Below are positions 1 to 64,000 of a stretch of 64,000 bases of DNA, piece after piece. The notes beneath the pieces are model-generated. The model saw only the letters and a program-made list of their open reading frames with translations. It had not been told where the DNA came from and made no database searches. A program made the position numbers and the translations under genes. The stretch comes from Chrysomallon squamiferum (lineage: Eukaryota > Animalia > Mollusca). Position 1 is the first letter of the stretch. The number at the start of each line of letters is the position of its first letter. The stretch is from contig CM022665.1 of assembly GCA_012295275.1 (NCBI GenBank), forward strand, positions 13,640,001 to 13,704,000. The letters run 5' to 3'.

Positions 1-1194
1 TGCTTTGGTTCACAATGTTTAGTAAATTTAACTGGCAAGAATGTTTTTAAATTCCCTTTAGCGATTTGATTAAAATTTGATTAAATGTTTTTTTTTTTTT
101 TGTTTCATAGATTTAGTGAAATTAATTTTCAGATGAAAGGATTGCAAATGCAAGTTGTCCTCAAACATAATCAAGTCTTAATCAGGAAATTTTATATATA
201 TTATATATATATGTTATTTGCCTTAGATTACTCAGTTTATAATGTTTTTTCTTTTTATTAACCATATCCTTGAAGTCTTCAGTAATAAACAGAATGATAC
301 ATAAATGAAAATTAGCCAACAAAAACATGATAGACTTACTGTTAGGGTAGCTTTGCATAGATCCTGTAAAATTGCCTAAGAAAGTTTTAAAATAAAATTC
401 TCAATTGAGAAATTTTTATTATTATTTTTAATAATATTCATTCTTCCATGAAATATCATAAAGTACCTTCACAAATATTACAGCCCTTCAGTCATCAATC
501 CTGAAGATGCTTTTCATGTTACAGTATTGTTAGCTGTGTTTGATGTACTACCATTTAGAGTTAGTTAAGTTTGAAGAGGTGGAGGCCAATCTCTCAGATG
601 AAATATGTTGTTCCTCTGACAATTGAAACCATCTTCCAGTGAAAGCTGAGTGGTGGTTTTATTTGATTAGCATCAAAACGAATGGCAAATTGACTGCAAC
701 AAGCAGCACTTAATCTGCAAAGGAAGGGATGTAAACCTCTGTGGAGACTAGACATCTCCATGGTGTTGTCTTGACCACCTAGCAGCTGTCTGGTTACCGA
801 AGTACTGCAAGAGATCATTTTATTGCAGTTCTGTGTTTTAATGTCTTTATTTTAATACCCACACTACCTCAGGCTGTCTCTTCCTTGCTCTAGACAATGA
901 CACACTAAAGTCTGTGAGTCATTCCTTGGGCATCATATAAAACACATTCATTGAAAATAGTTCACTTCCTATAGCAGCCTTATCTTTATTTGAAAATAGT
1001 TCTGTTTTGCAGTTGGTTCCATCAGTGTGTGATGCTACAGTTAATTATGGAGGAAACTATTTATTTGCTAATAACAATAAAGATTCTCCAATTTTCTTCA
1101 CTGAAATTCCATTTAAAGGCTTTTTTCACTTTTTCTGTTTTTATCCTCATTATAAGATGAAATCATTTTAATATAGTTAAGAATGAAACAATGC

Positions 1195-1197
<3 letters not shown>

Positions 1198-1264
<67 letters not shown>
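1198..1264. repeat. (CT)n microsatellite
   Basis: Direct reading. Confidence 0.95.
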
Positions 1265-1267
<3 letters not shown>

Positions 1268-4200
1268 CTTTCTCTCTTGCCCTACCCCTCCCCTTGCCTG
1301 TCTGCCTGAAGTAAATTAACCGAATTAACATGTTCAAAGACTGAAACACATGGATACAAGTGAAATGTTAACAGCCTGATGTATTTATATTTCACAACAA
1401 ACAAGTTAGAGCATTCTTTTGATGTCTTTCTGCAAATTTTTCTAGAAAACCACACCTTAGTTTGCAATTCTAATAGTTTATAATCTGATCATGCACAAAT
1501 AAACTGAAGCAGGCCACCCTTCTAACTTCCATGCTGCTGTTTGATATCACTTTCTGTTTTTCAATTTCAGCCAAACAGAATATTTAAAGACTAAACTGGA
1601 AATGTCTAGATTTCTTTCTTCCCTCCCTATCCCATATACTTTAGACAGACATTAGATGTTAGTATGCTAGTTTATGATATCCAAGAAAGGTGTTGTGATT
1701 TCTGATAAGAGAATAAATTGGTGTTTTATTGAAGCAATTTGTGTTAATTGACTGGCAAGCACTGTGCTGGCCCCTCCTGGTTTATCTGATGTAAATAAAC
1801 TGGAGATAATTATTGATGCCCTCTGAGAGACAGGAGGTTGTGCTTCTCCCATGAACTGATGCATTGTGTGTAATCCTGCACAGGTAATAGGCACCTGGTT
1901 TCATTTCCACTTGGTGAACTGCCTTTGATGTCCAGTTTTGCTTCACATTTGTTACTCCTTTAATGTTTTTCTTTCTTGCTGCTTCTTCATTTCATCCACT
2001 GGTGCTTTAATCATAAAGATGCCTCAGAACTAAAATACCAATCAGTTGATAGTGTCAAGTACTCACCGAACTACTCTGCCTCTGAATTAACTACTCTTAA
2101 ATTGGTTAATCTGTACCTTTGATTTGTCTATAAATCTCATTTCTAAATAAAGTAGTCTCAGTCTAAAATAGTATTTATATATCATGTTAAAAAAACAACA
2201 AAGTAAACTGTTATGAGCTGCATGTTAAACCAGACTATATAGTGGTAGTGTTAAAAGTATTAGTTTTATAATCTTTTAACACTTTAATGCATTCAGAAAT
2301 TTTCTTAAAATTTTATTTATATTGATTCTGTTTTATGTGATGTAGAAATGACAAGTAAGTAGCATCAGAGGAATTTTGAAGATTCATAAAAAAAAAACAA
2401 TCAAAATAAACCATTACCACTGCATTATATACATCAATAAAAAAAAAAAAAAAAAAAAAATTATATTAAACCTTAGCTTTTTTTTCTTCCTTTGTCTTTT
2501 TCAAGCCAGTTAATTTAATAGCTGGTGAAACAAAAACAAAAAAGGTCTTATGATTTATATTACTTACCAGCAACCACAGCATGTTAACTTTTATTTCATA
2601 TGAATATCTGAACTTGTATTCTGCCTCATTTATCTTTGTATACTAATTTGCATTTGTTTCACTGAAAACACTAATTGTAGTCCCTGATGGACCATCATGA
2701 AAGTTTTATGAAAATAACTTACACACATTATTTATTAGTGGAGCATAGCTACATGCTGTATAATGTCACTGTGTGCATGTAACAAGAGTAATAAGTTAAT
2801 GGTGCAGAAAAATGATTAAATGTAATCAGCAAGCTGCCAGGGAAGAGATCTCCCTAGCGTCTGAATTCTTCTTAAATGAAGCAGGCAAATGCATTTATAT
2901 GAATCAGGATTGTATGCCTGTCTTGAGTTTTGTCCCATTGCATGCAAGTTTCAAACATATTGATTTGGAATCCGATTTCTCACAAACTATAACCTAGCAG
3001 GACCTAGGGAAGCAATTGAGAATTTGACAAAGTGATTTGTAGGGTTATGGGTTTACACTTGGACAGTTAATTCCGAGGTAGTGGTAAATAGTCAAATCAT
3101 GCAAAGGGAAATTGATCTTGAAAGAATCTTCCAAAGATCCTCCTAGCATCAGATGCATGTCAGAATATTTAGATTGAAGCAAGTCTTTATAACCATCAAA
3201 GATGATTTTCATTCTGATCTTGACTGTAAGTTGAATACTACTTGACTAAATTCTTAGTTTTTGAAACAATAAATACCTCCCTCTGAATGAATAATTTTTC
3301 TTCTCTATACATTAACTACTTGAGGTGGGGTGAATACAGCACTAACTGATATAATTGTTGTAGGTATTAATTTTCAATGAAGTTTTATTGATTTTTACCA
3401 AGCTTAATGTGTCATAATAATTCATGTACTGCAGAGCTTATTACATAATTTAAAAATTACTTTTAATTTAACTCTTTTGCATTGATTAATAATTTAACAT
3501 TTTCCCAGAAGGTTGGGTTAATAAATTTAAAGGTTAATAATTTTCATTTATGTTTTTAATTTAAAAAAATAAAAAAATAAAAAAAACCATATACCTTTTT
3601 TTTGTTAAAGGAAATGAAATGTCTATAATTAGAATTATCTACTATTTTAAAGTTGGCAGAAATAGATTAACATTGAACGTTTTGTATTTCAAAAATGGGT
3701 TTGACATGAAGTAATGTGGTAAACATATAGGACTTCAAAGAAAACGGTCTTGGTTGAAAGATTGTTCAAAATAATATGAGCAAGTGAACCATTATACAAA
3801 CAAGTAGAAGTTAATCAAGATCAGTCCTGTAATATGATGTTTTGTTTGTTTGTTGTATGAGATCCTGTGTCTGGATTAGGAGGCAAAACAAGTCAAATCA
3901 AAACTGACAAGTATAACATGTTGACTTTATTTGTTGTTTGCCAAGACATTGTGTAATGAACCATGTTAGAGTTTGAACTGATATGCTTTCAAAAGTTCAA
4001 ACTTAAGGTCTTGATTATTTTTTCTTATGCTGACTTTGCCTCTACAGTTCATTAAATCTTATTTATACCTTTAAACTTCTATAATCAGTAGTTTTATCTG
4101 GATCAGTGGTACATTTGTATAGTATTTTATAGTATATGTAATAATATTTCCTTTTTATTTTTGTATTTGTGTGTGTGTTTGTGTGTTCACATGTGCATAT

Positions 4201-4621
4201 GTTCATATATGTATAGTGCATATTGGTTTATGTTGGTGCATGTGTCAGTTAGAAAAGAGAAACTCTCATATAATTGGACAGAGAAAGTGAACGAAGAAAC
4301 AAAGTGAAAATGACAGATGCGGATGATAGAAGTAGATATTTGAATTTAAAAAACGCATTTAGGTGTGTGTGTGTGTGTTTGTTTGTTTTGTTTGTTTGTT
4401 TGTTTGTTATTAGAAGATACATAACTGCAGATCTCAAGTTCAAGTATTAATTTTTGATTTTTTTTTTTTTAAAAAGGGCGATAGATAAAATTAATGAAAT
4501 TACCAACCTGTTAGTATTTACCTAAGGTTGTTACTTACTTTGCTTTTATGATTTTGAAAGTACCATGAAGGTGTATTTCTGAGCCAAACTGCATTTGTAT
4601 TGGGTTATTAATGTTTTCCAG

Positions 4622-4769
4622 CTCCTAACACACCACACTTAGTGGAAGACAAGTTCACAGCACACAAGCTGGTATTGAAGAATTCACCTGCTCGACTAGA
4701 TTGCTTTTTCATTGGTGCTTCTAGAATAGACTGGTTCTCAAACCATGAGAAGCTATCCAATACATCAAG
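4622..4769 (+). CDS. PTK7: PTK7/off-track exon, first half of Ig domain (about Ig3); upstream exons are outside the window
   Basis: ttttccag acceptor and AG|gtaagt donor; translates PNTPHLVEDKFTAHKLVLKNSPARLDCFFIGASRIDWFSNHEKLSNTS (Ig B-strand Cys, C-strand Trp); phase matches the next exon. Confidence 0.85.
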
Positions 4770-5707
4770 GTAAGTACACTGTCATAAGATTATTGGAACC
4801 TTTTAAAATCCCCTACAAACAAAACATAGCCACTGGATGATCCATTAATATTAAATTATAATACCTTTTATTCTTCTTGAATTAAAATGTGCTTTTATTA
4901 TCGAAAATTATTTTAGGTTGAAGATTAAAAAATGTGAATTTACAAATTACACTGATTGCCTGTTAAAGTATTAATTCTTAATTTTTTTATATTTTATTTT
5001 AATTTTATTATTATTATTATTATTTCTTTTATTTTTTTTTTTTTTTTAGTTCATAACTCAAAATTAAAATTTAGTACTGTATTAATAATCTGTTGGCCAC
5101 AAGAAAACTCTTCCTTGGCCGAACTAATCTCAATTAATATTCATTATCTCCCTCCCTCCCCTCATTTTTATTACTTCAACAGATAGAAACCCCATTAAAA
5201 TGAATTTATATTTCCTTGATTAGGTGGCATGTTAAGAGTTATAGGGGATTTTAATTTGTGTCATAATGTCTGTTTGCACCTGTTATTTTATCAGCTAAAG
5301 AAGAAAAAGGTGTTTTTATTGTCAGTGTGGCATTTATTCATTGTTAAAAGCTAATAAAGGTATCAGTGTTAACTGAATGATTAGAAGAAATGTATCATTT
5401 TAATCTGTAAAATAATTCATCAGCGATAATATAAAATTATTATATGTATTTTTTTCTACTGCTTTTTTAAAATTATTATTACTGGTTGTTCTGGTTTTTA
5501 TCCCTGTTACTGCTATTGTTTTGTATTTTCATTACAGTTAAATAAATTAGTAAGTTGTCATTTTAATACTAGATAGGTATATTAAAAGAAGAAAGTTGAT
5601 CAATATAACCATTTAGACTGGAGTATCTGGGTTTTTTTTTATCATCTGTGACCTCAAAAGTACAGATGTTTAAAACAACTAATGATGTAATGTCATTTTG
5701 TTAACAG

Positions 5708-5838
5708 GCACATTATCTTTGCCAATGGTTCTCTCTATTTCCCACGGGTGAGATCTGCTGATGAAGGAAGTTACAGGTGCGAAGGTCTCAGTGAGAACAG
5801 CCCTGCCCAGACTTTCACCTCTGAGCTTGAATTAGTCA
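5708..5838 (+). CDS. PTK7: PTK7 exon, second half of Ig domain
   Basis: HIIFANGSLYFPRVRSADEGSYRCEGLSENSPAQTFTSELELV with DxGxYxC motif; ttaacag/gtaagt sites. Confidence 0.9.
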
Positions 5839-7767
5839 GTAAGTATACAAAACTAGTTTAATGATACCAGCGGAGAAATAAACCCATTTGATAATTCTGA
5901 TTTACAATATTCAGAGAAAATAAGACTCATTCCTCCAATTGTCAACAGGAAATCTTTTTATATCTACAGGGTGGACAGGAAATAACTTTAAGGTCCACAG
6001 ATGGAGTTTGATTCTAGAATGACCTACATATAACAAACACATAATGTCTTGTTAACAAATGAAATTATTTTAATCAGAAGATAAATATTACTGCTGTCAC
6101 TTTATTAATGTAGAATACAAATTATAATAAATTGTATCTCAAATTTTTAATACTTAGAAAGTAAATGCTGGCATACAAATTTATTATTATGATATTATAA
6201 TTTAACCTTTACTGTTGAATTTATTGATAAATCACCTGAAATCATTTTACATATTTTAGAGGTATAAATACATCTATCTTGAATACACAGTCTAAGAATC
6301 TATTATATGCCCATGAGTGTTCATATTAGGATAGGTGAATATTACTTAAACAAATATTGTGTCTTCCCAGTTAGCTCCAATTTAATCAAATCTATACAAG
6401 TCTAGGGACAGTAGCTTATGATATGATTTACATTGATAGAGTAATAGTTCTAAATGCACATACATTCAACATTTGTAAAACACTAACAATGAAGAAAATC
6501 TGTGAAATAGGAAGAATTGTGATAGATTATTCTAGTAACCTCAAAAAGGCATTTAAAAAAAAAGAAGAAAAATGAAAAAAAAGATAGAATTAAAACAAAA
6601 TAATTCTTTGATTTAATGATCCAATGTATGATGTCAAGTCTTGTCTGAACCAGACAACCAGACAGTACAGTATCATCTTACAATCAGATTATTATAGATG
6701 TAATTTAATATTTTTTATCTTGTGTCAAGGTAAAACAAACAACAAAAAAGATGCGCCTCATAATTTTCTTTCTTTTTCTAATGTGTAATTTAGTAATATA
6801 TTGATAGAATAAAGTGTTTATAAAAATTGTTCCTATCAATTTTCTGATCACCTTCTGTTACTCGGTGTGTCTTGTCAAATCTGTATTACTGGGACTCATG
6901 GTGTAAATCTAGCTGATTTAGACAACCTTTGATTACACTGTCACACCAAATCTCCCAAGCAAGAATACATTCTTTAGCATAATGGTTAAAATGATTAGTG
7001 TTGATCTCTGATTTCTATTTATTTGTTATGTTGGATTTATTTATTTTGTAAGTGGGATTTGGCTTGAATCTCTGAGTGGGACAGGCCAGGAGAAACCAAT
7101 ACTCAATTGGCGACTGTGTGTCAACCATTTAATCTTAACATACCACAGATTGAAATAGGATATCTATGAATGTTAAGTATTTCTGATGCCAGGTCTTTCT
7201 TTTCTTTATCAAAACATGGCAAGTTACACAATTGATAATTTTCAAAAATATTCTATTCATTAAAATGGGTAAGCTGAAAATAACACAGATCAGCTCACAT
7301 ATGAATTATTATTTGGAAAAGTTAAAATTAGTTCTAGATCAATATTACAGTCATGGATAAATTTTCAGAAATTTGGTTAGGTGACATTACTGAATGGAAT
7401 AGTTTTTTCCTTCTTATCTCTTAATCAGTTAATGGCAATGATTTTATCTGAAAAGTATTTTCACTATATCTGATTTCATCTATCACAGATAGGTTTGTAT
7501 TCAGTTACTTCAGTCTTTTCACATTAAATATTTTGAACAACACACACTTATCTATGAATGTATTATTAAATATACGTAATAAGATTAGTTTTTGAAAACC
7601 TTTTCATTCCTTGCAAGGGGTATTACAAAGCATTTTCTTCTAAAAATCAGAAAAAGAGCAATCGGACTATTGTTTATGTATGACTCAAAAATAAATGTAT
7701 AATTACATATAATTCTTTCGTTCTGTAAATTCGTCACTCTCTCTCTTTCTCTGTCAAACACATGTGT

Positions 7768-7800
<33 letters not shown>

Positions 7801-10800
7801 CGCACAATTACCTGTGGTCTTCTATTCAGAAGTAAGAGTATAAATCTTAGGCATAATCGGTCATAGTATCAATCATGATTAGTTTATTAAAATAACATAA
7901 ATATGCTTTTCTGTTTATGGGAAGATATGTATTAAAAGGGTTTTTGTTTGGTAGGAGCAGAGTGGTGTGGGGATGCTGGGCCTTGTTTCTTGTCTTAATT
8001 TCACAAGGAACCAAAATTATATTCAGCATCCAAAATGGTGTTACTAAAAGCATAATTTAACCATGTTAAATTCTTCTCTTTTTTTCATCTGTTATGAATC
8101 ATATTTAAAAGAAAAAAGATTGTCCTACAGTGAAGAAATACCACTAGTGATATTTATAATAGTGTAATTTTGAAAACTATTCCCAAGAAAACATCACTAA
8201 ATAACAATGAGATAACACAGTGACCTGGCATGACATGCTAACTATTAAGATGAGGTCAGTGCAATTTGGTTGGATGTAAATCAATCTCTGGCAGATAACA
8301 ACAAACTTTAATCTTGTCCCTTGTGTACCAAGACCATCAGAATTAAATTAGTACTTGTTCACATACACATCCTATCTTTGATTTTGCTAATATAATACAG
8401 CATGAAAACTACTTTTCCCCATATATTTTTCCCTCTATTGTCACTCTATACCAAGTACCTAAAACAAATATAATAGCTATAAATACAATAAGAATCTTTA
8501 TATATTAAAATGTGGTAGTGAGACAGTGTTTTTGAACAACTCTAAGTAAAGGCTTCATCTAAAATAGTGAAAAATAATTGGCATCGTTGTTGATGAACTA
8601 AATTTAAATACTTATATAATAAATACTGATCCCTTTGTAATTTGAGTGTAGAGTTGTGAAATTTAACATTAGATTGTAATGATTTTAGAGGCTTGTACTC
8701 TTTGCAAAATAACTGAATAATGCAGATACAATATTAAGGTTTGTTTGTTTAATCATTTGAAAATGTTTATGATTCTGATACAAAGGTGTTAAAATCAAAG
8801 GAAGTATTGGCACAATAAATAATTGAAATAATTGGATGGGGCATATATATATATATATATATTGGGATACTTGTTGTTCATCAATTACAATACAGTGTGT
8901 TTTGCTGGAATATCATTAAAATCCTATAAATGTTCTTCTAACATTACCGTGTTTATCCACACTTGTTTCACAGAGAAAAAAAAAATGTGCCAGATATGTA
9001 TAAAAACATGAAGGCTAAAAAACCTAGGGTGTCTTCATTTTCACAAACTAAATAGGTTGTCAGAAAAAACGTGAAGATAGGAAACTCTCAACTTGCAAAC
9101 TGTTTCATGTTTTGAGCCAGACAACCATAAATATCTAGGTTAATTGGAACACCTTTTTTTTCTTCTTTTCTTTTTCTTTTTTTCAAATTCTTAAACTGGG
9201 CAAGTGGATATCTTTTATACCCCGTCAGTTACATTAGAGGTTTCACACTGACAGTGCCTGAAAAACATGTAACTAGAGATTTTATTTTTTTACCTTTATT
9301 TATTCTTTTTTCTTTTTTCTTTGTTACTTTTTTTATTTTTTTTATTATTTTTTTTTTTTTAATAAATAATTGATTTTATTTTACTTACTATTATAAATTA
9401 GTATAAATAGAGCAATTAAATAACATTATTTAAAAATAGAAGTTGGCCTATTGATACTGTAATAATCCAGCTCTGAAAAAAGGAAGTTAGATAACATTTT
9501 GCTTAAAATAAATTTATTTAGCAGTGTTTTGTATCTTATGCTGTTAAATTAGACTGCAGTAGTACTTTACAAAGCAAGATCAGGGTTGGAGTAGCAGCAG
9601 TTCTAGATTGTACTGAAATGAGTTGTTCCAGATGGACAATTAGTGGAATTTTTATCTTTAAATGGAGCTAAATAATGGTATCCTTGTCATTAAAGAAATG
9701 ATTACATGAAAGAAGTGGATATTACTAATGTGATATATATTTTTTTGTACCTACTATGATTGTGTTATTTTTATGGCTTTCACATTTGAAAAAAACAACA
9801 ACAGTTGTACTGAAATTTTGCAGATTGCAACTTTGATCATCATTTTAGAAAAAATAACAGAAAAATGTACAGAAAAGTAATATACTTAATTTTATTTATA
9901 AGAATTTTTAAGTGTACTTGTTCAATTTCTTTTGAATTGCCCATTTAAATTAAAAAATTATAAAACAAACTTAACCTTTCATTATGCAACTTTTATTATT
10001 TGTTTTCACTGAAAATAACAACAGACTAAGGGACTGACAGAATCAGATGGAATATTCATTGGGGATTGAATAATCGCATTCCTTAACTAAAAATCTTTCC
10101 CTTGTTCAAAAACTCATTATAGTTAGTTAATTAAGCTATCTGCTCTGGCAATCTAATTTGCTTGCAGAAAGACAGGTTGGTGTTGTCTTTCTAAGCTGAA
10201 GATGAATATCATTAGCACCTCTGTTTTGTTTTCTGCTTGCTGCTGCTGCTGCTGCTACTGCAATGTCTGGTTATGTAGCTTGTTGATGTACAGCTTCCGG
10301 ATAACTGATCGACAGTGTCTGATTTCACAAGTTTAGCTTTGCTCTCTGACAGGTAGGGATGTTCAAAGCTTGTTCCAGCTCTCGGTGATAAATCTGTGTC
10401 AGATATATCGCAGGAAAACATGGGGTTTTTTCAGTGATTTTTTTTTTTTTTCTGCCTCCGTTGGCGATCAATTTGAATTTTTTACTTTTAATGAAGAAAA
10501 AAACTTTACAGACTATTTTTAGTTTATAATTTTCATTATTTTTTTTCTCTCAGTTTCTTACACATGGCTGCACGATAAAATTCATTAATGTAATAATAAA
10601 AATGTTTAAAAAGAAAAATGATCAGATGTTATTAATTTGCTGCAAAACAATAAGTAACAGATACCAAATATTTAATTTCAACATTACAAACAATTGTGTA
10701 TTGCCTAGCATTTTCAGGTGTTACTTAATAACAGGAAACATGTAATACCTCATATTTATTTTATTTCCCTGAAACCACCATATGTTTCTGCAAATGGTAA

Positions 10801-13800
10801 CAACCTACAGCATATCCTGTGGATATAGTGACACCATGAAAATGCAACTAATGTCTAGGTTAATTTGTTTTTATTAACTTTTTTAAGTCTGCAAATTTAA
10901 ATTGAAAAAAAAAAAAAAAATTCTTGTCTCCATATCTTAATGGTTGAAAGCTGGAAAAACAAACTAATTGAAACTAACTAAAAGAACCAAAAATTGGAAT
11001 AAAATTACTATAAATAATGTACTAAAAATATACATGCTCAACTTACTGAAAAAATGTGTATAACCTGCTAATTTGTTACCATTTCTTTTGGAATTTTAGA
11101 TCCTAATGATCCTTAATGAAAAAAATTACTTTAATGTCAGTAAATATCATAGAATTTGCCCTTGCCAGATAGCAGTAGATATTTTTATGAGACAAAATAA
11201 ATAAAAATAAAATAAAACTTTCTGTTGTATCTATAAAATATTCAAGCACAGCATTAGAAAATACCCAAAACTTTATTTTTCCCCTTGTCATGGTATACAT
11301 ATTTGTTACATTTGTGTGTTTGTGTGTTTGTTTTTTCTGTTTTTCTTTTTTCAGTCATTCCACACATCTCATTGTTGTGCAGATGTATTATCAGATAAAA
11401 ATGAAATCAAATCTAATCTTTTCTAATTCTACATTTCATATCCTTTGCTTTATTTTCACATGAAAAAAAAAAAAAAGAACTCCTGCCCTCTTCTCTCCAT
11501 CAGCTATTCATGTTTTACGACAGGAAAATAATGGGTAAGAAGCAACAAGCTCACAGTAAAACACATGTTTGTAGCTGTAAGATACATCACATCTGGCAGA
11601 ATCCTTCATCACTAACATTACAAGTCTTTGCCATGTAAACATTATTGTACACAAGCATTTATTATCTGCTGTTTGCTTTGACTATTAAGTCAACTTCATG
11701 GTGTGGACATTTAATGTTCCTGCTTTAATTTCTTTTTCATGCTTTCCAAGGTAATGCCAGCTCTATATGTGCCATGTGTGAATTATTGTCAAAAGCTAGT
11801 ATTTTGTTCATCATTTACTGGCTTGGTTTCAATAAATGCCAGTGAGAATTCCTTTAGTTGCATAACATTTTTTTTTTTTTTTTTTTAAATGTTGTTTCTT
11901 GTATTTAATTTAATCTGTTAATTTATTAATTAATTAATTTATTTATCTATTTTTTAATAATCTTGTTTCTTTCATTCATTTAATTTATTAATTTATGTAA
12001 CTTTTTTTTTCAGTAATTTTTTTTCATTATTTTTTTTTTTTTTTTATTTTTATTTTTTTTTTTGTAGAAGGAAAATTAAAGTTAGATTGTGAACTAAGAC
12101 TGGTTTAAATGAAAATAACAAACATAAGATAATATAGTGATTATTTCTTTGAAGTAAAATTACTTTTTTATACAGTAATAGCATATGTCTTTTAAGATTT
12201 TATTTTATATTTTATTATTACTTCCTAATCTTTTTTTTTTTTTTTTTTTTTTTTAGTGCTCTCTCACGCACGCACGCACACACACATTAACCTGATATGT
12301 ATGTAGAGCAGTGCTTTGTTGTAAATATGAAAGGTTTGAAAGAAATAGTTGGCTAGGTCTATTCTCTAGCATTTACAGGAATATGTACATATATCTGTTC
12401 TAGTATTGGAATGTCAGAACTAATACTAACAGGCTGCTACTGTTATGAAATCAGTTACAGACATCTTTAATGTATAAACTCTTCTACATCTGTTTCAAAT
12501 ATAACACTGGATTTAAACATCATTTCAGTTTGTTTTGTTGCATAAATCCTCAGTGTTTCAGAATGAATTGAAAGTTGTGGAACATTCCACAGTTTTTTTC
12601 ATTTGGCCTCTGTGATGTGATATAAATGTTAGATTTGGTTTGTAATGGTTATAGTTATAAGCATATGGGGAAATAAAGTACAAAAGCATACAGGATATAT
12701 ATATATATATATATAATTAATTTTTTTTTAACTTTGATGTTACGCTTCAGTTTATCAGGTTGCTGAATTTAAAATGTTTGTATCTTTTGGTGGATATTCT
12801 CGATTTTGTTATTCATTATGTGTTTGATTGAACAGTTTCTTACTTTGTTTTTATTATTATTTTTTTATTATTTTTGTTTTATTTACTTTTTTTATTTTTT
12901 TTTATTTTTATTTTTTTTTTTTATTTTATTTTGTTGTTACAGTCAGTGAACAGAATTTTCTTTAATTTTTTTATTTTATTTTTTATTTTGCATATGAAAA
13001 AATCTAGCAAAGAGTTCTATGCATTATTTAAATTTATTTGTAAATCCATTTATCACTTCTGACAGAAGATATTTTTTTTATAAATTCATTTGTCAATCTT
13101 GGCACATCATTCTCTTCACTTGAGTGCATTTCTTGTTTTTTTTCATTCCATGGAAAGTAAAGAATTATCCAAGATCATTCCAGTTTGATTACGTGTCATC
13201 TTGCCAATTCATTACTTGTTTACATGATGGACAACTCTGGTTTTTACTTTCCACAAAACATTTACAGATCAATGGATCTCTAATGCCTGCATCACATGCT
13301 AGCGTTAGTAATACAAATTACAGATGGTTGTCGAAGCATGGGTTTAATTGGAAAGCTATCCGTCAAAACAAATGAAATTTTCATTTTCTGACTTACTTGA
13401 CCCAAAATGTTGGTGCTATCACTGGTTGATATTGATTCTCTTGATTGCTGCTTAGGCCTGATAACCTTCACTGACAGTTTGGCAAGTTTTAAAAGGAACT
13501 TGACTTGATAGAAGCTTTTTAATCATATTACTTTTAATCCTGCACTGATAGTGAGTAACATAGATGTAGTGAAGATTGTCAAGTCCAGAGAAGAATTGTC
13601 TTCTTACCCAGTGGAATTTCTGTATAAAAAAAATACTATTTGTTTGTGATTTGTTGGCGCCTTGCTTCATGTTCAATGTTTCTTTCACAACATTCCGTAG
13701 CATATGAAAGGAGAATTTGTTTTATTACCAGTACTGTTAACTCATTTTACAATCTACATTTATTTCCTTAACATAAAGGCATCTGGGCATTTAATTATTT

Positions 13801-14510
13801 TTTTTTGTTTTTGTTTTTATTTATTTATTACTTCTTTTTTTTAGGTTTTTGTTGGGGTTTTTCCCATTTTTACTAGTATAGTATGGAGATAAAGGTGTTG
13901 TATTTCTCTGTGAAAGATCATAAATTAATGTGTAACAGTAATGAAAATCTAAATTCAAACCATGAAACATTTGTACTTTGTTCTAAAAAGCATCAACCTA
14001 TTCAGAGGTATTTCGGATACTACTTTTATGTAGTAAGAAATAATTTCTTGGCGAAAATATGTTCTAACAAACTTTTTGCTTATAAATTGTTAAATTACTA
14101 TATGGATCCATGTACCCTTAAACAAATGTGCTTTTCTGTTCACTGAATTTCCCTGATATTCAGGATGTATTTAAATATATTGTATGATATTCAGATGTTC
14201 TTAATATATTTTATTTCTTACTTTTTTTTCAGGAACAAAATTATAAAGTTATTGATTTATATCTGAATTACTATACCTCCTAATAAGTTATTTTTCATTT
14301 GGATTTATAAAAATTATAATTAGAACAGGCTATAGCATCTGTATGAAGACACTCTGTATGCACATATTTGATTCAGTTATTAGTCATGCAACCATAAAAG
14401 AAACAACAAATTATCCCTAATTGAATTGCAAAAACATGTTCACCAGGCTCTTGGGAATTACAAGTTTGCTGACACACTAAATTATAATACACAGTTTACT
14501 TACTTATTTA

Positions 14511-14547
<37 letters not shown>

Positions 14548-17055
14548 TAAAATTTAAAAACAAATTGGTTTTACATTGAAAGTCTTTAGTGTTAAATGAT
14601 CTGACCTGTTGAATAGTAAGTTATTTAATGTTTCGTGTATATTATACATTCAGATATTATTATTTTAGATTAATACTTTGTATGAATATCTAGAAAGTTG
14701 AAAATTATTTATTCAGGTCATCTGAAAGAATTGAGATAAACAAAATTATGTAGCTAGAATTATTTTACTCTATTTCATCAGAATAAAATATGAAAGTACT
14801 TTTCATTTGATTCTTTCAATGTTGATAAATTTAACGCAAACAAAATCAAACATAACAGAATTACTAGGTTCTTCCAAATTGCATGTGAACACCACATTTG
14901 TAATGCGCAGCTATTTATTACAGGTTACTGATTGAAGTTTTGAATGATTAACTATATTTGTTTTTTGCTGACCGGTTTTCTAATCAAATGGAGAAATGCA
15001 ACAATATTTCACAGCATCCTGTTTTTGAAATAAGTGATGTTGCGGCTGACAAATCCTATAACTAATTACTATCAATCTTGACCAGTTAATTAGGTTTATT
15101 TGAAAGGCGTAATACTTATCAAGGGATTTGTGTTGTATTACTGATGATGACAAAAACATTGTATAATTTGATAACCGACTAAATATAATGACCTGTAATA
15201 CAGACTGATAGTAAATAGTGTTAATTGTGGTACTGATTATATGTTCAAAACTTGTCACTTCAATTTATTTTTCATTTTATGTGTGTATATAATGTAACAA
15301 TTAATACCCCCCCACACAAAAAAATAATAAAAACATTAATACCAAACCAAAAAACTACTGTATGAGTATGTGTATGTAAATGTGAGTGAGCAAGAGAAAT
15401 AATGAATATTATTGTTATTTTTGACTGGAAGCTATCCATCCACCTGTTCATTATAGTATGGACATCTTTGCATTACAGATTTTCTTATGCAGCTGGAGTT
15501 TAAATGTTTTTACACATACCACTGTGTTTGTATTTCGGTTTCTAAACACCGTCACCTGTTCAGGGAAGACTTGTTTAGAAATGCCTTTTTAATAGATCTT
15601 GGTACATGGAGAATGGTATTTGGTACTGATATTTGATACTGCATTTATTTCAAGAAATAAATTATAATAATGACCATCACAGAATTAGAATATTTTAATA
15701 GTGGTTATTTGATGTCAAACTTGTTGTTGTTGTTGGAATGGAACATTTCACAGTATGTATGCCGATTCATATGCTGGATTTTGTCATTTTGTTTGAATTA
15801 TTATTATAAGCAGTAAGTTCATTTGGCTTTCTGAGGTCCCCACAACTGATCACATTAAGTTGTGAAAAACAACTCAACATTATTGTTACATTAAGTAACA
15901 TTAATTTTAATTGCTTTGGATGAGAGAAAAGAATAATTCAAACAGCACATGAACATTTACATGCACACACACAAATACAACCAAATTTAAAAGGTTTTTT
16001 TTTTAAATATATATTTTCTGTGTGCATACAAACATAATTAGCTGGTTATGCAAAGTAGTTACATGGATGCCAAAAGGGGTGTTCTTCCTTATGAATTTTA
16101 ATTCTTTTGAGGGACAGGAAGAACTTGAACAAAGATTTGTTACATGCATACAAATTATTAGTTATGCAGAGTTACATGTGCAAAAAGTGGTAGTGTTCTA
16201 AATTAATATTATATAAATAAAGAATTTTTATAAACAGGTTTGCAGCTCAGTTCATTTTAAAGAATAAATCATATAAAAAAAAAAAATGTGCACATCATAT
16301 TAATGTAATTTACATTTTTATGCATGGCATCTGCTTATCATCTGCATATGTCACATTTTTTTTAAAATAATAAAAGAAATCCTTAGAATTTAAAATTGGG
16401 TTTGAATGCATAGCATTTTTGACTTTTTAAGATAACCTGACTGGAAATAGCTGTCTTTCTTTTTTTTGCCCTTCTTCTCATTCCTATGCACACATGAGAA
16501 TGGCACTTTATGTTGTTTTTTGAGAAAAAAATGCTACAATTGATCTGTAGAACGCAGCTCAAGTATTTTGATCAGGAAATACATAAATAAACACTTTGGG
16601 AGACCTCCTATGAAAATGCCTGCAACATGTAGTCAACGGTTTTTCAGACTTGAGGTAATTTCTCACACCTGTCTATGGAGTGAGAACAGCATTTTTGAGA
16701 ATGTTTGTTAAAGTTTAGCACCCAGGTCTTCAGCTGAATCAAGATCACCTGTCAACCTCATGCTAGCAGAAGGGATCTTTTAAAAATCAAAAAATCAAAA
16801 TGCCTATATAATAGCAATCTCTTTCTCTGACTCTGTCTCTGTCTCTCTCACACTATAAATAAAAACCTTGATTTAAAGCAAACTGTAAGATGACTTTGTT
16901 ATTTTGTCAGTTGCTTGAAGCAAAGGTTAAAGCTTTTAAAATGTTTAAATCTTTCATTTATTTATTATTTTATTTATTTCCAAAATAATTAAAATGGAAA
17001 AAGAAAAGCCTTTAAATAACTTTTGATTTGAATACATATTTCTTACTAACTTCAG

Positions 17056-17185
17056 GTTTAGAAGACATAACAGCAGACACATTTGAGCCCAGACTAAGAC
17101 TGAACTTTCCTATTGTTCTACCTGTGAATGAACCTTTTGAAATAAAGGTTTTTCCTCCCAAGGGAAACCCGAAACCATCATTCAG
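17056..17185 (+). CDS. PTK7: PTK7 exon, first half of Ig4
   Basis: LEDITADTFEPRLRLNFPIVLPVNEPFEIKVFPPKGNPKPSF, resembling human PTK7 CLPPKGLPEP; ctaac branch-like motif, ttcag/gtaagt sites. Confidence 0.88.
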
Positions 17186-20100
17186 GTAAGTTATTGATTA
17201 ATTAATCACTCAATTTTTCTTCATTGGTTTATTAAATAACATTTAATGACTTACAATCTTTATGTCTGATAATTATTTTGGCATTTTGATACCAGTTTCT
17301 GTTAAAATTGAAAATCCAAAGTTAAATAAATGTATCTTTAATCATTACACCAAACTTAGCACAGTCTTACTTGCATTCCCAAGTTCCAATATTGTCCAGG
17401 CTGCATTTACCCATATAAATTCAAAGCAGAAAAGCACAACAAATATAGAAGAGCCTAGTAAGTTAAGACTAAAAGGATAATCAACACACTGTTTCTATCT
17501 AAGAAGTTGAACGATCAGTAAAAACATATTAGGTTATTTTTAATGTTTTATCATTTTATATTCTTATTGAGCTAGTTCTTCTTTTAATATCATTGATGTA
17601 GATTTCTTAAATTAGAACCACATGCATAGTTAGAAAGGTTGGGGATACAAGTCTTAAACTAATTCACATTAACATTGAATGTACCTTGACTGTATTCCCA
17701 TAACAAATGTTGTTTTTTGTTATTTTTTACTACAGTATTCTAAGTTAATAAAACGTTATACTACCTATAGCCATCTTTCTACCAGTATCTTGACAATTGT
17801 TTTTTTTTTTACAATTTATCAATTTGTTTGTCTTGGTTTTGGACAATAAAAATTATGATATGATCCCAGATGTGAAATTATTTTCCTGAACCTGCATTAT
17901 GTTAGTGTATTAGAAGATTAGTGTGCAAAGTTAATGCTTTACTCTTTTTTGTTAGCTCTTGATAGGCACCAAAACTATGAGAAATTCCCTTCATCTATCA
18001 TCCATAAGGGTAATGGCTTAACAGCAAGGCCAGTTGTTGTTTTTTTTCTCCTATCATTTATCATGGTAATAAATATGGGATACAGATTTTAACTTGGTTT
18101 TCCTACATATGTCTGTACTTTATAATTGGTATCTTAGTCTGGTGTGATAAACATGCAACATTTCTACCACATTCCAACAAAAAATACCTAAATATCTCTT
18201 TGATGTCACATCTGGTTTGCTTTTCATTTTGATGATGTATTGCAGATTATGTTATCCATAAGACATTTTAATGTTTATAATAATTTTCGTTGGTTTCACA
18301 GCACAATAAACAGTCAATAGTGTCATTAAGTTGTAATGAATATAATAAATTTCTTAATTTCATATGAAAATGTGACTGTCTTGAACTTTTTTTTATTTAA
18401 CATTAAACTATGTCTTCAAGTTTACAGAATTTTATTACTTTTATTTAGTTTTATTTTATTTCATTTTTTATTTTATTTTAATATTATTTTCGTACTTTTT
18501 TTTTAATGTAAAATTCTTACATTTCAGTAACATTTTAAAGTTATTTTAATGATTATAATAATCTTGCTTTTTTCTTTTAGAAATTAAAAAAATAATAATA
18601 ACATAAATAAAAAATATTCGTGGTAAAGATTTTTTTCTTTTTATTACATTAAGATAAACTTCCACGGTTCTATGTCAGATATGACTGAAAATCATTAAGA
18701 CAGTTTAAAAAAAACCCACCATCAGTCTGACATGGTGTTTTCATATTACCTGATGACTGAATTATCAGTGTTAGAAACCACATGTTGATGAGCTAGCTTT
18801 CAGCTACTTATACATAATCAAACACAACTGTATTGATATAAACTGTGGTCCTGATACCATAAGCTGGAAATAGGAAACTGATCCACATAACCTTTGTAAA
18901 TATTTGTTTCCTTGCATAGCAAAAAACAGAACTTATTTATCATCATACATCTGTTTTCATAGTCATGCTGTGAAGTAGTATGGATTCTAGTAATTGGCCT
19001 GGCAGTGTGTAAAACTTGTACCTCATTCTGTGTGGGCCACCATGTACTAACGTGTGTTAATGTGATAACATTCAAAGTTTAAAAATAAACAAAAAATAAA
19101 CAACAAGAATGATGAGTCTGAATGTATTTAAAGACATTCATCAGATCCAGAAAAAAAGAAAAAAGAAATGTAATCAATTTCTACTCATGTTTTCATCTGT
19201 TTTCTTTATTTTACCTTTTTGTTTGTTTTCTTTTTCTTCTTCTTTCTTTTTTTTTTTTTTTCTTCTTGTTTTTTCTGTTTTTGATGTTCTGATGTTGCTT
19301 GAACTCCAAGATTATTAATTGCTTTCATGTAAATAGTCCAACTGAACAGATAAAATTTTAGAACATAACATTTATATTCTTTAATTTTAATTTTTATATA
19401 TATAGGGGTTTTTTTCTATTCACTATTAAAATATTAATTATTTTTTTAAGCTGGAGCAAATACCGTTTCACTTTTAAAACACATCATTTACTAAAAAAAA
19501 TGTTATTCAATATTTAATAAATTTTAATTCTTGTTCATGTGTGTGGCTAATTTAGCAAATTCTATATGTGCTTTCCTGTCATGGGAAAGTGCACATAAAG
19601 GTTCCTAAGGGCGTAAGAGCAATCCACTATATGTAAAATCTTTTACATTTGTATTATTATTACATATTCACTTAATTAAAAGCTAAAAACACCCCTATTA
19701 TTATCAAAGGGTGGAGGTATTTTACCCTAACTATTCAAAGAAAAATGAAAAAAAAAATGTGTGTGTTGTGTATATATATATATTTATGATCATCTTTGCA
19801 TTAGTAATGGAACCCTTGCCAAAGTGGGAAATAGCCCATAAGAAGGATTTCACATAACGTCCACTCCATCTCACACAAGTTCTTCATTAATGAATTTAAA
19901 CCTGGCCTAGATAGCTAAATAGGTGACACATATCCTACAGTGACTATTTCTTTGGTAACTAATGAGTGTGTTGATGAGACCAGACTAACTGCTTGTGTTT
20001 CATTGCCAAATGTTCCACAAGGAAACTAAATGCCTTCGTGTATTTGGCACCTTATTTCAGTAACAACATTAATAAATTTTAACGACTGGCTCACACACCT

Positions 20101-21318
20101 CACCAGAATAAGATAGTTAACATATTTCAAATGTAATTTGAACACCTGATATTCTCAGTGAGCTTCTAAAAATTTAAAACACTGTTTCTGGTTCCATGCC
20201 ATATACAGTCTGCAAATTTTAAATCTTGATAAGATTTTAAATGATTATGTTCTTTAATAAGTATGTGCATCAGTGTAATACATGGATGATTTTTCTTTCT
20301 TTCTTTCTTTTTTTCTAGAGAAGAAGTTTCATTAAATACATTTTCTCATTATATTGCAGTTTCCGGTTGTAATATATTTTCATGTTATAATTCTTATCTA
20401 CAGCTAGTGTTATTCAGAACCCATATCTGATTTTTTTTATCTCCTTTGTTTTGTCACAAAAATAAAATTGTTGATACACCATGATATTTGAAGAATCTGA
20501 AGCAACAGCATCTTAAATTACAGAGTGGGGAGTTGTTGTTTATGACATGCTCAAATCCAAATTGTTCCTTGTCAGTCTCTTCATGTAAAATTCCACATAT
20601 ACAAGACAAGCAAAGGCACCACACATGTTTGAGAAAGCCAGGCTGAAGTACCATAGGGAGTAATTATTGGATGCTGTCTGCACACCATATTACTGGATCT
20701 ATTTTAGCTAAGGGAGCCATTCTTTTCTGGATGCTCTTGTCACATTTTATCAGTGCAAATGACTTGTCTTCATTCTATGTGTAGGCAGAGGTATTGTTTC
20801 CTCGACTTTGCAAGATAGGTGATTCCAAAAGCCTTGTATCAAAGGCAAAAAAATAAATGAGCTTACACCTAAAATATGTAGAACAGTTGGTTTGTTTCCA
20901 AAATGTACAAAATTCTTATATTTTGGTTTTTTTAAATTATTTTCTTTATGGGTTTTTCTCACAATAAAATATTGTCATAAAAAAAAAAAAAAAAAAAAGA
21001 AAGCAAAGAAAAGTAAAAATCTAAAGTGTTGTCTGCAGCCAGGATATCTTCATTTATTTTGTTACTGAAATTTTAATTGGTAAAATACATTTTTTGTTTT
21101 TGTTTTTATGATCCAACTAAAAGGTCAGGTTACCTGCAGTCAAGATTTCTTCAATTCTGGGGTTTTTAAATTTTAATTGGTAATGAAATAAAAGATTTAT
21201 TGGCTTTGTTTAATAATACACCAGATGTTATATATTTAAAAAACATTTCATCTGTATTTTTTTCCTTTTATTTATTTACAGATAATGATAGCTTTCTAAA
21301 TTCCCATCAGAATAAAAA

Positions 21319-22090
21319 TACAGTGGTTATAACTCAATTTGCTCGTATATCAAATCAATTTTCTGAATGAAATTAATTAAAATACCATTAATCTGTTCCA
21401 ACCCCCCAAAATCCACCCCAATTTTTTGTAACGTGTTTTTAAATAAGAAAAATGTATGTATAAATGACAAATTGTGTACAAAAATAAAATAAAAGATAAT
21501 TTAAAGAAATAAATTGGTTTTGTAAAGTGTACATGGTTAGGGTTTCTCCATCTTTTCATGGACAGAGAGGTCTGCAGCTTAGAAATTATTTTCATGCCTT
21601 TGGCTGGAGTTACGGTCTGTATCGACTCTTGCTTCAGTATGGTACATATTGTAAAAGTACTATGCTCGTACTGCCTAGCCATGTTGACTACAAACATACC
21701 TCACTCATGTTTTTCTATGAATTCATGCTTTATTTCAATGGACAACATCTGCTTCCTCTTCTCAGTGCTGTCCTTTGCACTCATTTTCTTAGGATCCATG
21801 GAAATATGACAAAATACTGCACAAAACATGAGCACAACACAACAGATGCTTCCACAGTTAGATTACCACATGCAGCAAATGATTGAGATGCAGGATGCTG
21901 GGCAGATGTTATGTTGTTCATTGCACCAGCTAGCAGTGTATCTGAAGCTTGCTTGTAACTCAAATTTTGGCTCGCAACTGAAAGCAAAAAATTTAAATTG
22001 TTCAAATGATATATAAACTGTGTTGGTGCATGCAAAAATGATGGATAAGATACATAGCATGTTTTGATGCTACAAAGTAATAGTTTCACT
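21319..22090 (-). mobile_element. Degenerate Tigger/pogo (TIGD1-like) DNA transposon, internally deleted, in a PTK7 intron
   Basis: From ATG 21799 on the - strand: MDPKKMSAKDSTEKRKQMLSIEIKHEFIEKHE*GMFVVNMARQYEHSTFTICTILKQESIQTVTPAKG, a CENP-B/psq-type HTH N-terminus; TA-CAGTGG end at about 21317; other boundary approximate. Confidence 0.75.
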
Positions 22091-22722
22091 CAAACGAAAT
22101 ATATCCATTTTGATATTTCTTTATTATTCTTCACCTTAAAATCTATAAATTCTGAAATATTATATAATATGCAATATCCATTTTCAGCTTTCCTTCTTTT
22201 ACTTCTGTAAGTCTTGCTGGTTATTTGGACAGAAAATATTTCCTATAGTAAAATTGTGGTTCTTTGGTTGGTTATTAAAATGCCATTCAATTTTGATGCT
22301 AATTTTTCTGCAAATGGGGTGGTCAGTTATGTAATAACTCAGTGTTGCATATCTACAAAACTAAATAAGATAATTCAAATCTTTTTTTTTTTTTCTTCTG
22401 TTTTGTTCATCTTTTTCTCTTCGTTTAGCTGAACAATAAGTTTGTCAAATGCATCCATGATTTTCCCATGCACCATCATAATAAAGTTTTAACAAATAAT
22501 AATAATGAAATGGATACAGATGTCCAGATAAGAAATACAAACCAAAACGATAAGACTAAGATAGAAAATAGTAAAATATTATAGAGCTGTGTTTCACAAT
22601 AGATTTTGCATTTTAGAAACAGTAAAGAAAAAAGAAAAGGATGCATTCACAACAGAAATGATGAATGGTAGACTAGCTGTACAGAACAGTGCAGTAAACA
22701 TAAAAGTATTACTATATTTCAG

Positions 22723-22889
22723 ATGGCTGGACAGAAATGACATGCTGATAGGTGACACAGGTGGAATACATGTGCAGGACAATCGTCTGCTGTTTGAAAA
22801 CCCACAAGAGATAAACTCTGGCAATTACACATTTATTGTAAATAACACTGCAGGAGAAAAAAGACAAAAAGTTTGGATCACTGTTTCAG
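22723..22889 (+). CDS. PTK7: PTK7 exon, second half of Ig4
   Basis: WLDRNDMLIGDTGGIHVQDNRLLFENPQEINSGNYTFIVNNTAGEKRQKVWITVS; tttcag/gtattt sites; lies within ORF 22589-22993. Confidence 0.9.
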
Positions 22890-23154
22890 GTATTTCAATC
22901 TATAAAAATGCATTGGCACATTTTATTTATTTTTATTTTTTATATTTTTTATTATTTATTTACTTTTCTTTTATAACTGTAATATCAGTTTAATAATAAT
23001 CAATCTTAATTTGATTGTACTAAAAATTATGACATGGTTTGAGAAGTGTTTTTACTTGGGAGTTTATTTTCTTTGTTATTATTATCATTACTAATGTAAA
23101 TTTAAAAATAGAATAATAAAAATTATAACCTTTACTTATTTTCATTTGTTACAG

Positions 23155-23294
23155 TTCCACCATTTATTAGTAGAGCACCACAGCCCAAAGAAGTGGAAGA
23201 AGGAGAGAAGGTTGAGTTTAGTTGTCAGGTTGATGGTACACATTATCCAGTCACAACAATCATCTGGCTAAAAGACAACAATTTTATTCACATT
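23155..23294 (+). CDS. PTK7: PTK7 exon, first half of Ig5
   Basis: PPFISRAPQPKEVEEGEKVEFSCQVDGTHYPVTTIIWLKDNNFIHI; ttacag/gtaagt sites. Confidence 0.9.
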
Positions 23295-23925
23295 GTAAGT
23301 CTGTGAAAATATATCATCTTTTCTCATTGATTATGATAGTTTGAACAAATAACCAAAATAAATTTTGTATACTTCCCAAATGATCATTTTGTTAATAGAT
23401 AAGTAATGGCAATTTTTATAACAATTTGATTTCTAAGCCTTTGGTAATGCATAGTGTTAATTTATCTCCCCACCACCAGTATCATTTCTTACATAGAAAA
23501 GAAAATAATAATAAGGAGAAGAATAACAGAAAAGAATAAATAAGTTATAGTCTGGGGATTCAGAGTTTGCATAGTTTTTCTTTGACATGCTACAAATAGT
23601 ATCTCAGTCTGCTGCACTATTATCTGATATCTGTTTCAAATATATAACTGATCTGGATTGAAAAGAACACTGTCGTCTTTGTAAATAGCAGTTTCATCAT
23701 TGTGAAAATTACCATGCATATGTGTAGCTTAATATAGTATGCATGTAGGCTTTTACACATGGCTCAAGGGAACATTATGTAATTGAACATGTCAAATAAG
23801 TAATGTTTTTGTCACTTTGTATTTGGTTGTTGATAGCTGTGCCAGATATTTGTTAATGATTAATTATGTAATTAAGGAAGCTCTGTCAGAGAAAATTTAT
23901 CAATCTTGTTTTGAATGTGTTACAG

Positions 23926-24073
23926 GGGTCATCTCGACATAGGATGAATTTGGCAACTGGAGTGTTACATATAGAACCAGTGGAGCTGAGTGATGCTGGT
24001 GAATATGCTTGTGTTGCCAATACCACGGGCCATCCCATGGTGGACTCCAGTCGAGCCTATTTAAGAGTGAAAA
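23926..24073 (+). CDS. PTK7: PTK7 exon, second half of Ig5
   Basis: GSSRHRMNLATGVLHIEPVELSDAGEYACVANTTGHPMVDSSRAYLRVK (DAGEYAC motif); weak gtacat donor fixed by phase. Confidence 0.88.
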
Positions 24074-24240
24074 GTACATATCATTTAGTCTTTATTTATT
24101 TTTAATTTATTTCAATAATATTTCTACAGTCATATAATTAAATGTACATAATCCCTTCAAAAACCAGCAAAAAAACCCCATTATTATCTTCTTTTTTTTC
24201 TTCCAGTTTCCTTTCTTTCATAGCTATTTATTTTATTTTA

Positions 24241-24247
24241 CACACAC

Positions 24248-24298
<51 letters not shown>
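24241..24298. repeat. (CA)n microsatellite
   Basis: Direct reading. Confidence 0.95.
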
Positions 24299-24302
<4 letters not shown>

Positions 24303-24389
24303 AACAACTCGGTCATAAACATTTATTTATATATAATACTTTGTGTGTGATATTAATCATTACTTTTTATACTATGCTATTAACCCTAG

Positions 24390-24656
24390 GAAAGCTCAAG
24401 TTCAACCCATTACCACAGGATGCATTTTTAGAACTGAACTTGCATGGCAAGGTGGAGTGTCATGCTGAGGCAGACACCCGACCAGTGATCACCTGGATCA
24501 AACATGGGAAAAACCTTGACAGCCTTGAACACGTGTACCAGGAGAGAGGCATGTTGCTTTTTCAGAAAGTCAGGCGCAGTGATGAGGGCTACTACTCTTG
24601 TATAGCATCATTACGACAGCGTTACATCAATTCTACCATCTTTATCAAGATAATTG
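24390..24656 (+). CDS. PTK7: PTK7 exon, Ig6
   Basis: KLKFNPLPQDAFLELNLHGKVECHAEA...WIK...DEGYYSCIAS; KLKF.P.P start as in vertebrate PTK7 Ig6; cctag/gtgagt sites. Confidence 0.92.
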
Positions 24657-24934
24657 GTGAGTGTTTCTACACAGGTTAAATACATAAGTATTTATATATA
24701 TGCATACATGTTTCTCATTTAGAAGCCTTAATAATGTATGAAATATTTTCCTTACAAGAAATGAAATTCATGAAAAAATATGAACTAAACTAATTTATTA
24801 AATATTTTATAACAGTTTACCCTTAAATATCTATTTTTTTAAACAAAAAAAAGAAAAAAAATTTGGCTGTGAAAAGTGTTACTTTTAAAGTATTTCTCTT
24901 TATTTATTAATTTTATGATTTACTTTTTAAAAAG

Positions 24935-25086
24935 AGGGTCCACGTTTTGCTATAAGACCAGAGAACACGACAGCATTTGAAGGACATGCTGTTATGCTTC
25001 ATTGTGTAACATCAGGTGTACCTAAACCTACAGTATCCTGGCACCGAAACAGACAGGCAGTGCCATCCACTTTACCTCGATACAAG
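24935..25086 (+). CDS. PTK7: PTK7 exon, first half of Ig7
   Basis: GPRFAIRPENTTAFEGHAVMLHCVTSGVPKPTVSWHRNRQAVPSTLPRYK; donor gtattt. Confidence 0.9.
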
Positions 25087-25231
25087 GTATTTTATTACCT
25101 ATTTTACTTGGTGTATGTTTTAATCATCTTTTTAGTTGTTTTCAGTTAATACATAAACAAAATGTTAATTTCATTTTTAATGCATAGGTATTCTTACAAT
25201 TAAATTTTTGTTAGAATAGTTTGAAACTGTT

Positions 25232-25373
<142 letters not shown>

Positions 25374-25677
25374 TTTAATGGATTTGAAATTTGAAATTGT
25401 TCTCAGATTTTACCCAGTTTAAGTAAAATGAATAGTTTGAACTGTTTCATAAAATACTTAGGTGATCTAAGGTGCAGGTGATATAATACTATTTTTTTAC
25501 TTAAATGCTTATCATTTTGTATATATAATTTTAAAATTTAATAAATATTAAAGAAAAGCTAACGTTTTCTTTATTAATGGTTTATGATATGAATATTGAT
25601 TTTGATTAAACGTAAATTATCCATTTATTTATTTATTTATTTATTTTTATAATTATTATTTTTACCTGTAATTGTAG

Positions 25678-25798
25678 GTTTTTGAGAATGGCACACTACT
25701 CATCACTAAAGTGTTTATGGAAGATAAAGGCTTGTATGGTTGTTTAGCTAACAACACTGCTGGTCAGATACAAGCAGAGATCTATCTTCGAATTACAG
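25678..25798 (+). CDS. PTK7: PTK7 exon, second half of Ig7
   Basis: VFENGTLLITKVFMEDKGLYGCLANNTAGQIQAEIYLRIT; tgtag/gtacag sites. Confidence 0.9.
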
Positions 25799-25986
25799 GT
25801 ACAGTTTTTTAAAGAATTATTATTAGAGTATTTAAATGTGTTGATGTTAAACATTCATTCAGATTATTTTCATTATAGTTGAGGCAGGCTGTGGCTTGTA
25901 TAACATGAAATGTTAGGTTTTTATTTTTCAATTGTCTACTGGGTTTGATCTATAGCACACTAATTGTCATGATGTTGTCTTACTAG

Positions 25987-26133
25987 ATGCTCTTGATGAT
26001 AATGAAAGTTTTGACATGATGAAGACTATAATCATTGCTGTATGTTGTGCTGGGGCTTACCTTGCTCTTGTCATTGGTCTTACTGCTTTCTGTAGCTACA
26101 AAAGACTGTCTCGGAGAAAGAGAAATGGATTAA
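25987..26133 (+). CDS. PTK7: PTK7 exon, transmembrane helix
   Basis: FDMMKTIIIAVCCAGAYLALVIGLTAFCSYKRLSRRKRNGL: hydrophobic span followed by a basic stop-transfer segment. Confidence 0.92.
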
Positions 26134-26580
26134 GTAAGTAGTTATATCAGACAAAATTCTTATTATTATTGATTTTCATTTACTCTTAACAAATGTTTAC
26201 ATGAATGTTTTAAGAATCTTGAATAAAATGTTTAATATTTAACTGCTAAGATTCATTTCTCTTTATGGATAAATATAACAGGCAGTAATCAAATTAATTT
26301 TTTTCAAAATTACTAATCATTTTTAATAAAGTCAGTAGTGTTCTTTATAAAGTGTCTAATTATTTTGAATATTTAAAGAATAATGAAAGTAACAAGTAGA
26401 TATAATAATTAAATGCTTGATGTCAGCATATTACAGGTAATGATATTTGCACATTTATGCATAAAATCTGAATATATTGTTTCTCCTTCTTTTATTTAAA
26501 GAAATATTTTCAACATAAATTTAGTGAAGAATGATCAGTACCTTAAGTAAATGTGTAAATTTTAACTGATAAACTTTCAG

Positions 26581-26811
26581 TGTCGATTCCATTAAAAACA
26601 GAAAATGGAAGTGTCAACCGGGAACAGCATGAACTTCTTATGAAAGATCGTGAGTCAGGCACTCAGTTTCGAAGTGACAGTGACAACAGATCTCATGCAT
26701 CTGGACTCAGTTCACACCAGTCATCACAGTCCCAGAATTCCCGTAGTCGCAGGAGCAGTTTTGACCGATTCCAGTTTCCCAGACAGGATCTACACACACT
26801 GGCAATAATAG
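26581..26811 (+). CDS. PTK7: PTK7 exon, juxtamembrane region
   Basis: SIPLKTENGSVN...RSRRSSFDRFQFPRQDLHTLAII, with the D.+.FPR motif that precedes the PTK7 kinase domain. Confidence 0.9.
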
Positions 26812-27156
26812 GTAGTTTTCATACACATCAAAAATTCTAGAAAGAGTACTTTATATTATTGTTACTTTCACAAATTATATTTACAATCTTGTTTAATCCA
26901 GTTTTTTTTGTTTTTAAATGAAAAACCATATATGTAGAAGATGAAATTTTTTTTTATTTTTTTTATTTTCAACCTCATTGAATAATTCTAGGAAAGTTGT
27001 TGCTTCATTGAAGAGTGAGTTAAAAATGTTCATCACTTTCATTTTTAAATATTTATCATACCCATTGCGTCTCATCATTTTTCTTTTCTTTGAGGATTTG
27101 CTCAAATGTTAATTTGAACTGTTACTGAGTAATAATTGATATATTTACTATTTCAG

Positions 27157-27389
27157 GTAAATGTCAGTATGGAGATGTGTTTTTAGCTAAAGCAAGAGGT
27201 ATTCGTCCCACTGAGCTTGAAACTTTGGTGGTTGTTAAATCTTTACTTTCAAAAGATGAGAATATATTCTTCAATTTCCGACAAGAAATGGAAATGTACA
27301 GCAAGCTTGACCATGTGAACATCGTTCGATTGCTGGGCATGTGTCGAGAGATGGAGCCACAGTTTCTAATAACTGAATACTGTGACTGG
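27157..27389 (+). CDS. PTK7: PTK7 exon, pseudokinase N-lobe
   Basis: GKCQYGDVFLAKARGIRPTELETLVVVKSLLSKDE...FRQEMEMYSKLDHVNIVRLLGMCREMEPQFLITEYCDW, closely matching human GEVFLAKA...LVLVKSL. Confidence 0.95.
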
Positions 27390-28991
27390 GTGAGTAAAAG
27401 CCAGTGAGATGACAGATAATTGTTGTTTTTTTGTTTTTTTGTTTTTTTAAATAACAGAAAAATGAATAGTCAAAAAAGAAGTAAAAGTTCAAATTGATAT
27501 TATTTTTAATATTTAAACTGTTCTTCAGTGGTAATTTGAATTCTAAATTTTTAATTATTACTGTACTAATGAAATCTTTTTTTTTTTTCTTTTTTTTAAC
27601 ACTACAGTTCTCATCACTGAATTTTGGTTTATTAAAAATAGAAAATAAACTAGATTAATTTCTGTAAAATTTCAGTAGAGATATTTTGGTTCATGCCTGA
27701 GTCATGACAGATTAACAGGTTAATTAATATAATGAAGTCATTATTAACAATCTCCCAAACACAGTCTTATTCACCTCACCAGAGAAGCTGGTTAACATCA
27801 TAAAAAAATACAATCTGTTAACTTCTGTTTTGCATCATATATTCATAAACATGACAGCTTCATTTTGTAATCTAAAAACCCACTATTACACATATTTGAT
27901 AATATATGGCTCCTTTTTTTTTTCTCTCTCTCTTCTTTTTTTTTTTTCTCTTATTCATATTAACTGAAAAGGCTGGACCAGTTTTCCATTTTCTGCCTGA
28001 TACACCAGTTCATTAACCAGGGTTATCTCCCTTCCTTTATCTATGACCCATCAGAGCTTTTACAGATAATCATGTTGTTATTGTAAACATTTTCTTACAT
28101 CATAAGTTTTTATAAATTCAACACCAACCCATGGTGTACACTGTACTTTTAGCAGAATAGATGAATTAGTTTTCTATGTATTATCATCACTTTGTTTGAA
28201 GAAGGCTATTTGATTCAAGACAAAATATTGTACTTTATTTTTTTATTTATATACTTTGAGATTATTTCTCCAAAAATAAGTAGATATATGATCTTTCTGA
28301 TAAACTTGTGGTATCAAGGAAACTTCTGTTACATGCAGATGTCCTGTGTATGGTTAGGAGATACAGGGAGATAGTTCTGTAATTGCCCTTCATTAGGAAC
28401 AACTCACTGCACAGTTCATTACCAAGCTATCTACTGTAATACAAGATGATGGTGTCACTGAGTAATTGTACTCATTTCACCAGCTTGGGTCAGATTAATA
28501 GGCTAATCTATAGTGATAGTATTTTGTACTTTTTGTCATTTTATATTTATTGCTTTAATGTATCCATGATATTTTATTTTTCCCCCATCATTATTTAATT
28601 GAAACATTTACACCACTAATTAGATCTGTTTATGATTTTTATACAGATTTCCATGCATTAGTTCATTTTACTGGCTTGGAAAAATACGCTGTTATTGTAC
28701 AAATATCTGTACATAAATTAAAATTTATTTAGTTTGAAATTCTGTATGATAATAGTTTCTTTTCAGCATTTGTTTACTAGATTTATTATACATATTTTTT
28801 CATTCTTAAATATTAAATGTAGTCATTAAAAATATTTTTGATATTTTATTTAAATCAATTTTTTTTTTTTCAGATTTAAAAAATATTTCATACATTTCTT
28901 ATTTACATTTCTTATTATAACCATTTGTGGTATTTTTAATCCTTTTGCTGTTATTTTACTATAACAATACTGATTTTGTTTCCATCAACAG

Positions 28992-29570
28992 GGTGATGTG
29001 AAGCAGTTTTTGTTGGCCACACGTGGTGACAATGGTCAAAGAATTGCCCGAGTACCTGCACTGACTACAGGTCAGAAGGTGCGAATGTGTCACCAAGTTT
29101 CTCTGGGGATGGAACACATGTCCATGAATCGATTCGTGCATCGTGATATCGCAGCCAGAAATATTCTCTTGACATCACGTCTTGATCTTAAAATTTCAAG
29201 TCTATCACTAAGCATGGATGTGTATGCCAGCGAGTACTATCCCCACAATGGCAACCTCATACCACTGCGCTGGCTTCCACCAGAGGCACTGCATGACAAC
29301 TACTCCAGCAAATCGGATGTGTGGTCATATGGAGTATATGTGTGGGAGGTCTTCCATTTAGCAGACCTTCCTTTGAGATTGAAGAGTGATGAAGAGGTTC
29401 TCAAAGAGCTGAAGGCTGGTGAGGTTTCTTTAGATTGTTCCGAGCAGTGTCCATATGAAATAGTAGACTTGATACGTCGGTGTACCACTGAGCTTCCACA
29501 GGATCGACCTTCATTCAGTGACATTGTCATGTCATTGAGAATGCTCCATGACTCCATGCCTACTTTCTGA
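28992..29570 (+). CDS. PTK7: PTK7 last coding exon, pseudokinase C-lobe
   Basis: GDVKQFL...RFVHRDIAARNILL...LKISSLSLSMDVY...IPLRWLPPEA...SKSDVWSYG...RPSFSDI; DFG motif absent; TGA at 29568-29570. Confidence 0.96.
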   Translation, partial: GDVKQFLLATRGDNGQRIARVPALTTGQKVRMCHQVSLGMEHMSMNRFVHRDIAARNILLTSRLDLKISSLSLSMDVYASEYYPHNGNLIPLRWLPPEALHDNYSSKSDVWSYGVYVWEVFHLADLPLRLKSDEEVLKELKAGEVSLDCSEQCPYEIVDLIRRCTTELPQDRPSFSDIVMSLRMLHDSMPTF

Positions 29571-29672
29571 CTAGGCCCAGCAACAGCCACAACAGCAGCA
29601 TCATATGATGGCAGCTATGCTCAGATGCAGGAGCTATCATCTCCATCTGGTGCTGTCAGAGACCTAGTCTAA
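29571..29672 (+). other. Candidate stop-codon readthrough extension of PTK7 (33 codons after TGA-CTAG)
   Basis: TGA CTA G context; open in-frame LGPATATTAASYDGSYAQMQELSSPSGAVRDLV, then TAA TGA; GC content stays coding-like until the second stop. Confidence 0.65.
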
Positions 29673-30563
29673 TGAAGACAAATAATGTTATCTGTGATTC
29701 ATATCAGCTGTTTTGAGTTTTTAAAACTGAAGTTTTCATGTGGCCTTTCAAAGCCTAATAAGTCATGGAACAATGTTTGTGGGCAATCTCTTTTTGATAA
29801 AACAAGTGTTGACATCAAGGCCACAATGCAGATGAATACATTTCAATATGTAAGACATTTTCAGTGTTGTGGGTCAGTGTATTTTATACATTTTGTGTGA
29901 TGTTAAATAATTTTGGAATTTTTTTTAATGTACATTTCTCTATCACACTATGAAGCCATGCCTTGTTTTCATTATTTGTTTTAAAATTATTTTTTATTTC
30001 TCTGCCCCTATATGGAGGTAATTTATTGTCATTCTTAACAGAACAATTAGTAATGTATTTTAAAGACACTAGACATTCAATCAGTAGTGCTTTTTTTTTT
30101 TGAAATATGATGACTTGCATATATACATATATACATAAATTCATATATTAATACACAAATACACAAGCACATGTACATCTACAAACATGTGCATACAGAA
30201 CTCAAAACATATACATGTATGCTAATACATAAACACATACCTTGTAGTGTTTTTTTTTTCTTTTTGTGAATATATAAATTGAAATTTTATAGTTCTTCTA
30301 AGAAGAAGAAAATAAAAAGTGTGTTTTATATGGATTTTTAAGTATGATTTTTATATAATAACTGAAATCCACTTGCTCTGTACATAAGACTTTTGAAAAA
30401 AAAAGTGGGTGTTTTTATAAAAATGTTAATTTTATCTAACGTTTTGATTATTGCCCAGTATTTATTGTCTGCATACAATGTATGTGATGAGCAAGTATCA
30501 CGGTGTGCCGTGAGATGGTTCTGGGTTGGTGTACACTGCATATTTGCTTTGTATTGTCATTAA

Positions 30564-30800
30564 ATCATGTTTACCTAAAATGAATACATTCTAAACCCGA
30601 GCTAGATTCAATATGTCATTAGAATTGTTTTCTGATCATGTTTACTTAAAATTGATGTGTTCTAAATCAGGATTTGCTTGGTACTCTTTGTGCTGTTATT
30701 AGCAGTTTTCTGATCATGTTTACTTAAAATTAATATATTCCAGACCTAAACCTTTACTGATCATGTTATCTTACATTAATAAACTAGTATTCAAAAGCAG
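30564..30800. repeat. Degenerate tandem repeat, about 4 units with core TGATCATGTTTACTTAAAAT, in the presumed PTK7 3'UTR
   Basis: Core recurs at about 30565, 30633, 30711 and 30758. Confidence 0.6.
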
Positions 30801-31148
30801 GATTTAATTTATAAATAGTATTTTGAAATGTAATTGTTTTAATCAAACATGTTTTCTTAAGAGTATTACAAATTTTATTTTTTAGAACATGACTGGATTT
30901 TTTCTGTATTTTGGATTTTTTTTTTTTTTTTTAATATTTTGTTCTTCCATTATTTATTATTATTATTATTATTATTAAATTTTAATAACCATCGTGATCA
31001 TGTTTTCATCATGTATATAATTAAAAACTATTTAAAGACAAAATTACTTTTTAATGTAAATTATAATCAGATGTTTTCCATGAAAATATTTTTTTCACAC
31101 ATGCAATATCCATTTCTGTCTAATATCTGTTGACAATCACCAAAGTAA

Positions 31149-31180
<32 letters not shown>

Positions 31181-31591
31181 GGTGGTAGCTTGATATATTT
31201 TGTTGTTTTTAAACTTAAATGAATTCATCTTAACAGATCTGTTTAATGTTGTAATACAACTAATAGTAATATTTAAAAATGTACAAGAAATAAAACATTT
31301 TTAAAATTGCTGAAAATGAATAAAAGTTAACTTTAATTATATTTAATATCCTGGAATATATCTTGTAGTCCCCATGTCTTGGAAACTGATCATCTTTTTT
31401 AATTTTTGTTTATTAGAAATGTACAGATTTGAATGTATCTTATGCAATTTAATATAGATGTTTTATTAAATGTATACTGATGTTGCCTGTTAAAACGAGA
31501 AGATAAAAAAAGAAAAAAAAAATTTCATAACATTTTTCAAACATATTCCCTATTATTATTATCATTATTATTATTATTATTATTATTATTA

Positions 31592-32049
31592 CAGGTAACA
31601 AACCATTTATCCATTCCAGCAAGCTTGGGATTAGAGATGGTCTAGATTTTTGGATACAAGCTAACTTTTTATTTAAAATATAAAATCAGCAGTGAAGAAT
31701 AAACAATGAAACTGTATTTAACAGATACAAATTAATGTACTTCTAAAGCAGGGTCTTTTTCAACTTTATTAATTCACTTAAAATTCTTAAAATATATGTA
31801 TAGAATGTATATAATACAGAGCAAGTAAAATTTCTGCTAGTCTTTTTTAAACATGATAATAAATGCAAACAAAGGTAAACTGAAGCAATAACTTTTTGTG
31901 AGGACACCTGTACACAGCAACACTCTCACTTGAACTGGCTTCATAAAAACGAAAAGCATGCTTAATTCAAAAGTAGCCAGTTTAAAAAATAGTCGGTTAT
32001 CTTGATTTTCCCAATTTCTGGTGAAGCCAAATAAATGGTTTGGTACCTG
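31592..32049. mobile_element. Tc1/mariner-pogo-type MITE (458 bp) with TA target duplication
   Basis: TA|CAGGTAACAAACCATTTAT ... ATAAATGGTTTGGTACCTG|TA: 19-bp TIRs with 1 mismatch, next to a (TTA)n tract. Confidence 0.85.
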
Positions 32050-32087
32050 TATCGTTATTATTATTTATTAATTTATTTACTTACATT

Positions 32088-32118
<31 letters not shown>

Positions 32119-35100
32119 TATTTTATGTTTTAATTTTTAATATTTTGTTAAATATATACATCATTAGTCATTTGAAGTTTTTATTTTTAATGATTTATAT
32201 ATGAACTTAAATGGATTTCAAAACACATCTGAGGCTTGAAAAATGTATGTTGTGTAATATATTTGTTTATATTTAATACCTAATATGTTGGTGCTATGTT
32301 CAGTGTTGATCCCCCATTTAGTATACTGCTCACTTGTGATAACCCATGCTGGCTCCATTATTTCATTTGTACAATATTGAATGTTATTGCATAATAGAAA
32401 GTCCCAGATTGCCTAATTTGTATAGTGCTTCAAACTACTCTGATCTCTTCTTAATGTGTATATATTTACTTAAAAATGAGATGGCAGAGTATCCACTAAA
32501 AGAAAAAAGTCTTTTTTAATCTTCCATTTATTTTTATTTTTATGTGATTTAATTTTTGTTTCTCCATATTTATAAAATATTTTACTTTCTAATCTAGCAC
32601 ATTAGTATTTTTTTCTTTCTTTTTCAAGTTACAATATTGTTTATTCACTTATTCTTTTATTTATATTAGTATTATAAGTATCTGAAAAAATCAAACCATA
32701 AGTTTGGCATAAAATGTAGTTAAAATTTCATTCCTGATTTAGTTCTATCAATATTTTTTCTCTCTCTCTCTCTTGGTGGAGGAATTAACATTTAGATTCT
32801 TCACTGATCCTAATTATTAACTTTGTTGACATGGTTACTGCTAAACAGTCTTGTGAAATGAAGCTTTAAGTTGCCAGAAACTTCCTTTTCAAACAAGCTG
32901 CTAATCACCTATAGCAGAATTCTAACCACTAACTTCATTAACTTAAAATGTAATGTAAAATCATTAAAATAATAATAATAATAATAATAATTTATTATTA
33001 TTATTAATTCATAAATAGTTTCTCTGCTTCACTGAAACAAAAATTATTTCTTTCACAGTTATTAATTACTATGTGCATGTTACATGTATAACTGTGCAGA
33101 TCTATGCTTTGTGTAGGTTGCTACAGGATATATATATAAAATATCCCTTTAATTAAAGGAACATGTGATTTTAAAGTTTACTGAACTGCTTGCAACCCAG
33201 CAATGCATAATGTATTCTTGTTGTTTGTGCTTGTCTGTGAAAGTCTGTGCACTTTTAGATGTATATATTGCAGTACTTGAAATAAAATGGATATATTATA
33301 CGTGGATGTGTTCTTAATCCTTTTTATGTTAACCAATTTTGAATGATAATAAAGTATTTAAAATACTGACAAGATGTAGGAATGTTTTGTTTTTCAAGTC
33401 TGACATTACATATTAGTAAACAAAACTCCCTGATGAACTAAAGAAGAAGACACTTTGCAACACTTATTTTGTTTTTGGGGGGGGGGTAATTTTTTTTTTT
33501 AATAATGAAATGACTTAATATTTTATTAAATTTTGTTAATTAATAATTACCAGAAATGATTCAAATGTAATTGAAGTAAACAAATTAAATTTAGTTACTT
33601 TGTATATATTGGTCACATTTAAAAGTTCTAATGCTTATTTATAAATCAGAATGCATAAATTATCATATTTTATTAACTATTCTTAATTTTAGCACATACT
33701 TAGACTGAAATGTGCTGAAAACATCAGTCAGTTTAAGAAAATTGCTTTGTTTTTAATTTTTATCTTAAACAACAAATTATAACATCCACAAAAATACCAT
33801 TTGGCCCCCAAAAATATATAATAATATTTCAGTATAATAGGGCATATTTATTTTTCTTCTAGTAACTATTTAGAAACATTTGTAAATAAACTTGCATACT
33901 ATTTTTTTGGTTTCATTAAATAGAAGTAACTAAAAACAACAGAAAATCAGGTCATTATTACTTATATAACTAGATTAAATTGGCATTTATTTTGAAAACA
34001 TGTTTTATATTATTAAATTTAAGCTGCTTTCGGCAGTGTTGTTACATATTCTCATTTTGAGATAAATAAATACTGTCTTAGTTGATTTAAAGAGGAAGGG
34101 AAGATGATAGAAGGGACAAGTGTTCTGGGGCCAAAGCACACTAAATGGCCATTAAAATATTTACTTAAAGTGTATATAGTTAAAAAATATATAGTGAAGG
34201 AAAAATGAAATTTGGATGTATGAAGAATATATTTGATTTATTTCTTTGCATCATCAAATAATCATAATCAGTTACATCTGTAATGCAAACACACAATCCC
34301 AGATTTTAGAATCTACTAGAATGGCAGCTTGTAAATAACATTACAAAATTATGTTGGACACCTGCAGCTATAAAATTTAATAATAGTTTCTTTAATATTT
34401 CTATGAACAGTTATTTAATTGTGAAAGTTAAAAGCATTGTGGAAATATATAACTTTGATGTACTGACTGTTCATCTTATCTTCTTCAAGTTGTATTTAGA
34501 AATTGATGCAACACAATCATTATCTTTCTTCACTTTTACAAACAGATAAATTAAATATTCTTCATGGCATACTCAATTGTTGTGTAGCAGAGTATTTTTT
34601 TTACTTCACTGCCTGCATGACAAGTTGTGTTAGTAACTCAGTTTCTCATCAGTTCATACACAGCCACCAGGTAAATACATAATAGAGGCCAAATTTATCA
34701 TCTATAAAAATGTCTGCCACCTGTCACATCTTTAATATTTAAAAAAAAAAAAAAAAATATTTTGTCATGAACAATATACATATTACACAAAAGGATATAA
34801 AAACACATACATATAATTATTACACACGTTGCATTGTAACAGATTTTCTACTGTTAACATATACAAGTGAAGTAATAGATATCTTCAACTATTAACATAT
34901 ACATTTGTATATATGTGTGTATGTATGTGTGTCTGGGTGTATGTCTGAGTGTATGTATATATGCATGTATTTTATTTATTTTATTTGTTAGATATTTTCA
35001 GAATTTGTGTGTTTGTGTAAAATATTGGGTGGGTAAAAAAAAAAGTGACTGCACTGACTTTTTCATATCTGGTATCTTAAAAAAAAAACCACCAAAAAAA

Positions 35101-35219
35101 CAAACAAACAAACATACAAAAAAAAAAGCACAACATTTTATAACTTTATAAAACATTGCAAAGGTGGATGACAATACCACTCAGCCATCAAAGCAACTTT
35201 AACATTAAAAAGGTTGCTC

Positions 35220-35470
35220 AATGTATGTATGTGCTGGAAGGTATATGTGTGTATATATGTGACTATATATGTATATGTGTATGTACATATGTGTGTACAT
35301 ATGTGTGTGTGTATGTATGTGTGTGTATGTATGGGTGTATGTATGTATATATGTATGTATGTATTGTCTGTGTGTTGGGTTTCGTGTGTATGCGAGTCTG
35401 TTTTGTGCATGTGTTGTGTGTGTGTGTGTGTGTGTGTGTGTACATATGTGTTTGCATCTCTGTGTGTGTG
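35220..35470. repeat. Degenerate (TG/TA)n low-complexity tract
   Basis: Direct reading; explains the spurious ORF cluster at 35138-35551. Confidence 0.9.
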
Positions 35471-36354
35471 TTCTTGATGTTAACCGAGGCACAATACCAG
35501 CAACTATGTTACATTTGCATTGTGCACTGCCTTGTAGATGTCACTGAATGATAAACAATCTTTTTCAAGCTGATATGCTTTTGCTTTTTTTAATTTATTT
35601 TATTATTTTAAAATCATTATTATTTTTGTTCTGTTAAATACTTCAGTACTTTTAATCTGTCCTAATTGTATAAAACAGATTCTAAATAATAAACAACAAC
35701 AAAAAATAATTAAGAAACAAAGCAATATTTTCCACAATATTACATTTAATTCAACAGCCATTGCAACAACAATAAAACAAAGTTAAAATGATTGAAGACA
35801 ACTCTTTAACAATTTTTTTATGTAAAAAAATTAAACTGTGTACTTTTCCACACACACACACACACACAACACACTTATAATGTACACTCATACAATCATT
35901 ATACAAATTTGCAAATATAAAATATTTATATTCTCCATTCGTATGGTTAGTGTCCAACCTAGAAGATATTAAAATAGTCACTGTTGTACATGTTATATTA
36001 AACTTTGTTCCCTGTCCAAAATGGAATATACAAAAATATTTATTTCCTATTATTTCAAAGTCATTTACACCACCAAACAATAAAAATAAATGAATAAAAT
36101 ATAAATAAATAAACTGATTCATTAACAATCAAGACACGATTACATACAGTTTGCACTAATGATCGTAAGCTAATTTTCTGAGCATATATTCATGATTGCC
36201 GTATTTTCAGGATGCATGTTGGAACACTATCTCAACGTTAGAACACTTTACCAATGATGAATTTCGTCAAAATCATTTTCAAAATGTCTGTGCTGTCTCA
36301 AAAACATTAGGGAAAACTGGACGTAAGCAACAAGATAGGGACTTCATCAGTTAA

Positions 36355-36626
36355 TCATGTCGAAGAACTATAGCTCTGTTGTCCTAACATACAATCGCTA
36401 TCGTTCTGGGAGATATTGTTACATGGTGTTGAAACGTACTGATCTTCTGCAGCCTGGGTACATTTCGTCTGAATCAGCTGAAAATTATTTTCAGAAAAAT
36501 ACAGTTGAGGATAAGTCATCGAGTCCTGAATGTCATCCAGTTCTAAAAGTTCATTCAGTAGTTCTTCAAATTCTCCTGTTTCAGTCAATGTGGTTGCCAG
36601 GTTGGTGTTCATGAAATCAAAGGAAT
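36355..36626 (-). CDS. Uncharacterised acidic protein, last coding exon
   Basis: tattacag acceptor; DSFDFMNTNLATTLTETGEFEELLNELLELDDIQDS...YSSST*; phase 1 matches the upstream exon. Confidence 0.6.
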
Positions 36627-36664
36627 CTGTAATATAATATGAATAAATAAATAAATAGACAGAT

Positions 36665-36742
<78 letters not shown>
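36665..36742. repeat. (AG)n microsatellite
   Basis: Direct reading. Confidence 0.95.
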
Positions 36743-36747
<5 letters not shown>

Positions 36748-36931
36748 TGAATAACTTCTCATTTCTATTAAAAAAGCACGAATTAATGAAAATTAGGATA
36801 AAGATATACATTAATTTTAAATAAATAAGAATATATTTTTTTTCAAACTATTTAAAATTTTAATCCAAAAAAACCCCAACATATATATATATATATATAT
36901 AAACATACACACATACACATAATGTTCTTAC

Positions 36932-37247
36932 CAATAAAGCTGTAGAGGTCATTTAAATTCGTTTGCTCTTGTATCTTCTTCTCAGTCTTACAAATCACAT
37001 TATTGCAATCTGACATGGACAAAGCTTCAAGTAAGGCCATTTGAGAACTGGAAAACGGATCATACTGAATATTGGTTTCGATAAAAAGTGGCTCCATAAC
37101 TGACTGTTTGTAAGACATCGTCGACGTGTATGTATGTTTTCGTGGTACGTTTGTTTCTTTCAGCTTCTGGACTTTGTGACTGATGTTTCCAACGCAGTTT
37201 GCTTTATAACGCTGCTGTTCATCTGGGATGATCAGTTGTAGAAGCAT
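36932..37247 (-). CDS. Uncharacterised protein, first coding exon (ATG at 37247, or Kozak-favoured ATG at 37118)
   Basis: Open frame ...MSYKQSVMEPLFIETNIQYDPFSSSQMALLEALSMSDCNN...LYSFI ending at a G|gtaaga donor; CpG-retaining region. Confidence 0.55.
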
Positions 37248-38175
37248 CTCTGGATGGGCGTGGCGTAATCAATTAATTTCCAACAATAATCGATCATTCC
37301 TTGCTTATTTCATCTGAACCAAACCGTTTCTAAGAATTTTAAGCTGTTGTTTTCATTCAGTGATGGCAAACAATCCGACGTACTTTGCTTAGTTTATTTT
37401 AGTACGCTGGTAAAACAGTTATGTCTTGAAAATCAGTTTGTGTGTCACATTGATTGTAACATGAGAAAATGTAGGGAGTGGAGGAAAGTATCTGAAATTT
37501 CTTAAGGAGTGGAAAAAAAGAAGAAATAATAAATAAATAATATACCTGATTAAAGGAATATGTATGTGTCTGTGTTTTAAACAATGATATTGATAATTTT
37601 CTTCAAAATTCCTAAATTTAAATGATAATTCAATTTAAAGAATTAATTTAATTTATCCAATACATTCCAGAATGATTATTTTAAAAGATGATTATATTTC
37701 GACGAGAATGATCAGTCTATGAAACGGGTGTACCTCATACAGACTTTTCATAATTTTCTGTTTTTTTGACTGTGTGTGTTTCAAGTAATAAAAACAATCA
37801 ATTTATAATATGCATTTTCGGTGGACGGGATAGCACTTTCCAGCGGCTTTTCACAGAGAAGGGGCTAGAATGAGTAAAAACTTACTTACCTGCCCAGTTT
37901 CTGAAATGGTCTTTACTTCACACATCTGCAAGAACTATTTTTATTTTTAAATAACATGTGTTTTTTATCGTTGACCTCGGTTAAAGTTATATTTCTTTAT
38001 AACCTTTTTGAACTTTGCACTGAAATAGCTGCAAATGGAATTCCTTGAAGTAAGGAAATAACTTATAAAGTTATAAACCATTTAACAGAATCGCAATAAA
38101 GATTTGAAAAAGTCGATTTTGTAAAATAAGAAATTTTTGTAACTATAGTAAATGTAAAGTAGAATTTCGAAAATT

Positions 38176-38447
38176 TAAACGTTTTCAAACTTTTTCATGC
38201 CGCGACCCCTTATGAGCAACTCAATATGACCAATGACCCCATTTAAATGTTTTGATTCAATAATATTTAGGGTTACCATATTTTCATCAACCAAAGACAG
38301 TACAAAAAAAAAATCTATGTTCACTACAACAGGTCCCAAACCTATCTATACATTTTTATTTATTCTTCCTTCCAAGTCAAGTTGAAAATAACTAAAACAT
38401 ACCCTCACTCAAGAACGATCTCACGACCCCCAGGTTGAAAACTTATG
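38176..38447. mobile_element. Degenerate hAT (Charlie-like) MITE
   Basis: GTTTTCAAAC (38181-38190) and GGTTGAAAAC (38433-38442) inverted ends, with subterminal (C)GACCCC motifs typical of hAT MITEs. Confidence 0.6.
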
Positions 38448-39480
38448 ACTTAATCCCTCAAGTTATTTGAACCAAAACTACTAATTTACTCTGATTTTGG
38501 TTAAAGCATGTAGGCACCCAAGAAAATCTAGATTATAATAAACTTCTATAAAGCCTTGGTTAATATTTTTTTAGTCACCAGTTTCGAAACCTATAAAATA
38601 TACAAAGAAGAAAATGTACATATATCACAGGCGTCAAAACTGTAGTTCACTTTACAGTAACAAATAATATATTAGATATGCGATGATGTTAACAAAACTA
38701 AATTGGTAAATAAATGATCCTATTTTTATAGACATTATGACAGAGTTATTATTAAAATTTGAATGCAACCAAATACGGTAAACAAACAAAAATATGGATG
38801 CAAATTACTGCTTTTGACAAATATTGATACGAGAGTATTTTGATTTACGATTCTGGCTATACTTGAGCAGCTAATTTGAGCCCTTTTTCACATTATGCCT
38901 TTATTTACGATATTTTGTCGAAGATAAAATATACACTGCCGACAGACAATTTCAGAAGAAAAAGTTGGGCATCATTTGATCGCTGTCACATTTGCGATAA
39001 ATGAGATCCATCATAATTAAATGAATATATATATATTATTTGTTGTTTTGTTTTAATAAGTATATTAGGAGTTATCAGTTCATAAAATAAACAAATTAAT
39101 TAATGTTTAACTGATTCTGATGTCATTAAATCTGGTTACTGTAGAGCAGCATGTTTTACTCAGAGGTAATACTTAGATTAAAAAAAAAAAAAAAAAAAAA
39201 AAAAACTCTATAAGTTAAAACACGTATTATACAGCAAAAACAAATTGAAAATTAGTCATTCATATAAAATTAAAATTAAAATAATATTCTTCAACAAGCA
39301 TATTTTAATGAAACGTTTGTGATACAGATGAGGATTGCAGATACAGGTGTATGTGTAAAACAATAATGTAAAAAGTATTACAGAATGAAAGTACACTCCT
39401 TGCTCAGGATATCACGGTATTTACATGTGTGGGGCATAGCATCCCTGGTTGCATGTTTATTAACAGAAAAGTATAAGATG

Positions 39481-39486
39481 ATAATG

Positions 39487-39553
<67 letters not shown>

Positions 39554-39571
39554 TAATAATATTAATAATAA
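39481..39571. repeat. (ATA)n microsatellite
   Basis: Direct reading. Confidence 0.95.
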
Positions 39572-40204
39572 TTTGTCAGTGATCAAGTAAACTATTTGGT
39601 ATCTTTCAGTTAATTTTTAAAGTTATTAGGCATCAGCTGCTGCTTATGTAGGTATATTCATTTAGCAGTATGAGATCTTTTATAAGCTAGAAATACTTAA
39701 TTATTAGCAAAGGTTGGTGATGTTAAAAACAAATACCATTTGGAAAGGTACAAACTGTATTTAGTTTACTTTTTCATTCATTAACAAATACATTTAACCA
39801 AAAACAACAACAACAAAATATTACAAAGTGTTTGTTCATATATTTCGACAAAGAATAACAATCAGGTGGAATATTAACTTTTTCTTGCTTTCTCAAATAT
39901 AGTTTAGACCAGATACTATGTATTGATCATGTGTTGTCATTAGCTACATGCTTCTTTAAATATTTAACCACCCATATCCAACAGCCTTGATATATTGTAA
40001 TTTACTTATGAACACAGAATCACATCCTGGTACCAGCTAAAAAATGTATTCATTAATATTTAACAAACTGTGTGCCTTGATGAATCAGAACTAACAAAAA
40101 TCTCTATTTCAAGAATAATTCTTTTTTTTTAGATCTAGGAGAAATGTTGTTTCCATAGTGAACGTATTTCTTAATGAATTAATTTACATTTCATCTTTAA
40201 GCTT

Positions 40205-40263
40205 CTAATCATCATGAGCTTCGGCGGTGTCTCCAGGACAACTGGCTTCCATATCAGCAGCAT
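40205..40263 (-). CDS. GPATCH11: GPATCH11 exon 6 (end of C-terminal DUF4187 zinc-binding region)
   Basis: DAADMEASCPGDTAEAHDD*, matching human CPG...DHD; polypyrimidine tract and cag acceptor. Confidence 0.9.
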
Positions 40264-40372
40264 CTGACAGAAAGAAAAAAAAGAATTGAGAATTAATGAA
40301 TTCATTTTTGTCAGTTTCAATGAAAGTTTGTGTGCTTTCATTTTTGTTTTGACTAAATAATGTATCTGTTTG

Positions 40373-40405
<33 letters not shown>

Positions 40406-40571
40406 TAGCTGTCAATCAAGTTGTCTCTAATGAACAAATGAAATAATTTTTAACGAAATGTCAGAGATGAATATGAATACATTAACTTATAAGTTCAGCC
40501 AGAATTTGAATTAAAAGAGTCTATAAGGCTTTATACACATAGACACAAACACTTACATACTTACATATATA

Positions 40572-40694
40572 TAAGGAATAACTGGCTACTGTTTTAAGTT
40601 ATCAGCTTTATCTTGCAAAGGTAACAATGCAAGTTTGGGCCATTTGACCTGAGCAAGATAAACCTGATATCTTAAGTAACCAGTTATTTCTTTA
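40572..40694. repeat. Short foldback element or MITE, about 42-bp imperfect inverted arms
   Basis: TAAGGAATAACTGGCTACT...TATCAGCTTTATCTTGC (40572-40616) pairs with GCAAGATAAACCTGATATCTTAAGTAACCAGTTATTTCTTTA (40653-40694). Confidence 0.75.
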
Positions 40695-41084
40695 ATCCTG
40701 TAATTCTAAGTAACATAAAAACTAAATAACATTAACTATTTGATTTCTTAATTCACTGCTCTCAACAAAAGTAGATTCATACATATTATTTCACTGTTGC
40801 TATATATATATAAAAAAACAATAAAATCTTAAATAGCAACAATTTGTTATTTTTTAAAACAAAAACCATTCTCAAAATGTTTTTTTTTTAAGATCTAAAC
40901 CAGCAATTAAACACTAAAGAAGTAACTCTGAACAATGTATGTATAAATATATCAGTTGCCAGAATATTATAACTGCATTTTTAAAACTACTTTCTAAAAT
41001 TTTAAATAATTGGTGGACATTTTTGAATAGTTTACTTGTACTGCACACTTTGCACATTAACAAAGGTGTATTGCATGCAGTTTA

Positions 41085-42500
41085 TTATGCTAAGAACAAA
41101 TGTTTGTGTTCACTAGATGACTGTGTGAATCTGCCAATAATTGTTTCTGCATCCAGTTCATCTAACAATTCATTTTCAGTGGGTGGCAACATGTATGATT
41201 CCAAGTCCTCTTCAGACAGCTTATTTCTTAACCTTGTCTTTACGCTCTTTAGCTTTGAAAGTGTCCTCTCAGATTGGCTACAGTAACTGATGGTGCAGAT
41301 GAGTTTACAAAGGTTTACAAAGTTCATAAAGGTTATACACCTTGTCATGAAATCTGTTGGATGCCAGAATTTTTAGATCATATGATGGGCAAACACTGCA
41401 AATTTGACAGTTCATATTCTCACCATCATTAAGCAATAGTTTTAATACATCAAAGTTTGAAGCAAAAGAAAACAATATTATTTGATCTCTGCTGATTTGT
41501 GGAAACAGCTTGGTAATAATTTACAGTGCTTCAAGGCCTTTCTCTCCAATAGTTGTGAACTTTGCTGGGTCAAAGTAGGATACATCTGTATACAGTTGTT
41601 TGTATTCTACAAAAAGTTGATTCCAGTGACTAGACAATGTGATCCATTATTACGTTAAACACTTGAAAATCAGCTCAAGAATCTGAGGAATTTCCTTCAT
41701 CATCAATAAGCTCATCTACCTCTTAACTGATAATGTTGTTTCTAAACCATCAGTTTGATTTTCATCCATATTCATCTGTGAAACCTTGTCATTATATTTA
41801 AACATTCCAAAGGCTAATTGTGAATGTTATCAAATATTCTTATCTGTTCCATCCCCTTTGTTTGTAGTTGAATCTACCAAACTCCAAGCAGTAAACATAT
41901 CCAAACCATCTGTTTATATTTAACTTGGTGACAGGACTGTTGTTTTAAATATACAAGTAAGTAAATGTTGTCAACATAGTTTCAAACTTTAGAAGACTGA
42001 AGTAAAACATTTGCTTCCTTTTTCATTGTTGCATCAAACTTTACTCAGTCTTGAAGTACTGACAATTATGTCAGTAGATTTATAAAATTCTGGCAGCAGC
42101 AGCATCAAAATGTCTCACATAGCTGTTGCTGGGTTTGATTTCCTTGAACATCTGGTCTGAACAGTTAGCTTTAACTGTTTCATTTTGGCTTGTCCTAGAT
42201 GCTTTCCAACAACTTCAATGCATATAGCTGTTTTCTTGTATGCTATTTTCCTAAAAGTTGCTAAATTCTGGAGCAAAATGAAAAACAAAACTTGCAGATA
42301 TACAATATTTTGTTGTTTTGGTCATCACCAAATTCAGTGGTTGAATTATCTTATGTTGAATCAACCAGATAGAATATTTTGCTTGAGAAACTTTATGACT
42401 AATTCTTTCCTGTATCGTATGCTTCATAATTTCAATTAACATGTTAACAGTTGTTTTACTGAGATGTGTAACAAATCCACCAGGTTAGTAACATCTCTCC
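41085..42500 (-). mobile_element. Decayed hAT transposase (ZMYM1/Tip100-like) in the last intron of GPATCH11
   Basis: ORF 41085-41348 SQSERTLSKLKSVKTRLRNKLSEEDLESYML is the hAT C-terminal dimerisation motif (ERxFSxLKxIKxxLR); upstream sequence is frameshifted and stop-interrupted; 5' boundary approximate. Confidence 0.8.
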
Positions 42501-43086
42501 CAGACTAATGATTTAGGACTATAATTTTTTTTTTTTTTTTTAACTGAAAAACAAAAAACATTCAGATTGATATTCTATATGTCAATTTAATGATAAATAG
42601 TTATTTATATATTTTTAAATGACAAGAATCTCTTTTTTTTTCTTTTTTTTGGATTAAAATAGTATGAGTAATTCAATGTAACTTCTAGTTTCATAATTCC
42701 AGTAATAATATTTGTATTTTGTTGTATGAATAAAAGCACAATACAAAAATAATCATTCCATATATAAACAGCTTAACTTTTCATTTGTAAAAGTTTACAC
42801 ATTGCCCAAGTCTTCCAAAGAGGGCAGTATGGCCAACTAGAATATAAAATATAGTAAGTCTTCTGTTATATTTTTATGCTGTTAAAAGGTTATTAGCACA
42901 TGACATAGAGGGCCAACTTGACATCTGGCAAACTGATACTCTGGCTAGTTCTGTACTCTGTGTATGTTAATATCAAGTAATCTACTGAACTAAATATAGT
43001 TCTGTCCCAAAAATATCAATATTTATTTAGTCATCATGTCTTCACATGCACTGAATGTATCATAATTACAAACGCAAACACAAACA

Positions 43087-43135
<49 letters not shown>

Positions 43136-45278
43136 ATTGGTTAGAATTATTTTAAATAAAACAGGATTGTAGGGTAGGGGTTTTTGTGTTTTCTTTGTAT
43201 GTTGAAATGCAAATAAGTTACAAAATACCATAGCAACAAGACCAAAGCAATGTAATAAACCAAAAAAATAACCACTGCACAGTTACAAATAAGAATCACC
43301 ATTACAGCTGTTAAAAATGATCCTTCAGTTCTGATGAGGTAACCAGGATAAAACTAAAATTACAATTCTGAGTTCATTGGCTTTTATTCAGTCATCTCCA
43401 TTTTAGGAGAAAACCATATCTACATGTGATCATTCTTGTTTTTTCTTTAAACATGAAATATTATAGATTTAATCCACTACATCTGTATTATAAATTTTTG
43501 TAACATTTATTTAAAATTTTAAGGCAAAAATGAATGGACAGAATATATTAGGTCTTAGATATTTTATTATGAGAATGTCTAATTGGAAATGGCTTTATTA
43601 TCTTCCAAGATTAAACATAACAGAAAATATCTGTCACTGTTTTTATTTTTTATGATCAGAACACAAGTGAATGATAAACGATAAGTACATTGTAATTTAA
43701 ACAATGTCATCTGCATTATTATATCAGTCATAGCCAGTCTCTGTGACTGGATTGCAAACACTGTGGTACATGCCTTTCCGTCTTTATAAATAAAAATATG
43801 CACTAATCACTGTAATGGTGGAAGAAGACTTCCTTTCATATCGATATCATCCAATAAAAACTGGCATCTGATAACAGTACTGACACATTAAAATGTAATG
43901 TGAAAACATTCAGTAAAATGTCACAAATATTTAAGATGTCTACTTTTTGTATCAGAACTAGGATGGGTCTTCTATGTCATGTAAAGAGATTCAAGAAGTC
44001 TGCTCCTTATATGAAAACTAGAACGGGTCTTCTACATGCTGTTATTGTTGCTTTCAACATTACCAGAGTCATATTATATCTTTTGTTACTTAGAATTTTA
44101 ATGAAATTCATTGGGAATAACTGTAGATCACTTTTTTTCTACAGTTTATTTGTAACATAATGATTTAATATAACATCTTATTATATTACATTATATATTA
44201 TAATGAAAAAAAATTAATTAATAACAACAAAAAATAAAAATAATAATAAATCAATAATTTCCACTACAACTCATAGAAATGTATGTAAAGAGAGAAATAT
44301 TCAGAACTTAGGTTTATGTCAACAACAGCTGCTTTTAATTTCATAAAAAATGTCATGTTGTTATAACAACCAAAACATACTAAACCTTTGGCAGGTAATT
44401 TAAGTTAACCTGAATGTTTTAGTAAATGACATTTTCTTTTTATGAATAAAAAGTTTTCTCTTGTTTAGTAATAATAGTAATAATAATAATAAAAAAAAAC
44501 ATTGCTAAAAATCTTTTAATTTCTGTCATCTTCCCTGCCATTGCTGGTGCTAACAAATGTCCTAAAACTACTTTGCTTATTTTCAAATCATTGTTTTGTT
44601 TCTTGTTAAACTATCTTTGACATGGACAAATAACTAAAATAGATTTCGTTTTGTTTGTATATTATTTTACTTACTGCTGGTCTTTGCTACTGATAATAAA
44701 ATAACAAATCCTTAACAAATTTATTGAGACTGCCATTTTTCTTTCTTGAATAGGTAGGATTTCTGCTTTTCAGATGATCAACTCACTTAATGTAAACAAT
44801 GCTTAGTAAATGATTTGCTCTGTCTTTGTATCATAATTGATGAGTAAATCATTTACTGACTGTTACTATCTGAGTATCATCACTGGTGAATAAATTTATT
44901 CAATTTCACCATCCTAATATCATCAGTTGTGAGGAAATCATTAACTTCCTGTTACCAACTTAGTACAATCGTTGGTGAGTAAATCATAATTGGACAACGA
45001 AAATTAGATGTGTACCCTCCTTTCCAGTTTTAATTGATATAAAATTTTAATATTAATTTTACAAAAAAACACTGATATAAACACAGGTGCATTTATTCAG
45101 TAACAGAATAATCTAGATTTCTGCTCAGTTTTGATTATAAATGTTTCAAGAAGCACACACATACAGACATCTCAATAATTCATTTTTTCTTTTTATATCT
45201 TTATTCATAACACAATAATATATCCAGTCCTAAAGGTAAGTGTTTTTTTGTTTGTTTGTTTTTGAAAAGATACTGTTA

Positions 45279-45419
<141 letters not shown>

Positions 45420-46009
45420 TTAATTCATTTAAAAAAAAATATATAATAATTATAAAATAAGAGTAATGATAATAATAATAAAATAATTCAACAGCAACAA
45501 CAACAATACTAATACCAATAAATAAATGAATAATACTAAAATTTATCAAGAGTACAACAACAATAACTGTTATTATTTGGTATAACAACAACAACAATAA
45601 CATTTATTTGGTGTATGAATGATGATGTGAGTGATGATGATAGATATAATAGTAACAGTTATAATAAAAATAACAACAATAATATTAACATAAAGAGTGA
45701 TGTTCATTTTTAAAGTATCTTTTATAAAAGACAAACAGAATACAGGCAAAAAAGATTTGAAAAATGTAAATTATCATGCTGATATTTTGAATGATTTTCA
45801 GTTTATTTTATGTTATACTATGATGTATTTGAAAATATTTATGTTGCCAGACAACTACATATGGGAAAGTTACAACATTTAATATTTTTACAGAAATGTT
45901 CTATTACGTTGATATTAATAAACCATAATGCTGACTGATGTTTATAATAAAGTTATCACGGACACTAATAATGCCAAAGAGAGATAAATGAATTTGTCTA
46001 CAGACTTAC

Positions 46010-46189
46010 AGAGAATTCACTCGTTTCATCATCTCCAAAGTCTTCATCATCATCATCATCATCATCACTTTCCCATGCAGTAGTTCTTAATGTTGTTTCA
46101 TCCTCCTCCATTTCTTTATTGCAGGTTTTACTTTTGCCTGGTAATAATTCCTTAGGCCAGAAAAATTTCTCAAGGGGTTGTTTAATTCC
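46010..46189 (-). CDS. GPATCH11: GPATCH11 exon 4 (acidic region)
   Basis: GIKQPLEKFFWPKELLPG...DDDDDDEDFGDDETSEFS; tgtag/gtaagt sites; 180 nt, phase 0. Confidence 0.88.
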
Positions 46190-47098
46190 CTACAAAACCA
46201 GGCAATAATAAAATTACATCTGATTGTCTTTCATAAAAATTAAAATATACATGATAAAACTAAGGATGACTGTTTTATTAAAACATAATGAAACATCAAA
46301 TAGATATTTTCTAACATTTGATAAACCTGATGTAGTCATTATACTGCATAACTTTTAAATAAAACTGATATAATTTTCTCTACCACCACCATTAGGATTT
46401 TTTTTATCATCAAATTTCATTTTAACTATATATTTTTCATTTTATTTTCAAACAGATGTATGTAATGTACACACTGAACTGCATTGAATCTTTTATTATT
46501 ATTTTAGATTACAAGTAAATATGTAATCTTACCTACCAAATGACTACTAAAAGGAATAAGGGGGAATGAACTTCTGTCACAATTTATTTATAATAAAACA
46601 ACTATCTTCAAAAAGAAAAAGAAATAACAAATGGTTTTTCCAGCAAAAAGCTAATATTAGTTTATATATTTTACTTCAGTAATTTAGTATTTATTTTGTT
46701 AATCAAGATAGACAGTTAAAAAGATACAGAGTGAAAACAAATATGTTAAAATTTATTAATTATATGATTGCAAGGATCATCATCAATTTACCAGTGCAAT
46801 AAAAAAAAAACTGTTGCAACAAAGATAATTTGCAGTAACAAGGTACATTAGCCAATATTAATCTGTTTTAAATTCTGTCCAAAAACGTTGTAACCAACAA
46901 GCCAAGATGGAATCAAGGATTCTGGTAATCATCACTAAGCATTGTAAGCTTTTCCTCAAGTCACATAAATTTATCTACACTAGCAAATTTAGCTAAATAC
47001 TTTTCATTTAGTCTAATAAAATAAACTCTGGTATAATATAATAACATTTAAATGTGTATATAAAGACATGACATTTTAAATGTTTTTTTAAGACACAC

Positions 47099-47352
47099 CT
47101 GTTGTGAGTCCAACTGCTCACAAACTTTTTGACTTTTACAAAGATCCCTCTCTGTCTTCTTGTCTACCAGAACTTCTCGCTGTCTCTGAATGAACTGGTC
47201 TTTCTGCTGAACTTCAAATTTCTGTCTTTTCTCTCTCCTCATGGCTGCCATCATGATTCGACTGTTTTGTTTTCTTTTCATATCTGCTTCTTTGCCAAGT
47301 CCACCTCGACCAAGCTTCACTTCAATGGGGACTGGTTCCACTCTACCACTGC
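47099..47352 (-). CDS. GPATCH11: GPATCH11 exon 3 (end of G-patch, coiled coil)
   Basis: GSGRVEPVPIEVKLGRGGLGKE...DLCKSQKVCEQLDSQQ. Confidence 0.93.
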
Positions 47353-48187
47353 CTTAAAACAATAAATAAATAAATAAATAAATAAATATATAAGTAAGTC
47401 AGTAAGTCTCTTAGTTCCATAAAAAATATACCTTTTATAATTATTTAGTTTTATATGTATGTAGAAATCACTGAGCCAGTGCAGGGGAGGTAACTTCAAA
47501 CTCAATGCTGGAAATCTTTTTTTTTTGTTTAAGTTAGATCTTTTTCTTTTCTTTAAAAATGTTTAGTAAAATATTTTAAAAAATTTAAATATATACAAAT
47601 GAAGCCAAAAATATAATCAGTTATTGTCCTATCTTTAAATAGTAATTATATGCTTGGATAATGTTGTGATAAAGATTTATTTAAATAATATAAAAATATC
47701 AGTAATAATTAAATAAATTTTTCTTTCTTAATCTGCTAATTAAAAATCTTTGAAACACTTAATAGCACATTTGTTACATATTTTCCATTGCTTATTCTTT
47801 TATTTTCTGGTAAATTGTGGGAAATTAATTTTGGACAAACAGCCACTGTATAGGTGTGTACTTTAAATTTTCATGTTGTTGATATACCATAGTTATTATA
47901 TATTTTTCATGATGTTTTGTATACAGCCTGGTTATATACAACAGGTATGTAGTATTAAAATGCATAATTTTACAAATTTATCTAATTAATTTCAAAATTT
48001 TACATAAAACAATAATAAATTATTCTATTATTTTTTCTCAAAGTAATGTCAAAATTGCATTTAAAACAACGATTAATTATTTGATTAATGTCTTAAAATG
48101 GTTTTATAACTTCTGGTTAAAATTAATGACTTTCAAAACAGTGTTTAAATTTATGAGAAATAGTGAAACAAAACTTAGTAATTCAAC

Positions 48188-48417
48188 CTTGTTTGCCAAT
48201 GGCTGTTCCTGGTTTATATCCCATTTTCTGCATCATTGCAAACCCTTTGTTATTACTAGTTAGAGACTGACTTAAACCAATCTCTCTCTTTTCCTTTTCC
48301 AGAACCCTGATTGGTTTAAACACTGCTTTGTTGTTCAGATTAGAATCATTTTGTTTCTTTTTTTGCTTGTATTTTGAGGCTATCCTGGATGACATAAGTC
48401 CTGGTCGTGTGTTTGGA
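48188..48417 (-). CDS. GPATCH11: GPATCH11 exon 2 (start of G-patch)
   Basis: PNTRPGL...NKGFAMMQKMGYKPGTAIGKQG, the G-patch signature. Confidence 0.93.
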
Positions 48418-50631
48418 CTGTAACAAAAAAGGAACATTTTAACTGTACCATGTAAAATAAAATTAATAAGATATTTCATCATTTGTTTGTTTCTCACATA
48501 TCCAGCTCAATGGGTAGTTTAGAAAAAAGATTATTCATTTACACTTTGAATTTATCATTTGTTTCTTAAGTGCAATAACATGTGCTCTTACAGTTAACTT
48601 TAATGAAATAATTAAAAATACTTATAATAACAATAAAAATAAATCAGTGAATAACAGTGTATGTAATACATAATTGTGTGTGTGTATACGCACATACACA
48701 TGCATACACACACTTTTATGCACACATAATTATAAACATATGTATATAGATACACATATATATGTATATATTATTTATATATATACACATACACATGCAT
48801 GTGTGTGTGTTTATGTGTCACAGAGAATAAGTAAAACCAGGGATTATGAATAATCCCAAAATTTTCAGGTGTTATGTGTAATGTCTGATTCACTTTGAAT
48901 TGTGTATAAAATGTCAGGTAATACATATAATAGTTGAAATGTAATTAGTTATTTTATACATATTATCTGAAATTGATTGACTTATTATTGTACCATTGTA
49001 ATTAAGTTTTACATATAATAAAGGTAAGTTGTTCTTTGAACTGATAATGTTTAAGAAATGAGTAGACAATTGTTTCAACAGTCAAGAAGCAAAAACTAAA
49101 GTGAAGGAGAATAGTTTTTCTTCAACTAATGAATATTATTAATAAGCATCTAATATTAGAAATGCAAGTAAAGCTAGTTAAATATGTATATTTTAAGCTT
49201 GTATTGTGACCAGAATTTGAGTAACATTTACTGGCATTATCCAGCAAGGTGAATGGTAAAGAATCACATTCAAAAAAATAATAATAATAATAAAATAAAA
49301 TAAAACAAAAATGTACATCAAAACTAAATTTTAATTATCTTTTTTGTTTTTCGTTTCTTTTATCAGAACTACGATAAACATATTCATCAACACATAGATC
49401 AAGCATAATATTAATAAATCATGTGTGCCTTAAATGATTGTTTAACACAACTTTGCTCCAGCACCACAAGTGGATTTTGTTTGAAAACTTGGTAATATGA
49501 AGTATGATTTCATTTATTATTGTTATAAACAAGTTATCTTAGTGTATGAAATAACAATGGAATGTTGCATTTCAAATGCAGATAACAGATAATGTTAACC
49601 ATTTACTATGAAAACACTGTCAGTTCAGAAAAGAACTTACATTAACTATAGGTTACCAAGAGAATGGCAGAACTTAATTACAGTGAATATGTATAAAATA
49701 AGACATAATTACACATAATACCTGAGAATTTCCAGGGTTATACCTATTCCCTGTAACAAGCATGTGTGTATGTGTTACATATACACTTATCTACTAATAT
49801 ATATTTATTCAACTTTCTGATACTGACAAAAGTTTTGTTACTAAATTAAAAAAATTAAAAAAATTCAAACATTGTTCTAAAAGTTATAATAAAAGTGATG
49901 AAATAAAAATGTGACATTTCAGCTTTAATAAATTTTTTGTCACCTAAAGCTGTTTTGTTCACACTTTCAACTGAAACTTTTTTTCATTTATCACTCAATA
50001 AGCTTGTCATCAAAATATTTTACCTTTCACTCATTCATCACTGTAACATCAGTAACCAAATATGAATATAATGCAACCCAAAAACATGTAAGAGCTCTAA
50101 ATACTTAGTTAAAAAATAATAAGTTATTATTTCTGTGTTTAGTCAATAGTATATAAAAATATATATATATTAGGTTAAGTGTTTAAATCATCAAAACATA
50201 CAATGATGACATAAACTGTAATTTAGAAATGAGCTACTGAGACAATTAAGTGATTCCAGTGGTAAATATTCTAAACACTCAGTCTCCAATTGTATTGGAC
50301 TACAAAATGTATAAACTGATAATTATGAACAAATATTTCAAAGGACAGAAACAACCAAGGAATACGAGAAAAGTATTATTATTATTTTTGCGTTTTATGC
50401 TTCTTCTTTTTTTGGACCATTAAGTGCCACAAACTAATATTTTACTGACACCAGCAAATACAATAAAGAAGCATGTGAATATTCTGTCATTAATTTTTTA
50501 ATGAAATACATTTAAATTTTTAATTATTAGTTTTTATAACACCAAAATTTATTCTGTCAACCTTGAGGAATGTGGCAGACATCCTAAGTAACATCTTTCT
50601 TTTCTTTTTTTTCTTTAAGTGAAAATGAGTT

Positions 50632-50673
<42 letters not shown>

Positions 50674-50770
50674 GTGATGCAGTCATAACAACTGTTGAGT
50701 AAATAAAGGTTTTTATTACATTTTTCATGTTTTTCCAGTTATTATTTAATTTTTTAATTTAAATCATACA

Positions 50771-50807
<37 letters not shown>

Positions 50808-51351
50808 GTTGTGTTTTGTGAATAATAAAAAATTATACATTTTTAAAAAATGTTTTGGATGAAATCATAAAAACATTTTTTCCATGCTTGTGTGCAAAAA
50901 TAATGTTTAAAGACATTCAAACAGAAATGACTGAAGAAATACTGTTATAATTACACCTCATTCGAATCATAATATAAAAACAATTTCTTTTAGTTTCAGT
51001 TTAGAAATGAAGAAGAGAAAAGTATTATGTAAGAGTTTTGTAATACTCTCCAAGACTGGTAAAATGAAGTTTGTTGTCATAAAAATTAATAACTGAAAAT
51101 TAAAATACATGTTTTTTTGGATTAGGGCAATCTTAAAATGAGCAAAATTGCTGTACATTTTATTTGCAACTAGAAAGGATAGATGCTGTTTAAAATGATT
51201 ATATTATTAAACTTATTATCATTCTGTGCATTTTTAAATACATTTTCTCATGAATGAAATGAATATAACCACTGAATGATGTCTGCCTATCAGGGGGCAA
51301 TCATTTTATGCCAAATATATCCTTTGATGCTATTAATCATGCCTAATCCTA

Positions 51352-51353
<2 letters not shown>

Positions 51354-51404
<51 letters not shown>
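51354..51404. repeat. (CA)n microsatellite
   Basis: Direct reading. Confidence 0.95.
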
Positions 51405-51407
<3 letters not shown>

Positions 51408-52145
51408 ATACATACATATACACATAATGCCATTTTTATTATTACTGGCTTTTGATCATTATTAATAGTTTCTTAGGCCATCACTATCAAGTGGATTAAA
51501 TGATTTTCACTTGACTATTATGATATGAAGAGTTAATTAATGTTGAGTTATAATAAAAAAAAATAATAATAATAAATAAAGATTTATATTGTACATAATT
51601 CAAGAAATGTTTATTGTATTTTGTTCATTTCTGGATGTTTTCATGGAAAAGCTGGAATCTAGAAGAAAAATGTGCAACCTACAAATTATTAATACTGATT
51701 ATAAACAACATCCACTTATAAGTTTATATATCAATGAATAATGTGTTTTAATAATACAATCATTTTAAAGATTGTCAGTCCTTTCTAGCTGCATATAAAA
51801 TGTATGGCGCCTTCAACAAGAAATGCAATGTAAGGCGATTTTCGTCTGTACTGAAATCGCCGGACATGCATGTTTTAATAAAATTGTAGCAAATGTGTGA
51901 ATATCGATAATTGCTACTTGCTGCACTTGATGAATTGAAAAATAAGATGAAATAATTGTTCTTGAATGGTTCGTAGCTGTTGGCTCACGCATCATTGTTA
52001 AATTAAAAACAAAAATACGACAGGTTTCTGGGTTTGGGATGGCAAAAATAAAGTTCGAGATCATGGATAATTTCAAACAATAAACATGGAATCACTCATT
52101 TACAAATATTCAGATAACTTTCTGGACGTTTTCTGATAATGTTAC

Positions 52146-52192
52146 CATTGTTGGAGAATTTTATCCGACATGTAGTCATCTTCATCGCTCAT
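52146..52192 (-). CDS. GPATCH11: GPATCH11 exon 1
   Basis: MSDEDDYMSDKILQQ with the conserved DYMSD N-terminus; the six exons total 852 nt = 283 aa plus stop. Confidence 0.9.
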
Positions 52193-52872
52193 TGCGTAAC
52201 TACTCACTATCTAAACGTCAAACTGTTTCTCTTTTTTTGTTTACTTTTTGCAGTTATACATATATTTAAAAAAAGAAAACAACCAAAACAAAAATGCATC
52301 CGTAAATTATCTCCTCTTGATCAGTTTGTAGTTACGGTGACATCCAAACCATTTCTATAAGCACCGTTTTCATAAATATTATTATTTAAAAAAAAACAAA
52401 AAACATTGTTTTGATTTTCTCAGTTTATTTATTTATTTTAATTATTCATTCATTTATATTTTTTTGTCTATTAGAATTAGTTTATAGACAGATCTCAAAA
52501 TGTTTATACATAAAGTAGTATTGTATTTCTTAATGCGTTACATGCAAATTCAGTAATTATTTTACTACAAAATTACCATGTTAAATTTCGAATAACAGAC
52601 ATCAAAATATATAATTTTATTTTTTGTTTTTGTTCATTGTTTACTTGTTTCAGTGTAAATCCGAATACAAATATTTAAACAGTACAGTAAATATATATTT
52701 TTTAAAACTATGTTTAATACTTACATACGTTAATACACACGTTAATAATTATCAGTCATAAAACCTTTCTTTTCATTACATGTTATAATCGTGAGAGAGA
52801 GAGAGGTTAAACGGTAAAATGATACTTTATATAATATTTCAGATAATAATAATAATAATAATAATAATTTTT

Positions 52873-52907
<35 letters not shown>

Positions 52908-53155
52908 AAGAATAAAGATAGAAGGTAAAAACACAAACAACAACAACTGAAAAGCACGTGGTGTAAATTGCTTGATGTATGGTCAGTGTCTTTTGATAAA
53001 GACAAAAGTAGGCGCTAAATTGTTATGTGTGTCACAGTTATCAGATATATTCAGTTTTGAAGATAAATCCTCCAATATGTGTCTGCTTGGGTGGCAAATT
53101 ATATTTTGCTGTGAGTGAGCCAAGTCGGCGAATGCAAAAAATAAGAAAAAAGTTG

Positions 53156-53194
<39 letters not shown>

Positions 53195-54026
53195 TTTTTT
53201 TTAATTAATTTTTTTTTTTTTTTTTTTTGAAAACAAAATGTCACCATAAATAAATTATCATGGTTTTTTCGATAATAGTAATTATTGTGCATAGTAGGTT
53301 TCGTCTCCATTCATGAAAATGATTGTGCTAGCGCACTTTACGAATCCGCATGCATAGTTAAGGCTCATAATAATAAAGTGTTCATTAATGAAAGAATATA
53401 ATGACTGTAATTATTGTTACGTCAGACATGGCCTTAACTAGACTCTTTTTGAAATGAGGCAAAAATACATAATCGCCGGAGCGGGGCAAAAAATTTGGGC
53501 GAGGGGTCTGGGGGCCGCCAGAAGCTCTGACTTGAAAGGCGCAAAATCCTGGATTCTAGCCATTGTATTTTATATTTTAAAAACAAAAAAATCCAACAAC
53601 TGTTTTATTAAAAAAATAAAATAAAAAAAAAATGTTTTTAAAAATTAGTCAATTTCGGTATGAGGCATTTGCCTCAATGTAGTTACGGCCATGTCAGGTG
53701 ATCGAAGGGGATACTTTGTATTTTATCATTCAGTAATACTGTTTTACGAATAAACTGCTATACAAGCATATTATAATACATATAATATTTAAAGAATATT
53801 TTCAAAGTTGACAGTTGTTTACTTCAGACATTTTAATAAATGAACAATTCAGTTTTAAAATTCCGCCTCTTAATACTGTACACCAATTTTCTAAAGATAA
53901 AACCGCCCACTCTCTGCCTCGCCCTCTTTACAGAAATTATGTTTGTGTGGTTATGCGAACATATTTAATCGCTTCAATTAATATTATTTCCTTACGTAAT
54001 ACGCATATAGTGGGGGGTTTGTTGGG

Positions 54027-54059
<33 letters not shown>

Positions 54060-54287
54060 TATATTAAAAATTATTTGATGTGTATCATCTTTATCGCTTT
54101 ATGATAAGAGCATGAAGTATTTCTCTCCGTTTAACCATAGCAAAGCAGCTTGCGTAGCATAGGGCTGACGTCACACTGTTATTTGTGAAAACCTATTCAC
54201 GGAAGTCGACGCGCGCTGACTCACGGCTTGTGACGAATTGATGAAAACCTTACGTATATTATTGGAGCAAACCATTTCTTACAGAAG
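52193..54287. promoter_or_regulatory. Divergent (bidirectional) promoter region between GPATCH11 and the DUF3504 gene
   Basis: Head-to-head genes; CpG-retaining; TGACGTCA 54166-54173, CGGAAGT 54200-54206, TGACTCA 54217-54223, TTACGTAA 53992-53999; likely 5'UTR intron 54288-54371. Confidence 0.6.
53427..53693. mobile_element. Non-autonomous DNA transposon (MITE) in the divergent promoter
   Basis: CATGGCCTTAACTA ... TAGTTACGGCCATG TIRs (1 mismatch); subterminal TGAGGCA motifs, including the palindrome TGAGGCATTTGCCTCA; GC-rich GGGGTCTGGGGGCCGCC core; flanks TCAGA/TCAGG. Confidence 0.8.
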
Positions 54288-54532
54288 GTAAAGGAATTTA
54301 TTTGTGGTTTCTAACCATAGATTTATTATGCATAAAGAACTCAACACTAATATGTTGTTGTCTGCTTTCAGCATTATAAAAAGGATATATTTTCCGACAT
54401 ATTGTGCGTAGGTCGGGCCAGAAAAGAGAAGTTGAGCTGTGATGCGCTCTGAGGATCAATAGATTCGTAATCATATCGGCTACGTCAGTGAGGCTAACTC
54501 ATTTATCACTGACGTCATTGCTATCCCACAAC

Positions 54533-55241
54533 ATGTCTCAGGCTGCGACAAGTAAATGTGAACAAAAAATGGAGTCACGACAAAAATCTGGGTCATTTAG
54601 TAGCAGATCGTCCGAGGATTTTTCCGAAACAAGTTTCGATGGTGAGAGTGACGGTCTGGTGGGGTCTGCGACACATCATCTTGTCCTATTCGCGATGACG
54701 AAGGGACATACTAGGACCACACTCACGCGTATGCCTCCGGCTCAGTTGGCAGAATTTCTTCGCGAATTCTACGGAAAAGTCAGGGCTAAATTAGACGACA
54801 GTTCACCCGCTTTACGTGACATTCGGTTAGGTCTTCACAAATACTTTCTAAAAGAAGCAGGATTCGATATTATTAAGGATCGAACGTTTTATAGTGCTAA
54901 TGCCAGCTACGAAATGGCAGTACGAATGGGACCCAGAAAATGTCATCGTCTGAGAATTGAAATGGATGACTTGCAGCAACTTTATTTGAGTGACGCAATG
55001 AATGTAAACAATCCAGAATCGTTACAGAATAAAGTATTTTTCGATATAAACTTGTACATTCTGAACAGAGGTAAAGAATGTCTGCGAGTTATGACCAAAA
55101 CGGATTTCGAAATCGCAACGGATGAATCGGGAAACAAATTCGTTTGGCTGAAATATCACCCGAAATTTAACTTGCACGAAAAAGGTGGATACGGTGACAT
55201 CAAAGGAAAACAGCTTGGTGAAAAAATGTTTGAGAGACCAG
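54533..55241 (+). CDS. DUF3504/Crypton tyrosine-recombinase-derived protein (KCTD1-N/KIAA1958/QRICH1/ZMYM-like), coding exon 1
   Basis: LAEFLREFYGKVR...LRDIRLGLHKY...DIIKDRTFYSAN...PESLQNKVFFDINLYILNRGKECLRVMTKTDF...MFERP; G|gtaaat donor. Confidence 0.88.
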
Positions 55242-55303
55242 GTAAATATTCATTTGATGATAATCAGTATTTTAAATTCTGTACTTAAGTAAAATGTTTC
55301 AAT

Positions 55304-55402
<99 letters not shown>

Positions 55403-55455
55403 GTCTTTTTTGTGTGTGTGTGTGTGTGTGTGTGACAGTGTGTGTGACAGTGTGT
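55304..55455. repeat. (CT)n followed by (TG)n compound microsatellite
   Basis: Direct reading. Confidence 0.95.
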
Positions 55456-56879
55456 AATTTGCTGAACACTGGAGCATATAAACCTAAAAGTGTGAACATA
55501 TTTTTTTCCATGAAAAGATATTTTTTTTTTGTAACTGAAACAAGTGAAAAGATGGGATTTCCCCAAGTAAAGTTACATAATCAGCTAAAGCTTTAAAATG
55601 AGTATTAAGTTTTTTCAGGCTTTTTCCTCATTGGCTTTATTATTTAATATTTGAATATTAAACCCTTATTTAATAAACTTTTAATAGTGTATCATTATAA
55701 TTTTATTACATATTTCTAAAACTAATATTGTCTAATGCTTTATTTAACTTCTTAAATTTAAATATAACTATTTTGTTGTGTAACATTTAATGTCTAATTC
55801 AAATTTTAATTTATTAAAAGTGCTATTTAAATGTTTTTCAATTTATATATTCCTGTGTTTGCTATATTAGATATAGATATATATATATATCTTAATATTA
55901 TGGTCTTCAGTCTTTAACAGGATGATAAATAAGGATCAAAAACACATCTTGAAATCATAATTTTTTTAATTTGTACAAAAATTGCAAAATATTTATAATG
56001 TAATTCTAATTTGTTATGTGCAGTCTTTGAATTGGTCTCATACTGATTACTTGACTTGAAAAAATTAGATTTTTTTTCACCATGAATGTTGTTTTTGCAC
56101 CATTTTTGACTGTGTCAACAACAACAATGAATTTTCTTTTCTAAAAAAAAAAAATAATTATATTAATAATAATAATAAAAAAAAATCAAATTAAAATGAA
56201 GTGACATAGCTGGGGTGGTTATGAAGTAGGACTAATAATTGAGAAAATAATTTGACATCAATCTCAAAGATCTTTAAGTTGATGGCAGAGCTGATATGTA
56301 AGCAATTATATTTATAACTAATAAATTGGTTTTTGGCATTTTTGTCTATAGGAACTTGATATATTTTACATACCTGAAGATAAATGGCTTCTTGCTAATG
56401 TCATTTGCCACTTGTGTCAGATCACGAATATAAAAAATGACCATATTTTTTTTTAATTTAATTTTTATTATAATTGTTTGTGTTTTTTGTTTTTAATGTT
56501 TTTTTTTTTTTTTTTTTATGTCATTGTTAGAGTAAAATTGTGATATTTAGCTAGTTGCAATAGAAATAATAAGTAATAAAATAAAAGTTTATCATTCATA
56601 AAATATTAATGATAGTTTTAAGTATGATGTAGCATAATAGGATATTTAAAAAGCATTATATCAATAACCAACATATGAAAAGAACATATTTTAATTTTGT
56701 TGTTGTTGTTGTAAATTTTCAAATAAAATGGCAAGCTATCCTCTGATTTAAAAAGCCTTCTACCAAACGTTTATGTTTGTATATAATTGTAATATGTGAA
56801 CTGATTTGTATAGTGTATGCATGTACTTAAAGACAATGTTTTACACTGTGATATTCTTTCTTTCAGAAATATGTTAAGC

Positions 56880-56880
<1 letters not shown>

Positions 56881-56953
<73 letters not shown>
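56881..56953. repeat. (ACTA)n tetranucleotide microsatellite
   Basis: Direct reading. Confidence 0.95.
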
Positions 56954-59120
56954 AAATAATAATAATAATAACTAAAATGTGGTTAGTAATAATAATAAAA
57001 CATGCATTTGCTCATCATAATAAATTTTTAAAAGTGTTAAAAAATTTAAATAAAAAACACTGCTGGCACTAAGTGGAAATTCTTCAATTATTTGGAAAAT
57101 AGGTTGCATTATACCGTTAGATACATGAATGAATTAATGTATTTTGTTTTCTACCAAAATACTTATTCATTTCCTTTTACACAAGTATTTGCAAAAAGTA
57201 AATCTGACAGTAATACAAGCTGATAAAGATGCCTGGATTATAGCACTTTGTCTTTAATGGTTATATATACATTTACATTATATAAAATTACATACTCAAT
57301 GTAAATTCATTAAATTATGTAAGTGTCTTAATATTAATTAAATGATATGTTATAGTAGGTACCATGTTATTTAGCATTAGAATAAGCTATAAAATTATTT
57401 AATATGTGAAATGTGATTATTCAGTTTAAAGTGATAGTGTATGTTAAATTAATTTTTAAGGCAATTTTTTTTCATGACTTCTGTATTTAGTAGCTTTATT
57501 TGTTGAAATCAGTTTTGTTATTTTATTTTAAATATAGATTTGCCAGTTAATATATTTTATTTTTCTTGGATTTAAGTAAAGAATATATTTTTCTCTTACA
57601 AAGTCAGATTTCAGTTAATGTGTTACAGTATACAAGTTTTGGCAAAATTATGGTACTAAGTATGTTAATTGTTTCAATGTATAATTGTCACAGATACAAA
57701 ATTTTGTATCAGAATAACTGACAGATCATGCATGTATCTGTGTGTGCACAGGCTGTTACATTGTGAAAAACACTAATCTCTCTCAGGGTGATAGTTAAGA
57801 CCATACAAAATTGTATGTGTTTGCATATATGTGTGTATGTTTTCGTGCATTTATGTGTGCATATGGGTTTCTATGAATAGTTAGAATGAAATGGACTTTT
57901 CTTGCTCAACAAGGAGGATCTAAATACCAGTCCTCATCACCAAAACCATTACATAACTTTCCATTCCAGTAATATGGTGTTAAATAGCCATCAGTATGAA
58001 AAGATACATTGTTACATGTTATTAAAGAAAAAGAATAAAAATTCAAATAAATAAACACATTGGGGGACCTCTAATATAGATCAGTACAAGCTCCAGTACT
58101 GCAAAGTATCTCTGTATGAAGATCCTTGAGATGTCAGTGATAAACATTACCTGATATTTTGTTTGTGTATTTTCATCAGTCAGTCAGTCCCCCGTGCATT
58201 TCCAGAAAACAGAAGCAACAATCCATTCCATCATAAAGTGAGAGCTTGCTAGATGCATGAGATTATTGCGCAGGAATTGTTCATAAATGACACATGCTTT
58301 AGTTCTGTTTGAACAATTGGTACTTAGGCACACACATATGATTGAGAAATTCCCCACTGCTGTGTTGTCTTTGCCATTACTTGTGTTTGTACATGACAAG
58401 TTTTAGAATTGAACCACCTGTTCTGATCAGTCATATATGGAAGAAGTTTCCTATACCATGTGCAGAAACAGAAAATAGCTTAAAACCTATTGATTAGAGG
58501 TGAATTTGAATGTTATATCATTCCTTAGATGCTAGTAAGTAACGGTGTCTACATTTTGATGTCTTCTGCATCAAAGGATATAATCAGAGAATAATCTGTT
58601 GTCTTCCTGATAAAATAACAGTGAAATCCTAAACTTGCTATCAAAGGATATTTGAATCCTGCTACAAATCTTGCAAATGAGTGAAAACAAAGCAAGTCTG
58701 TACTTGGTGCAGTGATACTGGAAGTAACAGGTGAACCAGATGACTGACTCTTTTGAAAATGTTTCATTTGTTTTGTAACTATTGAGCTACATGTCTATAT
58801 TAGTGTATCAAAGTGAAAAATTATGTTTTCTCATTGAATGGAAAAATTTAATGGGGTCAGAGTTTGCATAATTAATACTTTGAAAATAAGGATCACCCTA
58901 GTGCACTTAAATCAGCATGGAAAATAACTTCAATGACATTAGATATGGCTAAATTGGTATGATTATAGGTATATCTTTGCATATATGTCTAAATTCATGG
59001 ATAAATGTAATTTGGTTTTTGTCTCGTTGAAAAGTGCATTTAATTTCATTTTTAAATAAGTGTATTATTTTCGTTAACAAAGAAAAAAACAATTCCTTAA
59101 TTACATTTTATTTACTTCAG

Positions 59121-59522
59121 GTGATCCAAGATGTCCAGTTTTATCATTTGTTAAATACATGGCTCATCTTCATCCAATGACAGATGCATTTTGGCAGAGA
59201 CCAAAACGAAATGTTAGTGATGCTGACTATGTTTGGTATGACAACACCTCCCTTGGCAATTCTACTCTTAGTAAAATAATGCAGAGGATGTGCATCCATG
59301 CAGGACTTAAAGAAAACTACACCAATCACTCAATTCGTTCATCATACATTCCTTTAATTGAAACAATATGTCAGGACACACTGAACTCTGGAAAGTCATC
59401 GGCAATGCCACCCCCATTGGTGACACAAACTAATTCAGTTGCTGATGATGATGGATCATCAAATGAGACAGAATCACGTGATGGTGATCATGAAGAAGAT
59501 AATGGTGATGACCAGTCAGTTG
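59121..59522 (+). CDS. DUF3504 protein, coding exon 2
   Basis: GDPRCPVLSFVKYMAHLHPMTDAFWQRPK...VWYDNTSLGNSTLSKIMQRMCIHAGLKENYTNHSIR, the DUF3504 core. Confidence 0.9.
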
Positions 59523-60850
59523 GTATGAATTTACCCATGTTATTTTATTTTATTTTTAAAATCAGTACTTAAATTTTATTTTATAGCTGTTGTTGTAAAC
59601 ATTATGTATGTATTTTTATTTTATTTTATTATTATTATTTTTTTTTTTGGTTACTATAGTATTTCAGGGATTTGTTTTTATAAAAGACATTATTTTTTTT
59701 CAGAAATGATAAGTACTGACAGTCTTGTTTGAGAAATATCAAAATCACATAATTACTCACCAAACATTTCATAAAATTTTGGGTTGTATTTAAATGATAC
59801 TATTCTTGTTATTGTAAAGAAAATATACTATATATCACTGCTCTTGTGAAAAAAAATATACAATAAATATTGAGAAAAGAATATAATTGTAGCTTATGAC
59901 TAACAGTTGTACAATTATTTATAAACATCCATTCCTTGCATTCATCACATATAACAACATTTCTATATATCAACTTCTGACCAAAACAATCAAACATGAT
60001 ATAATAAAAATAGCAACAGTCTAAGAAACTATTAAGGCTACAAGATAAATGTGCTAATCACATTTCCTTGAAGCTTTTCAGTCTTCAACTGGTACATTAT
60101 AGTTCTATTAGAATGCACACAATAATATTATAATATTATAAAGTCATAATTTTAGCTAGTTTTTTTCTTTTAGATGCCCAATCATAACTCTACTCCATAA
60201 TTTGTTCTAGCTCATTTTTGTGATATTATAGCTGGGTTTTGTTGTAACAGCAATAATTAGTTTTATTACAAATGTATCTGTACTATTACTAATACTATCA
60301 CTGACATCATCATCACAGATTTAAAAGCAGGAATAAAAAGTTACCTTTAAACACAAGATTATCAGTAAGGGTTATTGTTCTTGTTATTATATATATATAT
60401 ACAAATTTTAATTTTAAAATCTATTTGAAAAGCTGTATTCAAATGCAAAAGGGAACTTAGGAGTATGTTTGGAGGCTTGGAGAATTGAAATTATAATATA
60501 ATTTACATAATTTAAATTAGTTTGTATTACTAATTAGTACATAGACAGTTACATCAACAGATATGATAGAGAAATTGAATAATGTATAAATATAATAAAA
60601 TATTTTCTGTTAAATTTGTTAACTAAACCTCTAAATTTCTTTTTGCTAATTTAATTATGTATTTATATATTTAAAAAAATGTTTGGAAAAGTAGACATTT
60701 TTGTCTTGCAAAACAAGCAAAGGTTATTGATAGTGTTTAATCAAAAATCATTTATAAGTCAGGTTTTAAAAAAAATGTTACTTACGATTTTCAGATTATA
60801 TTTATATTTTATTGTAGTTTATTTTAATAAAGAGAAATCCCCCTTTTCAG

Positions 60851-60964
60851 GTTTGCAAGCAGCAAAGCTAAAAGTACTTCAGTTGTTGAGGAATTTGTTG
60901 GTCAAAGACATACAAAAATTTGCTGATTGGCTTAAAACAGTTCGTGTTGAGCATAGATCTGGAG
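60851..60964 (+). CDS. DUF3504 protein, coding exon 3
   Basis: LQAAKLKVLQLLRNLLVKDIQKFADWLKTVRVEHRSG; ttttcag/gtaaga sites; symmetric phase-1 exon. Confidence 0.75.
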
Positions 60965-61243
60965 GTAAGAAGGAAAAAATACTATTTTTAATATAAATAT
61001 TAGTCTAAAAATATTGGGCCGATGACAGTAATTTTAATCAAGTGTAAGTTTGATAAAAAAATTTTTATTTAAATACATGCTGACACAAATCATTCTAAAA
61101 TGATTCAGAAAATACCAGACTTTCTTTGCTCTCAGAACTTGATTCATACCCTGCATCCATGCATATTTACAAGCACACAAATGCACTCACAGTGTTTCCA
61201 TTAAACACACCATACATAATTAATTTTTGTGACTGATAGATGA

Positions 61244-61274
<31 letters not shown>

Positions 61275-61304
61275 AATATATATCTTTTTTTTTTTTTTTT
61301 TCAG

Positions 61305-62269
61305 AGCTGATAGTTCTTTGCAGTCCAGTAAACCAGACATCAGTAGACCTAGCAGATGAATGTTCATCAGGTGACAAATCTGACCATACATTGTCTAGTA
61401 AAAAGATCTGTAGCCTGGCTGGAATGCATGACAAAATCAGACAGAATGGGAAAAGTGGAAGTTTTTCATCCACATCTTCAGGTTCTAGCTGCAGTATGGA
61501 CATTGGTGGAAATAACTTTCATAGTGACAGAAACCATTCACTATATGTCAGAGAGGGAGTTTCAGTGAAGAATGTTGAGTTTGATTCAATTGCTGGAACT
61601 TCTTGCTCAACTAATGATTCATGTCCTTTCAAGCTTACCATTCCAGCACAGGATACACTTTTAATGACTGGGATCACTGACAACATGCAGATTCTCCTGC
61701 ATAAGAAAACAAATGAGTCACAGGAAAAAGAATTACTTTCTCACCGCATTTTTTACTCAGAAAACGAAATGGACATTGCCACAATTTTAGGTTCTTGTGA
61801 TAGTCAAAAGGCCAGGCATGATTCAGACTTGTTGACTGGCAAGCAGACCAAACATGCTATTAAAAAAACTACTGTAATGCAAAAAGTAGGAGGCAAATAT
61901 GATACCTGCATCAAATTGGATGCTGGCTCACAGAAGCAAACCCAAGTTGTTAATGAGAAGAAAAATAGCCACCAGGCCATGAAATTAAATCCTTGTTTGA
62001 AGAGACAGGCTAGAATTGAAGGAGGTGATAACCAAACTGATATTACTTTACCAAAGCGCTTTTGCAAGAGCAACAGTGATGTGACAACAAGTTGTGGAAG
62101 CACTCGAATACAGTCTGTACCCACAGGATCACTGGACACACCCAACTACACACGTTCTTTTGATTTCAGTGATGAATCAATAATGTCATCACCACTGATG
62201 AAGAAAAAGAGGGTCACATTTGGCAGTGATGCACAAAACATGTCAGTGAAAAGAGAATCAGTTTTGTGA
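61305..62269 (+). CDS. DUF3504 protein, last coding exon (Ser-rich tail, NLS/RVxF)
   Basis: poly-T cag acceptor, in frame with ORF 61391-62269; the four exons total 2190 nt = 729 aa plus stop. Confidence 0.78.
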
Positions 62270-64000
62270 TTGCTTATCATTAAAAACTAATTCACATTTT
62301 GGGTGGATTTGTTTTTAATTTAAAAAAGAAATTTATAATTGTTGGAGACTGTCCGAGAATGTGATATCTCTAAAATAGAGGTTGATTTTCTTTTGAAATT
62401 CCATTTTTATTATATTATTTGTCTCCAGCTTTTATTAATACTAAATGATTGTTTATTTTCAGGATGACAACATTTTGTTTGTCACAGATTTTGTTTTTAG
62501 TGTGGCTTCCTTTCAGTAGATGTACGTACTGAAATTGATCATTGTATTCAGATTCTTGGTCATTACAATCTCTGTTGCACATCTAACTTTGTGAAATAAA
62601 TCATGGCAGATAGTAAAATGTATCTCGTGTTGCAATTTTCAACAAGTCAAACATTACAGATTTTGTTTGGGTTTTTTTTAAAACATTTTTGGATACTATT
62701 GTACAGTCATGTAAATAAGATATGTTAAAATGTAGCATTCATTTCAAGTCATAGTTCATAATCTTCAGCTTTCATCTATATAATTTGTATTCATTTAACA
62801 GGATTTTTTCTTTAAATTGTTTTTGGACCAAATGACTGAGTTAAAATTTTCATCACACTCACAAACAAATATGTCAAATGTAATATAAACTAGTCTGCAG
62901 CATTGTTTTAAATATATATATATATATATATATATAGTTTGTATATAATGCTTGTGTGTATATATATGTATGTGTACACATATATAAAGTTTGGGAACTT
63001 GGGACAGTTGTGCAATTTTAAATGCACATTTTAAAAATGTGGAATTTTAAGGAATGTTTTGAAAGGTGCTGATTTTCAGAAATCACATCTAAATGATCTG
63101 TATGCAAGAACATCACTGTTCAAATTGTTAATGGATTTTTAAGTTTTTATTGCTGTTGCTCATACAGGTGTATGTGTGTTTTAATTTGTTTTAAATACAG
63201 AAATATTCAGAGATTGTTTCTTACAACAGTATTTAAATTATTATTTGATACAGTTTGCAAGTATATGTATTTAAATTTTATAATAATCAGTTCTTTTTTT
63301 CTTTTTCTTTTTTTACACCTGATATTATTTGCAGATTATTATCTGAAATACTATCTAGACAGTTATTAAGATTAATATATTTTTCACAGTTTATATGATA
63401 TTTTAGTATAAGGCCTAATCATAATTTTTGTTTTTATCATTATTATTTTGTAACATTTATTATTTTATTATTCATTTTAACATCTACTTGTCATTAATTA
63501 TGTGAATAATGCTTTACATTATATTAATAGTAACTATAATTATAGTTTAAACAGAAATGTTTAATGTAATATTGTATGTCTTTAATCGGTTTACCATGTT
63601 CATTTGAAAATTATAATATTCATGTTTGGGAATTGTAATTAATTACTACATTTTCACAATCGTATGAATTACATGAGTTAGAGAAAAGCATATAATAATG
63701 TAGTTACTAATTATATAACTATATATCCTCAGTCTTATATTTTCTTTCTCTGTCTTCTAAAATGTCAACAAATCACCTATGCAAATAAAAAGTAAAAAAT
63801 CAGTCTATATCCCTATTTGACATGTATTACTGACACAAAGACAGCCTATATATTCAGGCTCATGTGTGAAATTTCTGGTACGGTGTTTTTTATTTATCGT
63901 GGTAACCCTTAGTAAATACCCAACTAACCAGGATTTTAAACAACTATCTACCACCACTATGATTTATTTAGATTAATGTTTTAAAAATGACTTCCAGTGA

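Follow-up and report, generated by a model that had tools for sequence, protein, structure and literature searches.

A candidate lineage-restricted stop-codon readthrough at the UGA-CUAGGC context of a PTK7 orthologue in the snail Chrysomallon squamiferum

The closest described systems are a small group of animal genes in which the UGA stop codon is followed by CUAG; they are summarized here from the available parts of the cited sources. CUAG is conserved after UGA in OPRL1, OPRK1, AQP4, and MAPK10, and OPRL1 also conserves the next two bases, GC (PMC4132726); Ross River virus and Getah virus have the same UGA_CUAGGC context (PMC4132726). According to mutagenesis, the first four 3' bases weigh most and the others act modestly (PMC4132726), and a comparison across genes found that only the interval from -3 to +4 acts alike and put the number of validated human readthrough genes at about 14 (bioRxiv 10.64898/2026.07.14.738498). 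Twenty-three human genes carry UGA_CUAG, four of them with a positive PhyloCSF score, in addition to MDH1 and LDHB, which have a targeting signal (PMC5868278). All 17 newly tested human UGA_CUAG contexts leak at 1.3-6.7%, and DDX58, which also reads TTC-TGA-CTAG, is named among the efficient readthrough contexts (PMC5868278). These human counts imply that the motif alone gives a prior for function of about one in four. In animals, programmed readthrough is known mainly from vertebrates and insects. On a broader scale, abundant readthrough was confined to Pancrustacea among 52 species (PMC5100048).

In the present work, we analyzed a stretch of 64,000 nucleotides of the C. squamiferum genome, hereafter the window, in which a PTK7 orthologue ends in this type of context. 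The features of the locus, in window coordinates, are as follows.

4570..29570, plus strand: 3' part of a PTK7 orthologue with 13 matched exons (Ig domains, transmembrane segment, pseudokinase domain), located by tblastn of Gigantopelta aegis and Haliotis PTK7
28992..29567, plus strand: last coding exon, 192 codons, encoding the pseudokinase C-lobe (PF07714, E 1.4e-46) and ending ...LHDSMPTF
29568..29570, plus strand: first stop TGA, present in the sequence and identical in RNA contigs of 4/4 RNA runs
29571-29574, plus strand: CTAG, adjoining the TGA
29571..29576, plus strand: 3' context CTAGGC (UGA_CUAGGC), as in OPRL1, Ross River virus, and Getah virus (PMC4132726)
29571..29669, plus strand: in-frame extension of 33 codons, LGPATATTAASYDGSYAQMQELSSPSGAVRDLV, GC 0.525, A/S/T/G/P-rich, with the end R-D-L-V
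29595..29656, plus strand: predicted hairpin within the extension, -25.5 kcal/mol, of doubtful role (z -1.36, not significant)
29670..29675, plus strand: double second stop TAA TGA, with a GC change-point nearby (29669, or 29664 in two shorter intervals)
29676..30802, plus strand: AT-rich 3' UTR, GC 0.28, covered by RNA contigs in pieces up to 30802

The identification of the host gene as PTK7 in the preliminary description is corroborated by tblastn, the best named matches, and the phylogenetic tree, which all agree, and the Ig-transmembrane-pseudokinase architecture is present. The start coordinate of 4570 is approximate, and the first ~195 residues are unmatched in the window. The best protein matches of the last exon are named inactive tyrosine-protein kinase 7, with 89% identity to G. 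aegis PTK7 and 73% to Haliotis asinina. On the tree, the snail PTK7 forms a clade with G. aegis and the ENA protein P0169 (100/97), and Haliotis is its sister (98/97); this tree has 24 rows and no usable root, as two outgroups were badly trimmed, and only its supported clades were used. The last exon keeps HRD and has SLS at what is presumably the DFG position, which fits a pseudokinase. The window also contains a multi-exon gene at 54443-62269 on the plus strand with a weak DUF3504 match (PF12012, E 9.5e-7, just under the cut-off), a domain that we take to be typical of Crypton-derived tyrosine-recombinase-like genes of the ZMYM/QRICH1 kind; this gene ends TGA TTGC, followed by a 6-codon open frame. 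On the minus strand, GC-richer ORF-like segments at 36355-37945, which have no Pfam match, are probably exons of a further gene.

The stop arrangement reads from the sequence as it had been described, coordinates included: the PTK7 frame ends TTC-TGA-CTAGGC and continues through 33 sense codons to TAA TGA. The nine bases TGA-CTAGGC are the same as in human OPRL1. The pattern TGACTAGGC occurs once in the 64-kb window versus 0.07 expected, and 7/100 shuffles have at least one copy, an estimate for a pattern that was picked after being seen. CTAG makes up 0.16-0.27% of 4-mers in the window, and the sole other TGACTAG lies at 41627 on the minus strand, with no linked gene end identified. AATAAA signals in the 3' UTR are found at 30311, 30778, and more beyond. 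RNA structure as a stimulator is not supported here: folding of intervals that start at the stop gives z values of -0.03 to 0.95, and 29575-29669 gives 0.00, none of them significant, and no unusually stable structure is seen just 3' of the stop. The hairpin listed above begins 25 nt downstream of the stop, and its z of -1.36 refers to an interval chosen post hoc. A 7-bp perfect inverted repeat (29569-29575 / 29663-29669) could pair the stop context with the extension end; it was likewise found post hoc (p about 0.016) and was given no weight.

Coding-like GC content up to the second stop, followed by an AT-rich UTR, was the second part of the initial observation, and it is reproduced: the extension has a GC of 0.525 and the last-exon CDS one of 0.462, and the value falls to 0.313 over the following 99 nt. 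A single fitted GC change-point falls at 29669, the final base before the second stop, for both 28992-30800 and 29300-30100, and at 29664 in two shorter intervals beginning at the first stop. Its posterior is 0.62-0.73 within about 15 nt of the second stop and at most 0.0005 near the first stop, the latter in the two intervals that include CDS. We compared this position with control loci, namely 38 distinct loci with enough downstream DNA, which come from other animals of other base composition; only one of these (L002) has a change-point within 6 nt of its second stop. Among the 16 controls with strong contrast, 13 change-points lie within 35 nt of the first stop and three at 97-160 nt downstream. 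In the window's other gene, which ends at 62269, the change-point precedes the stop by 21 nt. Because stops are AT-rich, they tend to come after a GC drop anyway. The control L002 is itself a PTK7 (match at 1501-2049), which ends VDSDV and then has TGA and a 13-codon open frame, WRSPGSPGPPPSK, in a context other than CTAG; its change-point is 36 nt past the stop, beside the second stop at 39 nt.

To assess the reading frame of the extension, we scored all three frames with position-specific Markov models, for which 15 coding segments of the window served as training data. Of the three, the PTK7 frame scores best; against shuffles, p is 0.014, 0.002, and 0.034 for Markov orders 0, 1, and 2, respectively. 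At the same orders, the extension ranks at percentiles 72, 69, and 33 among 39 coding windows withheld from training, and its score is reached by 1/78, 0/78, and 10/78 non-coding windows. GC by codon position is 21/20/11 of 33 (0.64/0.61/0.33), and the low third position has p = 0.006, a signal residing mostly in the first 14 codons, which form a low-complexity triplet run. In codon usage, the extension outscores each of 21,489 overlapping intron windows but does not surpass sequences made by shuffling its bases (p = 0.30), and the score therefore reflects GC content; one training segment of this score began in an intron and was excluded from the change-point and Markov tests. The change-point, frame, and third-position tests are mutually non-independent. 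The open frame as such is unremarkable, since 33 codons stay open in 12.5% of intron windows of 99 nt and in 24% of extension-base shuffles. The +1 frame, at 29575-29667, reads AQQQPQQQHHMM... for 30 open codons to a TAG near the same GC boundary. Tandem Repeats Finder reports no array at score 30, and Rfam has no family at gathering score in 29400-32500. What goes beyond chance in the extension is the position of the change-point together with the reading-frame preference.

The main rival to functional readthrough is a leaky but neutral stop, in which TGA-CTAG stands by chance before a GC-rich, triplet-repetitive proximal 3' UTR, about 1-3% of ribosomes read through, and the resulting tail has no selected function; the GC-rich stretch itself may then act as a regulatory element of the UTR. 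Among human UGA_CUAG genes, this type forms the majority (PMC5868278, in its available part), and at a CTAG frequency of 0.16-0.27% some genes per genome would carry the motif by chance. The open-frame probability of 0.24 given composition, the codon score (p = 0.30), and the GC-rich proximal UTRs of 3/16 strong-contrast controls agree with neutrality as well. The neutral stop fits poorly, however, with a change-point on the second stop, as in 1/38 controls, and with a frame preference at p 0.002-0.03; it also leaves aside that the context match extends to CTAGGC, that the extension ends D-L-V, and that no tandem array reaches Tandem Repeats Finder score 30. We regard a leaky neutral stop as a possible, although rather unlikely, account of the locus.

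The comparison with relatives bears both on the age of the first stop and on the distribution of the motif. The first stop aligns with the end of G. aegis PTK7 (XP_041351987.1 locus), where both isoforms finish in DSMPAF, and with the ends of P0169 and P0170 (DSVPSF); identity to the two relatives is 84-89%, and four Haliotis species end DSSF, three residues earlier than the snail PTK7. This alignment indicates that the stop is old and that a recent nonsense mutation is unlikely. Far from the snail, TGA-CTAG is found at the PTK7-like stops of 0/53 distant loci in a metagenome scan, including the bivalve-like L001, which has TGA TAG. The underlying alignment scan gave 80 loci, none with identity above 65%, of which 26 had no exon end and one ran off its contig, leaving 53 stops; these loci are redundant, mostly non-molluscan by likeness, with one clearly mollusc-like, and some are perhaps other kinases. 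A wider stop pattern is matched by 0/83 loci. A single-protein metagenome scan gave no relative among 99 pattern matches, and the prokaryote and viral collections contain one and two distant kinase-like loci, respectively. A genome labelled as a Dehalococcoidia MAG has a PTK7-like match (40%) on a 540-kb contig (L081:1501-2325), which is possibly an animal contig that was mis-binned. Proteins carrying the extension were sought by HMMER, which returned seven matches; the sole relative among them, G. aegis PTK7, ends at the first stop, and P0165 and P0168, which match beyond query residue 35, were set aside as unrelated repeat proteins. Two further sequence searches likewise yielded no extension-bearing protein, with matches of 1/57 (P0169, without the extension) and 0/2. 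With 0/53 distant loci carrying the motif, it is not an animal-wide PTK7 feature, a distribution that also favours the neutral stop; readthrough, if real, would be lineage-restricted.

An aligned and old first stop likewise weighs on the idea that the extension is a fossil tail, i.e., that PTK7 once had a longer C-terminus, a nonsense change made the TGA, and the 33 codons behind it are decaying. A fossil would account equally well for a coding-like base composition, a preferred PTK7 frame, and a terminal Val, and several bivalve PTK7s have S/P/T/A-rich tails of 28-49 residues past the RPxF motif. However, the end is the same in two relatives and near-identical in Haliotis, so the stop is old, and unselected sequence after an old stop should have drifted toward the intron GC of 0.27. 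In nine comparisons, the extension shows no significant likeness to bivalve PTK7 tails (best p = 0.077), and a fossil leaves CTAGGC unexplained; we consider this origin improbable. The long S/P/T/Y-rich tails of the bivalve PTK7s P0010, P0012, P0005, and L001, which have no intervening stop, resemble the snail extension in composition and are not alignable to it.

Transcript evidence comes from the five sequencing runs that contain the stretch, four of which are RNA runs, all from one study and of low depth; it consists of assembled contigs, which lose rare forms and are silent on translation. The spliced joint 27389 -> 28992, leading into the last exon, is present in RNA contigs of X2 and X3. 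The TGA is found in RNA contigs of all four RNA runs with no differing letter, gap, or joint, hence with no sign of splicing or editing across the stop in these contigs, and one X2 contig (29295-30070) covers the whole extension with 0 differences; thus, the TGA is not an assembly error, and as contigs run through the TGA and the extension, the major mRNA has both in one piece. The fifth run, X5, has no cover over the PTK7 last exon. The RNA contigs of X1, X3, and X4 stop at 29588-29591, just 5' of the predicted hairpin, and X1 resumes at 29664; X2 bridges this contig gap (29591-29663), and a gap in low-depth contigs of one study proves nothing.

The same contigs bear on alternative splicing, for which CTAG|G at 29574/29575 would be a 3' splice site. 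Joining it to an internal phase-1 donor at 29071 or 29419 would bring in the extension in the PTK7 frame, whereas use of the intron donor after 27389 would lead into the +1 frame (AQQQPQQQHH..., 30 codons). TAG|G fits the acceptor consensus, and a splice site would explain CTAG; donor-like sites of compatible phase are present, and the +1 frame is open to 29664. However, the site scores -6.0 versus 7.6 to 11.9 for 9/10 real acceptors and falls within the range spanned by 37 exonic decoy AGs (-16.8 to -0.4); these scores are from a crude model built on PTK7's own acceptors, the tenth of which was entered one base off and scores -2.0. Both products would cut into the kinase fold, and no such joint exists in the contigs of the four RNA runs, where the check for a splice bypass of the TGA proposed in the preliminary description revealed none. 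Splicing is thus a very improbable source of the extension. Recoding of the UGA as selenocysteine or an error of assembly, either of which would give an in-frame UGA before an open frame, is hardly credible at all, given that no SECIS reaches Rfam gathering score in 29400-32500, two close orthologues end at the same position, Cys stands there in 0/36 orthologues, and the TGA is read in RNA contigs of four runs.

The C-terminal end of the predicted readthrough product is of interest with respect to PDZ-domain ligands, whose class patterns include S/T-x-hydrophobic and D/E-x-V. Among 36 PTK7 orthologue ends, six are S/T-x-hydrophobic, ten are D/E-x-V, eight have another V, and twelve have none; D/E-x-V ends occur in 10/11 caenogastropod and heterobranch orthologues (one assigned by likeness). 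The major form of the snail PTK7 ends P-T-F, and the readthrough form would end D-L-V, a D-x-V likeness that, as with the CTAGGC match, was noticed post hoc. Judging from its A/S/T/G/P richness, the tail is probably disordered. It contains YAQM, which presumably fits the YxxM and Yxx-hydrophobic motifs and is weak on its own. In the simplest functional reading, readthrough would give a PDZ-ligand-like end back to a minority of receptors, the tail serving as a flexible linker whose working part would be the last residues, D-L-V; this is the most speculative step. We offer as a tentative and unlikely, though specific, scenario that the main isoform lost an ancestral Val-ending PDZ-ligand-like C-terminus and that UGA-CUAGGC readthrough restores D-L-V on a minor isoform, with termination setting the share of receptors available for PDZ docking. 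The literature matches listed give no sign, in titles and abstracts, that PTK7 uses a PDZ-binding end.

Functional readthrough of the snail PTK7 would work as follows. Provided that the response of snail ribosomes to CUAG resembles that in mammals, where human reporters give 1.3-17%, a few percent of ribosomes likely decode the UGA as an amino acid and continue to the double stop. Trp, Cys, or Arg is inserted at a read-through UGA, and presumably this would hold for the snail PTK7 as well. The product, a minor isoform of PTK7, would carry 34 further residues as a cytoplasmic tail, likely kept by selection; that the tail is under selection is what we infer from the extension. Some leakage is very likely whatever the function, on the analogy of the human reporters, because the context leaks in mammals, provided that snail termination resembles mammalian termination. 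Lineage-restricted functional readthrough of the snail PTK7 is, on balance, somewhat probable. Established at this locus are the sequence and its presence in RNA, the lack of a visible splice bypass, a coding-like composition that ends at the second stop, and an aligned first stop. The interpretation of the locus as programmed readthrough is supported as to stop context, coding-like composition, gene identity, and splice bypass, and is weakened by the absence of the motif in 53 distant loci; the words "switched" for the readthrough and "signalling" for the tail are hypothetical labels.

The statement that no readthrough of PTK7 or off-track is known agrees with the titles and abstracts searched, few of them from subscription journals, in which no such report was found. 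The matches listed (titles and abstracts, with thin coverage of subscription journals) include no case of readthrough of a mollusc nuclear gene. In the searched supplement of PMC5100048, which includes the controls hdc and kel, the gene symbol otk does not occur; nor was it found in the searched part of the PMC13278127 supplement, where the control kel is found. The main text of PMC5100048 has no mollusc term, and Table S1 of PMC5868278, which lists 18 genes, does not include PTK7. If true, the snail PTK7 would be a mollusc case of programmed UGA-CUAG readthrough, none having been found in the literature searched; if selected, it would mean that UGA-CUAG is exploited in a third major animal branch, beyond vertebrates and insects, and would justify a mollusc-wide genome scan. 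In that event, a Wnt/planar-polarity co-receptor that recovers its lost C-terminal docking motif through readthrough would illustrate clearly how such isoforms originate.

Compared with known systems, again from the available parts of the sources, the snail PTK7 has the same UGA and CUAG as OPRL1, OPRK1, AQP4, and MAPK10 (PMC4132726; bioRxiv 10.64898/2026.07.14.738498). The extensions of vertebrate UGA_CUAG genes are short, as here (13 codons in MAPK10, about 28 in AQP4), three of the four genes encode membrane proteins, as PTK7 does, and they need no 3' RNA structure, none being significant in the snail PTK7 either. However, the four genes are conserved across vertebrates and reporter-validated, whereas the snail PTK7 is a gastropod candidate known from sequence and RNA contigs, and the deep conservation of the motif seen across vertebrates has no counterpart in it (0/53 distant loci). 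VDR, DDX58, and CDH23 (PMC5868278) have the same motif and are leaky without coding-type conservation; DDX58 shares the TTC before the stop, and VDR is lineage-restricted, like the snail PTK7. A difference from these three genes is that the snail extension bears coding-like signatures, detected within one genome, as far as the second stop. The readthrough genes of Drosophila and Anopheles (PMC5100048; PMC13278127) are also from invertebrates and have a coding-like second ORF, and our three-frame composition test is similar in spirit to the Z-curve test of the insect work. Finally, the gene shares with the PTK7/off-track pseudokinase receptors the same Ig ectodomain, transmembrane segment, and pseudokinase domain. 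Among these receptors, 24/36 orthologues end directly in a PDZ-ligand-like hydrophobic residue, whereas the snail lineage ends P-x-F and is predicted to regain a Val end via readthrough only.

Follow-up and report, generated by a model that had tools for sequence, protein, structure and literature searches.

The DUF3504 gene of Chrysomallon squamiferum consists of four coding exons, which join to 2190 nt encoding 729 amino acids and a stop codon with no internal stop (Table 1). All three introns are in phase 1 with GT-AG at the exon borders, and the start codon in exon 1 is the first in-frame ATG past a stop upstream of 54443. The 729-aa open reading frame over four exons that an earlier note on this DNA had proposed was reproduced, and the motifs NRGKE (aa 178–182) and YTNHSIR (aa 303–309) were both located; the HxxR remnant within the latter lies where that note had placed it. 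In the window, which is the whole 64-kb stretch of DNA analyzed here, the gene occurs once (a count that covers the window alone), and it is flanked by simple-sequence repeats only.

Table 1. Features of the DUF3504 locus of C. squamiferum (positions in the window)
Feature	Position	Strand	Remarks
CpG-retaining stretch spanning the two head-to-head genes at their 5' ends	51701..55300	.	CpG o/e about 1
Probable first coding exon of the divergent G-patch neighbour (context, outside the DUF3504 gene)	52146..52192	-	
Exon 1 (coding, aa 1-236), with a Ser-rich N-terminus, a helical core-binding domain resembling that of Cre, and the R179-bearing first half of the catalytic fold	54533..55241	+	
Exon 2, aa 237-370: remaining DUF3504 (RCP, FWQRP, YTNHSIR), divergent helix, acidic linker	59121..59522	+	Pfam, RNA contigs
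Remnant of HxxR (H306-R309), a motif eroded in the family	59327..59338	+	
Exon 3, aa 371-408: bulk of conserved block C1	60851..60964	+	GT..AG joint in RNA
Exon 4 (aa 409-729), with the last part of C1, a variable linker, beta-rich conserved C2 and a disordered tail	61305..62269	+	

The neighbouring G-patch gene was identified by a Pfam match in one of its downstream exons, and we take it to be GPATCH11-like. Its likely ATG (52192, minus strand) is located 2.3 kb from the DUF3504 gene on the opposite strand, and therefore a head-to-head arrangement, and no more than that, is established. The CpG o/e around the two 5' ends contrasts with 0.29 in the whole window. Thus, of the CpG-retaining shared promoter claimed previously, the CpG retention was confirmed, but the sharing was not.

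The DUF3504 gene is a spliced, transcribed host gene. RNA contigs from three of four listed runs, the three belonging to one study, were aligned, and all three junctions were carried by these contigs, which answers the junction check proposed earlier. The joint between exons 2 and 3 was present in every run, and exons 3 and 4 were contiguous on one RNA record in each of them, where six unaligned letters equalled the six exon bases preceding the first aligned place. For the joint between exons 1 and 2, the loose RNA end before exon 2 was the end of exon 1 (55209–55238) in 3/3 runs. One contig of 3083 nt would cover the entire coding sequence if colinear; of exon 1, the comparison covered the end named above. 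Past exon 4, the contigs continue as 3' UTR and reach at least position 62800.

The N-terminal ~320 amino acids correspond to a CryptonA-type tyrosine recombinase, composed of a Cre-like core-binding domain (helical part at about aa 40–135) and DUF3504. Exon 2 alone matched Pfam PF12012 with E=1.6e-6 (28.7 bits, slightly below the cut-off of 29.7), all 27 family members matched it at E<=0.1, and five of six members scanned singly passed the cut-off, which bears out the DUF3504 assignment. In the model of the Haliotis relative, residues 29–144 were aligned to Cre 29–132 with a Z of 10.6 and an rmsd of 4.7 Å over 99 residues; for a helical bundle, a Z below 13 does not settle the matter by itself. 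The core-binding domain was modelled with a pLDDT of about 90, and in the full model the catalytic domain is poorly predicted (mean pLDDT 47.8). All eight Foldseek matches at E<=0.001 were Cre or Tre. The suggested comparison with Cre therefore gave a match for the core-binding domain.

Although the first catalytic Arg is retained (R179), the C. squamiferum protein does not carry the R-H-R-Y tetrad of active CryptonA. Downstream of HxxR, the alignment contained neither a GH/GW box nor a Tyr at catalytic distance, in agreement with the earlier claim that the catalytic Tyr and the GH.S....Y box had been lost. The catalytic Lys, placed by alignment, is present in 50 of 51 intact-type recombinases and is replaced by F, R, I or T in the mollusc family. 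In HxxR, the His and the second Arg were each found in 13 of 25 family rows; the motif is invariant in the intact-type set because that set was chosen on it. A GH/GW box appeared in one of 24 family rows, and that row is a truncated model. While the catalytic positions drift, 53 of the 181 columns of the catalytic domain are invariant across 26 members, and 24 columns in aa 57–309 hold K/R in 90% or more of these members. The median net charge of the recombinase-derived domain is +4 in the family, compared with +9 in intact-type elements and +12 in KCTD1b, which weakens the case for DNA binding. At the level of sequence, these alignments demonstrate a recombinase ancestry with loss of the Tyr and the H/W box. 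Exon 3 was also considered as the detached recombinase end (post-HxxR helices), but this idea found no support, as the profile-profile probability against 54 intact-type tails was 0.6% over 7 columns, with 94% for the control stretch.

The C-terminal part, described earlier as a helical exon and a Ser-rich tail, turned out to be more than low complexity. It contains two blocks, C1 (aa 371–419) and C2 (aa 492–572), both conserved across the family; in C1, 12 of 49 columns are invariant in 26 members. The exon 3 part of C1 is predicted to form two helices and a beta-hairpin (model pLDDT 59–75), and the C2 core reached a pLDDT of 82–93 in the Lottia model, in which the C1-C2 stretch has a mean pLDDT of 68 and a pTM of 0.44. 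Neither block matched Pfam. The predicted C1-C2 fold from Lottia gave no Foldseek match at E<=0.001 and a best Z of only 3.4 with VIA-align against 48,161 chains, the C1-C2 profile had no match among PDB sequences, and the Atlas features gave no usable match; on these models, the searches establish neither a new nor a different fold. C1-C2 without DUF3504 or outside molluscs was not found in a word-based search of proteins of 405–1292 aa, which distant homologues would escape: 13 of 1168 candidates matched, and all were family members. The search with representative sequences covered the best 150 of 4080 matches. Eleven of the 27 members had weak LAP2alpha matches in Pfam, the best of them with an E of 7e-4 and below the cut-off, and these were treated as noise. 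The predicted complex of the N-terminal part with C1-C2, modelled without alignments, scored 0.00, a value that speaks neither for nor against such a complex.

Two motifs mark the tail of the C. squamiferum protein: KKKR, which is a basic cluster, and VKRE, a terminal motif of the psi-K-x-E type. A psi-K-x-E motif lies within the last 25 amino acids in 18 of 28 members, compared with 12 of 616 tail windows. Six other members, all heterodont or unionid clams, carry a PxDL-like motif at the C-terminus, and four of the 28 have neither. The labels SUMO, CtBP and NLS for these motifs are presumed from general consensus patterns.

The family profile had 34 matches, 27 of which are members (E<=3.8e-131), followed by a gap to E>=4.1e-73. 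Relatives with the same layout were found in 33 named species, 17 gastropods and 16 bivalves, and therefore the lineage-specific origin considered earlier does not hold. Clustering at 90% gave one cluster per species, except for two in Candidula, an indirect sign of a single-copy gene. Named members from cephalopods, from chitons or from outside the molluscs did not occur among the matches, which does not imply a real absence. The most divergent family fragment is P0096. Searches of the freely accessible literature, to which neither subscription papers nor Repbase Reports belong, turned up no account of the family, in line with its supposed undescribed status.

In the tree, all 14 family rows were placed on one branch (support 100/100, stem 1.04). 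The branching is broadly host-like, with support of 99/95 for gastropods, 95/92 for pteriomorphs and 99/97 for C. squamiferum with Haliotis; the bivalves are split rather than forming a single branch. Two clam loci were obtained from a metagenome scan (97 pattern matches), and they stop before the neighbouring genes. Intron 1, which interrupts the recombinase fold, is common to C. squamiferum and these clams, with identical codon and phase in both loci, and 12 of 14 exon-1 reading-frame fragments diverge at the same point. Judged from codons, the family is under purifying selection: between the two clam loci, pN was 0.046 and pS 0.80 over 60 codons, and since dS is saturated, pN << pS is all that can be stated.

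The spliced RNA, the conserved relatives, the lost active site and the separate clade uphold the proposal of a domesticated, dead Crypton/DUF3504 gene unlike KCTD1, ZMYM and QRICH1. We consider it probable that this is a mollusc host gene with a dead, Crypton-derived recombinase part, whose product likely regulates transcription in the nucleus by binding DNA or chromatin. The described DUF3504 genes are transcription regulators, and the animal Crypton domestications described are KCTD1b, KIAA1958a, KIAA1958b/L and WOC/ZMYM/QRICH1, none of them mollusc-special in the accessible part of the source (PMC3212892). The present domestication is best read, from sequence comparison, as old, molluscan and independent of those four. 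Before gastropods and bivalves separated, a CryptonA copy would have become fixed; the terminal part of its catalytic domain would have been lost, and the copy joined to the exons for C1 and C2. The core-binding domain and the catalytic scaffold would clamp DNA as recombinases do, but without cleavage; C1 and C2 may serve as oligomerisation or partner-binding modules, the basic cluster may drive nuclear import, and the terminal SUMO-type psi-K-x-E, or the PxDL-like motif in heterodont and unionid clams, could recruit co-repressors. A bolder version, which we offer tentatively, is that this fifth animal Crypton domestication, as old as the gastropod-bivalve split, produced a mollusc-specific, sequence-specific transcription factor with a dead DNA-reading clamp, two uncatalogued effector domains and a swapped co-repressor handle, SUMO-type in gastropods and pteriomorphs and CtBP-type PxDL in heterodont and unionid clams.

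With the same origin, the fold could instead have been retained to bind proteins, as a scaffold within complexes of chromatin or of DNA repair, with no reading of DNA sequence. ZMYM3 offers a precedent, since according to the accessible text its chromatin binding is unaltered without DUF3504, which binds RAP80/ABRA1 instead (PMC5358723), and the lower net charge of the family points the same way. However, the core-binding domain is retained and is predicted to fold like the DNA-binding domain of Cre, and the 24 conserved K/R columns also argue against a scaffold, which we regard as rather unlikely. It is improbable that the gene is a diverged mollusc paralogue or orthologue of WOC/ZMYM/QRICH1, KIAA1958 or KCTD1b, with no independent domestication. 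Some members are automatically named KCTD1_15 or ZMYM2-like/QRICH1 in databases, identity to a fish KCTD1b is 32% over 268 aa, and the long stem masks the true sister in a tree that had KCTD1b but no WOC, ZMYM, QRICH1 or KIAA1958 among its references. Nevertheless, the BTB, the MYM or another domain was found in 0 of 27 members (for the C. squamiferum protein, the earlier note had noticed the lack of BTB, MYM and a Q-rich region), and the ZMYM layout (MYM array and C-terminal DUF3504) in none of the 42 long matches scanned. The family is as similar to intact-type Cryptons (median identity 31%) as to KCTD1b (30%). The phylogeny placed the family and KCTD1b on separate branches, with a marginal rejection of their joint clade (AU p=0.042). 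Moreover, KCTD1b arose in vertebrates and mollusc WOC has an entry of its own, as far as the accessible text describes (PMC3212892).

A host brake on Crypton elements, with the dead recombinase occupying element ends or poisoning the active tetramer, seems very improbable. The fold for binding to element ends has been preserved, and molluscs do carry CryptonA, for example CryptonA-1_LG in Lottia (PMC3212892, accessible part), but the sequence is fixed far from present elements (26–35% identity), and the strong two-class conservation with added regulator-type motifs is easier to reconcile with a host function than with an arms race. That the gene is a Crypton transposon, either still active or dead since recently, is hardly conceivable, considering the missing catalytic Tyr and H/W box, the three introns, one of them common to clams, the flanks of simple-sequence repeats only, and the host-like tree with about one gene per species.

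Regulators in animals are known to have arisen by the domestication of Cryptons; the mollusc gene extends this pattern and overturns nothing, but adds an old, conserved and seemingly independent case whose domain layout is new. The database labels KCTD1_15 and 'potassium channel tetramerisation domain' are wrong for it and may mislead mollusc expression studies. The one DUF3504 mention in Mytilus chilensis is a ZMYM2-like annotation in the accessible part of PMC10776947. Because Pfam finds no DNA-binding domain besides DUF3504 in the mollusc protein, unlike in ZMYM, this protein could serve as a simple test case for DNA binding by dead DUF3504 domains.

Among known systems, KCTD1b shares with the family an N-terminal CryptonA-type domain with no catalytic Tyr and the first Arg kept, joined to host-type C-terminal domains (PMC3212892, accessible part), and a C-terminal psi-K-x-E motif, seen in P0195; its paralogue Kctd15 is SUMOylated at a C-terminal motif of this type, as the available text of PMC3782465 states. 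KCTD1b differs in being vertebrate, in keeping the catalytic Lys and in having the BTB and the KCTD1/15 C-terminal domain, present in the control P0195 and absent in 27/27 family members, and the KCTD1 recombinase domain is a single exon. In WOC/ZMYM2-4/QRICH1, too, an old host gene contains an intron-bearing DUF3504 that is catalytically dead, but it is C-terminal, behind MYM fingers or a Q-rich region (accessible parts of PMC5358723 and PMC10579616), whereas that of the molluscs is N-terminal; the two were compared by layout. KIAA1958 a/b are also DUF3504 host genes without named companion domains, but they are vertebrate with intronless DUF3504 exons (compared by description, PMC3212892, accessible part), whereas an intron interrupts DUF3504 in C. 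squamiferum. CryptonA transposons align end to end over the core-binding and catalytic domains in 51 intact-type proteins, at the identity given above, and differ from the family in that the latter lacks the GH-x8-Y end, has the Lys replaced and HxxR drifting, and has 400 extra residues including the two conserved blocks.

The proposed exons of the gene have GT-AG ends, every intron is in phase 1, and the reading frame comprises 729 codons and a stop, as the earlier note had read it; the motifs quoted there, NRGKE and YTNHSIR, lie at the positions assigned to them. The start Met is encoded by the first in-frame ATG downstream of an upstream stop, and its position is matched by the start residue of the abalone relative. 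Five public runs contained the stretch, four of them RNA and all RNA from one study. Three RNA runs and one run of unstated type were compared over 58900-62800, using RNA contigs, from which expression level, tissue and start site are not readable. The proposed junction check gave splice joints in all three RNA runs: the exon 2-3 joint had GT..AG ends, exons 3 and 4 stood on a single record, and the loose end ahead of exon 2 consisted of the terminal bases of exon 1. The run of unstated type covered intron 2 continuously with zero of these joints, as DNA would.

Used as a query, exon 1 matched 6 mollusc proteins out of 859 candidates, the best being from Haliotis asinina (69% identity). The profile built from these relatives matched 34 of 7614 candidates, i.e., 27 family members (E<=3.8e-131) and 7 Crypton-like proteins starting at E=4.1e-73. 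With cluster look-ups added, family members were found in 33 named species, namely 17 gastropods (limpets, abalones, caenogastropods and heterobranchs) and 16 bivalves (pteriomorphs, two heterodonts and one unionid), and a lineage-specific domestication, as suggested earlier, was thus not borne out. Each named species had one protein cluster, which is not a genome copy count, except for the land snail Candidula unifasciata, whose two copies (proteins P0017 and P0021) fit a duplication in its own lineage. Lottia gigantea (records P0199 and P0026) has a second, partial and long-branched DUF3504 protein; its contig and that of the family member are both 5,155,532 long, possibly the same scaffold.

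Conservation in the family consists of four blocks with variable linkers between them. Among 26 members, invariant columns numbered 8/96 in the core-binding domain, 53/181 in the catalytic domain, 12/49 in block C1 (aa 371-419), 5/81 in block C2 (aa 492-572) and zero in the linkers and tail. Pfam matched DUF3504 in 27/27 members and neither BTB nor MYM in any of them, in agreement with the earlier note. Of 229 proteins examined, none gave a score for C1 or C2 other than family members or their fragments. In the abalone protein model, confidence was limited to the first domain and a portion of C2; the first domain resembled the N-terminal DNA-binding domain of Cre (Z 10.6, rmsd 4.7 Å, 99 residues), while the first unrelated row of the same comparison had Z 5.9. 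In a separate C1-C2 model, C1 formed two helices and a hairpin, and C2 a beta-rich domain with a core pLDDT of 82-93. Since C2 is conserved and modelled in this way, the tail, previously described as Ser-rich, is predicted to contain a folded, conserved domain.

The active site was compared with 51 intact-type recombinases, chosen by the pattern HxxR...G[HW]-x8-Y. The first Arg is R in 25/32 and K in 7/32 family rows, and the His and the second Arg of HxxR are each kept in 13/25; the window's own copy retains R, H and R. The loop Lys, present in 50/51 intact-type proteins, is most commonly F, R, I or T in the family and L in the window copy, in a loop where the alignment is less sure. Neither the H/W box nor Tyr was found after HxxR in the window copy and 24 of 28 rows by motif pattern, nor in the sequences of the four venerid/myid rows missed by the pattern, apart from a GH/GW box in one truncated model among the 24, which upholds the proposed loss of the catalytic Tyr. 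Among the best 150 of 4080 HMMER matches (E<=0.001), other Crypton-like proteins without this Tyr (P0124, P0129, P0160, P0186, P0095, P0117 and others) have long unrelated tails and lie on different branches; each may be an additional independent domestication or an artefact of its gene model.

All 32 family rows formed one branch in a FastTree analysis of 156 rows. IQ-TREE was run on a selection of 47 rows (14 from the family, 2 of the type of vertebrate KCTD1 isoform b, KCTD1b, and 31 others, with WOC, ZMYM, QRICH1 and KIAA1958 outside the set). The family branch had support 100/100 and a stem of 1.04, too long for a donor element to be identified. Gastropods (99/95), pteriomorphs (95/92) and the window copy with Haliotis (99/97) were recovered, and bivalves did not form one branch. 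Forcing the family together with KCTD1b was marginally rejected (p-AU 0.042), and the phylogeny check placed the family apart from KCTD1b by a narrow margin. The two clam loci match the window copy in the codon and phase of intron 1, and 12 of 14 exon-1 fragments end at its position; both loci have an extra intron just ahead of the HxxR segment. Between them, pN was 0.046 and pS 0.80 over 60 codons. Accordingly, the gene is older than the split between gastropods and bivalves, which was Cambrian. In clam locus L002 (3180-4040), the intron contains many tandem copies of the final 14 exon codons together with the donor site of that exon.

Features in and around the gene (window coordinates)
Feature	Position	Strand	Observation
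Exon 1	54533-55241	+	
Exon 2	59121-59522	+	
HxxR (H306-R309)	59327-59338	+	
Exon 3	60851-60964	+	
Exon 4	61305-62269	+	
CpG-retaining stretch	51701-55300		o/e ~1
G-patch gene, likely first exon	52192	-	
Ig-domain, tyrosine-kinase-like gene	21500-29570	+	kinase exon reads SLS at expected DFG
Second CpG-retaining patch	37001-39000		o/e 0.85-0.89; no assigned gene start
Two unexplained frames	36355-37268	-	near second CpG-retaining patch
Short reading frame	41085-41372	-	probably decayed element; no Pfam match

CpG is low across the remainder of the gene (window o/e 0.29). The gene and the G-patch gene on its left (Pfam) are arranged head-to-head with 2.3 kb between their ATGs; of the promoter claimed to be CpG-retaining and shared with a housekeeping gene, the retention stood, and for the sharing only this layout was established. 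Further left is the gene with Ig and kinase domains (Pfam). These neighbours are putative GPATCH11 and PTK7 genes; PTK7-type pseudokinases likewise have SLS in place of DFG. The short frame resembles the C-terminal dimerisation region of a hAT transposase. The gene is flanked by simple-sequence repeats only, and no second copy was found within the 64-kb window.

Domestication of a Crypton recombinase as such is nearly certain. The simplest account would be a dead recombinase retained for its shape. Its core-binding and catalytic-fold domains would contact DNA or chromatin, and its action would be exerted via C1, C2 and the tail. This account is favoured by the retained Cre-like domain and by the regulator roles described for other DUF3504 genes (PMC3212892). 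It is weakened by the lower net charge of the recombinase-derived domain (family median +4, against +9 in intact-type proteins) and by ZMYM3, whose DUF3504 serves as a protein-binding site (PMC5358723). On balance, the product is probably a DNA- or chromatin-binding regulator. In the tail, psi-K-x-E occurs within the final 25 residues of 18/28 members and in 12/616 overlapping background windows, the members being related and the counts not independent. A PxDL-like motif occurs in 6 other members, which the tree places without exception in its heterodont/unionid portion, and 4/28 members have neither motif. A short basic cluster was present in 26/26 rows checked, by a loose pattern without control. 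By consensus, these would be putative SUMO, CtBP and import signals, respectively.

In the text and supplements consulted in PMC3212892, four animal Crypton domestications are named, along with the ATF7IP insertion and one candidate from a tunicate; molluscs appear there only under WOC (two nucleotide accessions) and as CryptonA-1_LG. PMC13465315 mentions mollusc DUF3504 genes in general terms. No description of the family was found in the literature searched, whose coverage excluded subscription journals and Repbase Reports, and it is apparently undescribed so far. The mollusc family derived from a Crypton recombinase is real, old and conserved, with a new domain layout, and represents a further case of an already known kind of event, Crypton domestication.
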